Shown here: positions 1 through 64,000 of the stretch, in pieces
Numbering within the stretch: the stretch's first letter is position 1
Layout: each line of letters starts with the position of its first letter
IMG/VR virus record: IMGVR_UViG_3300017814_000143
DNA: 64,000 nucleotides
DNA from: an uncultured virus (IMG/VR IMGVR_UViG_3300017814_000143)
Taxonomy: Duplodnaviria; Heunggongvirae; Uroviricota; Caudoviricetes
Reading direction: 5' to 3' (one strand)
Made by a program: the position numbers and the translations under genes
The notes under the pieces: model-generated
What the model was told of the DNA's origin: nothing
Seen by the model: only the letters and a program-made list of their open reading frames with translations
Database searches by the model: none

Positions 1-1086
1 CTAACCTGAATACTTGCCATGGACACCGCACCATTCGCAGTCGTCGAGCTTCTCAACGGTCGTGTAGCTGACATCCATCGTCGTGATGTCGAACTCACCG
101 CGGCGGTTCACGTTTGCGGGCGCCGCGCAACCTGACAGCACTTTGACTGCCTCCATAGAGACCATGCTGGCGTTCAAGGCGCAGAGCGGACCCAGACTCC
201 CGACCTTCCTATTGGGGACCTGGAGCTTCTTTACCCTTGTGGGGTCGATCTCGTTCTCCCGTTCGAGCTGCCTCTCGAAGCACTTTACGCAGGCGGTCTC
301 GCCTGGGATGACCGTCTGGCCGATGAGGGAGAGGTGGAGATTGTATCCGCCACCGACTATGTGGGGAATCCCTCTTGGCATGCAGTACTCTCCGACCCAA
401 ATCGACGTCTGGTCGACCGTCGGTTTGTCCGCACAATCCACCACGAGGTCTATCCTCTGGTCGCCAAGTGCCTCAAGCGACTGTCCGTCGAGCTCGCTCT
501 GGACCCCTTTGATGTCGAGGTCCTCCCGATAGCGGCGGAGCTTTTCCGCGAGGGCGTCCACCTTCGGGCGTCCAACGTCGCCTGTCGTGTAGCCAAGCTG
601 CCTGTGGAGGTTCGAAAGCTCCACCTTGTCCGGATCCATCAAGATCAGTCTCCTCACCCCCGACTGCACGAGAGTACAGGCGACCCACGAGCCGACCGCC
701 CCAAGCCCAATGACGAGAACCCTAGAGCACCTGATCCGGCTCCACATCTCGACGAGGTGCTCGTGAGACGTCGAGAAGTCCTGGAGGAAGGAGACGACCC
801 TGCGGAAGTCCCCGTAGGAGTCAAGGTCCTCCCTCGGGCTAATGTTGTCTAGAATCCCGTGGCGGGAGAGGTGCGCGAGCAGCGACTCCACGGATGACAG
901 GGTGCAGCCATAGTCCTCGGCAATCTCCCGGGCCGTCCTCGAGCCGTCGAGTCCGTTCGCTATCTGGAGGATGGTGTTGTCCTGGGTTCTGAGACGCACC
1001 TGTTGCCTCGTGTTCGTCTTGAAGAACTCGACGATTCCGTCTCCGAGGGGAACGACCGATACGCTCGAACTGAGCTTTGGGTTCAC
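1..1086 (-). CDS. ThiF/E1-like adenylyltransferase with N-terminal winged-helix (RRE/PqqD-like) region
   Basis: GLGAVGS Rossmann motif, DPDKVELSNLHRQ, DCAD, Zn pairs CVKC/CEWC; ~100-aa N-terminal extension (LDGSRTAREIA); GTG at 1086 overlaps upstream TGA (GTGA). Confidence 0.88.
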   Translation of the reverse strand: MNPKLSSSVSVVPLGDGIVEFFKTNTRQQVRLRTQDNTILQIANGLDGSRTAREIAEDYGCTLSSVESLLAHLSRHGILDNISPREDLDSYGDFRRVVSFLQDFSTSHEHLVEMWSRIRCSRVLVIGLGAVGSWVACTLVQSGVRRLILMDPDKVELSNLHRQLGYTTGDVGRPKVDALAEKLRRYREDLDIKGVQSELDGQSLEALGDQRIDLVVDCADKPTVDQTSIWVGEYCMPRGIPHIVGGGYNLHLSLIGQTVIPGETACVKCFERQLERENEIDPTRVKKLQVPNRKVGSLGPLCALNASMVSMEAVKVLSGCAAPANVNRRGEFDITTMDVSYTTVEKLDDCEWCGVHGKYSG

Positions 1087-2198
1087 AACCTCGCCCCCGC
1101 CCCGCACACTGGACACTCCGGGTCCCTCTTGACGTCAAGGTAGCTCAACGTCATGCCATCGAAGAGCCATTCCCCTCGCGGCTTGTAGGATCCCCCCATG
1201 TCGACGATACCAGACAGGCACTTGACGATCTCGATGGCAGCAAAGGACGCCGAGAACAGCGACATGGAAGAGAGGCCACCGATTTCGAGTGCGCGATTCT
1301 CCACGGGGTGCGGGGAGGGCGTCCAGCCCTTCAGGCTCTCCTTGAAATACCTTGCGTAGCACTCGACGCAGGGGGTTACGTAGGGGATCACGAGCTCACC
1401 CGTACTGGCCAGGTGAGCGTCGAACCCGCCGGCAATGTAGTGGGGCTTGTCGTGCTTGACGCAGATGCGGGAAATCTTCGCGGAGGTGTAGCCGATGTAG
1501 GGCTCGTCCATAGTGTTCACGACAAAGTCGCATCCCTCGATGACCGGCTCGATGTCTTCCTCCGGCCTTACGGCCTCCGAGATGGCCTCGACACTGATCG
1601 CCGGGTCTATCTCACGGATCTTCCTGCGGAGTGACTCGACCTTGGGCAGCCCGACGTCCCACAGGTCGAAGAGGAGGTGCCGGCTTACGTCCGACCGCTC
1701 GACGACGTCGTAGTCGACGAGCACGAGGCTCCTCACCCCTGCCATGGCGAGCTCGAGCGCGATATCCCCTCCAACTGCCCCGCACCCGAAGATCACGACG
1801 CGAGACGAGGAGATTCTGCGCTGGGCCCGTAGGCCATCGGCCTCGTCCTCGAAGAACTCCGCAAAGTAGTTGATTTGCCGGGCATACCTCTCCGAGTCGT
1901 CCGGACAAAGGATGCTGATGTCCTGCACCTCGGTGATGATCCTGCTTGCTCGCAGCGACGTAAGAGTCTTGTCCGTTGACTCCGGACTAGCAGCGAATTC
2001 AGCGAGCATCAGCCTCCTGAGTTCGCCGGCAGTCCTCTTGCCATCGATGTGCTCGAGCAGGCTGACTGTCTCAGGGCTGATGCGGAATGTCCGCCTCTTG
2101 CGAGAGTTCATGTAGTAGGCAGTGATGTACGTATCATCCGTGAGGAAAAGGTCGACCGAATCCTTCACCTTGAACACCGTCGCTTCGTTAAGGCTCAT
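1083..2198 (-). CDS. Second ThiF/E1-like adenylyltransferase with RRE-like N-terminus
   Basis: GCGAVGG, DYDVVERSDVSRH, CVEC/CPVC; N-terminal IDGKRTAGEL and RYARQINYF segments; ATG 2198 after GGGAGG. Confidence 0.88.
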   Translation of the reverse strand: MSLNEATVFKVKDSVDLFLTDDTYITAYYMNSRKRRTFRISPETVSLLEHIDGKRTAGELRRLMLAEFAASPESTDKTLTSLRASRIITEVQDISILCPDDSERYARQINYFAEFFEDEADGLRAQRRISSSRVVIFGCGAVGGDIALELAMAGVRSLVLVDYDVVERSDVSRHLLFDLWDVGLPKVESLRRKIREIDPAISVEAISEAVRPEEDIEPVIEGCDFVVNTMDEPYIGYTSAKISRICVKHDKPHYIAGGFDAHLASTGELVIPYVTPCVECYARYFKESLKGWTPSPHPVENRALEIGGLSSMSLFSASFAAIEIVKCLSGIVDMGGSYKPRGEWLFDGMTLSYLDVKRDPECPVCGAGARL

Positions 2199-2670
2199 GA
2201 TGCCCTCCCATTGCTTCGCGGATAGAGGCGAACTCTCCCGAGGGACACACGACCAATGAGTCAATCAGGTTGATTTCCATGAGTTTCGCGGCAGACCCAA
2301 TCCTTCTTGTGAGTGCGACGTCCGGCTCGGTTATCTCGCAAATTCCACTTGGATGATTGTGGGCGACCACGATGTAGGACGCATTCGAGAGCAGGGCGAT
2401 TCGCATGACCTGTGCGACCGACGGAGATACCCTATCGACCGTGCCCATGGCTACGGTCGAGTAGTTTACGACCTTGTGGGTACTGTCGAGGCACAGGATT
2501 CCGACGACCTCGACGTTCATGTGACCTAACAAGGAGCAGAGAGCATCGCCAGCCTCCTCGACTCCATAAACATAGGGAGAGTCCACATCAACCTCAACCG
2601 TCCCGCACTCCACAAGTTCGATTTGTTTCACGGGAATGTTCATCCATGGCCAATCGTAAGCAAGCCGCAC
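2188..2670 (-). CDS. JAB/MPN domain protein, RadC-like (start may be ATG 2643)
   Basis: E...HNHPSG-x4-TEPD JAMM-like motif and LIDSLVV; overlaps downstream ThiF start. Confidence 0.85.
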   Translation of the reverse strand: MRLAYDWPWMNIPVKQIELVECGTVEVDVDSPYVYGVEEAGDALCSLLGHMNVEVVGILCLDSTHKVVNYSTVAMGTVDRVSPSVAQVMRIALLSNASYIVVAHNHPSGICEITEPDVALTRRIGSAAKLMEINLIDSLVVCPSGEFASIREAMGGHHEP

Positions 2671-2694
2671 ACCAAGGGGATGGGTGCGGCTTGC
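2660..2694. promoter_or_regulatory. Hairpin between peptide gene and JAB gene
   Basis: GCAAGCCGCAC (2660-2670) / GTGCGGCTTGC (2684-2694), perfect 11-bp inverted repeat, no clear U-tract. Confidence 0.55.
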
Positions 2695-2720
2695 GTTCTT
2701 AGATGCCTGTCAGCTCGCAG

Positions 2721-2930
2721 CTAGTACTGGATTACTCCGCCCTCCACGGCGAGGAACTTCCCCCACTCCTCCTCGGAGGCAACGTAACCGTCGCGTGTGC
2801 AGACCCTCGTGCAGCAGTCCGAACGCTGACCGGAGCAATCTCTGGTGTAGTCGGCGAAGAAGTCCTCCTCGGCAACCTCCTCGAAGACGAGATCTTTCAA
2901 AGCGTTGTCTGAGTTCTGATGCTTGTCCAT
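2721..2930 (-). CDS. Putative precursor peptide (69 aa: acidic leader, Cys-rich core, C-terminal GG-VIQY)
   Basis: ATG with AGGGGG RBS after an AT-rich stretch; first gene of JAB-ThiF-ThiF operon; core DCSGQRSDCCTRVCTRD. Confidence 0.75.
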   Translation of the reverse strand: MDKHQNSDNALKDLVFEEVAEEDFFADYTRDCSGQRSDCCTRVCTRDGYVASEEEWGKFLAVEGGVIQY

Positions 2931-3326
2931 GAGACCCCCTAGCTAAATAAAGGTGACGAGAATGCTGGTAGAAGCCACTGTTCCAAAAGGATAAAACTCT
3001 GTAAAGATAATACTCGTTTGATGGTGTTGGCGTCGGATGAAATTCGCCACCGTCTCGCCCCCCTCGATGAAGACGCTAAGGCGAAGAGCAAGCACCTCTT
3101 CCCGCTTCCCGGCGGCCCAGACCTTCATCCGAGGGGGCCGAGGCCGAGGGACTCATGCTCGCCCGCCTCTACCTCGTCGGCGCCTAGTTGTGGGGGAGGG
3201 TAAGACCCTGGGGCAAAGGACTAACCGCCCACGGTGGCAGCCAAGCCCCCCCGCGGCCGCTCCCTTGTCCATGTCTCCACGCCATGGCTTCACGCAAAAT
3301 ACCAACCAGGGTTTCTTGCCCCGGGT

Positions 3327-4676
3327 TCAACACTGCCCTTTCTCAAGACCGAGAAGTCGTTCTTTCGAATACTCTGCCTCGACCTCATGTGTCACGAGGA
3401 TAGAGAGAACGTCAATCGATCTCGTAAGAGCTACGTACAGCAAGTGCTTGGTCTTGTTGTCTTCCTTCTTGTCGCCAAAGAGATAGGGCGCAAGGTCTTG
3501 CGTAAGAATGAATAGGCACCTCTCGTGCTCCAGGCCCTTCACCGCCTCTATCGATCTGACGGCGATTCCTCTGTCGCTCGAGGGGCTTGTGGGCTTGAGC
3601 GCAGAAACCATCCTGGCGTATCTTCTCTTTTCATAGTCGAACAGTCCCTGATCTATCCAGCGTTTAATCGCTGCGCTTGGAGTGCCACCCTCAGCCACGA
3701 AAGCCATCATCTGTCTCGCTGCATGGTAGGTCATCCGATTGACCTCCAAATCGCATTGCGTTGCCCCGGGTTTATCCTTCGTTGCCGAAGAGACCTCATG
3801 GAATAGCGCCTCGAAACGCGAATCGTCTCCATGACTGGCATGGGTCTCGAAACGATCGTTCCTTCTGCTGATGTAGACGAGCCCATATTTCCGTTCCGCG
3901 ACAAGGGCGGCAACGTCTGTCTCGGATTCGAAGTACACGCTGATGCTACCAGGCCGATTGTGGGCGTCTGCAATTTGTTTTTCAGCGTCTTCGGCGAGAG
4001 CGTTTGAAAGCTGCAGGTGAATCTCGGGGCAGCGGTGGCACTCCTTGATAAATGTGACATCCCCGCATGCATCAATCAGCTCCCGGAAGCAGCCATGGCC
4101 CTTGACGTCCTGCTTGGGATCACCAAAGAGCTCGATGCCCACCCCCGCGCGACCCAAGGCCAGGAGTATGGCTTTCATGTCCTTGTCAATGTCCTGAGCC
4201 TCGTCGACAAAGATATTGTGGCAATACCCCGCAAACAGGGCGATAACCTTGGCCCTAAGTGCTCGCACGCGAGCACTCTCCTTGGTTTTCTTGTCCACCA
4301 CCCATCGCGCTCTCTGCGGTATCACGGTCTGGTGAAGCAAGGCTTGGCCTTCGAGCTCACGAATCTTCGCATTGCGGTAGACATTATCGTTCGGCAGACG
4401 GATAACAGAAATCGCCTGATAGCTCTTATTAAAGAGAAGGTGATAGTAGGGCTTGATTAGCTCAGAATACAGAAAGGAGTGTATCGTGCTGACTTTGATG
4501 TTATCGGACACCGACCCACTTAGCTCTACTAGCTTGGACCTGATGTTGTCGGCGGCCGCATTCGTGAACGCCACACAGTAGACCACCTTCCCGGCGGGAA
4601 TCTCGCAGCCGAGGATTCGCGAGGCCATACCCGTCGTCTTGCCCGCGCCGGCGCCCGCAACCTCAATCCTCATCAT
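3327..4676 (-). CDS. UvrD-like helicase, Gabija GajB-like
   Basis: AGAGAGKTT Walker A, AFTNAAA, STIHSF, VDEAQD, GDPKQ, KGLE, LYVALTRS; overlaps upstream OLD nuclease. Confidence 0.8.
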   Translation of the reverse strand: MMRIEVAGAGAGKTTGMASRILGCEIPAGKVVYCVAFTNAAADNIRSKLVELSGSVSDNIKVSTIHSFLYSELIKPYYHLLFNKSYQAISVIRLPNDNVYRNAKIRELEGQALLHQTVIPQRARWVVDKKTKESARVRALRAKVIALFAGYCHNIFVDEAQDIDKDMKAILLALGRAGVGIELFGDPKQDVKGHGCFRELIDACGDVTFIKECHRCPEIHLQLSNALAEDAEKQIADAHNRPGSISVYFESETDVAALVAERKYGLVYISRRNDRFETHASHGDDSRFEALFHEVSSATKDKPGATQCDLEVNRMTYHAARQMMAFVAEGGTPSAAIKRWIDQGLFDYEKRRYARMVSALKPTSPSSDRGIAVRSIEAVKGLEHERCLFILTQDLAPYLFGDKKEDNKTKHLLYVALTRSIDVLSILVTHEVEAEYSKERLLGLEKGQC

Positions 4677-6459
4677 GGACCGTCCCTTGGGTGCTGGACA
4701 CTGCTGTCCCGAGCCCCAAAAGAAAGTCAAGCACCTCCTGAATGTGCCGCGGCATAGTGAACCCCTGTAATTCGCCATCTATCAGGTCGTGGCAGATTTC
4801 GAGCATGACTCCTGCCTTGCCGCCTGAGCGCCAGTCGGCCTGCAGCTCATCCTTCGTCATGCCAGTCCACCCGTATTCGGCACCGTATCTTTCGAGGAGA
4901 AGTCGGAAATTGTCCCTGGTATCGACGATTTCGGGCTCCAACGTATAGCTGCCGGTCGTCCTAACGCAGACCTGTTCATCATCCAATGCGTCGTGCTCAT
5001 CTTTCGCCTTTGGCTGGTCATCGAAGTCCCTTACGATGCCAAGCTTGTTGCCGTTGCCCTCGTTGATCTTCTTCCATATCCTGATGATGTCTCTATAGCC
5101 CTTGTGGAATGACATCACCTTTATCTCGTCTAGGCCAGGCCGTGTCTGCAGATACGATTTAATCAGCAGCTCCTCCGTGATGCCCTCCACCAGAACGAGC
5201 CTGCGGGAGAAGAGCATCTTGAAGATGTCGGTGTTCGGGTTCTTCGCAAGATAGCACAGCTCGTCAGGTTCAAGCTCTCCCCTCAGGCTGAATGCTCTCC
5301 CACCATGGAGGATGATGACCCTCTCGAGACCAACCTTGTTCACGAACTCGGTATCATGTGTGGAGTAGATGAGCTGCGTCCGGCAGTCCTGGTTTCCGAA
5401 GGCCTTGAAGAGGCTGGCCATGAGCAGGACGTTGTTTATGCAGAGATGAGCCTCGGGTTCCTCGACAGCGACGACCCTAAGCGATATGTCATGAGTCGCA
5501 ATCAGATACGAGTTCAGCAAGACCGCCATGATGATCAGGTTTCGATGACCAAGACCCTGCAAGGCCATGCTCTCGTCGCCATAGCCGAGACGGATGCTGC
5601 CGAGGATGCTGCCCATGGCCGGCATATTGGGGAGGACGCTGATATCGTCGAAGAACTCTTTCGCCCGCGGCGCATCCGAGTAGTCCTGCCAGTTGATAAT
5701 CTCGTCGAGCTTGGCCGAAGTTCGTATTGTTTCGAGAAAGCTCCCGTATCCCTGCTCGATGTTCTTCAGCCCGACCGGATCGAGCTTTTCCTGGAGCAGG
5801 CCGATCAGAGCACGCGAGCCAAGCTTGTCGGAGCTTGCTGCGAAATTGTCCCGCTCGGCAGGAAGCATGGCATATTTGAATCGCGTCAGGGTGTCATACG
5901 ATACCCGATGCCCGTTCTCCGAGTCTGGTACCACGATCTCATGCCGGAACAGATCCATCGGGAGAAGGCTCATCTTGATTGCCTGGACCTCGTCTTCCGA
6001 GTCGAGCAGAATCTTTATGCATTCGAGAAGCTTCAACGGGTCCATGACGTGCCATCTATAGCATATCCGCCCCACAAGCCCGCCGTCGTCCTCTGCCGCG
6101 AGGATGTCCTTCAGGTCATACCCTTCCGTGTCGTCTCCTTGAAGGTCGACCGTCACCGAGACAGATGGGATGCATGATTGAAGGGTGCCGAGGCCAACGT
6201 CTCCACGGACGATCTCCTCTCGGTGCTCCTCGACGAAGGCGTAGTAGTCTTCTTTTGCCTCGTTGTTGATGTCAAACCATGAAAGGTTCTTGCTGCAGCT
6301 GCCCCCGCCGTCATCTAGTGACAATGGCAGCGAGATTGCCCTCAGGAAGTTGGACTTCCCGCTGTTGTTCTCGCCAACAAGCGCTACGAGGTTTCCAAGC
6401 GGAACGTCGACGCTCCTGAGATTGCGATAGTTCTTGATCCTGGCCCTGACGATTCTCAT
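4663..6459 (-). CDS. OLD-family ATP-dependent nuclease (ABC ATPase + TOPRIM), Gabija GajA-like
   Basis: IKNYRNL, GENNSGKS, EEPEAHL, STH, LVEGITE, RDFD. Confidence 0.85.
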   Translation of the reverse strand: MRIVRARIKNYRNLRSVDVPLGNLVALVGENNSGKSNFLRAISLPLSLDDGGGSCSKNLSWFDINNEAKEDYYAFVEEHREEIVRGDVGLGTLQSCIPSVSVTVDLQGDDTEGYDLKDILAAEDDGGLVGRICYRWHVMDPLKLLECIKILLDSEDEVQAIKMSLLPMDLFRHEIVVPDSENGHRVSYDTLTRFKYAMLPAERDNFAASSDKLGSRALIGLLQEKLDPVGLKNIEQGYGSFLETIRTSAKLDEIINWQDYSDAPRAKEFFDDISVLPNMPAMGSILGSIRLGYGDESMALQGLGHRNLIIMAVLLNSYLIATHDISLRVVAVEEPEAHLCINNVLLMASLFKAFGNQDCRTQLIYSTHDTEFVNKVGLERVIILHGGRAFSLRGELEPDELCYLAKNPNTDIFKMLFSRRLVLVEGITEELLIKSYLQTRPGLDEIKVMSFHKGYRDIIRIWKKINEGNGNKLGIVRDFDDQPKAKDEHDALDDEQVCVRTTGSYTLEPEIVDTRDNFRLLLERYGAEYGWTGMTKDELQADWRSGGKAGVMLEICHDLIDGELQGFTMPRHIQEVLDFLLGLGTAVSSTQGTVHDED

Positions 6460-6595
6460 GATTCGCAACCAATCATATTCGCGGCCTTCGTCTGCTCATT
6501 CATGTCATCGACGCGCGGCGTCATCCATCAGGACGCTAGCATCTCGCATGGGATGCTGAAACAAAGTTCGCAGATTGTTATGCCATCGGCGGGCC

Positions 6596-9500
6596 CTATC
6601 CAATCCTCAGCAGTCCCTGGAAGAAGGTGCCAGGGTAGATGAATGCCCTCTCCCTCTTCCTGTCATCATCGAACGTGACCGTGATTTGGCCGCTATCGAT
6701 GCTGTCTATGACGCCTCTTCCGAAGGCCCTGTGGAAGACGATGCCCCCGGCATCGAGCGCATCAAGCTGGTCCTGAGTAATGACGGGCTCCTCGTCGTTC
6801 TTGGCCGCCACGTCTTGCCTCTCCGGATAGCCGGAAAGCCACCAGGCATCCTTGCCATGCGTGACCTTTGTACCACCGGCCTTAAACTTGAAGCCGGCCC
6901 CATGATCGAAGAGGGGCTTGAGGCGATCCTCGATGGCCCTGCCGCCGATGACCCAGAGGTTACCCCTCTCGTCACGGTGGTCGACGAAACGGAAGCCGCC
7001 CTTCCTCAGGCTGGCAACGACCCAGTCGTTCCCGCCGTTCGTCACGACGGCGTCCACCGTCAGGGGCTTGCCGTCACTGGTGCTGTCGACGATACGCACG
7101 GCCCGCCGCGGGGCACGTATGCCCGCGTCCGCGTCTGTGACCGCGCCACCTCGTAGCGTCTCCTCCTGCTTCATCTGCAGGTAGTCGAACTCGCTCAGCG
7201 TGGTGTCGAACAGGCCGACCCTCTCGCCCTCGTGCTTGTTGATGCCGGTGTATTCCAGGCTCGAGTCCTCGTAGCGTCGGAACTTGTACACGGCGTCGTT
7301 CATGAGGCCGTCGTTGAACACGCCAAGCGACACCAGCAGGTCGAAGTCGGGCACGGTGAGGCCGGTGACCTTCTTGAACAGGCCGGGCTCCAACTGGGTG
7401 ATGACGTCCTTCAGGCACTGCTCGCGGAAGTCGGTGAGGTACATGAACACCGGGATTCGCGTCGCGAACTTGATGAGCTTCTCCTGCACCTGCTTGCGCT
7501 TGCCCCTGAGCTCCCTCTCCTCCTCCGAGAGCTCCCTGTGCTCCTCGGAGGTCATGTCCTGCCTCTCGCGCTTGGCCTTCTTGATCCCCTCGGACCTGTT
7601 GACGATGGTCTCGAGAATGTCACCGCCGAGGGCACGGAAGCCCTCGATGTTCATGAGCGCCCTCATGGCGTCCTCGTTGCCCATCAGGCGTCGTAGGGTG
7701 TCGTTGTCCACGTTCACGAGCAGGGCGCTCTCCCAGCGACGGGCGAGCAGCGTCGCCGAGGTGCCGGCCATCGCGATGTCGAGGATCTCGCTCGCACTCA
7801 CCTGGTGCATGGTGGAGCCGTCATAGGCGAGCACCGGGAGGAAGTCGATGAACTCGCCGACCTTCTGCTCTGGCCCCGTCCCATCGACCGAGAGGCGCAG
7901 GCTGTAGCTCGAGACCATACGGAGCGCACGATCGAGGGCGAAGTCGAAGACATAGCACTCGCGCTTCTCGATCTCCCTGCCGTGCTCGCCGTCGATGACC
8001 CAGGGACTCTGCACGCGAAAGGCCGCCTGGAAGTAGCTCTCGGGACTCCTCATGTTGGTGAGCATGAAGATGCCCGTCCACGGCCTCACGGTCACGCCGG
8101 TCGTAAGCTTGCCGCAGGTGAGAGTGATGGTCTTCGAGCGCAGGGGGTCCTGCATGGTCTCCTGCACCTTGTCCAGCGCCGCGGGCCCGATACCGGCGGC
8201 CGTGCCCGCACAGACATTCACCGTGTAGTCGTGGAAGAAGACGTTCTGCTTCTCCGCAAGGAGGTTGCGCATCGCGAAGCAAGAGTTAACCCGGGGCAGG
8301 TACCAGAGCGTGTGGTTGAGCACGTTGAGCAGGCGGGTGTCCGAGTAGGGCATGGGCGGCCTCTCTGCACCCAGCTTGAGGTCATCCACTGAGGAGGGCA
8401 GATAGGCTCCGCGGATGAGGTCGAGCCACTTCTGGACGTAGTCCTTGAGCACGAACTCTGCGTCGTCCCCCTCGTCCCTCGCCTCGAAGAACGCGTTGAG
8501 GTCGAACGAGTCAAACTCGCCGCCGAGCGCGATGTCGTGAATCTCCTTCGGCATCTGGTAGGTGAGCATGACCATGCGCGGTAGCGACTCATAGGGGTTG
8601 TCCGGTCCCTCCCAGTTCCTCTTCGCCCGCTGCTCGTCCGAGTAGGTCCAGTTGAAGACCTGGTCCTCGATGAACTCTCCGGAGTTGAGGGCGCGGAAGG
8701 GCGTGCCGGAGAGGAAGAGGTAGTACTTCGTCGCGATGGGCAGGTCGCCCTCGTCGACCTCGTTACCCGTGTTCGTACAGCCGACGCTGGTGTCGACTGT
8801 ATCCTCGGACACCGTGTTGAGCTCGTCCTCGTCCTCCTGCCGGAAGAGGGAGCGGGCGTTGTCGTTCCATGCACCGAAGTGGTACTCGTCGAACACCACG
8901 AGGTCCCAGTCCTCGAGGTGGACCCACTCGTTGCGGGGCTTGATCTGGCCCGTGCCACGGTCGGGCATCAGGAAGTCCTGGAACGACCCGAAGCAGACGA
9001 TGGGCCTGGCGGGGTCAGCCTCCTCGTACTGCATCCCGTCCCTCGTGACGAACTGCCAGCCCTCGAAGTCCACATGCTCCGTGAGGTCGTCGTACCAGGC
9101 GGTCCTCACGGCCGGCTTGAAGGTGAGCACGAGCACACGCCTGAAGCCCATGCGCTTCGCGAGCTCGTAGGTGGCGAACGTCTTGCCGAAGCGCATCTTC
9201 GCGTTCCAGAGGAACTTGGGCGCGAGATGTGCGCCCGTCTCCGCACGGCGATAGAACGCCATCGTCTTCTCAACGGCCTGCTCCTGCTCGGGGCGCATCT
9301 TGAAGTCGAGCGTGCGACGCTCCACGTTCTCGGTCCGGTCGCGGACGGCAAGCCAAGCCGCGCGGACATCGTCAACGGTGCAGCGGAACCACTCCGTCTT
9401 CTTGCCACTTGCATCACGCAGACGGTAGAACCCGTTCTTCTCGAGGTTATCGTGCACCTCATGATCCATGAAAGAGGATCCGTCCGAACGCACCGCGCTC

Positions 9501-9688
9501 TCCGCGAAGCGAATCGTGTATGGCCTCTCCCCTGGCTTAAGCGTTGGGTACTGCTGGACTACGCGTGTCTCGACGTCGATGGCCGTATAACCGACCTTGA
9601 GCATCTCTTCATATCGAGGGTTCGAATCCTCATATGCATAAATCATCGGCTGAGCAGCGGGTCGCTGAGGAAAGAAGGAGTCACTCAT
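6596..9688 (-). CDS. Restriction-type nuclease-helicase: GIY-YIG/T5orf172-like domain + SF2 helicase + C-terminal extension
   Basis: IYAY..LKVGYT...EWF; AKMRFGKT, DEYH, LSGTP, QAAFRVQ; ATG 9688 overlaps MTase stop. Confidence 0.8.
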   Translation of the reverse strand: MSDSFFPQRPAAQPMIYAYEDSNPRYEEMLKVGYTAIDVETRVVQQYPTLKPGERPYTIRFAESAVRSDGSSFMDHEVHDNLEKNGFYRLRDASGKKTEWFRCTVDDVRAAWLAVRDRTENVERRTLDFKMRPEQEQAVEKTMAFYRRAETGAHLAPKFLWNAKMRFGKTFATYELAKRMGFRRVLVLTFKPAVRTAWYDDLTEHVDFEGWQFVTRDGMQYEEADPARPIVCFGSFQDFLMPDRGTGQIKPRNEWVHLEDWDLVVFDEYHFGAWNDNARSLFRQEDEDELNTVSEDTVDTSVGCTNTGNEVDEGDLPIATKYYLFLSGTPFRALNSGEFIEDQVFNWTYSDEQRAKRNWEGPDNPYESLPRMVMLTYQMPKEIHDIALGGEFDSFDLNAFFEARDEGDDAEFVLKDYVQKWLDLIRGAYLPSSVDDLKLGAERPPMPYSDTRLLNVLNHTLWYLPRVNSCFAMRNLLAEKQNVFFHDYTVNVCAGTAAGIGPAALDKVQETMQDPLRSKTITLTCGKLTTGVTVRPWTGIFMLTNMRSPESYFQAAFRVQSPWVIDGEHGREIEKRECYVFDFALDRALRMVSSYSLRLSVDGTGPEQKVGEFIDFLPVLAYDGSTMHQVSASEILDIAMAGTSATLLARRWESALLVNVDNDTLRRLMGNEDAMRALMNIEGFRALGGDILETIVNRSEGIKKAKRERQDMTSEEHRELSEEERELRGKRKQVQEKLIKFATRIPVFMYLTDFREQCLKDVITQLEPGLFKKVTGLTVPDFDLLVSLGVFNDGLMNDAVYKFRRYEDSSLEYTGINKHEGERVGLFDTTLSEFDYLQMKQEETLRGGAVTDADAGIRAPRRAVRIVDSTSDGKPLTVDAVVTNGGNDWVVASLRKGGFRFVDHRDERGNLWVIGGRAIEDRLKPLFDHGAGFKFKAGGTKVTHGKDAWWLSGYPERQDVAAKNDEEPVITQDQLDALDAGGIVFHRAFGRGVIDSIDSGQITVTFDDDRKRERAFIYPGTFFQGLLRIG

Positions 9689-11207
9689 CTTCTTCGCCGC
9701 CAGCGTACGGTATCTCTCGTATTGACTCCTCGATGCTATGGATTTCATTCGGCGTCAAACCGTATTTTTGATATAGAGCATCGTCGGTCCACTCTTCTTC
9801 AACATCCGGAATCGGACACAGCGCAAAACGAGACTTGGTCAAGTGTTGGCCAACCATCAATTGAGAGATTAGGTATCTCGGAAGTCGCAAGGACAGGTAC
9901 CTCTTTAGATTCTCCGCCTCCTGCTCAGTAGAATACGATCCATACACCAGATAGGTTTCCGTACAGATGGTGCCTGGCGGAAGGATGCGCATCACAGACA
10001 GAACCTTGCGTCTTCCCTCCCTATCAGCGCGGCCGGCATGATCAAATGCAACATACGAGGCAACGACTTTCCATTTGTCGATCAAGTCGGCTCCAGTTGA
10101 AACCAACGAACGTTCATATGGACCAGTTCCGTCTATATATCTGAGACGAATATCACCATGACTCAATGGTTTAACGTTTGTCGCGAGGCCAAACGGCTTA
10201 CGACTAGAGACCTGATTATCCATGGTTGGTTCCTTCAGAGCTCCAACCTTCTGAATGATACTCATTGCTTCTGAATCACGAATAAAGACGCTATACTCGT
10301 TCAACTTGCGTTTCGCAATAACGGAGCTGTTATTTCTTACAGTCTTTACCTCGCAAAGGGAAGCTTCAGTATCCCTCTCATACAAGAAGTAGCAAACCCC
10401 TCCCGCGATGTCCACGCCCGGAAAGCAGTCTTTCGAGTCGGGGTAGTCCACCAGATGCGTGATGTGGGAGTCCTCGAGCATCTCACCCCTAAACGAGTCG
10501 AGTCCCTTTCCTCCCGCATACCAGCGTGCGGGAATAATCATAGTCAAATAGCGAGGTTCTAGCCTCTTTGCCTGATGGACAAACAGCTGATAGATAGGAC
10601 GAGCGCTGGCGTTATTGCCACCATCGTTTAGTTGATAGGGCGGATTCCCAATAATGACATCAAACTTCATATTAAATAGCTCCTCTGGCTTGCGTGAATG
10701 AATAAGTTCATAGGCGTAGGTTTCTGAACCATCCACGCGATCAAGTTGCTCCTGTGAAGCTCCGCAATACTCGCATCTTCCGTCGCGCCACTTGTGCTCG
10801 CAACGCCTATAGCGCACGTTACCGTCGGCTACATCGAATTGTACGACCGAGTACTTACAGTTAGGGTACTTCGAACAATAAAGACTCCTACGTGAAAGCA
10901 GGCTGCACAGCTCGGTCGTTGCAATGCCAAAGATTTGCTTTTTGAAGATATGGTCCAGCCGCTCCTGAAGCTCGGGAATCTCGTCCTGTAACCCATCGAT
11001 AAGGCGCTTCGCAATCTCCCTCAGGAACACTCCCGACTTACAACATGGGTCGAGGAAGGTAACGTCCGGATCGTGCCAAATGCCCTCCGGGAGCATGTCC
11101 AGGACCTGGTCGGCAAGGTCTGGCGGGGTGAATACCTCATCGTTGCTCAGGTTCGCCAAGCAACTGAGCACGTCAGGGTTGTAAGTCTGCTCGAAAAGGT
11201 CACTCAC
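9681..11207 (-). CDS. Amino-DNA methyltransferase, Eco57I-like, with C-terminal target-recognition region
   Basis: EVFTP, FLDPCCKSGVF, DVIIGNPPY, IIPARW; 3' half visibly lower in GC. Confidence 0.85.
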   Translation of the reverse strand: MSDLFEQTYNPDVLSCLANLSNDEVFTPPDLADQVLDMLPEGIWHDPDVTFLDPCCKSGVFLREIAKRLIDGLQDEIPELQERLDHIFKKQIFGIATTELCSLLSRRSLYCSKYPNCKYSVVQFDVADGNVRYRRCEHKWRDGRCEYCGASQEQLDRVDGSETYAYELIHSRKPEELFNMKFDVIIGNPPYQLNDGGNNASARPIYQLFVHQAKRLEPRYLTMIIPARWYAGGKGLDSFRGEMLEDSHITHLVDYPDSKDCFPGVDIAGGVCYFLYERDTEASLCEVKTVRNNSSVIAKRKLNEYSVFIRDSEAMSIIQKVGALKEPTMDNQVSSRKPFGLATNVKPLSHGDIRLRYIDGTGPYERSLVSTGADLIDKWKVVASYVAFDHAGRADREGRRKVLSVMRILPPGTICTETYLVYGSYSTEQEAENLKRYLSLRLPRYLISQLMVGQHLTKSRFALCPIPDVEEEWTDDALYQKYGLTPNEIHSIEESIREIPYAGGEEDE

Positions 11208-11874
11208 CGTTACTCACCTCGTAAAAGCTCATAAGGGGATACTCCTTGATTGGCAAGGGGATATATGCCTTTGTCTCCTCGTCATACTCCCATTTCGTGG
11301 CAGCGCTGCCGCTCGCGCCGAAGAGAGACGGCTGCTCATCATGGCCCTCCAACATCTCGTCGAGCCTGAAATCCCGCCGCTTGACCTTATCGCCAGTGAC
11401 AAGGGACCATTCCGAGAAGATGATGGGCTCGCCGTCGTCGGCCTTGAGGCTCAGAGCGTCGCCACACAGGATGTTGCGCGAAAAGACGTACCTGATTGCA
11501 GGAAGAAAGAGAGGGCTTGTGCCCTTCTTGGCAACCTTCTCGTAGGCATCCTTGACGATACCGAAGAGCCGATCACGACACTCCTGCACATTGTCTGCCA
11601 GAAGCTCGACGCCGTAGAGGCTACCCACCGCGACGAAGGCATACTTCTCGTACTCGGGCAGGCTCCTGAAATAGCGCCCCCTGACCACCTCGAGCTTCCG
11701 CCGAAGCACCTCGGCCAGGAAGTTCCCGTTGCCGCACGCGGGTTCGAGGAACCGCGACTCGATGCGCTCGGTCTCCTGCTTGACCATATCCAGCATGGCG
11801 TTCACCTCGCGCTCGCTGGTGAACACCTCACCGTGGTCGACAACCCTCTGCTTTGATTTGACTTGTGCTGCCAT
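11200..11874 (-). CDS. Short SAM-binding DNA methyltransferase-like subunit
   Basis: HGEVFT, FLEPACGNGNFL, YGVEL, NILCGDAL; no NPPY motif; ATG 11874. Confidence 0.75.
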   Translation of the reverse strand: MAAQVKSKQRVVDHGEVFTSEREVNAMLDMVKQETERIESRFLEPACGNGNFLAEVLRRKLEVVRGRYFRSLPEYEKYAFVAVGSLYGVELLADNVQECRDRLFGIVKDAYEKVAKKGTSPLFLPAIRYVFSRNILCGDALSLKADDGEPIIFSEWSLVTGDKVKRRDFRLDEMLEGHDEQPSLFGASGSAATKWEYDEETKAYIPLPIKEYPLMSFYEVSNGE

Positions 11875-12245
11875 CAAACCCCCAATGGAATGTTTAACCC
11901 CTTCAGGATACCGCCGAATGCGGACAGATATGGCCCATGAAGTGATATGCCCTTCAACGGCAGACGACCTGAAAGGAGAAGGCCAGGGCTCCATTTCATG
12001 AGCTAAGGCGGCTTGGCGTGCACGCGAGCTGAGGCGGACAACTCGGTTGCGTTCTCGACACAACCAGGTACCGCTTGCATCGCAATCATGAGGAGGTCCC
12101 GACCATGGATTATCGTACCAGCATCGGACCCGACGTCCACGCCCGCTCAATCAAGGCAGCCGATATGGCCCACTGATCTTGGCATACTCCTAGGTTCCCT
12201 TTCGGGTCGCCTTGATGTCCAAGGTCCATGGGTCACATCGAAATC

Positions 12246-12277
12246 AAAAAGAGGCAGACGGACAAGCCGTCTACCTC
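12246..12277 (-). terminator. Intrinsic terminator downstream of tRNA-Val fragment
   Basis: Stem 12251-12261/12267-12277 followed by T5 on minus strand. Confidence 0.75.
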
Positions 12278-12284
12278 GGTGTTT

Positions 12285-12329
12285 TGGTGGGCGTTGCAAG
12301 ATTTGAACTTGCGACCTCTTCCGTGTCAG
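12285..12329 (-). mobile_element. att site: 3' half of tRNA-Val(GAC)
   Basis: Minus strand CTGACACGGAAGAGGTCGCAAGTTCAAATCTTGCAACGCCCACCA has anticodon loop, T arm and CCA; 5' half absent; integrase adjacent. Confidence 0.85.
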
Positions 12330-12444
12330 CGGTTCCTCATGCGGTTTCCGCCATGTTCGCACAGAGCTAATTCGTTCGTTTCGGCTGCTAAATGGCTATG
12401 TCTACATTTTCGCCTTGTTCGCACGGGTATGATTTGCGCGGCGA

Positions 12445-12478
12445 GTTAGTGGACTGTTAGTGGACTACCTTGTGGACT
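12445..12478 (+). repeat. Candidate integrase arm-binding direct repeats
   Basis: GTTAGTGGACT twice in tandem plus TTGTGGACT, between att and integrase. Confidence 0.65.
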
Positions 12479-12510
12479 GTACGAATTCCTATGTGCGAAA
12501 AAGAGGAGCG

Positions 12511-13689
12511 ATGGAATACACGGCTGGGAAGGTGCGCCACGTCCGGGACGACATCTATCAAGCGCGTTACACATGGTACGAGGAGAGGCACGGGAAGAAG
12601 GTTGCCCACCAGGTCGCCCGCAACTTTCGGGCCGGATCGAAGCGAGAGGCCGAGCAGCGCAGGGCAGCCATCCACTCTGAGCTAGAGCGCAAGGCCGAGA
12701 TTGACCGCCTTATTCCCGCAGCAAAGCTTCCTGCCCAGACTGGCATCGCGGACTACCTTTATTCGTATGCTCGGATGCGAGAGGGCTCGGGCGCGGTGGA
12801 GAAGACTACGCTCGCGAACTACCGCTCGAACACCAAGCACATCTTGCGTTACATCCACGATGTGCCCATCTCCGGTATCACTGGCGAAATGGTGCTACGC
12901 ATGGACGAGATGCTTCTCGCAGACGGCCTCGTGCCAGACACGGTATCGGCGGCACATCGCTTCCTCAAGCAGGTTCTCGACCACGCCGAGGACGTCGGCG
13001 ACATAGAGAAGAACCCCATCACCCGCGCCGTGAAGCCACCCAAGCGCCAGCGGCGCGAGCCCAACGGCCTCGACGACGAGAGCCGCAGACACCTGATGAC
13101 CCTCGTGGACGAGATGGACGACACACCTCTCACCCTCGCCATAAGGCTCGGCCTCACGGCGGGCCTGCGTAACGAGGAGGCGGTCGGCCTCAAGTGGCAG
13201 CACATCGACTTCGCCGCGGGCATCATGCACATACGAAACTGCATAACCCTCGCCGACGGAAAGGTTGTTGAGAAGGGCACCAAGACCGCAGCCGGGTGGC
13301 GCGACATCCCGTTCGACCCCGACCTCGCCTGTAGGCTCAAGCTGCGCATGGCTGACATGGGCATAAAGGCCACGAAGCCCCTGCGCGACCTCTACGTTCT
13401 CGGCGAGGCAGACGGCTCCTTCTATCACCCCACCTTCCTCTCACGCGACTTCTCGGCGCTGGTTCGACAGTACGGTCTCATGGGCACCCAGGGCAAGAAG
13501 CCGACGTTCTATAGTCTTCGCCACACCTTCGCCACCGTGGCCCTGCGCAGCGGCATCGACGTCAAGACCGTGTCGAGCCTCATGGGCCACAGCTCGGTGG
13601 CCGAGACTCTGAACACCTACGCGACGACAGACCCCGCTGCCAGGGCGGCGGCGGGGTCTGTGATAGCGCGGGCCATGGCCGAGCGTTAG
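12511..13689 (+). CDS. int: Tyrosine integrase
   Basis: GLRNEEAVGLKW, SLRHTFAT, LMGHSS, TLNTY; AGAGGAG RBS. Confidence 0.93.
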   Translation: MEYTAGKVRHVRDDIYQARYTWYEERHGKKVAHQVARNFRAGSKREAEQRRAAIHSELERKAEIDRLIPAAKLPAQTGIADYLYSYARMREGSGAVEKTTLANYRSNTKHILRYIHDVPISGITGEMVLRMDEMLLADGLVPDTVSAAHRFLKQVLDHAEDVGDIEKNPITRAVKPPKRQRREPNGLDDESRRHLMTLVDEMDDTPLTLAIRLGLTAGLRNEEAVGLKWQHIDFAAGIMHIRNCITLADGKVVEKGTKTAAGWRDIPFDPDLACRLKLRMADMGIKATKPLRDLYVLGEADGSFYHPTFLSRDFSALVRQYGLMGTQGKKPTFYSLRHTFATVALRSGIDVKTVSSLMGHSSVAETLNTYATTDPAARAAAGSVIARAMAER

Positions 13690-14930
13690 GACTCGTTGGA
13701 GGCGCTGCGCTCCCTGATTTTGGCCCTCTCGGCGCGGGCCCACTGCGTCTCGTGCTTCTTGCAGCAAAACCTGGCTTTGGTGGTGCGGTGGGCCTTCGTG
13801 GCCTCATCCATGGCCGCCCTCTCGGAGGAAATCGGCCCCACCTCGCGCTGCTCGTATTTGAATGGCCTTCCGCAGATGGAGCACTCCTTCCACTCGTTTC
13901 CGTCCGCAAGGTACTCGAGCAGCTGCGCGACTATCGCCTGGGCGAGAGAACCCACAGGATCCCGCGGATGGGCGAACCTCCCCCTCCTGAGCTCGGGGGT
14001 GAGAATCATCGACTTGTTGCCGCCATTGCGGGTGAGGCACATGTCCATGAACGGATAAATCCAGTCAAGCAGCCTATCGAACTCGCCCTCGGCCTTGTGG
14101 TCCCTGTATAGCCCCCAGGCCTTCGAGTCGTCCTTGTCCGTGGGGATATACGGCCCGCTAAGCAGTCTGTATGCCTTCCGCATGTTCGGGTCAAGCTCTA
14201 TTGCACTCCTGTACGCTGCGCTGTAGTCATCGCCGAAACGATTGAGGGCGATGGAAAGGGCACATCCCATCTGCAACATCGCCGTAGTCCGACGGATGTC
14301 CTCGATGGAAACCAGGACACCATCCGACTTGTCACCCTCTTCAACCCGAACCATGGCGACCACGTCACTCGCCATGGAGTTCTCCTCGTGCCCGAACGCC
14401 TTTAGGAGTCCAAGGTCGGCCTCGTAGAGCCGGGTGTTCTCCGCCGACGAGTGAAGGCCGTCATACCACAGGTCCATCCCGACGCTGATGGGGTCGATGG
14501 CCTGGGTGCTGTCTCGGCCACGCCGGTCGTGCCTGATGAGACCCCCGAGGAGACCCTCACGGGGCTTGCGGCTAGAGGCGCGGCTGCTGTAGGCGCCGGC
14601 GTCATACCCAGAATCAGCCAGCCTCGCGAGCATTCTGTCGTAAGACCCCGCGAAGGGGCTGACCAAGGGGCCGTAGGTGTTGCAGAGCTCGACGAGAGCG
14701 TCGTCATCGGTCACATCGAGCGCCAGAAGCTGGGCCGTTAGGAACGAAGTCGGCAGAAGCCTTGCCATGGGAGGTCTTTTCGCGTTCCCCAAAGTTTTTA
14801 TTTCGACGAACCTGCCGGGCCAGTCGTAGCCCATTCCCTGATAGGGAGTTTCGACGATCCGGCACGAGAAAAGCGGCCATGGCTCGACAACGGCCGAGGT
14901 GGATGACGCGTAGCTGGCTGACCTATCCAT
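13686..14930 (-). CDS. Hypothetical protein with C-terminal CGNR-like zinc finger
   Basis: CSICGRPF...RFCCKKH; GGAGGA RBS before ATG 14930. Confidence 0.6.
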   Translation of the reverse strand: MDRSASYASSTSAVVEPWPLFSCRIVETPYQGMGYDWPGRFVEIKTLGNAKRPPMARLLPTSFLTAQLLALDVTDDDALVELCNTYGPLVSPFAGSYDRMLARLADSGYDAGAYSSRASSRKPREGLLGGLIRHDRRGRDSTQAIDPISVGMDLWYDGLHSSAENTRLYEADLGLLKAFGHEENSMASDVVAMVRVEEGDKSDGVLVSIEDIRRTTAMLQMGCALSIALNRFGDDYSAAYRSAIELDPNMRKAYRLLSGPYIPTDKDDSKAWGLYRDHKAEGEFDRLLDWIYPFMDMCLTRNGGNKSMILTPELRRGRFAHPRDPVGSLAQAIVAQLLEYLADGNEWKECSICGRPFKYEQREVGPISSERAAMDEATKAHRTTKARFCCKKHETQWARAERAKIRERSASNES

Positions 14931-15076
14931 AGCTCCTCCATTCGAGTTGGAACGCAGCGTTCGCTGCGTTCGTACGTTCCATCTTAGTTCATTGTACACC
15001 AAAAGAATTTGGAACATCGCTGGTAGTTGGGTAAAGTTTTAGCCGAACCACAAACCCACCAGCGAAGGGAACGGAC

Positions 15077-15307
15077 ATGGACCAGTCAGGCAAAATCCCC
15101 AAATCGCTCCGCGAGCGCCCCGAGTGGCTTTCCGCACGCGACCTCATGGAAGTCTTCGGCATCGGCCGGACACGAGCCAACGAGGTCGTGAACGATTTTC
15201 CGCATATTTACGTCGGTACGCGCGAGAAGCGGATCCATCAGCGCACAGTCGGCGACTTCTTGCGCGTCCACCACCGCCTCCCGTACAAGGGAGAGCTTCA
15301 TGGCTAG
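15077..15307 (+). CDS. Small HTH protein, excisionase-like
   Basis: WLSARDLMEVFGIGRTRA; position in element. Confidence 0.6.
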   Translation: MDQSGKIPKSLRERPEWLSARDLMEVFGIGRTRANEVVNDFPHIYVGTREKRIHQRTVGDFLRVHHRLPYKGELHG

Positions 15308-15465
15308 ATGCTCGCAGGACCTTGGCCTTCGCGCTCCCGGCTGCGGGCCGGGAAGGGCTCCACCCGATTCACCCGCACCCCGAACGAACCCGGAAACATG
15401 GGGCGGCGGCAGACCCTAGGAAGTTACGCCGCCGTCCCGCCAACCCATTCAGGAATGGAGTCAAC

Positions 15466-15681
15466 ATGGAATATTTTACTACAGTTAACCGCCTTCGCCT
15501 CAACGCGATGCTCCAGGATTTCGGACTTGACAAACCCCTGGACGAGCATGACCTCGCGCTCCAGCTCCTCAATACTGAGCTGCGCCTCAAGCGCAACGAG
15601 GCGGACATCGCCGCGCTCATCGACCTGCTCCAGGGGCACGGCATGTACCTGGAGGACTTCAACTTTGAAGGCGGGTGCTAG
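15466..15681 (+). CDS. Hypothetical protein
   Basis: GGAG RBS; abuts vapE-like gene. Confidence 0.5.
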   Translation: MEYFTTVNRLRLNAMLQDFGLDKPLDEHDLALQLLNTELRLKRNEADIAALIDLLQGHGMYLEDFNFEGGC

Positions 15682-15683
15682 CC

Positions 15684-16937
15684 ATGGCCTTCGCTACTAA
15701 CGACAGCAACATCATCAAGGTGGGCGCGGTACCTCCCGGGACCGCCCCCACGCCGCCCGAGCGCAGGGCACCGACCGTCAACGAGGTTGTCCGCGCCCTG
15801 GAGCAGATGGGCCTCGCCCTCGGCTACGACAAGCTCGCCAACGAACCCGCCAAGACCGGCCCCCTGCCCTGGGACGAGGTGACGGGTACCAGAGCGTGGG
15901 CAGAGCTCGACGACGCCGAGCTCTATGCCCTCCTTCAGGGCAGGCTCGGCCTCCGGAGCGAGAAGGCCCTCGCCTGCGCGACCACCATCTATGCCCACCG
16001 CCACGCCTACGACCCGCTCACTGCCATGCTCGACGGCATCGAGTGGGACGGCGCCGAGCGCGCGGGCACGCTTCTCACCAGATATCTCGGCGTCATGCCC
16101 ACACCCTACACCGTCGCGGCAGAGCAGGTCTTTCTCTGCGGTGGCGTCGAGCGTGCCTATCGCCCAGGCTGCAAGTACGACTACGTCTTGACGCTCGTCG
16201 GCCCCGGCGGCATCGGGAAATCGACCTTCGGACGCCGCCTCGCCCTGCGCGGCAAGTACTTCTGCGACTCAGTATACGACCTGGGAAACGTCAAGGCAAC
16301 CGGCGAGGTGCTTCGCGGGAAGTGGGTCGTCGAGCTTGCCGAGCTGACCGGAATCAGCGGCCGCTCCCTCGAGGCCGTGAAGGCCGGGGTGACCCGTCAG
16401 GCCGACACTTTCCGCATCGCCTACGGCAGGCGCTCCGCTGACTTCCAGCGCCGCGCCGTCTTCATCGCGACGACGAACACCGTGGGCTTCATCGCCGAAA
16501 AATCGTCCGGTGCCCGGCGCTTCCTGCCCGTGCTCTGCGGCGCGGTCCCGCCGACGGGCTCCGTCTTCTCGCGCGAGTTCGCACGCGACGCAGCTCAGGC
16601 CTGGGCGGAGGTGCGGACGTGGCGCGAGACCGGCGACCCCCGCTTCTCGCTCGCACTCGCCCCCGACATGGAAGCCGAGGCCACCCGGCAGCGCGAGGGC
16701 TTCCTCGAGGACGACCCGCGCGTCGAGGCGGTGAACGAATATCTGTGCTCAAACCGCGACCACCCGGTCTGCACGCGCGAGCTTGCGGACAGGGCACTCC
16801 ACGTCGAGCCCACGGCGAAGCTCTACAAGGAACTCTCGGCCATCCTCACCGACCAATGCCCCGGCTGGAGGTACGACGGCAAACGCTGCTGCGGTCTCTA
16901 CAATAAGCAGCGCTGCTGGGTCTACCGCCCCGAGTAG
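15684..16937 (+). CDS. VapE-family P-loop NTPase (replication helicase-like)
   Basis: WDGAER, PGCKYDY, GPGGIGKST, WVVELAEL, FIATTN, GARRF. Confidence 0.85.
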   Translation: MAFATNDSNIIKVGAVPPGTAPTPPERRAPTVNEVVRALEQMGLALGYDKLANEPAKTGPLPWDEVTGTRAWAELDDAELYALLQGRLGLRSEKALACATTIYAHRHAYDPLTAMLDGIEWDGAERAGTLLTRYLGVMPTPYTVAAEQVFLCGGVERAYRPGCKYDYVLTLVGPGGIGKSTFGRRLALRGKYFCDSVYDLGNVKATGEVLRGKWVVELAELTGISGRSLEAVKAGVTRQADTFRIAYGRRSADFQRRAVFIATTNTVGFIAEKSSGARRFLPVLCGAVPPTGSVFSREFARDAAQAWAEVRTWRETGDPRFSLALAPDMEAEATRQREGFLEDDPRVEAVNEYLCSNRDHPVCTRELADRALHVEPTAKLYKELSAILTDQCPGWRYDGKRCCGLYNKQRCWVYRPE

Positions 16938-16943
16938 GTGCCC

Positions 16944-17105
16944 CAAGGGGTCGGTGCGAACCGGCACCGACCCCTTGTGTCTACCCATGTACCTGCCGTT
17001 CTAACCCGTGGTGCCGATGGTGCCGCAAGGAGGGGCGAGACATACAAGGCCTCCCGGGCGCCAGGGCAACAAGGTTTCGCCCGGTTCCCCGGCACCATCG
17101 GCACC
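16944..17105. repeat. Inverted-repeat cluster, candidate replication origin
   Basis: 14-bp hairpin 16944-16977; 16-bp IR at 17010-17025/17090-17105. Confidence 0.5.
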
Positions 17106-17203
17106 CACCACGGAAAGACCAGCTGGCGCACGTGAAGCAGAAGCCCCCTGGGGCTCCGCATCGGCACCGGATGCGGCCCCATCACAAAGACAGGAAGACG
17201 AAC

Positions 17204-17548
17204 ATGGACAGACGCGACAAGCGCATAGACATAAGGGTCACCGAGAGGGAGCGCCGATCGATCGCGTCGCGCGCCCGCAGGGCCGGCGAGCCCGTCTCTG
17301 CCTACGTCAGGAGGGCCGCCCTCCGCCGTGACGCCGACCCCACGGCGGCGGTCGAGGTCGATGGCAGGGAGCTTGCGAGCGCCCACGCAGACCTCAAGAG
17401 ATGCGGAGGCCTCCTGAACCAATACATGCATGCGGTCAACCGCTACGGCCTGACCTCATTCGATGCCCAGCCGATCGAGTCGGCGGCCGCAGAGGTCGCC
17501 CGCGCGGCGGCGGACGTCGCGGCGGCAATCAAGATCACGCGAAGCTAG
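17204..17548 (+). CDS. mobC: MobC-like ribbon-helix-helix relaxosome protein
   Basis: IDIRVTERE..SAYVRRAAL; LKRCGGLLNQ. Confidence 0.8.
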   Translation: MDRRDKRIDIRVTERERRSIASRARRAGEPVSAYVRRAALRRDADPTAAVEVDGRELASAHADLKRCGGLLNQYMHAVNRYGLTSFDAQPIESAAAEVARAAADVAAAIKITRS

Positions 17549-17559
17549 GAGGAGACAAC

Positions 17560-19452
17560 ATGAGCATACTTACGAAATCCGCGGTCGCAGCGGCCGTTCT
17601 CGACATCTTCGCAGCGCCCATCCTCGCGCGGCCCCTGGACGCGATGGTCGCAGGGCGGATGCCAATCCCGCTCCTTGACGGGCAGGCGTTCGATCACGCC
17701 ACGATTCCCCTGTGGTGGGCGTCCCTGTCGTTCATGGACCACCCGCTCGGCACGCTCGCGTCGTTCGCCGCGTGCCTGCTCGCGGCGCTGCTGTTCTTCG
17801 CGCAGCAGGACGCGAGCAGCCGGTCCGATGACGGCGGCGTGCTGGGGAGCGCCCTCGTCAAGACGGGCGGCGAGGCCGTGAGGGGCTCCGACACGTGGGA
17901 TGGGAAGAGCGAGCCAGGGACGCGAGGCTACGTCTACGGCTTCTCCCGTGGCCGATACCTCTACGAGGCGGGCACGCCCCACGTGTTCGTGTGCGGACAG
18001 ACGGGATCGGGGAAGACGCGCTTCCAGAACATCCCCACGCTCGACCTGCTCACCTTCGGCGACGGCGGCTGGAACGTCGTGGTGTCCGACGTGAAGGGCG
18101 AGCTCGTCGAGCTGTGCGGGGACGGCATCGAGGCCCGTGGCTACGCCGTCCTGCTCCTCGACGTGCAGCGGCCCGCGCGCGGGCACCGCTACAACCCCAT
18201 CAAGCTCGTGTGCGACTACGCTGACGGCGACGACATGCAGGGGGCCGAGCAGGCGGCGGAGGACGTGGCGGCGGCGCTCGTGCCCGAGGAGCGCGAGGGT
18301 CAGTCCACCCACTGGGTCACATCGGCCCGGGGCATCCTCGCGGCCACCATCCTCTACGTCGCCACCTCGGACGAGTGCCCGGTCGGGGCAAGGCACATGG
18401 CGACGGTGTGCCGCATCATCAACGAGGGTACCGAGGGAGGGGGCGCCGACCCCGCGGCCCCGCTCAAGGCGCTCTTCCGCTCCCTTCCCCCGGGGCACCC
18501 GGCACGGGGCTTCGCCTCGCAGCTCCTGAGCAGCGGAGGCAACGAGCTGCGCTCCATCCTCAGCACGCTCAAGGTTCACCTGCGCATCTTCTCGTCGGAG
18601 TCGGTCGCGTGGCTCACGTCGGCCTCCGACATAGACCCGAGGCGGGTACTCACCGAGAAGACGGCACTCTTCCTGCACGTCATGGACGAGGGGAGCCCCT
18701 ACAACTCCTTGTTCGCCGTGTTCTTCGACCAGCTGTACAAGGCCGTCCACCTCGTGGCGGACTCGAACGGCGGCAGGCTCCCCCGGAGGCTCGCGATACT
18801 AGGGGATGAGTGGGGCAACCTCCCCACCGTGAGGTGCCTCCCATCGCTCCTTTCGCTCGGGCGCGGATACGGCGTGTCGTGGTTCGGAAGCTGCCAGAAC
18901 ATCTCGCAGCTCAACAAGTACGGCGAGCGCGACGGGCGCAGGAAGGTGCTCGCCAACTGCGGCGTGAAGGTGGCACTCAAGCTCGGGGAGGCCGAGGACA
19001 GGCAGTACTTCACCGAGCTCGTGGGCAAGACCACGAGACACACCCAGGGCACGAGCAGCAGCAGGGGCACATCGTCCTCGAGTTCCCTGAGCTACAGCGA
19101 GCATGCCGATGACGTGATCCACGCATGGGAGTGGGTCGGGATGTCACCCGAGCGGGACGGGGCCATCGTGGTCAAGCAGGCCGAGAACGGCGTGCCCAGG
19201 CGCCACGCGGGCACCTTCCGGGCACCCCTCACCGACTGCACGAACACGCCCACCAAGGCCCACTTCGGTCTTGGCACACGCGAGCACGAGGCCGCAGCGC
19301 GCCTCGCCTACCAGCTTCGCCTCGACGCGCGGGCGGCTGGGCGAGAAATGTCGGTGGAGACCTGGTGTCCCGAGTGGCCCGAGGCCGGGCGCGACGAGGA
19401 CGGCATCGACGACGAGTGGAGCGCGTTCGACAGAGGGGAGGACCAGCCATGA
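17560..19452 (+). CDS. Type IV coupling protein VirD4/TraG
   Basis: N-terminal TM segments, GQTGSGKT, SDVKGEL, YNPI, GDEWGNL. Confidence 0.9.
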   Translation: MSILTKSAVAAAVLDIFAAPILARPLDAMVAGRMPIPLLDGQAFDHATIPLWWASLSFMDHPLGTLASFAACLLAALLFFAQQDASSRSDDGGVLGSALVKTGGEAVRGSDTWDGKSEPGTRGYVYGFSRGRYLYEAGTPHVFVCGQTGSGKTRFQNIPTLDLLTFGDGGWNVVVSDVKGELVELCGDGIEARGYAVLLLDVQRPARGHRYNPIKLVCDYADGDDMQGAEQAAEDVAAALVPEEREGQSTHWVTSARGILAATILYVATSDECPVGARHMATVCRIINEGTEGGGADPAAPLKALFRSLPPGHPARGFASQLLSSGGNELRSILSTLKVHLRIFSSESVAWLTSASDIDPRRVLTEKTALFLHVMDEGSPYNSLFAVFFDQLYKAVHLVADSNGGRLPRRLAILGDEWGNLPTVRCLPSLLSLGRGYGVSWFGSCQNISQLNKYGERDGRRKVLANCGVKVALKLGEAEDRQYFTELVGKTTRHTQGTSSSRGTSSSSSLSYSEHADDVIHAWEWVGMSPERDGAIVVKQAENGVPRRHAGTFRAPLTDCTNTPTKAHFGLGTREHEAAARLAYQLRLDARAAGREMSVETWCPEWPEAGRDEDGIDDEWSAFDRGEDQP

Positions 19453-20411
19453 CGGCCATAAAGCAAGTGAGCATAACAAGCCCACGCCATCTGAGGAGGC
19501 TCGAATCCTACCTCGACTGGGACAGGGGCAAGGCGCTCGACCACGACACGCAGAACCTGCTCGCCAAGGACTGCAAGGGCATCTTCCGCGAGATGGACGA
19601 CACGCGGGAGGCCTACGGCCACAACCGCCCGGGCAAGGCCGGGGCGAAATGCACCTACATGCAGCACCAGATACTCGCCTTCGATCCGGACGAGTGCTCG
19701 TGCAACGGAGGGAAGATGACGCCCGAGCTGTGTATGCGCTACGCAAGGGAGTACGTAACCACGCGCTACCCCGACTCCGAGGTGCTGATAGTGCTGCACA
19801 GGGAGTACTGCAAGGCCGACGGCACCGACAGGTATGCCGCGCACATCGGCCTGAACCGCTCCCTGCTCGACGGCAGCGGGCGTCGGCTCGACGAGGGCCC
19901 GGCGCGCAAGGCCGCGCAGGCCCGCGTGAAGACCGCCCGGGAGCTTGACGAGCGATACGGGCTCAGGCAGCTTGGACGCGGCAAGAACTCCAGGACCCAC
20001 GCCCGGCAGCCCTCCAAGGCCGAGCGGGAGTGGCAGAGGCGCGACAGGTCGCATCGCTCGGAGAACGACCGCGTCCGCGAGCTCGTCGCGATGCGGGCGT
20101 GCGAGACGGCGGCACTCCCCGAGTGCCCGAACCGCCCGCGCGAGCTCGCCCGCCGCCTCAGGGAGGACGGCATCACCATGACGCGCTCGAAGGCGGGCGA
20201 CCTGCAGTACCGCTTCGAGTCGGAGAGCCTCAGGCACTCCGGCGGGGGCGACGTGCGCAGGGTCAACGGTGCGACCCTCGGGCGGGCCGTCAGCCGCGCG
20301 GGGCGCGTGGTGGGCCTCGACCTCTCGGGCATGAGCCTCGCGCTCGCGCTGACGAGGCAGCTCGCCCGCATTGCCGAGCGGGCCGTGGACGATGACGGTC
20401 GCGGGCTGTAG
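19449..20411 (+). CDS. Relaxase/mobilisation nuclease (MOBP-like)
   Basis: N-terminal Tyr (ESYLD), HQILAF.PDE, LH..(x)..AHIGLN; coupled to virD4. Confidence 0.75.
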   Translation: MTAIKQVSITSPRHLRRLESYLDWDRGKALDHDTQNLLAKDCKGIFREMDDTREAYGHNRPGKAGAKCTYMQHQILAFDPDECSCNGGKMTPELCMRYAREYVTTRYPDSEVLIVLHREYCKADGTDRYAAHIGLNRSLLDGSGRRLDEGPARKAAQARVKTARELDERYGLRQLGRGKNSRTHARQPSKAEREWQRRDRSHRSENDRVRELVAMRACETAALPECPNRPRELARRLREDGITMTRSKAGDLQYRFESESLRHSGGGDVRRVNGATLGRAVSRAGRVVGLDLSGMSLALALTRQLARIAERAVDDDGRGL

Positions 20412-20527
20412 CGTCGCGCGTCGAGGCCGGTTCTTAGGGCCAATCCGCAACAGGCGGATTGGCCCCTCGCCTTCCGGGCGGGAGCGAGCCAGTCTCGCGG
20501 CGCGCCCTCCCCCGAGCGTGAGCGAGG

Positions 20528-20591
20528 GCAAGATGATTCGTACGGGCAAACCGGAGGGACGACGGTTTGTCCGTACGAATCCATATCTTGC
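20528..20591 (+). promoter_or_regulatory. Candidate oriT
   Basis: 19-bp inverted repeat (1 mismatch) followed by CATATCTTGC, resembling MOBP nic consensus YATCCTG|Y. Confidence 0.5.
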
Positions 20592-20989
20592 AAGCACGCA
20601 GCCGTGATGTGGGCTTGTGAGCCGGGGTCGGCCCTGATGCGACCCCATGGGAGCAACGGGGACCCTCCCGGCGAGAGCCCGGGTCGGGCGAGAGGTGCCG
20701 GTGGCACGTCTCGCGTGGCTCTGGCGGGGCAAGGGGCAACTACGCGAGGCTTTGCTGCGTACCGCAGCGAGAGCGTGGTGTTGTTTACGATGACGTGGGC
20801 GTGGGGGACGTGGCCCTCGTTGCCGTCGTGGTAGACGATGACGACCGGTATTGACAGACGTCAGGCCGTACGCTCCCAGGACATAGGTGCACAGGGCGAC
20901 AGGACGGAATGACAGGCCCTTCTCCGGGAGGGCGGATGATTCATGCCACGGTGAGACCGAGACGGGGGAAGCTCCTACTTGACAGAACC

Positions 20990-21125
20990 ATAGGAACACC
21001 CCCCCGGCAATGAAATCGGTAGGTTCGAGCATCTCAGCATGACAAGGGCTATGAGGTTGTCGATGTTCCTGAACCCGTAGCCCATCCTCACGATGAGCTT
21101 GATTTTGTTGTTGATAGCTTCCGCC
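20990..21125 (-). pseudogene. ISL3-family transposase C-terminal remnant (boundaries approximate)
   Basis: Minus-strand frame reads EAINNKIKLIVRMGYGFRNIDNLIALVMLRC. Confidence 0.75.
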
Positions 21126-21238
21126 CATGTATTCAAGATGCCAAACGTCACAGCACAGACACTACCAAAATCATCAAGAATTATCGATGAGTCATACGAC
21201 CTCAGTAGGTATGCCCAAATCGATTCTTGGCCACTGCG

Positions 21239-23248
21239 CTACATCACTGGATAACGCCCATGGCATCGTTTGTACTTCTTTCCGCTTCCGCAAGGACAGA
21301 GATCGTTACGTCCAAGCTTGCCATGATCATCGATGTAGCGCTTAACCTTTTTGCTGCCGATAAAAAACCTGAGATCGCTCCTTGCGGGACGATTAGGCCC
21401 TAGCTTCCCATAGAACTCGTCAAAATCATCGCGGAAACCGATAAAGTTAAGGACCGCATTCTCGGGCAAGCTGTCAGCATACGCTGCATAATCCCCAAAC
21501 TCAGCATACATACCGAGGTGATCGACTTCGTCATCTAGAGCAAGACGCTCATCCCTCGAAGCTTTGCAGCGCATACGAAGGTATTCAATGAAAGAATCGG
21601 GATTGTCAAAGTAATCCCGATAAACCATAAGGTCATCTAACGCAATGCTTATTGCTCCACATCGCAATTGGAGAAAGCTGAGTCGCTCAGCACGCGAAGC
21701 GAATTCGTTAATGTTATCCGCAGTTACGGAAAGGGCAAAGATGTGGTCGATAGACCCCATGTCCAATTCCCAAACTTGTTCGCCCACGCTGTTAAGAAGA
21801 GGTGCGAGTTCATCTTTTGAACCCTTGTAAGATAGGAGATACCGCATTGTTCGATCGCATTGATGATCAGCCTTCTCGAGCAGGCTCTTATACGAACTAA
21901 TGTGCGCTTTGTAATCGATAAATGGCGGAGTGTAAACGAATGACCCAGCCTTGACCTCAACAACAAATACGGCGTTATCGCACACCAGCAGCAAGTCGCT
22001 TTCTGATAAGGAGCCTTTCCCTGAGTCTATTGGCCGGTAATATACATTCCTGAAGGCTTTACAACTAGGCATTATTTCGAGAAAAATATCCTTCGTCGCA
22101 AGTTCGCTTGCAGTCTGCTGCGACTTGTTCCAGGCGTTCTTCAACGTGTCATCGTCGTTACAAAGCGACCAGTATACAGATCTATAGAAGTTGTCCATCA
22201 AGGTGTAGTAGTCAAAGCAATACGACTTCCCACCAACCCGAATGAACGGCCTCCTCATCACAGGAAGATACGTGATCGGCCAATACTCATACCCTTGAGA
22301 AGGACTAGGCCAAGGACATTCGCCTATTTCATAGGAAAGCTCCCGTACAAAATCGTCGGGCCAAGAAGTTATTCTGGCTACATCAAAGTACTCCAACGAG
22401 AAAAGCTCATCTACAGACCGTTGGGCCGCGTTGATGTCTTCTTGAGAAGGACAAGGTACGCCACCCTCCGACATCACTTCCTCTTGCCTGCTCACAACTT
22501 TCGCAAGGCTATTCCACGCTTCAATCTTGCCATTCGACAAAGCGTGTTCCAGATTGCCCAATCCATTCAAAACTTCGTCCGCTGATAGCCCAAACTTCTC
22601 TTCGAATTCGGACGAGTGGTGGCAAAGAAGCCGTTCATGGTATTCAAGCTGGTGGGACTGGTACCTTTTCCCTCGTACCATATACATGAACTGTGCCTCT
22701 ACAACGAACTTAGTAAGATCAGCATCCCTCAGTTCACTATCGAGCACGGCGTGGAGGGAAAATAGAAAATTACGAATATCCACTTCAGATTTCTCTATTT
22801 CAGCAAGGACCCTCGACGCTTTCCCCAAGAATGCATTGTCATGACCATCAATAAGGCCATTCGGGGAAGCAATTACACCATTCTTTGCCACGAGTAGACT
22901 TTGGATGTATTCGGTTGCACGCGGGGGATGTTCTTCCACGACCTGCTTTGCCTCCGCATCTGCCTCGGCCTCTCCAGTGCGCATGAAACTCATGAGTTGT
23001 GTGTCTGAAGAGAACATGAGCAGGCTAGCGGGGTCAAGTTCTCCAACCAGATTTCGGATCAGCTCGACCCTGTCTTCGACATCCTTCTTTCTCTCGGGAA
23101 AATCGTCCGCAAACGCGCGTTTAAGCCCTTTCTTTTCCTGCTTGTCTAAGAGGGATTTCATGATTACGTGTTTGCCTGACTGCTTGAGTTCAATCAAGCC
23201 GTTGGAGTAATACTGATCTACTTGACTGTCTCCGAGACTAACGCTCAT
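21239..23248 (-). CDS. PD-(D/E)xK/NERD-like nuclease-domain protein with C-terminal SEC-C motif
   Basis: ESDLLL..VVEVKAG; GRNDLCPCGSGKKYKRCHG; lower GC. Confidence 0.7.
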   Translation of the reverse strand: MSVSLGDSQVDQYYSNGLIELKQSGKHVIMKSLLDKQEKKGLKRAFADDFPERKKDVEDRVELIRNLVGELDPASLLMFSSDTQLMSFMRTGEAEADAEAKQVVEEHPPRATEYIQSLLVAKNGVIASPNGLIDGHDNAFLGKASRVLAEIEKSEVDIRNFLFSLHAVLDSELRDADLTKFVVEAQFMYMVRGKRYQSHQLEYHERLLCHHSSEFEEKFGLSADEVLNGLGNLEHALSNGKIEAWNSLAKVVSRQEEVMSEGGVPCPSQEDINAAQRSVDELFSLEYFDVARITSWPDDFVRELSYEIGECPWPSPSQGYEYWPITYLPVMRRPFIRVGGKSYCFDYYTLMDNFYRSVYWSLCNDDDTLKNAWNKSQQTASELATKDIFLEIMPSCKAFRNVYYRPIDSGKGSLSESDLLLVCDNAVFVVEVKAGSFVYTPPFIDYKAHISSYKSLLEKADHQCDRTMRYLLSYKGSKDELAPLLNSVGEQVWELDMGSIDHIFALSVTADNINEFASRAERLSFLQLRCGAISIALDDLMVYRDYFDNPDSFIEYLRMRCKASRDERLALDDEVDHLGMYAEFGDYAAYADSLPENAVLNFIGFRDDFDEFYGKLGPNRPARSDLRFFIGSKKVKRYIDDHGKLGRNDLCPCGSGKKYKRCHGRYPVM

Positions 23249-23287
23249 TCCTGGTACCGCTCTCCTTTGGACAGTAATAGCCGGCTT

Positions 23288-26200
23288 CTAAATCCCCAAG
23301 CTATGCTTCACATACGTCTCCGCATCGAAGCTGTCATCGAGGACGAACTTGCGGAGCATGTCGTTGGTACTGAGATTTGCCTGGAAGGCGCTGATCTCCC
23401 TACCGGCATGACTGCTGAAGAAAGCTCTCGCCCGTTCCTTGTCCACCGTCTTGAGCAGGCGATTGAACTGCCCGTACTCGTCGAGGGTTGCCCCGGTCAC
23501 GCCTTTGGCAATGAGGTTAACTAGGAGACCCTTGTCGACGCCCGTGGCGTCGACGATGCTGTCAACGCGCTCGCTGCTCGCGTGTGCCATGTACTTCGTG
23601 ATGTAGTCGCGGAACGTCTTGCTCGGATCCACAGTCACGACGCCGCGTTCCACGTCGTGGAGGAACAGCTCGGCATATTCCTGCTCCTCCGCCGTGAGGA
23701 ACTTGTAGCTCGTGTGCAGGTCGACCAATGCCTCGTCTATGGCCTTCTTGTCCTCGTCGCTCATCTGTTTCAGACCAAGCCACTTCTTGAAGCGCGACTG
23801 CATGTAGTCCGCATCGATGCGGTCCGTATTGATCTGGGTGAGATAGGGGTCGATGTCGTAGGGGACATCCTCGTTATTCCCCTCGCCATTGCCGTGCGTG
23901 CCGAAGAGCTCCTTGTAGCGCAGGACCAGCACCAGATAGGTCTGCTCGTCCAGCGTGCTGGACATCATGCCTTCGCCGCCAGGATATTCGGCTACGTCCC
24001 AGGCGAATCCCTGTATCTTGGCGGCGGCAAAGACCTCGTTGTAGTCGTGGAAGAGCTTCGCGAACTTTGCCTTTGCCTCGTCACCGTCAGGTAGGTGCGT
24101 GAAGTCGGGCTCGCCACCGCGGGAGAAGACGATGCGAATCTGCTCGTAGATGGCGTTCATGGCCTTGATGTTGTCGGGTAGCTTGTCCACGAACAGGCCT
24201 CGTGGCCTGTCTCCGGAGAAGAGCCTGAACGCATTGTCGATGTTCTTCTCCATCGTATGGCACTTGCGATAGTACCGGATGTTACCGAAGGGCTTCTGCG
24301 GACCGAACAGTCGGTTGGTCCTAGAGAAGGACTGGATGATCGCCTCGTTCTTCTTGACCCTGTCGAAGTAGAGCGTGTTCACCCACTTGGAGTCGAAGCC
24401 GGTGAGCATCTGGTCCACCACTATGAGCAGGTCTATCTCCTGGTCTGGCGTCTTATGCACCTGGGCGTACTGGTCTTTGTGGGCAAGCCTCAGCGCGACG
24501 TCACGCTTGAAGGCTTGGTAGGTGGACAGCGTGAAGTTCTGGTTATAGCGGGCGTCGTAGTCCTTAAGCACCTCGACCAGGCCGTCCTCCTTGAAGATGT
24601 CCCCGCCACCGTTGTCGAGGTTCGGGTCCACCTGTACGGTCACCTTGAGGCCGCATCCGCGAGACTTGAAAATGCGGTAGTACTCGATGGCCTCGCTGAT
24701 GTGGTTCGCGCTCAGCATGCCATGGAACAAACCACCTGGATGCGATATCGGCCAATTCTCGAGGATGTCATCGACCACGGTCTCCCTATGCTCGGGACGC
24801 TCGTACTGGCTTGGGGGCACGTAGTGCTCGATACCATACTCGACGGTGCCGTCGGATAGATCCTTGTCGGCCATGTCCAGGTCATACATGAAGTGGTTGT
24901 ATCTCTTGAGCACCGAAGGGTCTGCCTGTATCTCCGTGATTTCGGTCGAATGCACCTGATCGAACGCGACCGCCCGTCTCAGATCGTCGTCCTTGTAGGT
25001 CAGGCACATCACAGGATCGAAGCCGAGCACGTTCTTGTCGCGGATGCCGTCGGCGATCGTGTAGTGGTGCAACTCGTTGCCGAACACGTCCGAGGTTGTG
25101 CAGTCCTGCCTGTTGTTCTCGTCGAAGATGGGCGTCCCCGTGAAGCCGAAGAACATCGCCGTGGGGAAGGTGTGCTTGATGTTGTACATCATCTTGCCGA
25201 AGGTGCTCCTGTGACACTCGTCGACGATGAAGACGACGCGCTTCTTCCGGATGGCGGCGATGTCCGCGGCGTTCTCGGCGGCCTCCTGGACAAGACCCAT
25301 CTTCTCGATGGTCGTCACGATGAGCCTGTCGTTCGCCACGTCGCTCCTGAGCTTCGACACGAGGACGGCGGAGTCCTGGGTCTGCTGCACGGCAGAGTCC
25401 CTCTGCTCGTCGGTGAGGTCCGAGCCGGCGAAGTTCCGGTAGGCCCTGAGGGACTGGGTGTCGAGCTCCCTACGGTCAACCAGGAAGACGACCTTGTCGG
25501 CATGGTTGGACTCGGCCACGAGCTGTGCGCTCTTGAAGCTGGTCATGGTCTTGCCCGAGCCCGTGGTGTGCCAGACGTAGCCGCCCCTGCTGTCGTTCAC
25601 GGTCCAGTTGGATTTGGCCACGGCATCCGAGATGCTCTCGGCCGCATAGAGCTGGTAGGATCGCATCACCTTGAGGGTGTCGTCCGATGCGTCGGGCACC
25701 GTGTAGAAGCCGATGAGCTGATGGGCCCGTGGGATGTTGAGAAGCGATTTGGTGAACCGCTTCCAGTCGTTGATGGGCTCGTTGTCACGGTCCGCCCAAT
25801 GAAAGAAGTAGTCGGAGCCGGGGTCGAGCCCCTCCTCCGAACCAGGGTTGGCGTAGTAGACGGCCTCGTTGGGCTCCATGGCCACGAAGACCTGCACGAG
25901 GGAGAAGATTCCCGTGAACGCGGCATCGTGATAGTATCTCTGAATCTGGTACTCGGCTCGGCTCACTGATACGCCGGAATTCTTGAGCTCGATGTGGATG
26001 ACCGGCATGCCGTTGATAAGCAGCTCCAGGTCGCCTCGCATGTCGCAGCGCCACTTATCCCTCGCCTTGCACTGCGGCTGCTGCGCGATCTGATAGGTTG
26101 ATTCCCCGCCGGCAATCTCCTTGCGATCGTAGATCTTCAGCGAGACCGTACCGCCAAAGTGCAGCTTGTCATCCTCGTTGTCCCGCTTGATGGCGACACT

Positions 26201-26464
26201 ACGCCCGTTTATCCAGCCGTTCAACAGGTAGGGCGAACGGAGCTCGGCGATCTGTTCGAGAATCTGGCCCATCTCACCGTCCGTGAGGCGGCATCCGTTC
26301 AGACGGTCAACGCCATCGTTGTTCTTAAAGAGGATGGACTTCCAGTTGTCGAGCAGGTCCTCCTCGCTGGGATACTCCAGAACGCCGTCGGTCCAGCCCC
26401 TATCCTTGAGGAGATTGATGACGTCCTTTTCGAATGCCGCCTCGGATGTGTAGGAATAGGCCAT
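23288..26464 (-). CDS. hsdR: Type I restriction subunit R
   Basis: DLELLINGMPVIHIELK, HTTGSGKT, DECHRS, FTGTP, QSFSRTNR. Confidence 0.95.
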   Translation of the reverse strand: MAYSYTSEAAFEKDVINLLKDRGWTDGVLEYPSEEDLLDNWKSILFKNNDGVDRLNGCRLTDGEMGQILEQIAELRSPYLLNGWINGRSVAIKRDNEDDKLHFGGTVSLKIYDRKEIAGGESTYQIAQQPQCKARDKWRCDMRGDLELLINGMPVIHIELKNSGVSVSRAEYQIQRYYHDAAFTGIFSLVQVFVAMEPNEAVYYANPGSEEGLDPGSDYFFHWADRDNEPINDWKRFTKSLLNIPRAHQLIGFYTVPDASDDTLKVMRSYQLYAAESISDAVAKSNWTVNDSRGGYVWHTTGSGKTMTSFKSAQLVAESNHADKVVFLVDRRELDTQSLRAYRNFAGSDLTDEQRDSAVQQTQDSAVLVSKLRSDVANDRLIVTTIEKMGLVQEAAENAADIAAIRKKRVVFIVDECHRSTFGKMMYNIKHTFPTAMFFGFTGTPIFDENNRQDCTTSDVFGNELHHYTIADGIRDKNVLGFDPVMCLTYKDDDLRRAVAFDQVHSTEITEIQADPSVLKRYNHFMYDLDMADKDLSDGTVEYGIEHYVPPSQYERPEHRETVVDDILENWPISHPGGLFHGMLSANHISEAIEYYRIFKSRGCGLKVTVQVDPNLDNGGGDIFKEDGLVEVLKDYDARYNQNFTLSTYQAFKRDVALRLAHKDQYAQVHKTPDQEIDLLIVVDQMLTGFDSKWVNTLYFDRVKKNEAIIQSFSRTNRLFGPQKPFGNIRYYRKCHTMEKNIDNAFRLFSGDRPRGLFVDKLPDNIKAMNAIYEQIRIVFSRGGEPDFTHLPDGDEAKAKFAKLFHDYNEVFAAAKIQGFAWDVAEYPGGEGMMSSTLDEQTYLVLVLRYKELFGTHGNGEGNNEDVPYDIDPYLTQINTDRIDADYMQSRFKKWLGLKQMSDEDKKAIDEALVDLHTSYKFLTAEEQEYAELFLHDVERGVVTVDPSKTFRDYITKYMAHASSERVDSIVDATGVDKGLLVNLIAKGVTGATLDEYGQFNRLLKTVDKERARAFFSSHAGREISAFQANLSTNDMLRKFVLDDSFDAETYVKHSLGI

Positions 26465-26478
26465 CGCTCATGCGCTCC

Positions 26479-27702
26479 TTAGACGAAGCATCGATTGAGA
26501 AGGGAGGACTTGATGTGCTTGAGCAGTTTGAGCTTACGCTGATGAAGGGTGATGAGGTTGTCGAGCTGCTGGAAGAGCTCGCCGATAGCCTTCTGTTCGC
26601 TAGGTGTAGGAAGCATGAACGTCATTGACTTCATTTTTGCAAAATCAATGCTCTCAACAGTCGTACCGGTCTTGCCGTACTCAAGAAGAAGTTCTTTCGA
26701 GCGAGCCTTGAGATGCTGCATGAGCCAAAGCGATGAGCAATCTTTGTTAGTACTTATTGTCCGAATATCCTGATTAACGGTCGAGGGTTTCCGCAGCATA
26801 GAGACGGGAAGCGTATGCCGCAGGATGCCGCTTCTTGTAACCATCAACAGCGTTCCCGCTGGATACAGCTTCAGCTCGGAAGCGCCCTTCTCGGATAGTT
26901 TGGTAGTCGTATCTGAAAGGTAATCCACCTTTACGTCTTGCGAAGTTACCCACAGGATTTCGCCGTCGGCGTAATTTGACTCATCGGCCATTGAAGGCGT
27001 GTGTCCACCGCCGAAAGTAGCAAGTTCATCCAACTTACGCTGTTCCCAAGGGTCAGCGAAACCCGCAAAACGTATCTCAGGGATATCTGCCCCTTCTTTC
27101 GGAAACATCTTATCCAGCATTGACTTCTTGAGGGTGGTCAGTTTGTCATGCTTACTCTGATGAAGGGTGATGAGGTTGTCGAGCTGTGCAAAGAAGCTTC
27201 CAATCGCATCCTGTTCGGCGCGATTGGGCAGCATCAAATCCATCTCTGCAAGCTGCCTGCCGGAAATCTCAAGGAAGGTCGATCCTGACGCTTTCGATTC
27301 TGCGTAGGCTTTGATTCGGTCGCTCATCGAATAGATGAAGTAGACGTTGACTTCGTCTCTGAGTGCGAGCGATTGAAAGCCCTGGTTAGTGCATGCTGAC
27401 CTGCGAAGAATTGCCGTTGTGCCTATGCCGGCACGACTTGTGAACAGAATGGTTTTGTCGGCCGGCAGCATCTTTGCTGAGCTGTTTTCATAGCCCTCTC
27501 TTGTAATTCGACGCTGGCTTGCATCGGCGTATATTTGCTCTCCAAGTTCCGCTGGGGAGTACCAGTCGATGTCGCCATCCCAGTAATTTGGGTTGTTGGT
27601 ATCTGGTGTTCCTCCACCAATGATTTCAGCTACCTCGCCCAACTTACGCTGTTCCCAAGGATCAGCGAAGCCCTTGAAACGAATCTCAGGCGCGGACATC
27701 AC
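26479..27702 (-). CDS. hsdS: Type I specificity subunit S
   Basis: Two TRDs with repeated PEIRF.GFADPWEQRKL and LDNLITLHQ. Confidence 0.95.
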   Translation of the reverse strand: MMSAPEIRFKGFADPWEQRKLGEVAEIIGGGTPDTNNPNYWDGDIDWYSPAELGEQIYADASQRRITREGYENSSAKMLPADKTILFTSRAGIGTTAILRRSACTNQGFQSLALRDEVNVYFIYSMSDRIKAYAESKASGSTFLEISGRQLAEMDLMLPNRAEQDAIGSFFAQLDNLITLHQSKHDKLTTLKKSMLDKMFPKEGADIPEIRFAGFADPWEQRKLDELATFGGGHTPSMADESNYADGEILWVTSQDVKVDYLSDTTTKLSEKGASELKLYPAGTLLMVTRSGILRHTLPVSMLRKPSTVNQDIRTISTNKDCSSLWLMQHLKARSKELLLEYGKTGTTVESIDFAKMKSMTFMLPTPSEQKAIGELFQQLDNLITLHQRKLKLLKHIKSSLLNRCFV

Positions 27703-30452
27703 CTCTCACCATCCAACATGGCCTGGAACTCGTGCAACCCCGTCAGATCGTGCACAGGGCCGTCCAGCTGCCCGATAAGCTTGCTCAGCTCGTCCTCGGA
27801 TGCCTTGATGTCCTGGGAGACGTCGGAGAATCTGACCACGTACTTCTCCGCGAGATGCTCCGCTGCCGTCACCAGACGGCTCACGGCCATACGAGGGAGG
27901 GTCTCGATGCCGGCGATGATTGGCTCGATCCACTTGGCATCGAGAAGCATGGCCACCTCGTCGTCCGTCAGACTGGTGATGGTGTCCTTCGTCTTTTCGT
28001 GAAGGGCCTTCTCCATGTCCTTGACCTCAGACTTGAGCTGCTTCTTCTCACCGAGCAGACAGTCCGCCTCGGCCATCCTCTGCTCGAACGACCCATCGGG
28101 AAAGCCGATGGTCCTCATAAGCTCGTCCAGACGCGCCTTCACCACGCTGGCATTGTAGGCCCCAGCCTTGTTGTGCTCCATGGCAGCCCAATCGACCTCA
28201 CTGTGGGCCGCAATGAAGGCCCTCTTCTCGGGAGCCCTCGATAGCTCTAGGTACTCCTTGAGTGCCCTCATCTCCACGGTTGCGTAGTCATTGGCCGCGT
28301 CCACGAGGACAGCCCTGAGCCCGGCTTCGTCGAATCCGTCATTGCCATCGTTGATGGCATCCGACTGGAGCTCGTCCTCGTCGAGGTCGCCGACGATCTC
28401 CTCGAGCCGGGCCTCTATCTCCGCCATGCGCTCGTTCTTCTTGTCGATGGCGGCTGCTTCGCTCGGGAGGAGCACGTGCTGCACGAGGTCGAACGGTAGG
28501 AGGGCGCCCTCCCAACCTTCCTGGACGTCGGTGTCGACGCCACGCCTCTTCCTCGTCACGATGTGGGGTTTCACGCCTCGTGCGTAGGCCATGCCGTTCG
28601 TCTGCAGGTTTTCGAGGTCACCCGATATGGTGGTCCAGGCGTCATCCACGATCTGGTAGGCGTCGTACTTGTCGATGAGCGGGCAGTCCGCGACGCAGCC
28701 GTACACCTCCTCGACTACGCCTCGCTCGCCGGCGACGGCGTCCACCGCCAGCGGGTCGTCTACGAGAGAGCCGTGAAGGCGCGCACCGAGCCCCCTGGTC
28801 CTTCCCGCACAACCATCCAAGTAGCCCTGCACCGCCTCGTCATCGCGCACATGCGACGCGATATCACCGACCGCCACCTCTGAGCACTCGTCATCGACCC
28901 TGCCGAAGAGTCTGCCGCGCAGCCCGGGCAGTGCCTGCCAGTACTCGTCCAGCTGGTCTATCTCATGGTTCGGGATGCCGCCGAACATCGTCGAGTAGAT
29001 GTCCCAGGTCTCGCCAGGCTCCGAGGAGTCGACGTACCGAGGGATGTTCAGGTTGTAGTCGTTGGCGACCATCTCGTCCTTCCCGACCACGCGGCTGAAC
29101 TTCGGATGCTCCTCACGGTTGACGACGGCGTCGACGACCCTCTGCACGTCGGAGGTGCGCAGCCTGTTCTTGGCTCCGTCCTTCGTGAAGCCCTTGCTCG
29201 CATCCACGAAGAGGACCGTGTCATCGCTACGCGTCGGTCGCAGCACCATGACGATGGTCGGGATGCCCGTACCGTAGAAGATGTTGGGTGGCAGCCCGAT
29301 GACAGCCTCGATGTTCCTATGGTCGACGAGATGCTTGCGAATCTCGCCCTCGGCGCCCCCCCGGAAGAGCACACCATGCGGCAGGACGATGGTCATGATG
29401 CCGTCGGGCTTCACGTGATAGAGCGTATGCAGCAGGAAGGCGTAGTCCGCCTTGGACTTCGGGGCAAGCCCCGCCGCGAAGCGGGGGTCGGCCCCAGGCT
29501 CGGGGGGGTTCCACTTCTTCGAGTAGGGCGGGTTGCTGGTCGCCGCGTCCGCCCGCACGGGCTCATAGGTCTCGTCGGGATTCGCGTCGTCGAACCATGG
29601 CCAGTCGCGTGCCAGGGAGTCGCCGTTTCTTGCCATGATGTTGGCGGGCTTGATTCCGCGCATGAGGAGGTTCATCCTCGTGAGGTTCCAGGTCGCCTTC
29701 TCCTTCTCCTGCGCGAAGTACTTGACCGCATCGCGGTCACAGCTCTGCCTGGAGAAGGCTTGGCCTACCGTGAGCAGGAGCGACCCCGAGCCGGATGCCG
29801 GGTCGTAGACCTTGATGCTCGGGCGACCCTTGAGGTGGTGGGCGATGATCTCGGACATCATCACCGAGACCTCGTGCGGGGTGTAGAACTCGCCGGACTT
29901 CCTCCCCGCGTTCGAGGCGAACTGCTGGCAGAGGTACTCATAGACGAATCCGAGCACGTCGTAGTCCTCGCGCCCGTCCACCGGGATTTCGTCGATGATG
30001 GACAACAGGCTGCTTGCGGCAGCCGTCTGTTGCCCAGCCGTGGTCCCTAGCTTCGGAAGACCGTTTCCGAGGGTCTCCAAAATGCCGCCAAAGACCCTCT
30101 TGTAGTTCGGGGAGATGAGCCTCTCGAAGGCGTTCAGACCCTCATAGACATGGTTTATATTAAATTCCGTGCGCTTGCACTCGTCCGTCCAGGTGCTGAA
30201 GAGGTGCGGGTATGCAATGAAATAGCCGACGCCTTCCTGTACGTCCCCGACGAGCCTCTTGTCGTCCTCGGTCACATCGGGCAGGTCGTCATCCTGGAGC
30301 TCCATGGACCTGAGGTAGTCGACCTCATGCTGGCTCAAATACTTGTAGAACAGAAAGCCTAGGACGTAGTCCTTGTACTCGCCTGCGTTCATGTTGCCGC
30401 GCAACTCGTCCGCGGCAGCCCAGACCCTGCTGGCAAGCTCCTGCTTGTTCAT
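27699..30452 (-). CDS. hsdM: Type I methyltransferase subunit M with long C-terminal extension (917 aa)
   Basis: GEFYTP, YDPASGSGSLL, SNPPY, PHGVLFRG, YNLNIPRYVD. Confidence 0.95.
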   Translation of the reverse strand: MNKQELASRVWAAADELRGNMNAGEYKDYVLGFLFYKYLSQHEVDYLRSMELQDDDLPDVTEDDKRLVGDVQEGVGYFIAYPHLFSTWTDECKRTEFNINHVYEGLNAFERLISPNYKRVFGGILETLGNGLPKLGTTAGQQTAAASSLLSIIDEIPVDGREDYDVLGFVYEYLCQQFASNAGRKSGEFYTPHEVSVMMSEIIAHHLKGRPSIKVYDPASGSGSLLLTVGQAFSRQSCDRDAVKYFAQEKEKATWNLTRMNLLMRGIKPANIMARNGDSLARDWPWFDDANPDETYEPVRADAATSNPPYSKKWNPPEPGADPRFAAGLAPKSKADYAFLLHTLYHVKPDGIMTIVLPHGVLFRGGAEGEIRKHLVDHRNIEAVIGLPPNIFYGTGIPTIVMVLRPTRSDDTVLFVDASKGFTKDGAKNRLRTSDVQRVVDAVVNREEHPKFSRVVGKDEMVANDYNLNIPRYVDSSEPGETWDIYSTMFGGIPNHEIDQLDEYWQALPGLRGRLFGRVDDECSEVAVGDIASHVRDDEAVQGYLDGCAGRTRGLGARLHGSLVDDPLAVDAVAGERGVVEEVYGCVADCPLIDKYDAYQIVDDAWTTISGDLENLQTNGMAYARGVKPHIVTRKRRGVDTDVQEGWEGALLPFDLVQHVLLPSEAAAIDKKNERMAEIEARLEEIVGDLDEDELQSDAINDGNDGFDEAGLRAVLVDAANDYATVEMRALKEYLELSRAPEKRAFIAAHSEVDWAAMEHNKAGAYNASVVKARLDELMRTIGFPDGSFEQRMAEADCLLGEKKQLKSEVKDMEKALHEKTKDTITSLTDDEVAMLLDAKWIEPIIAGIETLPRMAVSRLVTAAEHLAEKYVVRFSDVSQDIKASEDELSKLIGQLDGPVHDLTGLHEFQAMLDGER

Positions 30453-30719
30453 TATCCGCCCCTTGTCGCGTGAGTCGTCGATCATACGATCGCAGTCCAT
30501 TCTACCGTTGACCCCGGACACATATGGACGGATTCGTCCGGTGAGGATCGTTGCCCTAGTTCTCCCGGAGCCAAGGTCAGCAAACGGCCTTCTCGCACGC
30601 ATGGGCATGCGAAATGGAGCCCTCTTGTCACTCCCGTCGATATCGTCAGACCCCAGACATCTGTGCCGCGAATCTTCCACCTCAGGATTCATGTCCGCCG
30701 TACGGCGTATGCTCATGGC

Positions 30720-31307
30720 ATGACAGACGAAAGGGGATTTCCCATGCCAGGCCCACGTGACGGGAACAAGAGATCATGGCACCCATCGGAGAGTGACTGG
30801 GCACTCGCATGTGAGCTCGCCTCCGCGCGTGAGGGTGGTCGTGACAAGGCCGCATGGGCACTCCTCTCCCAGATTGAGGGAAGTGGGTCAGGTGATGCCT
30901 CCTACGACGACGGGCACGGGGTCAGGGACGCCGCGGGTGACCTCTGGGGCGTCTATGGGGACACGGACGAGCTCGTCATTGGGACCCACGACGTCGAATC
31001 GGTTGCGGATGCGGAGGCCCTCCTGGAGCTCCTGGCCCCGACGGTAAAGACGCTGCGGGACACCTCCCCTGCCGACCCCGCATGCATCCGCTGGGGACGT
31101 ACGGACGGCGAGCTGCGCTTCGATGTCTACAGCCTGGTCGACGGAGAGCAGAGGGCCCTGGGTCTCGCAAGGGCACGTGGAGAGAGGACCATCCGCCGTC
31201 TCTCGGACGACGCCGACGTGGAGGTCTCCTACGAGGGGTCGGGCTGGTGCGACTTCTCGAGCGAGTCCTGGGGTCACTACATGAGGATTCGGCACCACCT
31301 CATATAG
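30720..31307 (+). CDS. Hypothetical protein (start uncertain)
   Basis: ORF with plausible composition between hsdM and gmrSD. Confidence 0.5.
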   Translation: MTDERGFPMPGPRDGNKRSWHPSESDWALACELASAREGGRDKAAWALLSQIEGSGSGDASYDDGHGVRDAAGDLWGVYGDTDELVIGTHDVESVADAEALLELLAPTVKTLRDTSPADPACIRWGRTDGELRFDVYSLVDGEQRALGLARARGERTIRRLSDDADVEVSYEGSGWCDFSSESWGHYMRIRHHLI

Positions 31308-31501
31308 CCTCTGGCCCCGCAGACGGGACATGGGTAGCGGGACAGCCCGGGCAGCCGGCACGGTTGCCCTAAAGGCTGCGGCTCTTGCAAAGGTGCAACG
31401 AGGCACCTACGCGCGCGGTCCCATCGATGGAACCAGACGGCCCCTTGTCGTCCTTTGCCGGAACCCGGCGTTTGTGTTCCGTTTTGCAGGCAAACCCGCC
31501 C

Positions 31502-31534
31502 CGGCCGTGTCCCTAAAAACCGGGGACACGGCCG
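31502..31534. terminator. Hairpin after gmrSD-like stop
   Basis: Perfect 12-bp stem CGGCCGTGTCCC/GGGACACGGCCG between convergent genes. Confidence 0.5.
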
Positions 31535-31542
31535 TCCCGATG

Positions 31543-33276
31543 CTACTCCAGCAGGCCATTAGCCCCCACGTAGTCCAAGAACGACCCGATGATGCGGTCG
31601 TTGCGGTCCCGAATGTCCTGCTCCGTAAAGTCGTCGGCCTTGCTTGCCAGGTCGACGAGCTCATGCACCTTCGTCGGTTCCTTGGTCTGTTCCCTGGCAT
31701 CGGTGAACCCGAGGTAGTACTTCTTCTTGTCGGCGAAGCCGTAGTCGGTGGCGCGGATGTTGATGCGGGACTCCAGGAGCGCCTTGTTTCCGAGGGTCTC
31801 CAGATTCCCGATGTCCCTGAGCCCGCTCTCGCGTTCCGCGCGCTTCCTCGCGTAGATGTGCTCGATCTCCAGTCTCGTGTCTAGCCCGATGAGGGGCTGG
31901 TCGGGATCGTTGAATGCCCACCAGGCAAGCATCGACTTGGTGATCGGCCTGTTGTTCGTGAACGTGTACGACCTGATGAGCCCCTCCAGCGCCTTGCGGT
32001 CGAACCTATGACCACCGAAGGTGACCTCCTTACCCCTCACGATGTTGATCATCTCGGGGTAGACGGGTGCCCTGAGGGCGTTCACGCCCGGTCTTTCGAT
32101 GGCGTAGGCGAAGACGAAGGCGATGGTCCTGTCGAGGAAGGCATGGAAACGCTCCTCGTCGAGCTCGCCGTCGGCGCCGCGGTTCTGGAGGAAGTAGACG
32201 GAGGTGAGATAGGTCCACATCCCGTTGGGGGCGTAGTTGAGGACGAAGAACCTCCTCAGCACCCTGTCGGAGAACCCGTCCTGCGCGGCGACCGCCTTCC
32301 AGAACCCCATGAGCGCCTCGAGGTCATCTAGGGTCCGATCCTTCTTGAGGAGCTCGTAGCCGTTCCTCTCGTAGAAGCCCCTCAGCGCCTCGGTGGTGGT
32401 GCTCCTGTTGCCCTGCCTGGCACGCTGGAAGTACATGTACCTGGAGAAGAGCTCGTCCATGGGCGTACCGCTCTGCGGGCAGAACGTCTCGCCGCTTGAC
32501 TCCTCGAGCGCCTTCCACCGCTCGATGAAGTCGTCCTTCCTTCCCTCGTCGGAGAAGTGCCGGTAGAACTGGGACTTGAAGATGTCCGCGTCCGAGAGCG
32601 GAAGCCCCCTGTCGTTCAGCGTGGAGAATATCCTGAGGGCGGTGTCCTGGGACTCCGCCTCGATGGGCAGGAGGATCACGTTGTTGAGGATTCTCACGGG
32701 GAGCAACGCCGTGTACATGGAATACTCGCTGACGAACGTCCTTATCCTCTCCTGGAAGAACTTGAAGTTCTTCGCGTAGCTGCTCTTCCACCCGCCTTGC
32801 ACCGTGCCGCCACGGAGGATGCTGAGGAACTCGGCCTTGTCGTCGTCGGACGCGACCTCCGAGTCGATCTTCAGCTCGTTCGTGTTTGGGTTACCGAACT
32901 CGTCGGTCTTCCAGATGCACTGGGAGATCATGTCGCGAGTCTTTTCGGTGTTCGGGTCTTTTGCGCATTGGAACTTCTCATAAAACGCCCGCAGCAGAAG
33001 CATGATGGTCGTGAGGCGCTGCTGGCCGTCGATGATCTCCTGCTTCCCATTGTTCTCGAAGGTCACGATCGGGCCGAGGAAGTACTCGTCGTCGTGGCTG
33101 TTGAATTGGCTCGAGTCATCGTTGGGGAACGCGAAGGAGGACAGGTCGTCCCAGAGCGTGGCGCACTCGTCCTCACCCCAGGCGTACGGACGCTGGTAGT
33201 CAGGAATGAGGAAGTCGGCCTTGCTATCGCTCAGCAGCTTATAAATGGATTTCTGCTCAATGTTCAGGTTTGACAT
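31543..33276 (-). CDS. GmrSD-family (DUF262 + DUF1524/HNH) modification-dependent restriction protein
   Basis: IPDYQRPYAW, IIDGQQRLTT, FSTLNDRG, IEHIY, LGNKALL. Confidence 0.88.
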   Translation of the reverse strand: MSNLNIEQKSIYKLLSDSKADFLIPDYQRPYAWGEDECATLWDDLSSFAFPNDDSSQFNSHDDEYFLGPIVTFENNGKQEIIDGQQRLTTIMLLLRAFYEKFQCAKDPNTEKTRDMISQCIWKTDEFGNPNTNELKIDSEVASDDDKAEFLSILRGGTVQGGWKSSYAKNFKFFQERIRTFVSEYSMYTALLPVRILNNVILLPIEAESQDTALRIFSTLNDRGLPLSDADIFKSQFYRHFSDEGRKDDFIERWKALEESSGETFCPQSGTPMDELFSRYMYFQRARQGNRSTTTEALRGFYERNGYELLKKDRTLDDLEALMGFWKAVAAQDGFSDRVLRRFFVLNYAPNGMWTYLTSVYFLQNRGADGELDEERFHAFLDRTIAFVFAYAIERPGVNALRAPVYPEMINIVRGKEVTFGGHRFDRKALEGLIRSYTFTNNRPITKSMLAWWAFNDPDQPLIGLDTRLEIEHIYARKRAERESGLRDIGNLETLGNKALLESRINIRATDYGFADKKKYYLGFTDAREQTKEPTKVHELVDLASKADDFTEQDIRDRNDRIIGSFLDYVGANGLLE

Positions 33277-33429
33277 GGACGCACCCCTGTATTCTCTTCT
33301 TCAAACGATTCCCTGACGCTCTCCGTCGGGCTGACGGCTAGATGTTGAGTCATCGGGGTCTGCCACAGATCATCCTATGCTCATGCTCGAGACCGTAGAC
33401 ACAAACAGCCGACTTGGAAAACCGGGCTA

Positions 33430-33714
33430 TCACGCCAGCCTCTGCTGCCACTTGTTGCCGCCCTTCCAGCCTGCGTCGTACTTGTTGTCGACGAAGAAGA
33501 CCTTCAGGTCGCAGTCATACTGGCTGTCCACCCAGCAGACCTTCACCGTCGCGTCGTACTGGCTGTCGACGTAGAACCACTCCTCGCCCTTCCCCTCGGC
33601 GTCGTACTGGCTGTCCGCCACATGGACGCAGAGGTCCGCGTCGTAGCCCAACGAGACCTTGAAGACCTTGACGTCCGCATCGTACTGGCTGTCTGCCACA
33701 AACACCTTCGCCAT
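33430..33714 (-). CDS. Small tandem-repeat protein (DUF6150-like)
   Basis: About six ~13-aa repeats V.SQYDAD.KV. Confidence 0.7.
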   Translation of the reverse strand: MAKVFVADSQYDADVKVFKVSLGYDADLCVHVADSQYDAEGKGEEWFYVDSQYDATVKVCWVDSQYDCDLKVFFVDNKYDAGWKGGNKWQQRLA

Positions 33715-33886
33715 CACAGGCTCCCTTCGTCGTGGTCGGCCACTGCGGCCGACCCGTCATCCGGCCGGTGCCCCGTGGCATCGGTCGGTCTTGCACGCAT
33801 CGTAGAGGAAGGGGCGGACAACAATCAGGAGGCCACGTCCGATCGCCCTCCCTCTCCTCGAGCCACCGCGAGCCAGACGCCGTCCC

Positions 33887-34888
33887 TCAGCCATTGAACG
33901 CATAGGACTGGGCGTAGGTCGCGCCACCGTAGCTCCAGGAGACCTCCGCGCCTACTCCGCCCTCGGGGTCGTAGGTGAACTGCAGGGAGGCAGGGGTCGA
34001 AGAGCCGTCCTGCCCGGAGTCCCGACTCAGCGTGAAGGCGGTGCCTGCCGTGGCAGGGTAGCTTCCCGAGTAGGTCGCCGAGCCCGTGACGGTGGTGCCC
34101 TTGCCACCGAAGAAACGGGTCCAGAAGGTGGCCCCGGAGAGATAGGACCACTCGAGCTCGAGATGCATCTCGTGGTCGTCCGCGCCAAGGAACGTGACGC
34201 TGCTCGTGACATAGTCGCTGCCACCGTCGGAGCAGGTCCCTCCCTCGGAGTCGAAGGTCCTTCCCCTGAGGCTTGAGGTGTACGTCATCCCAGAGGTGGA
34301 AAGGGGGGCTGCCGTCCACTCGCGCCCGTCGAAGGTGAGCTCGCAGGTCGCCGTGCCGCTCCCCTGCGCATACCAGTCCTGGCAGCGGGCAGGTATCGAG
34401 ACCTCGCACGTCTGGGCGCTCCCGTCAAAGTCGACCGCCGCCTGGTCATAGTCCAGGCTGACGTCCTGGTCGATCTGGCTTGCGTCGAGACCTCCCTGGA
34501 GGTCGTCGGGGGCATTCGTCGCCGTGGCGTCCGACGAGGTGACGGAGCCGTCGGTGCAGACCCACCTCCCGGCCTGGCGCGAGAACGTCAGATGGACCTG
34601 GGCCGTGACGTCGAAGAGGTCGTTCGCGAGCGTCACGTCGCAGTCGGCCTCGGCCTTGCCGACGCCGCCCGAGCGGCTCACCACCTCGCACGAGGACACG
34701 CCAAGCCCCTCCCCGCTCGTGAGCGCCTGGCTGACGAAGTCCCCGGGATCGTTGCCCGCCATGTCAGAGACGGCCGTCTTGACGTCGGCGTCCGTGACCG
34801 TGCCGAACCCGCAGAACCACCAGACGGCCCCCATGGCCAGGACGACCGCCACGGCGGCCATGGCCACGCGCCTCCCCCTCTTCCTCAT
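33887..34888 (-). CDS. Membrane-anchored/secreted Ser/Thr/Gly-rich protein
   Basis: MRKRGRR plus hydrophobic helix; paired Cys. Confidence 0.65.
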   Translation of the reverse strand: MRKRGRRVAMAAVAVVLAMGAVWWFCGFGTVTDADVKTAVSDMAGNDPGDFVSQALTSGEGLGVSSCEVVSRSGGVGKAEADCDVTLANDLFDVTAQVHLTFSRQAGRWVCTDGSVTSSDATATNAPDDLQGGLDASQIDQDVSLDYDQAAVDFDGSAQTCEVSIPARCQDWYAQGSGTATCELTFDGREWTAAPLSTSGMTYTSSLRGRTFDSEGGTCSDGGSDYVTSSVTFLGADDHEMHLELEWSYLSGATFWTRFFGGKGTTVTGSATYSGSYPATAGTAFTLSRDSGQDGSSTPASLQFTYDPEGGVGAEVSWSYGGATYAQSYAFNG

Positions 34889-34953
34889 CGCGTTCACTCC
34901 CTTTGCGGTGCGTGCCACGAGACCAGCAACCAGACGCGTACCAGCCCGCACAT

Positions 34954-34986
34954 ATGTCTCTTATAAGTGACATTAAGCAGTATAAT
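34954..34986. promoter_or_regulatory. Palindromic operator and -10 box between divergent genes
   Basis: ATGTCTCTTATAAGTGACAT (20 bp, one mismatched pair); TATAAT at 34981. Confidence 0.6.
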
Positions 34987-35044
34987 CATCGTATAAGGGA
35001 GGATGTCGCAACACTACGGAGCAATTCAGGGGAGGACGAACGCG

Positions 35045-35470
35045 ATGGAGGAGGGACCAATCACCAGAAGGACATTTCTCGCTGCGGCAGCCTGCGTGGC
35101 CGGGCTTGCAGCTGTGGGTGTCGCATCCAGCTGCTCGCCGGAAGGCGTCACGAGGGGCGTGTACGTATACGATGCGTCACTCAGCTCGTCGTGGGGATAT
35201 GCGGTCTACACGAAGGAAAAGGACGGGGTAGACCAGATTGACAATGTTGAGTCGGTGACGAACAACTCGAGCGTAGTCGCCGGCTACCGCCTCAGGGGAG
35301 AGGCGCGGGCCTACACTCTCCAGGACGGGAAGGTCTCCTTCAAGGTGTCGCAGGGCGCGCTGAAGACAACGACTCTCGTCTACGACTCGAAGGGCCCGAC
35401 GCTCACAGACCAGAGTGACAAGAGGGAGGAATACTCGCTCAACGCTTCCCTGACCTCGAAGCTCATGTGA
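35045..35470 (+). CDS. Putative Tat-exported lipoprotein
   Basis: TRRTFL twin-arginine motif, hydrophobic stretch, ASSC lipobox-like. Confidence 0.6.
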   Translation: MEEGPITRRTFLAAAACVAGLAAVGVASSCSPEGVTRGVYVYDASLSSSWGYAVYTKEKDGVDQIDNVESVTNNSSVVAGYRLRGEARAYTLQDGKVSFKVSQGALKTTTLVYDSKGPTLTDQSDKREEYSLNASLTSKLM

Positions 35471-35484
35471 GCAGACGCCTGGGA

Positions 35485-35718
35485 TCACCCGTCCTCGAAC
35501 GATGACGCCCCGAAGAACTCGCTGAGCGTCACGCCGAGACCCGTGGCTATCCTCTCCAGGTTGATCACGGAGACGTTCCTCTTGCCCGCCTCGACCTCCG
35601 CGAGGTAGGTCCTGGCCATGCCGATGGCATAGGCGAGGCTCTCCTGGCTCACGCCCCGCTCGGCCCTGAGCTCCTTGATGCGAAGACCGACCCTGCGCCT
35701 GACGTCCGGCTCTGCCAC
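35485..35718 (-). CDS. XRE-family HTH regulator (RM controller-like; start may be 35742)
   Basis: IKELRAERGVSQESLA..TYLAEVEAGKRNVS. Confidence 0.85.
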   Translation of the reverse strand: MAEPDVRRRVGLRIKELRAERGVSQESLAYAIGMARTYLAEVEAGKRNVSVINLERIATGLGVTLSEFFGASSFEDG

Positions 35719-35895
35719 CGGTACCACCCCCCTGGGTGACATGTCACATCGTTGTCACCCAAAGGACAACGCTCTATGAGTGACAATCGCCTCGTGGGAC
35801 GACGTCGGCAGGGGCGCGACCCGGGCTTGCGACGGGCAGTCCGGGCCGCTAGTCTTTGTATGAATAGGCGGCGCGCGCGTAGGGCGGTGGTGTGC

Positions 35896-36531
35896 ATGGC
35901 GGCAAGGTCGACGGAGGCCGAGGTCGACACGAGGGTCGAGGAGGTCATGGGGCTCATGGTCGACGGGTGCTCGCGCACGGACATATGCGAATATGCGCGG
36001 AAGAACTGGGGCGTGGGACGCTCCGAGGCCGACCGCTACGCCCAGAGGGCGCGGGAGGCCATGCGGACGTGGCACAGGGACAGCCTCGAGGAGAGGGCGA
36101 CGCTCTCCGCCGCACGTCACGAGCGTCTCTTCAGGCTCGCCGTGGTGGACGGGGACTACAGCGCGGCCGAGCGCATCCTGAAGGACATGGACGACCTCCA
36201 GGGGCTCAGGAACGGGGCCGCGTACCAGCAGGAGGCGGACCAGAACGACGCCGACGGGTTCTGGGACGCCATGAGCGCCTACGGCTCGGCCATCAGGGAC
36301 ACCTGCTCCCCCGAGCAGGTCACGGCCATCGTGACAAAGGCCAACGCCCTCGGCGCGGCCTTCAACATCGGCAACGTCCCCAAGGAGCATCCCATCGACC
36401 CGGACGTCGAGCGCGTCCTCCGGCAGGCGGCCATCGACAAGCGTGAGCTGGGGCACACGCGCACCCGGGAGGAACTCATCGAGGCGGGCGTCATCGACCC
36501 CAGGAGGCTGGACCTGCCGCCAGGGATGTAG
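35896..36531 (+). CDS. Hypothetical protein with N-terminal HTH (possibly small-terminase-like)
   Basis: DICEYARKNWGVGRSEADRY, helical remainder. Confidence 0.5.
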   Translation: MAARSTEAEVDTRVEEVMGLMVDGCSRTDICEYARKNWGVGRSEADRYAQRAREAMRTWHRDSLEERATLSAARHERLFRLAVVDGDYSAAERILKDMDDLQGLRNGAAYQQEADQNDADGFWDAMSAYGSAIRDTCSPEQVTAIVTKANALGAAFNIGNVPKEHPIDPDVERVLRQAAIDKRELGHTRTREELIEAGVIDPRRLDLPPGM

Positions 36532-36901
36532 GCGGACCCAGAAAGACACCGCACGACCTACCAGACGGCAAACGCAGCACAGGCGCTGAATAATTATTCG
36601 AGACAGAAGCCGGAATGGTCAAAACACCATCACGTGCCAGACCGTAGGCAATGTGGAGCCTCATGAGCTGACAGCAAGGGGAGACCGAACATACGTGCAG
36701 AGGATTCTATCCCCAGCATCGAAGAACGGGCACCTTCGGTAGATCAAACGCATGCTCAAAAGGAGCCACCTGTATCGACGCGTCCCAGAATCTCCGGCAA
36801 GGACCGGCCAGCAGAGGGGCGTTCAAACCACCTCAGCGAGATATATGAACGAGCGTCCCGAGACCAGTTTTGTGTGTAACACATAAAACTGTGTTATGTG
36901 C

Positions 36902-36939
36902 AAACAAAAGAGGTAGGTAGTCATATGACTATCTACCTC
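36902..36939 (-). terminator. Intrinsic terminator downstream of tRNA-Lys fragment
   Basis: Stem 36910-36922/36927-36939 followed by TTTTGTTT on minus strand. Confidence 0.75.
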
Positions 36940-36949
36940 GTGTTTTCTC

Positions 36950-36996
36950 TGGTGCGCCGTGTGGGGGTCGAACCCACGACCTTGGGATTAAAAGTC
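36950..36996 (-). mobile_element. Prophage att site: 3' half of tRNA-Lys(TTT)
   Basis: Minus strand GACTTTTAATCCCAAGGTCGTGGGTTCGACCCCCACACGGCGCACCA; 5' half absent; next to integrase. Confidence 0.85.
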
Positions 36997-37063
36997 GCTC
37001 ATGAACCGCTCTCTCGGCGAACGTACACCCATCTAGCGGCATAAACGCCGATGGTGGCAGACC

Positions 37064-38200
37064 TCATGCGACCCCGTTCGACGCCCCTTCTCCGGAACTC
37101 TCCGATGCACGCTGTCCCGCGCGGCCCATCTCCTCGGCGACCCTGCCGGCCGCCTGGGCCATCATGCCCATCGTCGGGGCGTCGTAGTGCTCGTACTCGA
37201 CGAGCTGGCTGTGTCCATGCGCCCGCGACGTGGTGGCGAGGTCGGTGCCGGAGGCGAGCATGAGGGTGACGTGCGTGTGCCGAAGCTCCATCATGGTGAC
37301 GCGCGGGAGGTCGGCGAGCGTCCCTCCCTCGTTCCACAGCTCGGCCCACTGGTGTGACGTCACGTCTGGGTCCCTCATGGCCCCATGGGCGTCACAGACG
37401 ATCGGGCCCACACGCGGGAAGCACTCGCGCAGCCGCGAGGAGAAGGGTTCGCCTATGGCCACGACCCTATGGCGCCCGGTCTTGGTGTCCTTGAGCCCAT
37501 CGACGGTCGTGTACGCCTTCGTGACCGAGACGAAGCACATGGCCTCTTCGAAGGAGAGGTCTGCCCACCTCACCGCCGCCGCCTCCTCGCGTCTGAGGCC
37601 GCCTCCGGCCATGAGGAGGAGGTACGGCTCTATCCATCCTTTGCCATGCAGCCTCCTCATGGCCATCGCCAGGTCACTGGCATCCCAGGCAGTTGGCCTC
37701 CGTGTCTCGACACGTGGGAGCGGGATCCTGCGGCGCAGGGGCTCGTCTGGGAGGAACCCGAAGTCGAAGGCCGAGCGGAGCGCCTGCTTGAGCACCTTGA
37801 ACGCCTTGCGCGCGGCACCGGGAGAGTCGATGGACCACACCCATGACCTGACGTCCGAGTCAGGGATGTCATCGAGCCGGCGCGCACCGAACGGAGCGGC
37901 GACATGGAGCCGATAGGCGCTCAGATACCCCTGCGTCGTCGACTTCGCGCGACCTTGGCGCTCAAGCGTAGGTATCCAGTAGACCCGCACGAACTCGTCG
38001 AGCGTCATGCCGTCCGCAGCCCTGGGCGTGCGTCCGATCTCGTTTGACAGTGCGTAGAGCCTCGCCCTGGCGTCGTCCTCGGTGCCGTGCACGGTCTCGT
38101 TGATGACCCTCTGCCCGACCTGCTTGCGGACCTCCCACACGCCGGGACGACGCTCGTACATCGAGCCCAGTGGGTCGCGCTTGCTGCTAGAATGTGCCAT
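37064..38200 (-). CDS. int: Phage tyrosine integrase
   Basis: GLRREEA, KDTKT, ELRHTH, HGHS...Y. Confidence 0.92.
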   Translation of the reverse strand: MAHSSSKRDPLGSMYERRPGVWEVRKQVGQRVINETVHGTEDDARARLYALSNEIGRTPRAADGMTLDEFVRVYWIPTLERQGRAKSTTQGYLSAYRLHVAAPFGARRLDDIPDSDVRSWVWSIDSPGAARKAFKVLKQALRSAFDFGFLPDEPLRRRIPLPRVETRRPTAWDASDLAMAMRRLHGKGWIEPYLLLMAGGGLRREEAAAVRWADLSFEEAMCFVSVTKAYTTVDGLKDTKTGRHRVVAIGEPFSSRLRECFPRVGPIVCDAHGAMRDPDVTSHQWAELWNEGGTLADLPRVTMMELRHTHVTLMLASGTDLATTSRAHGHSQLVEYEHYDAPTMGMMAQAAGRVAEEMGRAGQRASESSGEGASNGVA

Positions 38201-38225
38201 GACAACCGCCTCTCGCAGTGTTGTC

Positions 38226-38264
38226 GCGCCCCTGTCCGGCTGCAACCGGACAGGGTGCTTTTTT
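38226..38264 (+). terminator. Hairpin plus T6 upstream of integrase (antisense orientation)
   Basis: CCCTGTCCGG-CTGCAA-CCGGACAGGG followed by TGCTTTTTT. Confidence 0.6.
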
Positions 38265-38379
38265 CGAATGTGGTGTTACGCTTTGCCACGAATTGGTACA
38301 CTTTCATTGCTAGGGGAATCCCTAGTTAGGATATGAGGAGTAGGTCCCCTGACTGAAGCTAGGTGTGCGTCGTCCCACA

Positions 38380-39996
38380 CTATTGGTGAATGTCGGGGGA
38401 CTTCCCGTATCTATAGCGTATGAAGTCATAAATCCTGACTGCTCTCCTATATTCTGGACTCTTCAAGAAGTCGCGTACGGCGTCCTTGTCTCCTTCTATT
38501 GGCTTGAGGAATGACTTAAGGTACTCCCCCAATTCGTGTGCATCAATTTCGTCGTCCTCGAGCACGAAGAGGTGTTTGTACGCGTTCTCGGGACCAAGAC
38601 GACTAATGAGACCACCCACGGAAAGACTGCCGGAGAATCTCCTTCTTTGTCCTTCGAGTAACGCTCGAGTGGTTGGATTTCGAAACGCGTCGACACTAGT
38701 CTGCTCGTTAAACTTCTTGAGCACTGTTCCGTAAAGCTTGCCGGCATATGCCGAAACATACTTTTGAAATGGGACAACGGATGCCTTTAGAGTCTTATCC
38801 AAGTAGAAGTCGACAAAGAGCTCCGGGGAGATAAGCTGGTCATCCATGACGACGTCCTCATAGACCTCGTCGACCGTTATTGGAACGCCCCATATCCGGT
38901 CAGGAAGACCCAATCCAATGATAACTTTTTGCCCTGGCTCGAAGTGATCGAGGACCGCGTCTACACCGGCAGTGACAACTTCCGACTTTGGATCAACCGC
39001 TGCCGCGAGACGATATATGCTCCCCCTCATTTCCCTGATAAATCGTGCGTCGTAGAGCTTGCTGGACTTTGCTACTGCTTTATAAATAGGCATGAAATCA
39101 TTAGTCGTTATTCTGGTCATGGTAAGGGTCCTGCCATGGAACTCCATGGAATGAGTGCTTACCGGATGATCCCCGCCATTCCCATAGTCAACGAATACAA
39201 TTCTGTCCTTGAGTTCATCAAGATGCTCGGGACCGACGCACCTGGCCACTTCCCCTAAGATGCTTTTTACGTTTTCATCTGCGATGGAATAGCCAAGGAA
39301 TATCACTGGATACTCCATGAACACCGTCAGTATCTTGGCCGCAAGATACTGTTCCTTGTCCTCGAATGATCTGTAGTCCGCACTAGTGAGAACGATGCTC
39401 GCGGGGTCGTCGATGGATCCGTGAATCTCGTATATCTCTTGTGCAAATGTCGGGTCTCGGAATATGAGACCTTCCTCACCGATATACCTGTCGAAGCCAG
39501 GAAACAGCTCTTCGCAGAGCTTGTCGTAGTTTGTCGTGATAACACCTGAAACCTTATCATGTCCTGCCGCAGCGAGTTCGGCAATCTCCGGACAGGGGGT
39601 CGCAGACATGCCCCTGAGAGTGTCAGAGACGAGAATCTTCATGGCGGAAACGCCGGACTCAATTTCCTTAGAGTATCTGGATCGGAGTTCCGAGAACTCG
39701 GGCAAACGGAGCACCGAATCGTTGACGCCATCCTCCATGACCTCGGCAAGATAGGGTAGCTCTGACGGTATCTCGCCCCGTCTGAAGGACGTTGATGCCC
39801 TGCTCCTTAGCACCAAGAACTCCTCTTCTCCGATAGTCTGGGAGCAGACGCCATGCAGCAAGCTCACCCAATCGGAAGTCCCGAGATACCTGCGCGACAA
39901 CCCAGACCCGACAAACAGGAATGGGTAACGGTTGGCCGCCGATATGGACTTCGACACAGCATCCTCGATCCGTGCATTACGCTCATCTCTGTCCAT
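38380..39996 (-). CDS. SIR2-like domain protein (putative abortive-infection NADase)
   Basis: FLFVGSGLS, ITTNYD, EIHGSI, IFLGYSIADEN; lower GC. Confidence 0.85.
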   Translation of the reverse strand: MDRDERNARIEDAVSKSISAANRYPFLFVGSGLSRRYLGTSDWVSLLHGVCSQTIGEEEFLVLRSRASTSFRRGEIPSELPYLAEVMEDGVNDSVLRLPEFSELRSRYSKEIESGVSAMKILVSDTLRGMSATPCPEIAELAAAGHDKVSGVITTNYDKLCEELFPGFDRYIGEEGLIFRDPTFAQEIYEIHGSIDDPASIVLTSADYRSFEDKEQYLAAKILTVFMEYPVIFLGYSIADENVKSILGEVARCVGPEHLDELKDRIVFVDYGNGGDHPVSTHSMEFHGRTLTMTRITTNDFMPIYKAVAKSSKLYDARFIREMRGSIYRLAAAVDPKSEVVTAGVDAVLDHFEPGQKVIIGLGLPDRIWGVPITVDEVYEDVVMDDQLISPELFVDFYLDKTLKASVVPFQKYVSAYAGKLYGTVLKKFNEQTSVDAFRNPTTRALLEGQRRRFSGSLSVGGLISRLGPENAYKHLFVLEDDEIDAHELGEYLKSFLKPIEGDKDAVRDFLKSPEYRRAVRIYDFIRYRYGKSPDIHQ

Positions 39997-40091
39997 GAAA
40001 CACACCTCCGGCTATCAAAGCGCATGAATCATATTTCCAGTCAATCAGTTGACCCCTCCGAAAAGCTTAGCCACCCCAGCATTTCGGCATT

Positions 40092-40646
40092 TTAGTGACG
40101 ATCAGCCAAGGTCGACGCAATCTCCTTCGCTGCTTTTGCCGTCCCTTCCATAGCGGCGACCATCTTTACAACATCGCTCTTCTCATAGAGGGAGTTCGCG
40201 AAGGAGTAGTAGTCGAGCGCGAACTCTTCCGTCATCGCTTTCTTGCGGCCGCATGCTCTCATCCTTGCATAGGCCACTTGGATATGAGGCACCTTCTCTG
40301 CGATGTGCTCTCTGGCCCAACCAGTTTCGGCAATAGCCGTTCTACGTGAGGCGTCTGGCACAAGCATCGGGACCCCCTTCTTCACGAAGCTAGCCTGTAC
40401 AGCCGGAGCCACTTCCTGCATGACCATCTCGTAGTCGAAACCAGAAATCTTGATGTCATAGGCAACGCCGCTACCAACGTTCTTCACCACGAAGTACAGC
40501 GTCCCGTGATCCGTCCGCGAATCAAGGTAAGCAACAACCTGAGGCCGCTTCGACGCGAAGAACACGTAAAGAGCCACTCCCACCGCGAGGAGCGAGCCAA
40601 GACAGCTCCCGATACTGCCGATTGCAGCCACTGTTGACACATCCAT
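40092..40646 (-). CDS. Hypothetical single-pass membrane protein (moron)
   Basis: N-terminal TM LGSLLAVGVALYVFF. Confidence 0.6.
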   Translation of the reverse strand: MDVSTVAAIGSIGSCLGSLLAVGVALYVFFASKRPQVVAYLDSRTDHGTLYFVVKNVGSGVAYDIKISGFDYEMVMQEVAPAVQASFVKKGVPMLVPDASRRTAIAETGWAREHIAEKVPHIQVAYARMRACGRKKAMTEEFALDYYSFANSLYEKSDVVKMVAAMEGTAKAAKEIASTLADRH

Positions 40647-40669
40647 GGCGTACAAACCCTTCCCCTTTG

Positions 40670-41440
40670 CTAGTCTGTCGATCCAGTCTCGTTCTCATTA
40701 CTCTCTTGATTTACCTTTGAGAACTCGATTGTCCTTCTTACCCATGACACCTTTCCAACTTGATAGCCATAAACAGGAGCCTCCTTCTTATAGTTCGAGA
40801 ACGAAAACCCAACGCGGAAGCCAAGAATATCTTTAATCTCACGGAACGACATAGAGCCCGCGTCATGCCCATCAACACGAAGGTGCTCCCATAGAGAGTC
40901 ATACTTGTTTACGGATGGAAGATTCTTTTCCCACTGGCACAAATCATAACGTTCCATGCGGTTCTGGCGGCTCCTCGTGAATAGCACGCCTTGAACCACA
41001 GCTGTTATCACACCGGCTCCTAAGAGTAAGCCTCCACCTACATCAAGCATGAAATCTTGTAGAGCAGCATTCATGTTTGCTGAAGCCCCAGCTATTGTTA
41101 GACCAATTCCCATTGACATGAATGCAAATGTCATCGTGAGAGCAGCGTTGGTATTGTCATTGAGCCTTTTCTGATTATTCTCAGTCGCCTCATTAATAGC
41201 CATAAAACCATCTGCCGTAATCCGGAATCTCAAACCATTAGTGAGATAGCCCTCGTCGATCTCAATGAGGCCGAGTTCAATGAGAAACCTAAGCGAATCC
41301 TCATAGGGATAATACTCGAAGCATTTGTCGAGAGCGAATGCGTTAAGAGTAGCGTAGTCGGCATACCCGACATGCTTCTGCCATCGCGCAAGCACGAGCT
41401 TCTCAAGAACCCAGACCTCCCTGTCGCACAGTGCAGGCAT
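40670..41440 (-). CDS. Hypothetical two-TM protein (moron)
   Basis: wHTH-like N-terminus, two hydrophobic helices, small C-terminal domain; low GC. Confidence 0.6.
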   Translation of the reverse strand: MPALCDREVWVLEKLVLARWQKHVGYADYATLNAFALDKCFEYYPYEDSLRFLIELGLIEIDEGYLTNGLRFRITADGFMAINEATENNQKRLNDNTNAALTMTFAFMSMGIGLTIAGASANMNAALQDFMLDVGGGLLLGAGVITAVVQGVLFTRSRQNRMERYDLCQWEKNLPSVNKYDSLWEHLRVDGHDAGSMSFREIKDILGFRVGFSFSNYKKEAPVYGYQVGKVSWVRRTIEFSKVNQESNENETGSTD

Positions 41441-41443
41441 CCT

Positions 41444-41533
41444 CTACCCCATCTCCCCCGCCGACCGGAACCAGACGACCGTGCCTAGTGCCCTAACCGG
41501 GCGATCGTCCTTATGCTGCCCATCGAACTCAAT
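41444..41533 (-). pseudogene. Remnant 3' end of an S24 repressor gene
   Basis: Reads IEFDGQHKDDRPVRALGTVVWFRSAGEMG*, resembling CI C-terminus VMLLGVVIWYQAGKKEGK*. Confidence 0.55.
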
Positions 41534-42205
41534 CTAGGAGCTCTTCCTGCCTGTGCTTGACAGGATCATCTCGAGGCACTGGGCGATCTCCTGCGACTCC
41601 TTGAGCGCTTTCTGGTAGTCCTTCCCGGACCTTTTGGTGCGCTTCTCGACTATCGGGATGAGGACGCACGGGTAGTCGATGTCGTCGATGTCAACCCTGA
41701 GCACCATGCTCTCCACGAACTTGCTCGTCGCCTTCGCACCGCCCATGGCGCCGGCGACGGCACCCACGGCTCCGAACAGGACCCCGCCGACGACCGCAGA
41801 GCCGAGGCCACCGCTCTGTATGACCGAGTCGTCCTCGAGAATCTGGTACCCACGGATCTCGTCAAACGAGACGATCTTGTCCTTCGGGTGCTCTATCGCG
41901 GCGCTCGCGATGAGGGACAGGCCACCAGTGAACACGGCTGCCGTGGCCTTCCCCGCCTTGCTCGCGGCAGTCTGCTGGAACTTCACCGCGTCCTTGAACC
42001 TGACCAGCTTCGACGCGCTATCGACGGACATTCGGCCGAACGACCGCGTCTCGTGGAAGGACTTGGCGAGCGCGATCTCCGCGTCACGGACGTCCTTCTT
42101 CGCGAGATGCGCCTCGTTCGCGTCGCTCACCCTCTCCGAGACGGCGTCGGACGCGCTTGCCACCGTGTCCTTGGCAATCCCGACCATCCTGTCCTTGAAC
42201 CCCAT
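41534..42205 (-). CDS. Hypothetical immunity-region protein with Gly-rich hydrophobic segment
   Basis: GLGSAVVGGVLFGAVGAVAGA; AGGAGG RBS. Confidence 0.7.
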   Translation of the reverse strand: MGFKDRMVGIAKDTVASASDAVSERVSDANEAHLAKKDVRDAEIALAKSFHETRSFGRMSVDSASKLVRFKDAVKFQQTAASKAGKATAAVFTGGLSLIASAAIEHPKDKIVSFDEIRGYQILEDDSVIQSGGLGSAVVGGVLFGAVGAVAGAMGGAKATSKFVESMVLRVDIDDIDYPCVLIPIVEKRTKRSGKDYQKALKESQEIAQCLEMILSSTGRKSS

Positions 42206-42271
42206 GTGCTCCTCCTAGGTCTGTCCCTCTATTCGAAATCGAACGGGGTCAATGAGACTCATCGGTCCGTC

Positions 42272-42919
42272 TCACTTGCCCTCCTTCTTGCCGGCCTGGT
42301 ACCAGATGACGACGCCGAGCAACATCACCTGCTGCTCCGGATCCGTGAACACCATGTCCTCATAGTCACCATCGAAGCTGTCCGGCGAGAGCATGAGCGT
42401 GCTCGCACCACGCTTGTAGACCCTGAGCACGCTCTCCCCCGCATCGAACCCGGCCACCACGGCGCAACCGTCCCATGGCTCCATGTCGCGTCTCACGAGC
42501 ACGTCAGAGCCATCCGGGTAGCGCCTATCCATGCAGTTCCCGCGCACATGGAGCACGAACAGCTGATCCATGTCCTCGCCTTCGACCACACCCGCGGGCA
42601 CCTCGACGACCTCGGGCGGTGTGTCCTCGTTTGTCACGTCGCCCGCGTGAACGGTACCAAGGGACATGACGGGAATCATGGCGGAGGTCCCGAGAATGGC
42701 AACGCCAGGAGACTTACTCTTCGGAGCATCGAACCCAAGCAGCCATTCGGCGGAGCAGTCGAACATACGACATATCTTCTTGATGAGGTCCGACTTGAGA
42801 CCCTGCTTGCCATTCTCGTAATTTGCGTAGTTCTGCTGTGTCATGCCGAGCTTTTCGGCAAACTCCTTCTGCGATGCAGAGCCACGCAGTTCATAGAGTC
42901 TGTTCTCGTATTTCTCCAT
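42272..42919 (-). CDS. CI-like repressor (XRE HTH + S24 peptidase)
   Basis: SQKEFAEKLG..YANYENG; VHAG; VRGNCM; divergent from cro. Confidence 0.9.
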   Translation of the reverse strand: MEKYENRLYELRGSASQKEFAEKLGMTQQNYANYENGKQGLKSDLIKKICRMFDCSAEWLLGFDAPKSKSPGVAILGTSAMIPVMSLGTVHAGDVTNEDTPPEVVEVPAGVVEGEDMDQLFVLHVRGNCMDRRYPDGSDVLVRRDMEPWDGCAVVAGFDAGESVLRVYKRGASTLMLSPDSFDGDYEDMVFTDPEQQVMLLGVVIWYQAGKKEGK

Positions 42920-42929
42920 GGTCCTCCTC

Positions 42930-43036
42930 ACAAATCCTATTTGTACTTATACAAGAAAATAATGTCATAGTGCAAGATTACTGCTTGACAAAACAAGTAA
43001 TACTTGTAGTATTCTGCATGTACAAGAAATCCTTGT
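42930..43036. promoter_or_regulatory. Lysis/lysogeny switch with operators ACAAG-N5-CTTGT and rightward promoter
   Basis: Sites 42993-43007 and 43022-43036 (exact), 42930-42944 and 42951-42965 (variants); TTGACA at 42985. Confidence 0.8.
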
Positions 43037-43049
43037 CATAAGGAGGGAC

Positions 43050-43256
43050 ATGGAGAACAGGATTTCGGCCGAGCGCAAGCTCAAGCACCTCACACAGCAG
43101 GAGCTGTCAGAGAGGCTCCAGGTCGACCCATCAACAGTCAACAGGTGGGAGAACGGAGGACAAATCCCCCAGGAAAAGCTGCTCATGATGCGCGGGCTGT
43201 TCAAGTGCGACATCGACTGGCTCATCTGCGCGACCAACGTTCGCAAGACGGTCTAG
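43050..43256 (+). CDS. Cro-like XRE repressor
   Basis: LTQQELSERLQVDPSTVNRWENG; AGGAGG RBS. Confidence 0.9.
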   Translation: MENRISAERKLKHLTQQELSERLQVDPSTVNRWENGGQIPQEKLLMMRGLFKCDIDWLICATNVRKTV

Positions 43257-43263
43257 GGAAGGA

Positions 43264-43461
43264 GTGGTTCAAGTGAGTCCTGGAAAGCTTGACGATGCGC
43301 TCTTCGACATCGAGTACGCCGCCATCAAGGCGATCGAGGACGGTGGCGACTTCATGGAGGAACACCCGCTCGCGGGGCAGGCCATCGGAATCGCCGTCGG
43401 CCTGCTTCTCGGGACGGTCCTCGTCCTGTGCGTGCTCAACCCGGTCTTCGGAGGTGCCTAG
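43264..43461 (+). CDS. Small membrane protein (start uncertain)
   Basis: C-terminal TM; AAGGAG upstream. Confidence 0.5.
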   Translation: MVQVSPGKLDDALFDIEYAAIKAIEDGGDFMEEHPLAGQAIGIAVGLLLGTVLVLCVLNPVFGGA

Positions 43462-43796
43462 AGATGTGCGAGGTACCAGCCGAGTGCGACGCCGAGGAGC
43501 GTGCCGACGACACCGAAAAAGGCGGGGCCGTACAGCCTGAACATGAGCCTTCGTCTCTCGCTCCAGTATGTGCGACCAGCAGTCAGCACCACGAGTGTGT
43601 CGAGACCATCCCGTGGGTGTCCGGCGGCTGCCTCGTCGGACGTCATGAGGCCGACGTACTTGGACGAGATGAGGTACCCGACGCACTCCCCCATGTAGCC
43701 ACCGCTGTCGTGCATGGACTTGATGAGGCGCGGCTCGCCCTCGTGTTTCCGAACGTGCCCGAGCGTCCTCTCGAGCTCCCACGTCAAACGTTCCAT
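43458..43796 (-). CDS. Hypothetical membrane protein, opposite strand to early operon
   Basis: GGAGG RBS; C-terminal TM. Confidence 0.55.
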   Translation of the reverse strand: MERLTWELERTLGHVRKHEGEPRLIKSMHDSGGYMGECVGYLISSKYVGLMTSDEAAAGHPRDGLDTLVVLTAGRTYWSERRRLMFRLYGPAFFGVVGTLLGVALGWYLAHL

Positions 43797-43869
43797 TGCC
43801 CCTCCAATCGGCTGAGGGCAGCGTAGCACCAACGTTCGCAAGACGGTCCAGACACGGAAGGAGTTTCGC

Positions 43870-44148
43870 ATGGCAGAGAAGGCACCGGGCCTCACGTGCA
43901 GCATCGGCGAGTTCGCGGACATCGCCGAGATCAAGCTGCACCAGGCGCAGGTCGCGTGCGCGGGGAGGTACCCGCCGCCGCTCATCGTGGTCGGGCGCGA
44001 GACGAGGGTCATCCGCGCGCGGATACCCGAGTGGCTCGACCAGGAGGCCGAGAGGCAGCTAAAGGAGAGGCTCGGCGCGGAAGCGTTTGGCGACGCCGCG
44101 ACCGAGCCAGAGGAGCAGCCGCACATGCGGCTCTACGAGGAAGGATAG
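43870..44148 (+). CDS. Excisionase-like HTH protein
   Basis: SIGEFADIAEI...VGRETRV; AAGGAG RBS. Confidence 0.55.
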   Translation: MAEKAPGLTCSIGEFADIAEIKLHQAQVACAGRYPPPLIVVGRETRVIRARIPEWLDQEAERQLKERLGAEAFGDAATEPEEQPHMRLYEEG

Positions 44149-44151
44149 CAC

Positions 44152-44568
44152 ATGGGAGATTCGGGAGCGGTCTGGGAGGAGCCCGGGTACGACCTCACGG
44201 TCGGCCAGGTCGTGCGCCGCGAGCGCACGGCGTCCTATCCCCTGCCCCTCAGGGCGCAGGACCGCGAGACGCTCTTCGCGGAGTGGGTCTCGCGGAACGG
44301 CGAGGCCGTCCGCTGGATGGAGTCGAGGGCCGTGGCGCTCGAGGGCCGTGGCATGCGCGTCTCGGCGAAGTACCTGTTCGAGGCCGTCAGGTACGAGACG
44401 GGGATCAGGCTCGCGAGCGTGCCGTTCCTCGACGGACGCGGCGTGGAGCACGCCTACGGCGCGAACAACAGCGACACGGCGCTCTTCGCCCGCTGGCTGC
44501 TCGGGCGGCACCCCGGCATGCGCATCGAGCGCAGGGGCTCGTCGGTCGACGGGAGGGCGACGGCATGA
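44152..44568 (+). CDS. Phage hypothetical protein
   Basis: Coupled ORF in early operon. Confidence 0.6.
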   Translation: MGDSGAVWEEPGYDLTVGQVVRRERTASYPLPLRAQDRETLFAEWVSRNGEAVRWMESRAVALEGRGMRVSAKYLFEAVRYETGIRLASVPFLDGRGVEHAYGANNSDTALFARWLLGRHPGMRIERRGSSVDGRATA

Positions 44569-44678
44569 GCGCCGAGGAGGCCGACTGGCTGCGGGAGCAG
44601 CTCCGGGTCACGGCCGAGGCGGCGCTCGGGGCCGCGCTCGTGTTCGCGCTCCTGTTCCTCGGGTGCGCGCTGGCATAG
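44565..44678 (+). CDS. Small hydrophobic phage protein
   Basis: ATGA overlap; MSAEEADWL..TM. Confidence 0.45.
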   Translation: MSAEEADWLREQLRVTAEAALGAALVFALLFLGCALA

Positions 44679-44718
44679 GAGACGTATGCGCCCCTGGGGG
44701 CGCGGATTGGGAGCAGGG

Positions 44719-45015
44719 ATGAAGAAGAGGGAGATCAGGCGGGTGCTCGACAAGGCGGTAAACGCGCTCGACGGCGCGCACGTCGTCACGGGAGGCCCGA
44801 AGGGCGACTCGGAGGAGGCGCTCGCCATCAAGCGTCGCGCCGAGGACATGGTCGGGGGCGCGATGCTCGGGCTCGCCGTCGCGGCGGTGCTGCTCGACGA
44901 CGACGTGCCCGACATGGGCGCGGGCGACGTGGTCGATGCCGTCATGACCCACGTGGCGGGGTCCCCTGGGGCGCGCGCCGACGGGAGGGGCGAGGATGCA
45001 GAAGCCGCTGATTGA
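44719..45015 (+). CDS. Phage hypothetical protein
   Basis: MKKREIRR after GGGAG. Confidence 0.5.
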   Translation: MKKREIRRVLDKAVNALDGAHVVTGGPKGDSEEALAIKRRAEDMVGGAMLGLAVAAVLLDDDVPDMGAGDVVDAVMTHVAGSPGARADGRGEDAEAAD

Positions 45016-45223
45016 CACGCACAGCACCATGGGCTACCGCGAGTGGCGCAGGGTCACCGGGAAGCCCGAGCCGCCCGAGGACGGGGGCACGCAGCTCACC
45101 TTCGTGGTCATGTGCCCGGCCGGCACGGAGGAGGCCGCGAAGGCGCGCATGCTCGCCGACCTGCGCGACCTGCGGGGCGTGGGCGTCACCGGCACCTACC
45201 GGCGCGAGGCGGTGCGGCCATGA
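44996..45223 (+). CDS. Phage hypothetical protein
   Basis: Overlapping ORF coupled to rusA. Confidence 0.5.
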   Translation: MQKPLIDTHSTMGYREWRRVTGKPEPPEDGGTQLTFVVMCPAGTEEAAKARMLADLRDLRGVGVTGTYRREAVRP

Positions 45224-45669
45224 GGGCGCCGATCCGCGAGACGAGCTTCTCCGTGCCGTTCGTGGCGGGCAAGGCGCGGCCGCGCGTGACCATGCACGGC
45301 ACCTTCACGCCCGCCGCCACGAGGCGGGCCGAGCAGGCCGTCAGGGCGGCCTACGAGCTGGCAGTCACGAACGGCGGGGGCACCGTGGGCGACCACCGCG
45401 CACCGGCGCACGTGCAGGTCGCGGTGCGCATCGTGACGCTGCGCCCGCTGCCCAAGTCGCGGAAGAGGAGCGTGGGCAGCGAGGCGGACACCTACAAGCC
45501 CGACGCAGACAACGTGGCCAAGCTCGTGCTGGACGCGCTCACCGGCGTCGCATGGGTGGACGACGCGCAGGTCACGGACCTGAGCGTGCACAAGATGTAT
45601 CGATACAGGGGAGCCCCGGAGAGCACGACGGTGCGCATCCTCTGGGGCGACGATTGGAGCGGAAGATGA
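45220..45669 (+). CDS. rusA: RusA-family Holliday junction resolvase
   Basis: GKARPR, KPDADNVAKLVLDAL, DDAQV. Confidence 0.9.
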   Translation: MRAPIRETSFSVPFVAGKARPRVTMHGTFTPAATRRAEQAVRAAYELAVTNGGGTVGDHRAPAHVQVAVRIVTLRPLPKSRKRSVGSEADTYKPDADNVAKLVLDALTGVAWVDDAQVTDLSVHKMYRYRGAPESTTVRILWGDDWSGR

Positions 45670-46115
45670 ACGACATCATGACGAGGAAGCAGGCCGTGTC
45701 GATGGTCCTGGACCTCTACGACAGGATCGACGAGCTCAACGGAGCCCTTGAGGACATGGGCGTGCGCCTGGGAGACGCCGAGAGGGCGACGGCTGACGGG
45801 ACCAAGCCCAGCGACGGTGGACTCTCCGAGAGGGCTGCCGAGGTGCTTCCCGCGCTGCTGTGGGAAAAGGTGGCACGCTACGGCCAGACCGTACGCGTGA
45901 CGGCCTGCGACGACGGCTCGTTGAGCGTCGAGCGCTTCGACGCATGGCTCGCGCGACGCATCGACCGTGACTATCTGCCTGACGGGATATCGGTCAACGA
46001 TGCGGTGGAGATCATGCGCGACCACGCCCTCCCGATATACGACAAGCAGCGGACCGAGGCCATCGCGGACGCCCGCGCGGAACGCGACGGAAAGGGCGGT
46101 GGCGAGGATGACTAG
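45666..46115 (+). CDS. Phage hypothetical protein
   Basis: ATGA-coupled ORF. Confidence 0.6.
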   Translation: MNDIMTRKQAVSMVLDLYDRIDELNGALEDMGVRLGDAERATADGTKPSDGGLSERAAEVLPALLWEKVARYGQTVRVTACDDGSLSVERFDAWLARRIDRDYLPDGISVNDAVEIMRDHALPIYDKQRTEAIADARAERDGKGGGEDD

Positions 46116-47229
46116 CGACGAGACACAGCACGTCGAGGCCGAGGTCATCGACGTGCCGGAGGTCATATCGGGCGCGGACAGGTGGCTCGCGGAGCAGAGG
46201 GCCAAGGTCGCCGAGATAGCGGGCGAGTACGTGCCGCACGAGATCACGACGGGCAAGGACTACGGCGACTCCAAAAGGGCGCGTTCGCAGGCCCGCAAGG
46301 AGATAAAGGCCGTCGAGGACGCGCGCCGCGCTCAGGTGGGCGTCATCAAGGACGCGGTGAGGGACTTCGAGTCCCAGGTGAGAGACCTCCTCGTGCCGCT
46401 GAAGGACGTGGACGCCGGCTACAAGGAGGCGCTCGACGGCTGGGAGCGGTTGGTGGTCGAGTCCCGCACGGAGTCGGTCCGGGCGTGGTACGGGGAGACG
46501 CAGGGCGACGTGGCGAGCCTGGTCCCCTTCGACACGCTCTGGGCGCGCTACGCCGACGCCGGCAAGTGGGGCCTCTACGGGACCAGCGAGGTCGCCATCC
46601 AGGACGGCGTAGCTCAGGCCGTCACGACCATCGAGGGAGACCTCGACACCATCCGCCGCGCCCCCTACGAGGACGAGGACCGCAAGGCCCTCATGGCCGA
46701 GTACCTGCGCACGCTCGACCTCTCTGCGGCCCTTCGTGACGCCGAGGAGGCCCGCCAGCGCCGCGAGCGCATGGCGGCCGTGGAGCGAGAGCGCGCCGAG
46801 CGCGAGGAGATGGCCCGCGCCGAGGAGGAGCGCGACAGGCAGCGCCGCGAGCAGGCGGAGCGCGACTCGCGCGAGCGCGCCGAGGCCGAGAGGGCGGCGG
46901 CGCTCCAGGCCGCCGAGGATGCGCGCCGGCGCCGCGTGGACGCGGGCATGGAGGCACCGGCCGCCAGGGACGCGGAGACCGAGGCGAGCCCCGCGCCGGA
47001 CGCCACGACCCAGCACGACATGCTCGCGAGCTTCGCGGGGGCCACGACGTGGGCGATAGTCACCGACGCGACCCCCGAGCAGGCCAAGGCCATCGGGGGC
47101 GTCCTCGCGACGCGCGGGATGACAGGCAGGGTCGCCAACCTCAGGGTGACCCTCGGCGCGGCGCAGAAGGACCGGTACATCGAGCACATCAGGGAGCTTG
47201 CCAAGGTGGCAGAGAGGTGGGATGCGTGA
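46108..47229 (+). CDS. Coiled-coil phage protein, DUF1351-like
   Basis: Long helical protein directly upstream of recombinase. Confidence 0.65.
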   Translation: MTSDETQHVEAEVIDVPEVISGADRWLAEQRAKVAEIAGEYVPHEITTGKDYGDSKRARSQARKEIKAVEDARRAQVGVIKDAVRDFESQVRDLLVPLKDVDAGYKEALDGWERLVVESRTESVRAWYGETQGDVASLVPFDTLWARYADAGKWGLYGTSEVAIQDGVAQAVTTIEGDLDTIRRAPYEDEDRKALMAEYLRTLDLSAALRDAEEARQRRERMAAVERERAEREEMARAEEERDRQRREQAERDSRERAEAERAAALQAAEDARRRRVDAGMEAPAARDAETEASPAPDATTQHDMLASFAGATTWAIVTDATPEQAKAIGGVLATRGMTGRVANLRVTLGAAQKDRYIEHIRELAKVAERWDA

Positions 47230-47960
47230 TGGCGGATGGAATCGTGAGATACAAGGCCACGGACGGCCAGGAGGTCAAGCTGTCCCCCGCCATCGTGGAG
47301 AGGTACATCCTCACGGGCAACGGCCAGGCCGACCCCAGGGACGTGTGGTCCTTCATGGCCAAGTGCCAGGCGCGGGGCCTCAACCCGCTCGCGGGGGACG
47401 CCTACATGACGGTCTACCAGTCCAAGAACGGGCCCGTGTCGAGCGTCATCGTCAGCAAGGACTACTACTTCCGCACGGCGTGCTCGCAGCCTGACTACGA
47501 CGGCATGGAGAGCGGCGTCGTGGTGCACGACCGCAAGACGGGCGCGCTCACCTACCGCGACGGCACGATAGTGGGGACGGAGAGCGAGGTGCTCGTGGGC
47601 GGATGGGCCAAGGTCTACAGCAAGGCCCGCTCGCACCCGTCGTTCTGCGCCGTGTCGCTCGGCGAGTACTCCACGGGCAGGAGCCTGTGGAAGACGCCGG
47701 ACCAGGGCGGCAAGCCGGCCACGATGATCTGCAAGGTCGCGAAGGTGCAGGCCATCCGCGAGATGTGGCCGGGCGTCTTCGGCGGGGTCTACGACCGCGA
47801 CGAGATGCCGGACGACCTCCCGAGCGCACCGCCGACCCCCGCGGCGCCCGTGGCGGAACGGCCCGAAGAGCCCGAAGAGGCGTCGTACGACGTCGACCCG
47901 GAGACGGGCGAGGTCACGAGCGCCGACGTGGCGCTGTACGGAGAGGACGTGGAGTTCTGA
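47229..47960 (+). CDS. bet: Single-strand annealing recombinase Bet/RecT
   Basis: CQARGLNPL, LVGGWAKVY, PATMICKVA, acidic tail. Confidence 0.85.
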   Translation: MADGIVRYKATDGQEVKLSPAIVERYILTGNGQADPRDVWSFMAKCQARGLNPLAGDAYMTVYQSKNGPVSSVIVSKDYYFRTACSQPDYDGMESGVVVHDRKTGALTYRDGTIVGTESEVLVGGWAKVYSKARSHPSFCAVSLGEYSTGRSLWKTPDQGGKPATMICKVAKVQAIREMWPGVFGGVYDRDEMPDDLPSAPPTPAAPVAERPEEPEEASYDVDPETGEVTSADVALYGEDVEF

Positions 47961-48559
47961 TGGCTGACGAAAAGACCAGCAGGCCAGACCCGCTGAAAAT
48001 ACTGCGCAGCAAGACGTGCGACGCATGCCGCCATTGCGAGCTGACCAGCCTCGCCGACACATGGGAGGCGGAACGCAGGCGGAACGCACAGACCATCAGG
48101 GAGCTGCAGTCCAGGCTTCGGACCGTCATGGGCGAGAACGACGTCCTGAAGACGGCGCAGGCGGCCCACACCGAAGAGATGGGGCAGCTGCAGGCCAGGC
48201 TCGACGCATCCATCCCACTGCCGCTCGACGCGGCAGGATATGTCTGGGAAAGCTACGAGGAGAACTTCGTCGATCCGTTTGGGAAGAGGCATGAGATCGA
48301 CAACCTCGGTCTCGCACAGGGGGGATGGATCATCAACGAGACGCGGGGGACATGGTATCCCGCCGAAGGATGCCTCCACGTCATGGAAGACCTCCCCCGG
48401 GCAAGGAAGCTGCACGAGACGATTGACGACGTGCGCACGTATGTGCGTGACACCGACTGGGGCGTCCCCGACCCGTATCACAAGGACCCCTACGGAGAGG
48501 TCTCGAGCCTCGTGGAGCGCGCCTACGCCTGCGGGAAGAGGGACGGTGGCACGCGATGA
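47960..48559 (+). CDS. Phage hypothetical protein (paralog of 49793-50350)
   Basis: Shared blocks LQARLDASI, YPAE.C.HV, RAYACG. Confidence 0.65.
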   Translation: MADEKTSRPDPLKILRSKTCDACRHCELTSLADTWEAERRRNAQTIRELQSRLRTVMGENDVLKTAQAAHTEEMGQLQARLDASIPLPLDAAGYVWESYEENFVDPFGKRHEIDNLGLAQGGWIINETRGTWYPAEGCLHVMEDLPRARKLHETIDDVRTYVRDTDWGVPDPYHKDPYGEVSSLVERAYACGKRDGGTR

Positions 48560-49047
48560 GCAGCAACATCAACAGAGTCAACATCAGCGGCAACCTGACG
48601 CGCGACCCGGAGCTGAGGGGCGCCGCAAGCGGCACGCAGATTCTCTCATTTGGGGTGGCCGTCAACGACCGCCGCAAGAACCAGCAGACGGGCGAGTGGG
48701 AGGACGTCCCCAACTTCGTCGACTGCATCGTCTTCGGCAACCGCGCGACCGCGCTCGCCGACATGCTGCGCAAGGGCAGCAAGGTCGCCGTCGAGGGCAA
48801 GCTCCGCTACAGCTCCTGGGAGGCGAAGGACGGTACCAAGCGCTCCAAGCTCGAGGTCGTCGTGGACGAGGTGGAGTTCCTCTCCTCGAGGAACCAGCAG
48901 GGCGGACAGGGCCAGCAGCACGGCCAGCCCGCACCGTCGTACCCTGCGCCGGCGTACTCGGCCCCTGCACCGGCCCCACAGCGCTCCCAGGCACCCGTGC
49001 GGAACCCGCCGTCGGCCGATGCCTACGACGAGGACATCCCTTTCTAG
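48556..49047 (+). CDS. ssb: Single-stranded DNA-binding protein
   Basis: INRVNISGNLTRDPEL; C-terminal DEDIPF. Confidence 0.95.
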   Translation: MSSNINRVNISGNLTRDPELRGAASGTQILSFGVAVNDRRKNQQTGEWEDVPNFVDCIVFGNRATALADMLRKGSKVAVEGKLRYSSWEAKDGTKRSKLEVVVDEVEFLSSRNQQGGQGQQHGQPAPSYPAPAYSAPAPAPQRSQAPVRNPPSADAYDEDIPF

Positions 49048-49061
49048 GCAGGAGGCCCGCC

Positions 49062-49241
49062 ATGGACTACAAGGGGTGGGCGGAGGTCTGGATCGCCCGG
49101 CGGGAGTGCTGCGCGTCGTGCGCGCACTTCTCGGCGGACGGCTTGGCCGGGACGTGCCGCGCGGGCGGAGGGCCCGTGCCGGTGCCGCACCCGGGCGCGA
49201 CCACATGCTGCGGGGACTACGAGAGGAGGCGCGACCGGTGA
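49062..49241 (+). CDS. Small Cys-rich phage protein
   Basis: CCASCAHF; GGAGG RBS. Confidence 0.55.
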   Translation: MDYKGWAEVWIARRECCASCAHFSADGLAGTCRAGGGPVPVPHPGATTCCGDYERRRDR

Positions 49242-49645
49242 CCGACGTCGACGAGATGTTCCCGCGGTGGATCCGCCTGGGCTCGCGCGAGGCCGCCTAC
49301 GACCCCGGGGCGACCGCGGTGAGGGGCCGCTTCGGGTGGGCCGGATACGGGCGCCTCGTGGGGCTCAGGCAGCTCCTGGCCAACTCCCCCGGGGCGACCA
49401 TGCCGGTGGGCGAGCGGTGGCAGCTGCAGTCCCTCGCGGCGTCCCTGGGGATGTCCGCGCCGAAGTGCCGCGAGTTCCTGGCGTTCCTCGCCGAGTCGGG
49501 ATGCATCGACGGCGAGTCGCTCGCGGGCGGGAGAGTTTTCGACAACGCGGTGTGGGAGCAGGTCCAGGCGTACCAGACGAGGTGCCGTGCGAACCGCGAG
49601 AACGGCAAGAAGGGCGGGTTCACACGTGGTTCTACCAGCGCATAA
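49238..49645 (+). CDS. Short replication-initiator-like protein
   Basis: RFGWAGYG, wHTH-like core, ANRENGKKGG end typical of phage replisome organisers. Confidence 0.55.
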   Translation: MTDVDEMFPRWIRLGSREAAYDPGATAVRGRFGWAGYGRLVGLRQLLANSPGATMPVGERWQLQSLAASLGMSAPKCREFLAFLAESGCIDGESLAGGRVFDNAVWEQVQAYQTRCRANRENGKKGGFTRGSTSA

Positions 49646-49792
49646 ACCCACTGGGGTACCCAATCGGATACCCAGAGCCAACCCAGGTCCTTAGATATAG
49701 AGATAGAGATAGATAAGAACACCTAACCGTACTTGTGAGAGGGGAGCCGAGAAATGTCGATAACTCCGTCCAGGACCCGTGAAGGGGACACC

Positions 49793-50350
49793 ATGAGCGC
49801 AGACGCAAGGAGCATCACCGGAGAGCTGCGAGAGTATGCGAGGAATCCATTTTACTGTGTGACTTGGCACTCAACTAATAACGTGCTTTCCATCGCCGAC
49901 CGAATCGATGCCCGCTTCACTGCCGAGCTGACGGCCAAGCAGGACGAGATAGCCGACCTGCAAGCCAGGCTCGACGCATCCATCCTCCCGCCGGTGGACA
50001 TCGACGGCGCACGCTGGACCGGCGAGGACGTGGACAAGCCGTTCGCGCCTGGTGGTGTCATCGCCATCGCTTTCGACAAGGACCAGGTGCTGCGCGAGAT
50101 TGTCTACGACTGGCCGCACGAGGGCTGGTGGCTCGTGGACCAGTACGACACCCACTACCCAGCCGAAAAGTGCCATCACGTCGCCCCGGAGCCGCCCGAG
50201 ACCATCGAGGACGTGCGGAACATTGTCAAGAGTGCCGAATGTCTGACCAATCTGTTCTTCCACGCCGACGGTGAAGGCATCTCTGCCGCTGAACTCGTGG
50301 ACCGTGCCTATGCATGCGGTAGGCGTGACTGGGCAGGTGAGGGACGATGA
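49793..50350 (+). CDS. Phage hypothetical protein (paralog of 47960-48559)
   Basis: Shared blocks; AAGGGG RBS. Confidence 0.65.
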   Translation: MSADARSITGELREYARNPFYCVTWHSTNNVLSIADRIDARFTAELTAKQDEIADLQARLDASILPPVDIDGARWTGEDVDKPFAPGGVIAIAFDKDQVLREIVYDWPHEGWWLVDQYDTHYPAEKCHHVAPEPPETIEDVRNIVKSAECLTNLFFHADGEGISAAELVDRAYACGRRDWAGEGR

Positions 50351-50565
50351 CTGACTCGCAGAAGCAGATAGACGAGGACGCACGGAAGGACTTCGAGGAG
50401 TACTGGGGATGTAAGGCCATCCACGATTGCGGTGACTGCCCAGCGCTCATGGACGGTGATGAGCCGTGGTACTCATACGGCACGGGTGGCTCGTGTCGGG
50501 AGGCGCAGGTTCTCGACCTCCTCTGCCGCCAGCGCGAGCTTGACAAGGCAGATGAGCAGGCATGA
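50347..50565 (+). CDS. Small phage protein
   Basis: ATGA-coupled; CGDCP. Confidence 0.5.
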   Translation: MTDSQKQIDEDARKDFEEYWGCKAIHDCGDCPALMDGDEPWYSYGTGGSCREAQVLDLLCRQRELDKADEQA

Positions 50566-50789
50566 GCACGTCGATCACGAGCCCACGGAGGCTCAGGGAC
50601 GCCCGCGGCGAGACCTGCGACCGCTGCCCTTTCTTCGCTCCCCTGCTGGAGCCCGGCCACAAGCCAGCGGACTACGGCTGGTGCATGCGGGACGGCGAGG
50701 GCGTGCGCGCGGACAACCCGATGTGCTCCGGTGCCCCGTCCGGACGCGCCGGCATCAGTGCAGAGGCTGACGGCTGTGACGAGTCATGA
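50562..50789 (+). CDS. Small Cys-rich phage protein
   Basis: ATGA-coupled; CDRCPFF. Confidence 0.5.
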   Translation: MSTSITSPRRLRDARGETCDRCPFFAPLLEPGHKPADYGWCMRDGEGVRADNPMCSGAPSGRAGISAEADGCDES

Positions 50790-50962
50790 GCATCGACGGC
50801 GCGATACGCCGGGGGATAAGGCTGCTCGACACGCCGCCCGACGGGTGGGTCATCGTACCCCAGGCATCCACTGCCCCCATAGGTTGGCGCTGGTGGAGCA
50901 ACGGCAAGAGCAGGTTCGGCGGAGAGTACGAGTCGGCGCTGGTCAGGGAGGAGAAGAGATGA
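50786..50962 (+). CDS. Small phage protein (58 aa, not in ORF track)
   Basis: ATGA overlaps at both ends; MSIDGAIRRG...EEKR*. Confidence 0.5.
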   Translation: MSIDGAIRRGIRLLDTPPDGWVIVPQASTAPIGWRWWSNGKSRFGGEYESALVREEKR

Positions 50963-51183
50963 TCGAGACCAGGCTCGGGGACGAGACGATCAGCTACCTC
51001 GAGGAGGTCGACCTGCTCGAGTGCCGGGTGTGCCACGTGAGACCCGTCGTCAAGCACGTGGGCGGGTCGTCGGGCGCGGTGAGGGTCGAGTGCCCGTGCT
51101 GCGGCATCCGCACGGGGCAGAGCACCAACGAGCAGGGCGTGTACATCGACTGGAACCGCGTGATGGGAGGGGACCAGGCATGA
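50959..51183 (+). CDS. Lar-like (restriction alleviation) zinc-ribbon protein
   Basis: LLECRVC...VECPCCG...WNR. Confidence 0.55.
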   Translation: MIETRLGDETISYLEEVDLLECRVCHVRPVVKHVGGSSGAVRVECPCCGIRTGQSTNEQGVYIDWNRVMGGDQA

Positions 51184-51410
51184 GCGAGCGAGAGATGCCG
51201 CGCCCGTGCGTCGTGGACGGCGAGAGGTGCACGTGCCACCTGCTCTACGTCGCGTGCTGGACGCACGGTGCGGGACTGACAGCGGGATCGTTCCCCGCAG
51301 GGCAGGAGTCACGGTCCATGGCACTTATCGAACACGAAGACGGAAGCATGGAGAACGTCGAAGCCTGCAAGGTGACGTTCACCGACGTGACGAGAGGTGA
51401 TGCCTCGTGA
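51180..51410 (+). CDS. Small phage protein
   Basis: ATGA-coupled; ALIEHEDGSM. Confidence 0.5.
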   Translation: MSEREMPRPCVVDGERCTCHLLYVACWTHGAGLTAGSFPAGQESRSMALIEHEDGSMENVEACKVTFTDVTRGDAS

Positions 51411-51700
51411 GCAAGCTGCGCATGAGCGTCAAATCTCGCCGCATGGTCAGGCGCAACCGCGCCTTCTTCCGTCTCATGGACGAGACGGGGCTCACGGCCG
51501 ACCAGCTGAGGAGCGCCCTTGCGACGAGGGATGCGCTCGGACGCCTGGTGTGCGAGCAATGGTTCGCCGCAGTCGGCAGAGCGGTGGAATCAGTCCGAGA
51601 GGTCGCGAGTGTGGTTGCCACTGCCATGACCGAAGCGTTCGGGGAGCTGGCGCCCGTCCTCGACGCGATCGCGAGGGCGGAGGGAGAGGATGGCGAGTAG
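51407..51700 (+). CDS. Phage hypothetical protein
   Basis: GTGA-coupled. Confidence 0.5.
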   Translation: MSKLRMSVKSRRMVRRNRAFFRLMDETGLTADQLRSALATRDALGRLVCEQWFAAVGRAVESVREVASVVATAMTEAFGELAPVLDAIARAEGEDGE

Positions 51701-51911
51701 GCGGTGCCACAGGTGCCCCACGTGCTCGTCGTGCGGCGTGCTGCGCACGGCGGGCTTCGTCACGGAGGAGAGGCTCCGCTGCACGAGGTTCGGCATCGAC
51801 GTGGACCCGGGCGACGGGTGCACGTTCGGCGACGGGGAGGGGTCGAGGCAGGCCCGCCGACCCATGACGGTAGACCTGCCGGGCGACTGGAACAGGAGGG
51901 GCGGATGGTGA
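51690..51911 (+). CDS. Small Cys-rich phage protein
   Basis: CPTCSSC..DGCTFG. Confidence 0.45.
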   Translation: MASRRCHRCPTCSSCGVLRTAGFVTEERLRCTRFGIDVDPGDGCTFGDGEGSRQARRPMTVDLPGDWNRRGGW

Positions 51912-52315
51912 GAGGGCGACACGAACTTGGGACAAATGTCCCAAGTGTCCCAAGTTCTCGGAAAGGCTACATCGTCTGGACGTGGGCCGAGATAGACGCG
52001 ATCCGCAAGCACCCGGACATGACCGCCGAGGAGCTCCACGAGATCATCCCGCGCCATTCGGTCAAGGCCATCAGGAACCAACGCTCCCGTGTCGGCCGCT
52101 ACTCCCCCGACGCCGTGCCGCTGTGCCAGAGGTGCGGGGAGCACCCCGTGTGGGAGGAGGCCGCCGACGCACGCAGGTGGGGGCTGTGCAAGGCTTGCGC
52201 CCTCGAGGAGAGGGCGTGGCGGTCCAAGCACGGAGGCGAGCTGTCCCGCAAGGACAACGCGCTCCGGCAGGCGAGGTTCAAGGCGAGGCACCGGAAGGAG
52301 GACGGCAGGTCATGA
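51905..52315 (+). CDS. Putative DNA-binding protein (Myb-like repeat + CxxC pair); possible late regulator
   Basis: WTWAEIDAIR..HSVKAIRNQR; CQRC/CKAC; near start of late region. Confidence 0.5.
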   Translation: MVRGRHELGTNVPSVPSSRKGYIVWTWAEIDAIRKHPDMTAEELHEIIPRHSVKAIRNQRSRVGRYSPDAVPLCQRCGEHPVWEEAADARRWGLCKACALEERAWRSKHGGELSRKDNALRQARFKARHRKEDGRS

Positions 52316-52422
52316 CGATCTACGTGGACCCGGCAAGCTTCATGTGGGGGGTGGCGGCGGGAATACTCCTGCTCCTGTTCATCGCCTTGCTCGGGGTCAG
52401 CAAGGATAGGGACGGCAAGTGA
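52312..52422 (+). CDS. Small membrane protein
   Basis: ATGA-coupled; single TM. Confidence 0.4.
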   Translation: MTIYVDPASFMWGVAAGILLLLFIALLGVSKDRDGK

Positions 52423-52619
52423 TGGGCGACAAGGGTGGCGGTCTGTCGGATGGCTACGAGACCTTCGTGGTGCGGCTTGACGTGACGGTTCCCGTCGCGA
52501 CGAGGGGCACGTCATCGGATGCCGCCGAGACGGCCACGGAGGTCATAGGTCAGCGCCTACGAGACGAGTTCGGACCGTCGGTCAAGGTGAAGCCGCACGT
52601 CGACGCGCTCTTCGACTGA
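52419..52619 (+). CDS. Small phage protein
   Basis: GTGA-coupled. Confidence 0.45.
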   Translation: MMGDKGGGLSDGYETFVVRLDVTVPVATRGTSSDAAETATEVIGQRLRDEFGPSVKVKPHVDALFD

Positions 52620-52656
52620 CCGTGCGGCCATGTGACCTGCGGCGCACGCTGTGGCC

Positions 52657-54330
52657 ATGGAGAACACGGGGACACAGCCGCTCGACAACCCCCGGCGCGA
52701 GCGCTACTGCCAGGAACGTGCCGGCGGCAGGACCCAGCGCCAGGCGATGCTCGCGGCCTACCCGAGCAGGGCGGGCTGGTCCGACAACGCCGTCGACTGC
52801 GCGGCGTCCAAGCTCGAGGCGGATGCAAAGGTCAAGCAAAGGCTCGACGCCCTCAAGCGGGCCGCGGCGGACGCCGCCACGCTCACCCGCGCCGAGGTCC
52901 TCTCGGGCATGGGCGAGACCTTCCGCAGGGCCCAGGCTAGCAACCGCACGGGCATCACGCAGGTCGGCGTCCAGGCCGTCTCCTCCATCGGCCGCACCCT
53001 GCTCGACGCCCTGCCGGCCGACGCCCCGCCGGACGCCCCCGCCGCCGTGACGGACTTCGGCCTCCTGGTCGCGCCCCCGTTCCTCGCGCCCCACAGGCAG
53101 GTGGCCAGGGACGCGGGCGGCGAGTGGTGGGAGTTCGGCGGGCGCTCGTCAGGCAAGAGCTCGCACGTCTCGCTCGAGGTCGCCTACGGCATGACGCGGC
53201 ATCCGGACCGCTCCGCCTACGTCGTCATGCAGCGCCAGAAGGACATGCGCGAGGGTGTGTACGAACAACTCGCCTGGGCGCTCGGCGCGCTCGGCGTGGC
53301 CGACGAGTGGACGTTCCGCACCTCGCCGCTCTCCGTCACGAGGCGCGAGACCGGGCAGGTGGCCCTGTTCCACGGCATGGACTCGGCCGACAAGACCAAG
53401 GCCGTCAAGGCGCCCGCCGGGACCTACTTCGCCTACCAGTGGTTCGAGGAGGCCGACCAGCTCTCCGGCATGCCCGCCATCCGCACGGCCGAGCAGTCGA
53501 CCACGCGAGGGCCCGGGCCCTTCTTCCGCTTCGTCACCTTCAACCCACCACGAAGTCGCGACTCGTGGGCCAACGCCGAGATCGCGCGCAGGGAGGCCGC
53601 GGGACTCGAGGTATACCGCTCGAGCTACCTCGACATGCCGCGCGAGTGGGTCCCGCAGCAGCTGAGGGACGACGCCGAGGCGCTGAGGATCGCGGACGAG
53701 GAGAGCTACCGCCACGAGTACCTGGGCGAGCCCGTGGGCTACGGGGCCGAGGTCTTCGCCCGTGCCACGGTGCGCGAGGTCACGGACGCCGAGCGCCGCC
53801 GGCTCGAGCGCCACGTCTACGGCGTGGACTGGGGCTTCTCCACCGACCCGTGGGTGTGGCTCATGGCCGCCTACGACCCCGCGACGCGCACGCTCTACGT
53901 CCTGGACGAGATGCACGGGCGCGGGCTCTCCAACGCCGAGACCGCCCGCATGGTGGCGGACCGCATGGCCAAGGCGCTCGTGGCGGACGACGGGGAGGTC
54001 GTGGAGGACGCCGAGCCGTACGCCACGGTCGAGTGCGACGGCGCCGAGCCCAAGAGCGTGGCCGACTACCGCGAGGCGGGCATCCAGGCGGTGTCGGCAC
54101 CGAAGCAGGGGCGCCACAACGTCCACAACTCCGTGCGCTGGCTGCAGGAGCGCTCGGCGATCGTCATAGACCCGCGCTGCGGGCTGGCGGCCGGGGAGAT
54201 CCCCGCCTACCAGTACGCCATGACGCGCGACGGCGAGGTCACGGGCGAGCTCCCCGACAGGGACAACCACTCCATCGACGCCCTGCGTTACGCGTGCTCG
54301 ACCCTCATGGACGAGAGGGGCAACGTCTAG
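52657..54330 (+). CDS. terL: Terminase large subunit (PBSX-like) with TerS-like N-terminal domain
   Basis: GGRSSGKS, WFEEADQ, TFNPP, GVDWGF, DNHSIDALRY. Confidence 0.92.
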   Translation: MENTGTQPLDNPRRERYCQERAGGRTQRQAMLAAYPSRAGWSDNAVDCAASKLEADAKVKQRLDALKRAAADAATLTRAEVLSGMGETFRRAQASNRTGITQVGVQAVSSIGRTLLDALPADAPPDAPAAVTDFGLLVAPPFLAPHRQVARDAGGEWWEFGGRSSGKSSHVSLEVAYGMTRHPDRSAYVVMQRQKDMREGVYEQLAWALGALGVADEWTFRTSPLSVTRRETGQVALFHGMDSADKTKAVKAPAGTYFAYQWFEEADQLSGMPAIRTAEQSTTRGPGPFFRFVTFNPPRSRDSWANAEIARREAAGLEVYRSSYLDMPREWVPQQLRDDAEALRIADEESYRHEYLGEPVGYGAEVFARATVREVTDAERRRLERHVYGVDWGFSTDPWVWLMAAYDPATRTLYVLDEMHGRGLSNAETARMVADRMAKALVADDGEVVEDAEPYATVECDGAEPKSVADYREAGIQAVSAPKQGRHNVHNSVRWLQERSAIVIDPRCGLAAGEIPAYQYAMTRDGEVTGELPDRDNHSIDALRYACSTLMDERGNV

Positions 54331-54339
54331 GAGGGTGCG

Positions 54340-55746
54340 ATGTCACGCAAGGTCACGGGTTTCCCCGCATGGGCGACGAGGTTCCTCAGGGGGCTCGGGT
54401 ACCGCCCGGGCAACTGCATGGACGAGCACATCAAGGCGTGGTGGGGCTGGTACCAGGTCGACAACGGCTTCTACGGCGTCGACCGCCCGGACACGGGCCG
54501 CGGGGACTGCCCGGACCGGCACCTCTCCCTGAGGCCGGCGCGCATGGCCGCGGACGAGTGGGCGTCCCTCGTCATGGACGACAAGACCCAGATGGGCTCC
54601 GAGGACGCTACCGTGAACGCATGGGTGGGAGAGCGGTTCGGCGGCTTCGTCGGCGACGAGCTCGACCACCTCGCGCTGTCGTTCGCGCTCGGGACCGGCG
54701 CGTGGGTCGCCGACCTCGGTGGCATCGTGGGCGACTCGACCGCGGGTACCACGGCCTCCATCTCCTTCTACGACGCGTCGCAGCTCTGCCCGCTCGAGAG
54801 CGACGGGGACGAGTCGGTGTCGTGCGCCTTCGTGCGCCGCATCTCGCACGGCCGCGGCCTGCTCGACCAGCTGCAGGTCCACGCGCCCGACCCCGCGACG
54901 GGGACGTACCACGTCCGCACGTGGGTCTTCGGCACCAGGTCGCACCAGGTCCCGTGCGCGGCCGACGACATCACGGCCGACCTCGACACGGGGACGGCGC
55001 TCCCCTGCTACGCGCTCGTCCGCCCCGCGATCGCCAACACCTACGAGGAGTGCACGCCCCTCGGGGTCTCCGTCTTCGACGACGCCCAGGACGCCATCAA
55101 GCTCGTGGACGAGGCGTTCGACGCCTCCTACTGGAGGCTGCGCGTGTGCCAGCCGCGCATGGTCGTGGACGAGGCCGGGCTTCGCCGGGACCCGAAGACG
55201 GGCGAGCTTGACCTCGTGGGCACCGTCGACAGGCGCGTCTTCAAGGCCGTCTCGGGCGGCGGCGACCACCCGCAGCCCGCCACGGTCTACGACCCCGGCC
55301 TCCAGGCGTCCGAGACCGACACGGCCCTCAACTCCGCCCTCTCGCTGTTCTCGGCCAAGTGCGGGTTCGGCCCCAACTACTTCAGCTACTCGCGCCAGCA
55401 GGGCCTGAGGACGGCCACGGAGGTGTCGGCGGACAACTCGCAGCTCTTCCGCAACGTGCGGCGCCACGAGCAGGTGGTGGGCGACGCCATCGAGAGGCTC
55501 GTGGCAGGGGCCTGGGCCGCCGAGACCGCTCTGCGCACGGGCACCGACCCGGGCGTGCCCGACGTCAAGGTCACGTGGGACGACTCCATCGTGGAGGACA
55601 CGGCCACCGAGCGTGCGCTCATGAAAGACGACATCAGCCGCGGGCTCGCCCCGGCATGGCTCTACCCCGTGCGCTACTACGGCATGTCCGAGGACGAGGC
55701 CAAGGCGCTCGTCGGCTCCCAGCAGGCGGTGCCGGAGGAGGCATAG
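54340..55746 (+). CDS. Portal protein (A118/SPP1-like)
   Basis: Position and size; PLGVSVF, TATEV, WDDSIVED. Confidence 0.88.
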   Translation: MSRKVTGFPAWATRFLRGLGYRPGNCMDEHIKAWWGWYQVDNGFYGVDRPDTGRGDCPDRHLSLRPARMAADEWASLVMDDKTQMGSEDATVNAWVGERFGGFVGDELDHLALSFALGTGAWVADLGGIVGDSTAGTTASISFYDASQLCPLESDGDESVSCAFVRRISHGRGLLDQLQVHAPDPATGTYHVRTWVFGTRSHQVPCAADDITADLDTGTALPCYALVRPAIANTYEECTPLGVSVFDDAQDAIKLVDEAFDASYWRLRVCQPRMVVDEAGLRRDPKTGELDLVGTVDRRVFKAVSGGGDHPQPATVYDPGLQASETDTALNSALSLFSAKCGFGPNYFSYSRQQGLRTATEVSADNSQLFRNVRRHEQVVGDAIERLVAGAWAAETALRTGTDPGVPDVKVTWDDSIVEDTATERALMKDDISRGLAPAWLYPVRYYGMSEDEAKALVGSQQAVPEEA

Positions 55747-55749
55747 CCC

Positions 55750-57114
55750 ATGGCCACGGACGCCTTCGACTCGCTAGCGGAGACGCTGGTTCGCGGGTCC
55801 GAGCAGAGCTACGTCGAGTACCTCACCGAACGGTTCCTCGACATGCTCGACGAGGCCGTGACGAACCCCGACCGCCTCCAGGTGCTCGCGTCACGCTCCA
55901 GGACGGCCGCCATGGCCGCGTGGGACCGCTTCAGGGGCAAGGTGACCAAGGAGACGCAGGACGCCTTCACGGAGGCGATGCGGGGCGAGGACGAGCACCT
56001 CGTCTCGTCGCTCGCCAGGGCGTACGGCTACGACCACACCCTCACGACGAGGGCCAACAACGAGATGAACGAGGCGGCACGCGGCATGTCTGAGGTCATG
56101 CGCCGGCAGAACGTGGCGCTCGCCGACGACATGACCGATGCCTGGTACCGGGTCACGTCCGACGCCGTCACCGGCACGGAGATGGGCAAGAGCTACCGTG
56201 ACGTCATGGAGGACGCCGTCTCACGCCTGTCGGACGCCGGGCTCGAGACCATCGACTACCGCTCTGGCGTGAGGACGACGATCGACGCGGCCACGCGCAG
56301 GCACGTCGTCTCGCAGGCCAACCAGGCGAGGGGCGACCTGCTCATGAGGCGGTGCGACGAGTGGGGCTGCGACCTCGTCATGGTGTCGGCGCACTTCGGG
56401 GCGCGCCCGAGCCATGCCGTGTGGCAGGGAAGGGTCTACTCACGCTCGGGAAGGGACCCGAAGTACCCGTCGCTCGACTACGGCACCGGATACCACGGCA
56501 CCGGCCCGCACGCCGCCCTGGGCGACAGGCTCTGCGGCGTGAACTGCTTGCACAGCCTCTCACCATGGGTGGAGGGCTACAGCCAGCTCCCCTCGACCGA
56601 CTTCTCGGAGCAGGAGGAGCGTGTCGGCATGACGAGCGACGAGTACTACGCCGCGAGGCAGAAGCAGCGCGGCATGGAGCGCCAGGTCCGCCAGTTCAAG
56701 CGCAGGGTCGCGCTCGGACAGGAGCGCGGTCTCGACATGACCGCCGACAGGTACCGCCTGGGACGCGCACAGGCCAGCCTGAGGGGGCATTGCAAGCAGT
56801 ACGGGCTGACGCGCGACTACGAGCGCGAGCGGGCCTACGCGGTCGCAGAGCAGCCGAGGGGGCTGGGCAGGGTGGCGTTCAGCGTCGGGACCCACGCGCA
56901 GACGAGGATGGCGGAGCGCGGGATCACGGACACCCAGATCGCACAGGCGCTCAACGACCCGCTGCACGAGCTCTCCGTGACCACCGACGAGAGAGGCCAC
57001 GCCAAGAAGGTGATAGGCCACGAGGTGACCGTGGTGATCAACCCGGACACGGGTAAGATAGTCACGACGTACCCGACCGGGAAGAAGGCAAGGAGGAGGT
57101 ATGGCGCTGAGTAA
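55750..57114 (+). CDS. Minor capsid (MuF-like) protein with C-terminal DUF4258-like toxin domain
   Basis: VSAHFGARPSHAVWQGRVY, GVNCLH; tail HAQTRMAERGIT...GKIVTTYP. Confidence 0.82.
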   Translation: MATDAFDSLAETLVRGSEQSYVEYLTERFLDMLDEAVTNPDRLQVLASRSRTAAMAAWDRFRGKVTKETQDAFTEAMRGEDEHLVSSLARAYGYDHTLTTRANNEMNEAARGMSEVMRRQNVALADDMTDAWYRVTSDAVTGTEMGKSYRDVMEDAVSRLSDAGLETIDYRSGVRTTIDAATRRHVVSQANQARGDLLMRRCDEWGCDLVMVSAHFGARPSHAVWQGRVYSRSGRDPKYPSLDYGTGYHGTGPHAALGDRLCGVNCLHSLSPWVEGYSQLPSTDFSEQEERVGMTSDEYYAARQKQRGMERQVRQFKRRVALGQERGLDMTADRYRLGRAQASLRGHCKQYGLTRDYERERAYAVAEQPRGLGRVAFSVGTHAQTRMAERGITDTQIAQALNDPLHELSVTTDERGHAKKVIGHEVTVVINPDTGKIVTTYPTGKKARRRYGAE

Positions 57115-57310
57115 GGAGCAGACAGCCCTCCTCAGGAAGCTTGGTCTCGCGACCGACTTCTCGACTGGCATGACGAACGAGCAGTACTTCAGGATCGACG
57201 ACGTCATGAGCGACGAGATGATGAGGCATGGGATCAACTCGACCGGTGACGGGCTCAACGACTACGGCGAGCTCTGTCGCAGCATCATCGTCTCCCTGCC
57301 GGACGACTAG
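57101..57310 (+). CDS. Small acidic protein, putative immunity protein
   Basis: Overlaps toxin-domain gene; AGGAGG RBS. Confidence 0.6.
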   Translation: MALSKEQTALLRKLGLATDFSTGMTNEQYFRIDDVMSDEMMRHGINSTGDGLNDYGELCRSIIVSLPDD

Positions 57311-57335
57311 CCCATAGCCACACGACGCACCACCC

Positions 57336-57364
57336 GAGGCCCTCGCGAGAGGGTCTCTTCCTTT
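57336..57364 (+). terminator. Hairpin after putative immunity gene
   Basis: GAGGCCCTC-GCGA-GAGGGTCTC followed by TTCCTTT. Confidence 0.6.
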
Positions 57365-57437
57365 GCTGCGTTACCGGGGCGCGACCCTCCTATCGTCGGG
57401 GCATCCCTGCCCCGACATGCCGAAGAGGAGGTACGAA

Positions 57438-57980
57438 ATGCCAGGTGCTGCATCAACCGAGGGCGAGGACGGCAAGCCCCAGGACCCCAAGGCCGGCGAG
57501 GGAGCGAGTCCCCAGGACCCGGAGCAGGACCCGAAGCCCCAGGAGGGCGCGGACGGCGAGGGCGGCAAGCCCCAGGACCCGGACACGCACGAGGGCGACG
57601 CGGTCAACCGCCACCAGTACGACCGTGACATCGAGCGCAGGGACAAGGAGATCGCGGAGCTAAGGGAGCAGGTCAAGGCCCAGAACGACGCCAAGGCCGC
57701 CTCGGGTGACGCAACCGCCAAGCTGCGCCAGGAGCTCGACGAGTTCAAGGCGCAGCTCGCGAGCGAGAAGGCCAACACGGCCCTCACCGCGGCAGGCTGC
57801 ATCGACCTCGAGCTAGGGTGCGAGGCGCTTGCCAAGTTCGACGGCGACGTGGCAAAGCTCGCGGAGGCAAAGCCGTACCTCTTCGGGGACAAGGACAGGA
57901 CCATCCGATCGACAGGCGGGAAGCCTGCCGGAAGCGCCACCGGGCCCGCGAAGAGCATCCGCGACGCGCTCAGGGGCTAG
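57438..57980 (+). CDS. Capsid scaffolding protein
   Basis: Low-complexity N-terminus, coiled coil, KPYLF; precedes capsid gene. Confidence 0.8.
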   Translation: MPGAASTEGEDGKPQDPKAGEGASPQDPEQDPKPQEGADGEGGKPQDPDTHEGDAVNRHQYDRDIERRDKEIAELREQVKAQNDAKAASGDATAKLRQELDEFKAQLASEKANTALTAAGCIDLELGCEALAKFDGDVAKLAEAKPYLFGDKDRTIRSTGGKPAGSATGPAKSIRDALRG

Positions 57981-57992
57981 AAAGGAAGACAA

Positions 57993-58886
57993 ATGGCAAC
58001 CACACTCGCGGACCTCGCCGCCAACTCCCAGGACAAGCTCGTCCAGGGGTTCGTGAACGAGATCATCACCGACGACTACCTGCTCGGCGCGATGACGTTC
58101 GACGACTGCATGACGCCGAGCGGCACGTCCGACCTGACCTACACCTACAAGCGCGTGAAGACCCCCATGACGGCCGCGTTCCGCGCCCTCGAGAGCGAGC
58201 CCGCCAAGACCGAGGTGTCCATCGAGAAGGTCACCACCAACGTCGGCATCCTCGCGGACGCCTGGCAGATGGACCGCGTCGAGAGGGACGCCGCCGAGGA
58301 CCTCTACGAGCTCAAGCTCGAGGAGTCCAAGAACGCCATCGTCCGTGCGTTCGACGCGCAGGTCGTGTCCGGCAAGAAGGGCACCAACGCCTTCGACGGC
58401 CTGGCGACCATCCTCTCGGGCACGTCCACCGAGGCGACCTCGGCAGTGGACCTCTCCACCCTCGACCAGGCCAAGTCCCTCGACTTCGCCGACGAGCTCG
58501 GGAACATGCTGTCCGTCCTCATGCGCACGCCCGACGTGCTGCTCGTGAGCAGCACCATGAAGGCCAAGCTCGACTCCATCGCCCGCCGCATCGGCATCGG
58601 CACCGCCACCGTAGAGACCGCGGGCGGCACCATCACCACCTGGGACGGCATCCCCCTGCAGCCCCTCAAGGACGGCGCGCTCACGACCAACGACATCTAC
58701 GCCGTCTGCCTCGGGCTCGACGCCTTCCACGGCATCACGCTCAAGGGCGGCTCCGCCATCACCGTCACGCTCCCCGACTGGACCGCACCCGGCGCCGTCA
58801 AGTCCGGCGACTGCGAGTTCGTGTGCGGCTGCGCCCTCAAGGCCACCAAGGCCGCAGGCGTGCTGCACCCGAAGGCCGCGGCATAG
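57993..58886 (+). CDS. Major capsid protein
   Basis: Position and size; NAFDGL. Confidence 0.88.
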   Translation: MATTLADLAANSQDKLVQGFVNEIITDDYLLGAMTFDDCMTPSGTSDLTYTYKRVKTPMTAAFRALESEPAKTEVSIEKVTTNVGILADAWQMDRVERDAAEDLYELKLEESKNAIVRAFDAQVVSGKKGTNAFDGLATILSGTSTEATSAVDLSTLDQAKSLDFADELGNMLSVLMRTPDVLLVSSTMKAKLDSIARRIGIGTATVETAGGTITTWDGIPLQPLKDGALTTNDIYAVCLGLDAFHGITLKGGSAITVTLPDWTAPGAVKSGDCEFVCGCALKATKAAGVLHPKAAA

Positions 58887-58890
58887 CGCC

Positions 58891-59235
58891 ATGGCGGCAC
58901 CGGAGCTGACATACGCCGACTACGCGGACGACGCCTACCGCGGCAAGCTCGGGGAGGTCGCCTTCGCGGACGCCCTCCCCGTCGCGCGCGCACGTCTCGT
59001 GGCCATGACGGGCGAGGACGTGCCGGACAGGTGCTCCGCCGCGTGGTGCCTGGCGCTATGCGCCATGGTCGACCACGTGACCGGGGCCGACGGCAGCCAC
59101 GACGGCCTCAAGAGCCAGACCATAGGCGGCACGTCGAAGACGTGGACGGACGCCCAGGCGGCATCCGGAGACGTCGACGCGGTCATGCCATGGCTCGCGG
59201 GCACGGGACTGCTCTACTGCGGGCTAGGGTGCTGA
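58891..59235 (+). CDS. Head-tail adaptor
   Basis: Position; KSQTIGG, WLAGTGLLY. Confidence 0.7.
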   Translation: MAAPELTYADYADDAYRGKLGEVAFADALPVARARLVAMTGEDVPDRCSAAWCLALCAMVDHVTGADGSHDGLKSQTIGGTSKTWTDAQAASGDVDAVMPWLAGTGLLYCGLGC

Positions 59236-59236
59236 C

Positions 59237-59551
59237 ATGGCCATCGAACGTGACACCGTCACCATCTGGCACGACGCGGGCACGCCGAAGAAGGCCGAGT
59301 GGCATCGCACCATCGTGACCAACGTGCGCGTCGACTGGTCCGCCGGGAGCGTCCCCGGCTCCGTGGGGGCCACCACCCAGAACCAGATGACTGCCTACCT
59401 GTGGTCGCAGCCGACGATCGCCGCGGGGGACCGCATCATGGTCGGCCCGTCGTCCGAGGCGGAGCCGCCCATGGCGGCGATGCGCGTGTCACGGGTGCAG
59501 CCATGGACCGACGACGGCCGCTTCGAGCACATGGAGGTGACGGCGCGGTGA
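59237..59551 (+). CDS. Head closure/neck protein
   Basis: Position; C-terminal HMEV. Confidence 0.65.
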   Translation: MAIERDTVTIWHDAGTPKKAEWHRTIVTNVRVDWSAGSVPGSVGATTQNQMTAYLWSQPTIAAGDRIMVGPSSEAEPPMAAMRVSRVQPWTDDGRFEHMEVTAR

Positions 59552-59907
59552 GGATATCCCTTAAGGGCATCAACCTCGGCAGCGTGCTCCCCGACGAGCG
59601 CAGGAACCTCAACGCGGCACTCGGGACCGTCGCCGAGAACGCCCTCGCGGACTGCGAGCGGTTCGTGCCGTACGACACCGGGGCCCTGCACAGGTCCGGG
59701 CGTGCCGTGCTGTCCGACGGCAAGGCCACGCTCGAGTGGGGCGGGACCGAGGACACGAGCCGCTACGCACGCAGGCAGTACTACGACGGCTCCCTGCACC
59801 ACACGACCGCGGGTACGTGCTCCCACTGGGCCGTCGCGGCCGCAGCCGTGCGCGGCACCGCCTGGGCGGCCATGTTCAGGAAGGCGCTCAAGGGAGGCAG
59901 CAGATGA
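59548..59907 (+). CDS. Neck/tail completion protein
   Basis: FVPYDTGALHRS, YARRQYY. Confidence 0.75.
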   Translation: MRISLKGINLGSVLPDERRNLNAALGTVAENALADCERFVPYDTGALHRSGRAVLSDGKATLEWGGTEDTSRYARRQYYDGSLHHTTAGTCSHWAVAAAAVRGTAWAAMFRKALKGGSR

Positions 59908-60311
59908 CGGACCTCACGCCATGCGTCGAGGAATGGCTCGGGGGGATCCTCTCCCCCATCCCCGTGGCGCTCGGGGAGTTCAGCGCCATCATCGAGGTCT
60001 CAGCCCAGATCCAGCCGGCGCCAACCCAGGCCGTCGTGAGGAGCTACCTCAGCGGCGGCGGGGTCTACCAGTACGGCTACGAGCTCTACCTGCGCTGCAG
60101 GCCGAGCGATGAGCGCGGGCGCGTGGACGCGATCTCGGAGCTCGCGATCGTGGCCGACGCCATCGACCGCAGGAGTTACCCGGAGGCACCCGAGGGCGTC
60201 ATCTGGTACTCGCACGAGGTCACGGCGCGGCCGAACAAGTTCAGCACCAACGAGGACGGCACCGAGGACTACCAGATGATCGCCGTCCTCACCTACATCG
60301 AGAGGAGCTAG
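59904..60311 (+). CDS. Tail terminator-like protein
   Basis: Position before major tail gene. Confidence 0.6.
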   Translation: MTDLTPCVEEWLGGILSPIPVALGEFSAIIEVSAQIQPAPTQAVVRSYLSGGGVYQYGYELYLRCRPSDERGRVDAISELAIVADAIDRRSYPEAPEGVIWYSHEVTARPNKFSTNEDGTEDYQMIAVLTYIERS

Positions 60312-60313
60312 AC

Positions 60314-60820
60314 ATGGCAGACGCAGTGCGCGCGCTCGTCGGCGCGTGGGAGATCCAGCACTACCTGAGCTTCGCCGGCACGGACGGGACGTACGGAGAC
60401 CCTCTCCGCGCCACGGAGACGACCAAGGCCGACGTCAAGAGGGACGACGACGAGTACAAGCCCAAGTACCTCGACCGAAGGACGATGCCCAAGTACGTCA
60501 TGGGCTCGACCACGACGATCGGGCTCGAGCTCGACGCGCTCTTGCCGGGCGACATCCAGTCGAAGCTCGCGGAGCACGAGGATGACGTGAACGTCCCCGT
60601 CCAGTACATGAGGACGCTCAACTACGACCTCACGACCGGCGCGAGGTGCGCCGCCACGGCGCTCGTGGCCAAGCGCGCGACCGCCACGCTCACGTCCGAC
60701 CCGATCACCGGCGACTCCGGCGAGCCCATCAAGCTCTCTGGCACCGTCACCATCACCGGGGACTGGGAGTACGGCACCTATGACACCACGACCAAGAAGT
60801 TCACGCCGAAGGCCGCGTAG
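60314..60820 (+). CDS. Major tail tube protein
   Basis: Position; Thr-rich; AGGAG RBS; hairpin follows at 60846-60871. Confidence 0.75.
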   Translation: MADAVRALVGAWEIQHYLSFAGTDGTYGDPLRATETTKADVKRDDDEYKPKYLDRRTMPKYVMGSTTTIGLELDALLPGDIQSKLAEHEDDVNVPVQYMRTLNYDLTTGARCAATALVAKRATATLTSDPITGDSGEPIKLSGTVTITGDWEYGTYDTTTKKFTPKAA

Positions 60821-60928
60821 CGCGGCGGACACGCATCGCCAGGCAGGGGGCCGTCCTTCGGGGCGGCCCCTCGCGTTATCCGTGGCCGACCATGTGCCCC
60901 ATCACAGGACATGGAATCGGAGGCTGGC

Positions 60929-61330
60929 ATGGCAGATACGACAGATACCAAGGCGCTCGCGCTCGAACTGACGGAGAGCCCGACGCTCGCCGTCACGGTG
61001 GGGGACAGGGTCCTGCACCTGGAACTCGGCAACTTCACCTACGTCATCGAGATTCGCAGGTGGATGGATGACGTCCGGGCCGAGGGGGGCGGCATCGAGG
61101 GTGACATGTCCAAGCTGCAGCGCGTGGCCGAGGACGGGCTCGCGATCGTGGCCGCGGCGTTCGTCGAGCCTGACGCGGCGGACGTGCTGCTCGGCGGTCG
61201 CAACCGCCTGAACCTCTCCCGCATCATCACCGTGCTCGGCTTCATCGCACGCCAGACCACGTCCGACGAGTCGATGGCCGTCGTGCAGGGGGCCATGGAC
61301 GCCTTCGCGGCTACGGGCGACGAGGACTAG
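60929..61330 (+). CDS. Tail assembly chaperone (start may be 60911)
   Basis: Position between tail tube and Gp15-like gene. Confidence 0.6.
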   Translation: MADTTDTKALALELTESPTLAVTVGDRVLHLELGNFTYVIEIRRWMDDVRAEGGGIEGDMSKLQRVAEDGLAIVAAAFVEPDAADVLLGGRNRLNLSRIITVLGFIARQTTSDESMAVVQGAMDAFAATGDED

Positions 61331-61333
61331 CGC

Positions 61334-61921
61334 ATGGACTGGCTCACGCGGGAGCCCCCGTCGGAGGTGGACGTTTGCGGCGAGGCCGTACCCATCCGCA
61401 CGGGGTGGCGCCGAGCGGTGAGGTCCTACGTCCTCATGGGAACGCGCTCGCGCATCCCCATTGGGGACTGCGACAAGCTGCTCTCGTCGTGGTTCTCGCG
61501 CGACGGGGTTGTGCCCCGTACCGTGCTGGGGCACCAACGCGAGGCACTCGACGCGGCACTCTCGTGGCGCGACGACGCGCTCGTCGAGGCGATGCCCTAC
61601 GGGGACGGGATGTCGCGCAGAGCGACCGTCCGCGTCTTCGACTGGGAGGCGGACTCCGGCATCGTCGTGGCCGACTTCCTGCGACTCTACGGCATCGACC
61701 TCACGGACCGCGCCACCCAGATGCACTGGTGGCGCTTCGCGCTTCTGTGGCGCGGTGCCGCGGCGAGCGAGTCGCTCGTGGCGTCGGCCATCTCGGCGCG
61801 CTCTCCCCTCGACGGGGACGTCGACAAGTGGTCGCGGAGGGCGCACGAGAGGCTCGCGGGGGCGTGGGCGTTACCGCCGACGCAGGCTGAGCTCGTCCAA
61901 CGGGCGAGGGAGGCGTGGTAG
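61334..61921 (+). CDS. A118 Gp15-like tail assembly protein
   Basis: PIRTGWR, FDWEAD, FLRLYGIDL, MHWWRF. Confidence 0.8.
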   Translation: MDWLTREPPSEVDVCGEAVPIRTGWRRAVRSYVLMGTRSRIPIGDCDKLLSSWFSRDGVVPRTVLGHQREALDAALSWRDDALVEAMPYGDGMSRRATVRVFDWEADSGIVVADFLRLYGIDLTDRATQMHWWRFALLWRGAAASESLVASAISARSPLDGDVDKWSRRAHERLAGAWALPPTQAELVQRAREAW

Positions 61922-61925
61922 GCGG

Positions 61926-63899
61926 ATGCCCAACATAGACACAGTCAACTTCGAGATAACCGCAGACGACTCCGACTTCAAGGAGAAGCTGGGCAATCTC
62001 GGCAACGAGGCGGAGAAGGCCACGGAGAGGGCCAGCAAGGGACTGTCGGGGATCGGGACGAAGCTCGGCGAGACCGAGGGACCCGTGACCAGACTGTTCT
62101 CCGGCATCACGGCGAAGGCCGCCGCCATGGCAGGAGTGGTGGGCGGGTTCGTCAGCACCCTCGCCACCAAGGCCATCGACGCCCTGGGGAACATCGCCTC
62201 GGAGGCCGTCACCGCATCGGACTCCACCGACAAGTTCAGGCAGACCCTGGACTTCGCGGGCGTCGACACCTCGACCATCGACGACCTCACGCAGAAGACC
62301 CAGGACTACGCGGACAAGACCGTCTACGGCCTCAGCGACATCCGGAACATCACGGCACAGCTGGCGTCGAACGACGTGCAGGGGCCCGAGCAGCTCGCCG
62401 AGGCCCTGGGCAACGTCAACGCGGCCGCCGGTGGCACGGCGGACACGTACTCCCTCCTCGGCCTCGTGCTCACGCAGACGAACTCGGCCACCAAGCTCAC
62501 CGGCGACAACTGGCGCCAGTTCTCCCAGGACGTCCCGGGCGCGGCAGGCCAGGTCAAGCAGGCACTCTCCGACATGGGCGCGTACACGGGCGACTTCGCC
62601 ACCGCGATGGAGAACGGCGAGATCAGCTCGGACGAGTTCAACCAGGCCATCATGAACCTCGGCATGACCGACGCGGCACAGCAGGCGGCGACCTCGACGC
62701 AGACCTTCGAGGGCTCCATGGGCCAGCTCCAGGCGTCGGTCGTGGGGGTTATGACGGACGGCCTCGACCTCATCAAGCCCGGGATGACGGGCTTCATCAA
62801 CTCGCTGTCGAGCGGCATCGACTGGATCAGGGGCGTGCTCTCGGGCGCGTCCGGCGCCGCATCGCCGTTCGTCAGCGCGCTCTCGTCGATAGATCAGGCG
62901 TTCATGTCGGGGCTGCAGCCGGCGCTCACGTCGGTGCAGCCCCTCCTCTCTCAGCTCATGCAGCAGCTCCAGACGTTCGCAGCCGTCGTGGGCCCTCCGC
63001 TGCAGCAGGTCTTCACGGCATTGCAGCCCATGGTGGCGGCGCTCGCAAACGTCATCGGCGCGGTGCTCGGCGGGGCGATAAACGTCGCCGTCGTGTGGGT
63101 TACCGAGCTGATGGAGGGGCTGAACGTCGTGGCCTCCGTCGTGATGCCGCTCGTGTCCGCGGCCGTACAGGTGCTCGCCCCGATCTTCACTGCGGTCTTC
63201 TCGGCCATCGCGTCGATCGTGACGGCGTGCACCGAGACGGTCTCTGCCGTGTGGACGGGGGTGCTGTCGTTCCTCTCCGGGGTCCCCGGTTCCATCGAGG
63301 GCTTCTTCTCGGGCGTCGGTGACGCCATCGTGGCCTTCTTCCAGCCGCTCGTGAGCGGGGTCACGGGGATAGGCGACTCCGTTGCGAGCTACATGAGTGG
63401 GGTCCCAGGGCGCATCACGTCCGCGTTCAGCGGGATCGGTGACACCATCGTCGACTTCTTCGCGTCCATCCCGGGAAAAATCGCCGACATGTTCGCGAAC
63501 ATCCACGTGCCGAGCCTGCACGTCGATGGATCGTTCAACCTCGACCCGCTCAACTTCTCCCTTCCGACCATCAGCTTCTACGCCAACGGCGCCTACGTCG
63601 ACTCCCCAACCATGGGCGTCTTCGGCGAGGCCGGCGGGGAGTACCTCGTCCCGCGCGACCCCACGTACATCGGCCAGCTCGCAGGCGACATCATAGGCAT
63701 GCTCGGTGGGATGGCGGCGTCCGGCAACGCCGGTGGCCCATCGTCACAGAGCGCGGACAAGTCCGTCGTGAACGCGATAGGACGGCTCGAGGCGAGGGTC
63801 GACGCCATGGCCGGCAGGATCGTCGACGCGGTGTCGGCGGACACGACCATGACGCTCGACCGTCGCGAGGTCGGACGCATCGTGAGGGGGCTGGCATAG
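61926..63899 (+). CDS. Tape measure protein (657 aa)
   Basis: YADKTVYGLSD tape-measure domain, amphipathic repeats, GEAGGEY. Confidence 0.9.
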   Translation: MPNIDTVNFEITADDSDFKEKLGNLGNEAEKATERASKGLSGIGTKLGETEGPVTRLFSGITAKAAAMAGVVGGFVSTLATKAIDALGNIASEAVTASDSTDKFRQTLDFAGVDTSTIDDLTQKTQDYADKTVYGLSDIRNITAQLASNDVQGPEQLAEALGNVNAAAGGTADTYSLLGLVLTQTNSATKLTGDNWRQFSQDVPGAAGQVKQALSDMGAYTGDFATAMENGEISSDEFNQAIMNLGMTDAAQQAATSTQTFEGSMGQLQASVVGVMTDGLDLIKPGMTGFINSLSSGIDWIRGVLSGASGAASPFVSALSSIDQAFMSGLQPALTSVQPLLSQLMQQLQTFAAVVGPPLQQVFTALQPMVAALANVIGAVLGGAINVAVVWVTELMEGLNVVASVVMPLVSAAVQVLAPIFTAVFSAIASIVTACTETVSAVWTGVLSFLSGVPGSIEGFFSGVGDAIVAFFQPLVSGVTGIGDSVASYMSGVPGRITSAFSGIGDTIVDFFASIPGKIADMFANIHVPSLHVDGSFNLDPLNFSLPTISFYANGAYVDSPTMGVFGEAGGEYLVPRDPTYIGQLAGDIIGMLGGMAASGNAGGPSSQSADKSVVNAIGRLEARVDAMAGRIVDAVSADTTMTLDRREVGRIVRGLA

Positions 63900-63905
63900 G
63901 TGGAC

Positions 63906-64000
63906 ATGACCCTGACCTACACGAACCACCTGGGAGACACAGTGACCCTCGGCGCGCCCGGCGGCCACGTCCACTACGGTGAGACCGACCTCTTCGGCCA
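63906..64000 (+). CDS. Distal tail protein, partial
   Basis: MTLTYTNHLG directly after tape measure; runs off window. Confidence 0.55.
   Translation, partial: MTLTYTNHLGDTVTLGAPGGHVHYGETDLFG

Follow-up and report, generated by a model that had tools for sequence, protein, structure and literature searches.

A GxxQY-type cassette linking a conserved precursor peptide and two ThiF-like enzymes to a UvrA-like ATPase

At the start of the window, i.e., the whole 64,000-nucleotide stretch of uncultured-virus DNA analysed here (IMG/VR record IMGVR_UViG_3300017814_000143), open reading frame calls place genes for a 69-aa peptide, a JAB-family protein and two ThiF-like enzymes (ThiF-A and ThiF-B), all on the minus strand, with the beginning of a further gene at the window edge:

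2930..2721, minus strand: precursor peptide gene, 69 aa (open reading frame with Shine-Dalgarno sequence)
2660..2694, minus strand: 14-bp hairpin, in the 77-nt spacer from precursor stop to JAB start
2188..2643, minus strand: RadC-like JAB/JAMM protein, 151 aa from ATG 2643 (alternative GTG 2670); PF04002
2198..1083, minus strand: ThiF-A, 371 aa; PF00899, E 2.3e-41
1086..1, minus strand: ThiF-B, 361 aa from GTG 1086, stop at 3-1; PF00899, E 1.5e-46
1..74, minus strand: UvrA-like ABC ATPase, 5′ end only, overlapping the end of ThiF-B and running past the window edge

The Shine-Dalgarno sequence (AGGGGG, 2940-2935) lies 5′ of the precursor gene. The ThiF-A ATG overlaps the 3′ end of the JAB gene by 11 nt, and the ThiF-B GTG and ThiF-A TGA share a GTGA overlap; read from these overlaps, the cassette genes are translationally coupled. 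An initial annotation of this DNA had described a single coupled four-gene operon that might extend left of base 1, and both statements held: the open-ended minus-strand frame 3..98 (reading ...GAVSMASIQV, with candidate starts at ATG 74, GTG 26 and ATG 20) is the start of a fifth gene, matching the N-terminus of a UvrA-like protein encoded 3′ of ThiF-B in Olsenella (L016, MTAIGVASMGSIQVRGAREHNL).

The same genes recur in 30 related loci from six phyla, comprising 25 genome loci and 5 plasmid or viral loci (two plasmids and three viral contigs); no phage record with the cassette was found. Both ThiF genes are present in 30/30 loci, the peptide in 29, a UvrA paralogue of 719-826 aa after ThiF-B in 29, and the JAB gene in 18. 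The order peptide, ThiF-A, ThiF-B is identical in all 25 genome loci, and a precursor homologue lies 5′ of the ThiF pair at each of these and at 4/5 plasmid or viral loci; the peptide is thus conserved beside ThiF pairs, a point that the initial annotation had put up for checking. Such recurrence is far above chance expectation. Across the related loci, the genes flanking the cassette show no conservation, and none of them is a conserved exporter, immunity pump or regulator. The cassette itself contains no E2, YcaO or rSAM gene, in line with the earlier view of the region. A quick ThiF-B tree cuts across phyla, and sampling 201 genomes from the nearest relative's class turned up the cassette in one. 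We give roughly even weight, jointly with the main reading set out below, to the view that precursor, optional JAB protein, ThiF-A, ThiF-B and UvrA-like ATPase form one self-contained operon that moves horizontally.

The window peptide (C-terminal stretch WGKFLAVEGGVIQY) does end in EGGVIQY, as first described. A profile search with the peptide gave 50 matches among 1.84 billion representatives, with 46 complete homologues, all of which end in G-x-x-Q-[Y/F] (QY in 45); no other part of the peptide is conserved as strongly as this G-x-x-Q-Y tail. In the alignment of homologues, F16, C32, S37, C39, C40, T41, C44, W56, L60, G65, Q68 and Y69 are invariant, and S.CCT..C is found in 39/46 complete homologues. 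The residue preceding the invariant Gly is itself Gly in 19/46, with NAG in 19/46. Of the Gly-Gly and Cys pattern proposed for conservation, the Cys block therefore stood and the Gly-Gly did not; it is the invariant Gln-Tyr end that marks residues for mutation. The AF2 model of the peptide, of low confidence (pLDDT 62), has two short helices and no predicted beta-grasp fold, in agreement with the initial annotation. At one related locus (L018), there are two tandem precursor genes with differing middles, an arrangement often seen in RiPP clusters. The whole peptide, beyond any core, is strongly conserved across phyla, unlike most antimicrobial RiPPs.

Both ThiF proteins are MccB/PaaA-type enzymes with intact nucleotide-binding, Mg-Asp and zinc motifs. 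In profile comparisons with the PDB, ThiF-A matched PaaA best (5ff5, 1e-30) and then MccB, while ThiF-B matched MccB best (7e-43, residues 57-357), with PaaA matched from residue 40. The AF2 model of ThiF-A (pLDDT 82.6 overall, 86-95 over the N-terminal ~90 residues) aligns with MccB (model 7-367 on chain 1-348, Z 26-27) and with PaaA (model 12-359, PaaA chain aligned from 11, Z 24.4); its N-terminal part is matched by these two only, MoeB and ThiF covering 95-366. ThiF-A is predicted from this model to carry an N-terminal peptide-binding (RRE-like) domain, and ThiF-B probably carries one as well, given its full-length homology to ThiF-A (28% identity, N-domain included) and its MccB profile match. 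The Pfam PqqD match is weak (E 0.11), and PF05402 is annotated on 2 among the 120 homologues listed. The N-terminal domains that the initial annotation saw on both enzymes were thus borne out, for ThiF-B by sequence homology, as was its assignment to the RRE-ThiF enzymes of ribosomal peptides, with MccB and PaaA as the closest solved relatives. Invariant elements comprise GxGxxG, Arg/Lys, the Asp of NTMDEP and two CxxC motifs across 17 ThiF-A sequences, and GxGxxG, SNLHRQ, Lys, the Asp of CAD and two CxxC motifs across 20 ThiF-B sequences. By analogy with MoeB and MccB, we take these to serve nucleotide binding, Mg coordination (Asp) and zinc binding. Motif roles were also drawn from the available portions of PMC11256085.

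The JAB protein matches PF04002 (E 9.8e-28) and, in the PDB, a RadC homologue (2qlc, E 1.6e-8) with the HNHPSG motif aligned. Missing from 12/30 loci, it is an accessory, dispensable member of the cassette. The 18 loci that bear it all fall in one clade of the ThiF-B tree, and in the alignment 15 of these have x-G-G (mostly E-G-G) before the tail; since the association of JAB with Gly-Gly follows a single clade, it does not count as independent evidence.

The architecture of the UvrA-like partner was read from relatives, the window holding its first codons only. These match model NF001503 over positions 3-117 and 265-931 only (502-722 bits against a cut-off of 1147), the missing positions 118-264 being the UvrB-binding domain. 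Walker A occurs twice in 28/28 sequences, LSGGE twice in 27/28 and four CxxC motifs in 28/28, and the UvrA DNA-binding domain PF17755 is matched at E 1e-12. The protein is accordingly annotated, by motif and domain matches, as keeping both ATPase sites, the zinc modules and the DNA-binding insertion domain without the UvrB-binding domain. UvrA2 (2VF7), Ecm16 (7SH1) and DrrC share this layout: a tandem ABC ATPase with zinc modules and a DNA-binding insertion domain, again without the UvrB-binding domain. A separate canonical UvrA is retained in all three host genomes checked (of 25), and among 200 further genomes from the nearest relative's class none carried the UvrA-like gene on its own. Ecm16 and DrrC are located in biosynthetic clusters for DNA-binding compounds. 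In the available portions of PMC10413001, uvrA-like genes serve as markers for DNA-intercalator clusters. By analogy, the UvrA-like ATPase may protect the producer from a DNA-binding product; because it matches genuine UvrA better (E 1e-156) than it does Ecm16 (E 1e-107), both UvrA2 (2vf7) and Ecm16 (7sh1) being its solved relatives, such a resistance role would be one of analogy, not of membership. Unlike these paralogues, it is tied to a ribosomal peptide pathway, a linkage for which no report was found in the literature searched.

The window cassette belongs to the published GxxQY type, having a GVIQY end, two distinct ThiFs and a homologous precursor. In its available portions, PMC11256085 (Wang et al., ACS Omega 2024) lists this type with 131 hits as a predicted RiPP of broad phylum distribution and the sole clade with two ThiF-like enzymes, and, among the clades of ThiF-dependent peptide clusters that await characterisation, as the largest; this combination suggests that its chemistry is likely new. 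Precursors in its Table S1, as available, are homologous (e.g., ...CSGSRSDCCTRVCTR...GVIQY), and those of Arcobacter and Campylobacter, two of the 18 VIQY rows, share CSGSRSDCCTR[VT]CTR ... W[DE]NYLEV..GVIQY. The initial annotation's view of an undescribed system of no named class gives way to this listing; as the type is listed but uncharacterised, the cassette does not coincide with an already characterised cluster. The available main text and both supplements of that paper, which provide a sequence-network listing, contain no mention of UvrA, excinuclease or RadC. To that listing we add (i) an obligatory UvrA-like partner, (ii) an optional JAB protein, (iii) a hairpin after the precursor gene and (iv) a frequent defence-system context; the partner, the hairpin and the frequent defence neighbours were found neither in the available portions of PMC11256085 nor in the literature searched.

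A RiPP-type reading holds because both ThiFs match MccB/PaaA including the N-terminal peptide-binding domain. We judge it about an even chance that the cassette makes a modified peptide through activation of its C-terminal Tyr, and that this peptide is directed at DNA. The peptide would be a consumed substrate whose N-terminal LxFEE segment would, by homology, dock onto an RRE domain. At least one ThiF would then adenylate the C-terminal Tyr carboxylate, proposed as the target because it is the sole carboxylate invariant in the family. A nucleophile within the peptide would trap the acyl-AMP, yielding a macrocycle or imide in the manner of MccB, EnfB, GrcB and IndF; candidates include any of the four invariant Cys, Ser37/Thr41, and an amide nitrogen of the backbone or of Gln68. 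The second ThiF may carry out a second ATP-dependent step, which MccB performs alone, or may form a heterodimer with the first; the JAB protein, where present, may act as a maturation peptidase. Since a UvrA2/Ecm16-like ATPase is co-inherited and translationally coupled with these genes, the product is read as acting on DNA and the ATPase as a guard that would keep the producer's own DNA free of it. That the constant partner is a UvrA-like DNA ATPase and not an exporter likewise suggests DNA as the place where the product acts.

Known systems resemble the cassette in part. In microcin C7 (3H5A, 3H9G, 6OM4), MccB also combines a peptide clamp with a ThiF domain; however, MccA has 7 aa and ends in Asn with an essential side chain, whereas the precursors here are Cys-rich, have 59-75 aa and end in Gln-Tyr. 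One enzyme suffices there where two ThiFs occur here, and the mcc genes, unlike the cassette, also provide for export and immunity. PaaA of pantocin A (5FF5), GrcB, EnfB and IndF are RRE-ThiF enzymes which, in the available literature, adenylate a peptide carboxylate that is then captured intramolecularly to give an imide, thiolactone or indolylamide; each is a single ThiF acting on a short core, in contrast to the two ThiFs here, and no UvrA-like or JAB partner of these enzymes was found in the literature searched. In documented ThiF-like RiPP chemistry, carboxylate adenylation is always the first step, according to the available portions of PMC12150305 and PMC11256085. In CBASS Cap2-Cap3, Bil, QbsC/D/E and PRTRC, too, a JAB-family protein accompanies an E1-like adenylation domain, but the present cassette lacks an E2, a cyclase and any modifier that is beta-grasp or ends in GG, and its JAB is RadC-type and dispensable. 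Similarity of the ThiFs to Cap2 models is weak and domain-level (E 1e-20 to 1e-9), and with the PRTRC_ThiF model the score is 18.8 bits, the cut-off being 144.75.

A possible though less probable alternative is an intracellular conflict or anti-phage module, in which the ThiF-modified peptide and a UvrA-like DNA-scanning ATPase would act jointly in the cell, the peptide being a DNA-directed poison or mark used against invading DNA or for abortive infection and not an antibiotic for export. The window cassette adjoins Gabija (PADLOC models: GajB, E 3e-124; GajA, E 1e-202) on an element that also holds an Eco57I-type methylase, an integrase, a T4SS coupling protein and a type I R-M system, and on plasmid pXBB1-8 the cassette found there follows BREX pglZ-brxL. 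Of 193 flanking ORFs with 70 aa or more, the 123 that reach 110 aa were scanned, which gave a PADLOC match (E <= 1e-15) within 6 kb at 7 of the 25 genome loci, namely AbiH, PDC-S01 twice, PDC-S15, PDC-M26A, IetS and RADAR RdrB, although the other 18 have no recognised defence neighbour. Sporadic, mobile distribution would also suit such a module, but bacteriocins too are carried by mobile elements. So would a UvrA-like gene conserved equally with the enzymes and never found alone in the 200 class genomes, sigma-70-like promoters immediately 5′ of the cassette (judged by eye) with no linked regulator seen, and an exporter conserved nowhere. A secreted antibiotic would usually come with a conserved exporter, immunity pump or regulator, none of which is seen here, and the defence-gene neighbours fit an immune role at least equally well. 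Against this stands the comparison with PADLOC-DB v2.0, where no system model was matched beyond generic E1 and ABC similarity: the peptide and JAB match 0 families, the ThiFs match only the adenylation part of Cap2 "E1-E2" models, and the UvrA-like protein has generic ABC similarity to mad3 and mad8. Sensor and effector logic, moreover, is not readable from the genes. The occurrence on three viral contigs and in no phage record speaks neither for nor against such a module. The cassette lies in defence islands often enough to warrant phage challenge beside an antibacterial assay.

A bolder reading, which we consider unlikely, is a chemical immune system in which a constitutive promoter drives an intracellular macrocyclic Cys/Tyr/Trp peptide that binds or damages DNA; the UvrA-like ATPase would strip the peptide off the host chromosome or divert it from there, leaving phage or plasmid DNA preferentially hit. 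If true, a ribosomal peptide would here play the part that anthracyclines play in the "chemical defence" of Streptomyces, and the two-ThiF pathway would gain its first job.

PqqA and MftA (which ends in GVY) are peptides of which a few residues become a small metabolite. It is quite improbable that the present peptide is a similar small-molecule or cofactor precursor, cf. PqqA, MftA and PaaP, whose Q-Y end would become the metabolite, the remainder being a scaffold and the JAB protein or a host peptidase freeing the product. Whole-peptide conservation across phyla with invariant Q68-Y69 is typical of single-product scaffolds, not of diversifying antimicrobials, and PaaA is the top PDB sequence match of ThiF-A; however, the cassette lacks an oxidoreductase, rSAM or other tailoring enzyme, presence in 1/201 related genomes is unexpected for a cofactor, and the invariant Cys/Ser/Thr block and UvrA-like partner would be left unexplained. 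The initial annotation's own model, in which JAB cuts off VIQY so that Gly-Gly becomes terminal and ThiF then adenylates this Gly, leading to cyclisation, sulfur transfer or Ubl-like ligation to a target, has in its favour that JAB proteases cut after Gly-Gly in QbsD/QbsE-type pathways, the window's EGG-VIQY end and the x-G-G of most JAB loci, but has very little probability in view of a tail invariant in 46/46 homologues with Gly-Gly in 19/46, of JAB missing at 12/30 loci that keep all else, and of an operon with no E2, sulfurtransferase or cyclase partner and no predicted beta-grasp, GG-terminated carrier, which likewise counts against its Ubl-like conjugation.

The hairpin in the spacer after the precursor gene is stable, with an MFE of -35.1 kcal/mol (z -2.93). 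Within 75 nt past the precursor stop, a hairpin with z <= -2.4 (from mononucleotide shuffles) occurs in 23/29 related loci, many then followed by a T-run. Acting as an attenuator or transcript-end element, for which it is a candidate, it would hold precursor RNA above enzyme RNA.

Four ORFs, all on the minus strand and reading in one direction, were called within bases 1-2930 of the window, and an open-ended fifth frame lies at its edge:

Bases 2930..2721, minus strand: precursor peptide gene (69 aa), with AGGGGG 5 bases before its ATG
Bases 2694..2660, minus strand: 14-bp hairpin (-35.1 kcal/mol, z -2.93)
Bases 2643 or 2670..2188, minus strand: RadC-like JAB protein (PF04002, E 9.8e-28)
Bases 2198..1083, minus strand: ThiF-A (PF00899, E 2.3e-41)
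Bases 1086..1, minus strand: ThiF-B (PF00899, E 1.5e-46)
Bases 3..98, minus strand: open-ended ORF at the window edge, overlapping the end of ThiF-B and reading ...GAVSMASIQV

The initial annotation had described a coupled peptide-JAB-ThiF-A-ThiF-B operon, and this gene layout bears it out: the ThiF-A start lies on the JAB stop (11-nt overlap), the GTG of ThiF-B and the TGA of ThiF-A overlap as GTGA, and the 77-nt spacer between the peptide and JAB genes holds the 14-bp hairpin. Searches of NCBIfam and PADLOC returned no specific family for the peptide, JAB, ThiF-A or ThiF-B; generic ThiF, MoeB and Cap2-domain similarity was all that appeared there, far under the curated cut-offs in every case.

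The suspicion that the operon runs on to the left of base 1 also held, given the edge ORF and the presence of a UvrA-like gene at the matching position of the nearest relative, Olsenella absiana (locus L016), whose ThiF-A and ThiF-B are each 76% identical to those of the window. There, the gene begins MTAIGVASMGSIQVRGAREHNL and encodes a product of 783 aa that, judged by its sequence, is a UvrA paralogue; on NF001503 (cut-off 1147) it reaches 672 bits, with coverage limited to model positions 3-117 and 265-931, and thus lacks the UvrB-binding domain, while the UvrA DNA-binding insertion domain is retained (PF17755, E 1e-12). Its solved relatives are UvrA (2r6f, E 2.8e-156), UvrA2 (2vf7, 1e-142) and Ecm16 (7sh1, 2.3e-107). 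For the organism of the window, we infer a UvrA-like gene from its first codons and from these relatives. In DNA run X5, one contig reaches about 1270 nt past base 1. Across the family, both Walker A motifs are intact and four CxxC pairs present in 28/28 full-length UvrA-like proteins, with the LSGGE signature found twice in 27 of the 28. All three host genomes checked encode, in addition, a full-length canonical UvrA (1483-1597 bits). Two host genomes carry a further UvrA paralogue besides the canonical and cassette copies (G002:C21:57292-59787 and G003:C27:15275-17728), in frames of 832-872 aa that match model positions 4-127 and 242/252-941. No orphan cassette-type UvrA-like gene was detected in 200 other genomes of the nearest relative's class, a scan of little power since the cassette itself occurs in just 1/201 genomes of that class.

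A ThiF-A profile scan of one genome per species yielded 25 loci spanning Bacillota, Actinomycetota, Fusobacteriota, Bacteroidota, Spirochaetota and Pseudomonadota. The order of peptide homologue, ThiF-A and ThiF-B is kept in all 25; the UvrA-like gene directly follows ThiF-B in 24 (tblastn), and JAB is present in 18. Among the carriers, the Olsenella and Trichococcus strains of L016, L006 and L021 are in culture. A JAB-less four-gene form is carried by three viral contigs and two plasmids (Acinetobacter johnsonii pXBB1-8 and a Moraxella osloensis plasmid), bringing the totals over 30 loci to 30 for both ThiFs, 29 for the peptide (the remaining locus, L030, being cut by a contig end), 29 for the UvrA-like gene and 18 for JAB. 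No conserved family was found among the genes flanking the cassette, phyla are freely mixed in a quick ThiF-B tree, and ThiF-B was found in only one of the 201 genomes sampled from the nearest relative's class. The cassette is thus a self-contained, horizontally moving unit with a core of peptide, two ThiFs and UvrA-like protein. JAB is an accessory of one lineage; a single clade of the ThiF-B tree (99% support) holds all 19 JAB-bearing rows together with one loss (L003). Searched as DNA against plasmids, bases 1-3000 gave no match, nor did the ThiF-B protein against phage records. Two loci appear to hold cassettes in decay: L011 has fragments of its UvrA-like gene, ThiF-A and JAB, and L013 is without the UvrA-like gene and encodes a peptide that no longer has the nearly invariant Thr behind its last Cys.

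The precursor peptide itself does not sustain the mechanism originally proposed, in which JAB would remove VIQY so as to expose a Gly-Gly. Of 50 homologues recovered by profile search from 1.84 billion representatives, 46 have a complete C-terminus (the other four, truncated or frameshifted, were set aside). All 46 end in G-x-x-Q-[Y/F] (45 QY, 1 QF), whereas x-G-G precedes the tail in just 19; with the residue before it, the invariant Gly forms NAG in another 19, and that residue differs in the remaining 8. The family therefore has no general "GG", and its strongest conservation falls on the four-residue "mask"; with JAB in only 18 of the 30 loci, trimming by JAB to a di-Gly terminus is unlikely for the family. 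An S.CCT..C block is present in 39/46 complete homologues, and a 27-sequence alignment gives F16, C32, S37, C39, C40, T41, C44, W56, L60, G65, Q68 and Y69 as invariant. In the same alignment, the Asp of RSDCC is replaced by Gly in L018 and L025 and by Glu in L024, and the sole family-invariant carboxylate is the C-terminal one of Tyr69. Modelled alone, the peptide has no confident predicted fold (pLDDT 62, pTM 0.33, two short helices). Locus L018 (638-1158) encodes two tandem precursors that have the same N-terminal segment and share a G-I-[IV]-Q-Y end, with differing, more Cys-rich middles; L025 represents a related variant core. Among the ESM Atlas neighbours with scores under 0.9 are families of thiopeptide and bacteriocin precursors (0.78), which we treat as a lead only. 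Literature searches with the peptide motifs returned no hits.

Against solved relatives, both ThiF profiles match RiPP enzymes first. For ThiF-A the best match is PaaA (1.1e-30), followed by MccB; for ThiF-B, MccB matches over residues 57-357 (7e-43) and PaaA over residues 40-341. For the AF2 model of ThiF-A (pLDDT 82.6, pTM 0.80, N-domain blocks 86-95), the 24 highest-ranking Foldseek matches are all MccB, aligned over 369-384 columns. In VIA-align, MccB superposes on model residues 7-367 (chain 1-348, Z 26-27) and PaaA on 12-359 (Z 24.4), with MoeB and ThiF confined to 95-366. ThiF-B is 28% identical to ThiF-A over the whole length. Each ThiF family keeps GxGxxG, the nucleotide-site Arg and Lys, the Mg-binding Asp and the two CxxC pairs without exception, so both enzymes are probably active. 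The RiPP-type reading of the initial annotation thus stands on these MccB/PaaA-like enzymes; its Gly-Gly/JAB mechanism does not, and neither does its description of the family as unnamed.

Sequence networks of ThiF-like adenylyltransferases have been published (Wang et al., ACS Omega 2024, PMC11256085), and precursors plainly homologous to the window peptide are listed in Table S1 of that study, under the two-ThiF clade of predicted RiPP clusters termed GxxQY. The family was not characterised there, and the cassette described here adds a member to a family that is published but uncharacterised. Within the text and supplements of that paper, UvrA, excinuclease and RadC do not occur, and a term search of two 2025 reviews (PMC12596934 and PMC12250964) found no mention of RadC, JAB or UvrA. 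Literature searches for "GxxQY" returned that study and its preprint alone; ThiF-like with UvrA gave nothing relevant, UvrA with ThiF and RadC nothing relevant beyond a genome paper, and E1-like with JAB and UvrA only UVRAG/autophagy noise. A DNA-ATPase (UvrA-like) partner of the GxxQY family is, in these sources, unreported.

In the documented chemistries of ThiF-like RiPP enzymes (microcin C, pantocin, GrcB, EnfB and IndF), as presented in passages of PMC11256085 and PMC12150305, a carboxylate is adenylated and then captured by a nucleophile. For the present cassette, we propose that Tyr69 would be adenylated by at least one ThiF, because its C-terminal carboxylate is the only one invariant in the family. 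The nucleophile that captures the acyl-AMP would lie in the peptide itself: an invariant Cys, Ser37 or Thr41, or an amide nitrogen. The second ThiF could carry out a second ATP-dependent step or serve as a heterodimer partner, and JAB may be a maturation peptidase specific to one lineage. Conservation on a par with the enzymes, and translational coupling to them, make the UvrA-like ATPase part of the logic of the system. UvrA-like proteins occur in clusters for DNA-binding compounds; by analogy with these, the cassette ATPase would shield the DNA of the producer from a DNA-directed product.

An intracellular, immune-type role is a serious alternative, and one compatible with a DNA-directed modified peptide. 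The cassette of the window lies directly beside a complete Gabija system, its two genes overlapping by ~115 nt as called (window 3327-6468, directly upstream):

Bases 3327-4778, minus strand: GajB, 483-aa ORF (PDLC00120, E 3e-124)
Bases 4663-6468, minus strand: GajA, 601 aa (PDLC00078, E 1e-202)

On pXBB1-8 the cassette is preceded by BREX pglZ-brxL, and 7 of the 25 genome loci have a PADLOC match at E <= 1e-15 within 6 kb. These neighbours, the lack of a conserved exporter, regulator or immunity pump beside the cassette, and the sigma-70-like promoters seen by eye directly upstream in many loci, without an SOS box, speak for the immune reading. Against it, the other 18 genome loci are without a recognised defence neighbour, and PADLOC system models match none of the cassette proteins.

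Beyond Gabija, window 6596-30716 looks like a mobile element with a defence island:

Within 6596-30716: T5orf172-domain protein (1050 aa)
Bases 9681-11207: Eco57I-type R-M methylase
Bases 12460-13689: tyrosine integrase
Bases 15675-16937: VapE-like protein
Bases 17401-19452: T4SS coupling protein
Within 6596-30716: SEC-C-motif protein
Bases 23288-30716: type I R-M hsdR/S/M

In a Cetobacterium MAG (L023:601-5654), a RADAR-like pair sits immediately upstream of the cassette, comprising an 806-aa protein and one of 877 aa that has an adenosine-deaminase domain (RdrB models, E 4e-30).

The hairpin behind the precursor gene recurs in the family: within 75 nt past the precursor stop, 23/29 loci (two of them, L028 and L029, identical) reach z <= -2.4 against mononucleotide shuffles, often with a T-run. 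In microcin C, a mccA-mccB intergenic terminator keeps the precursor in excess. No sigma-70 consensus was found in window 2600-3400, where the high-GC, actinobacterial-type sequence makes the scan uninformative. Regulation by SOS was dropped, there being no perfect GAAC-N4-GTTC box in the 300 nt (135 nt for L001) upstream of 29 precursor genes; one-mismatch boxes occur in three loci, at unrelated positions.

Three metatranscriptome-labelled runs each provide one short contig over the cassette:

Bases 2705-2923: run X17 (precursor gene only)
Bases 244-507: run X15
Bases 735-977: run X16

Because contigs reveal neither strand, ends nor level, and DNA may be present in an RNA library, this coverage of the precursor gene and ThiF-B is a weak hint of transcription.

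G001, the nearest virus record (28.9 kb; CheckV completeness 88%), has 29% of the window's sampled words in common with it but no match to bases 1-7000; a prophage-like stretch must occupy some other part of the window. The assembly of X5, an independent DNA run from wastewater, is broken at ~3049-3240, a short way upstream of the precursor gene, with several loose ends and a contig word-depth of ~20 on the cassette side vs ~9 on the Gabija side, and the cassette may have more than one upstream context there.
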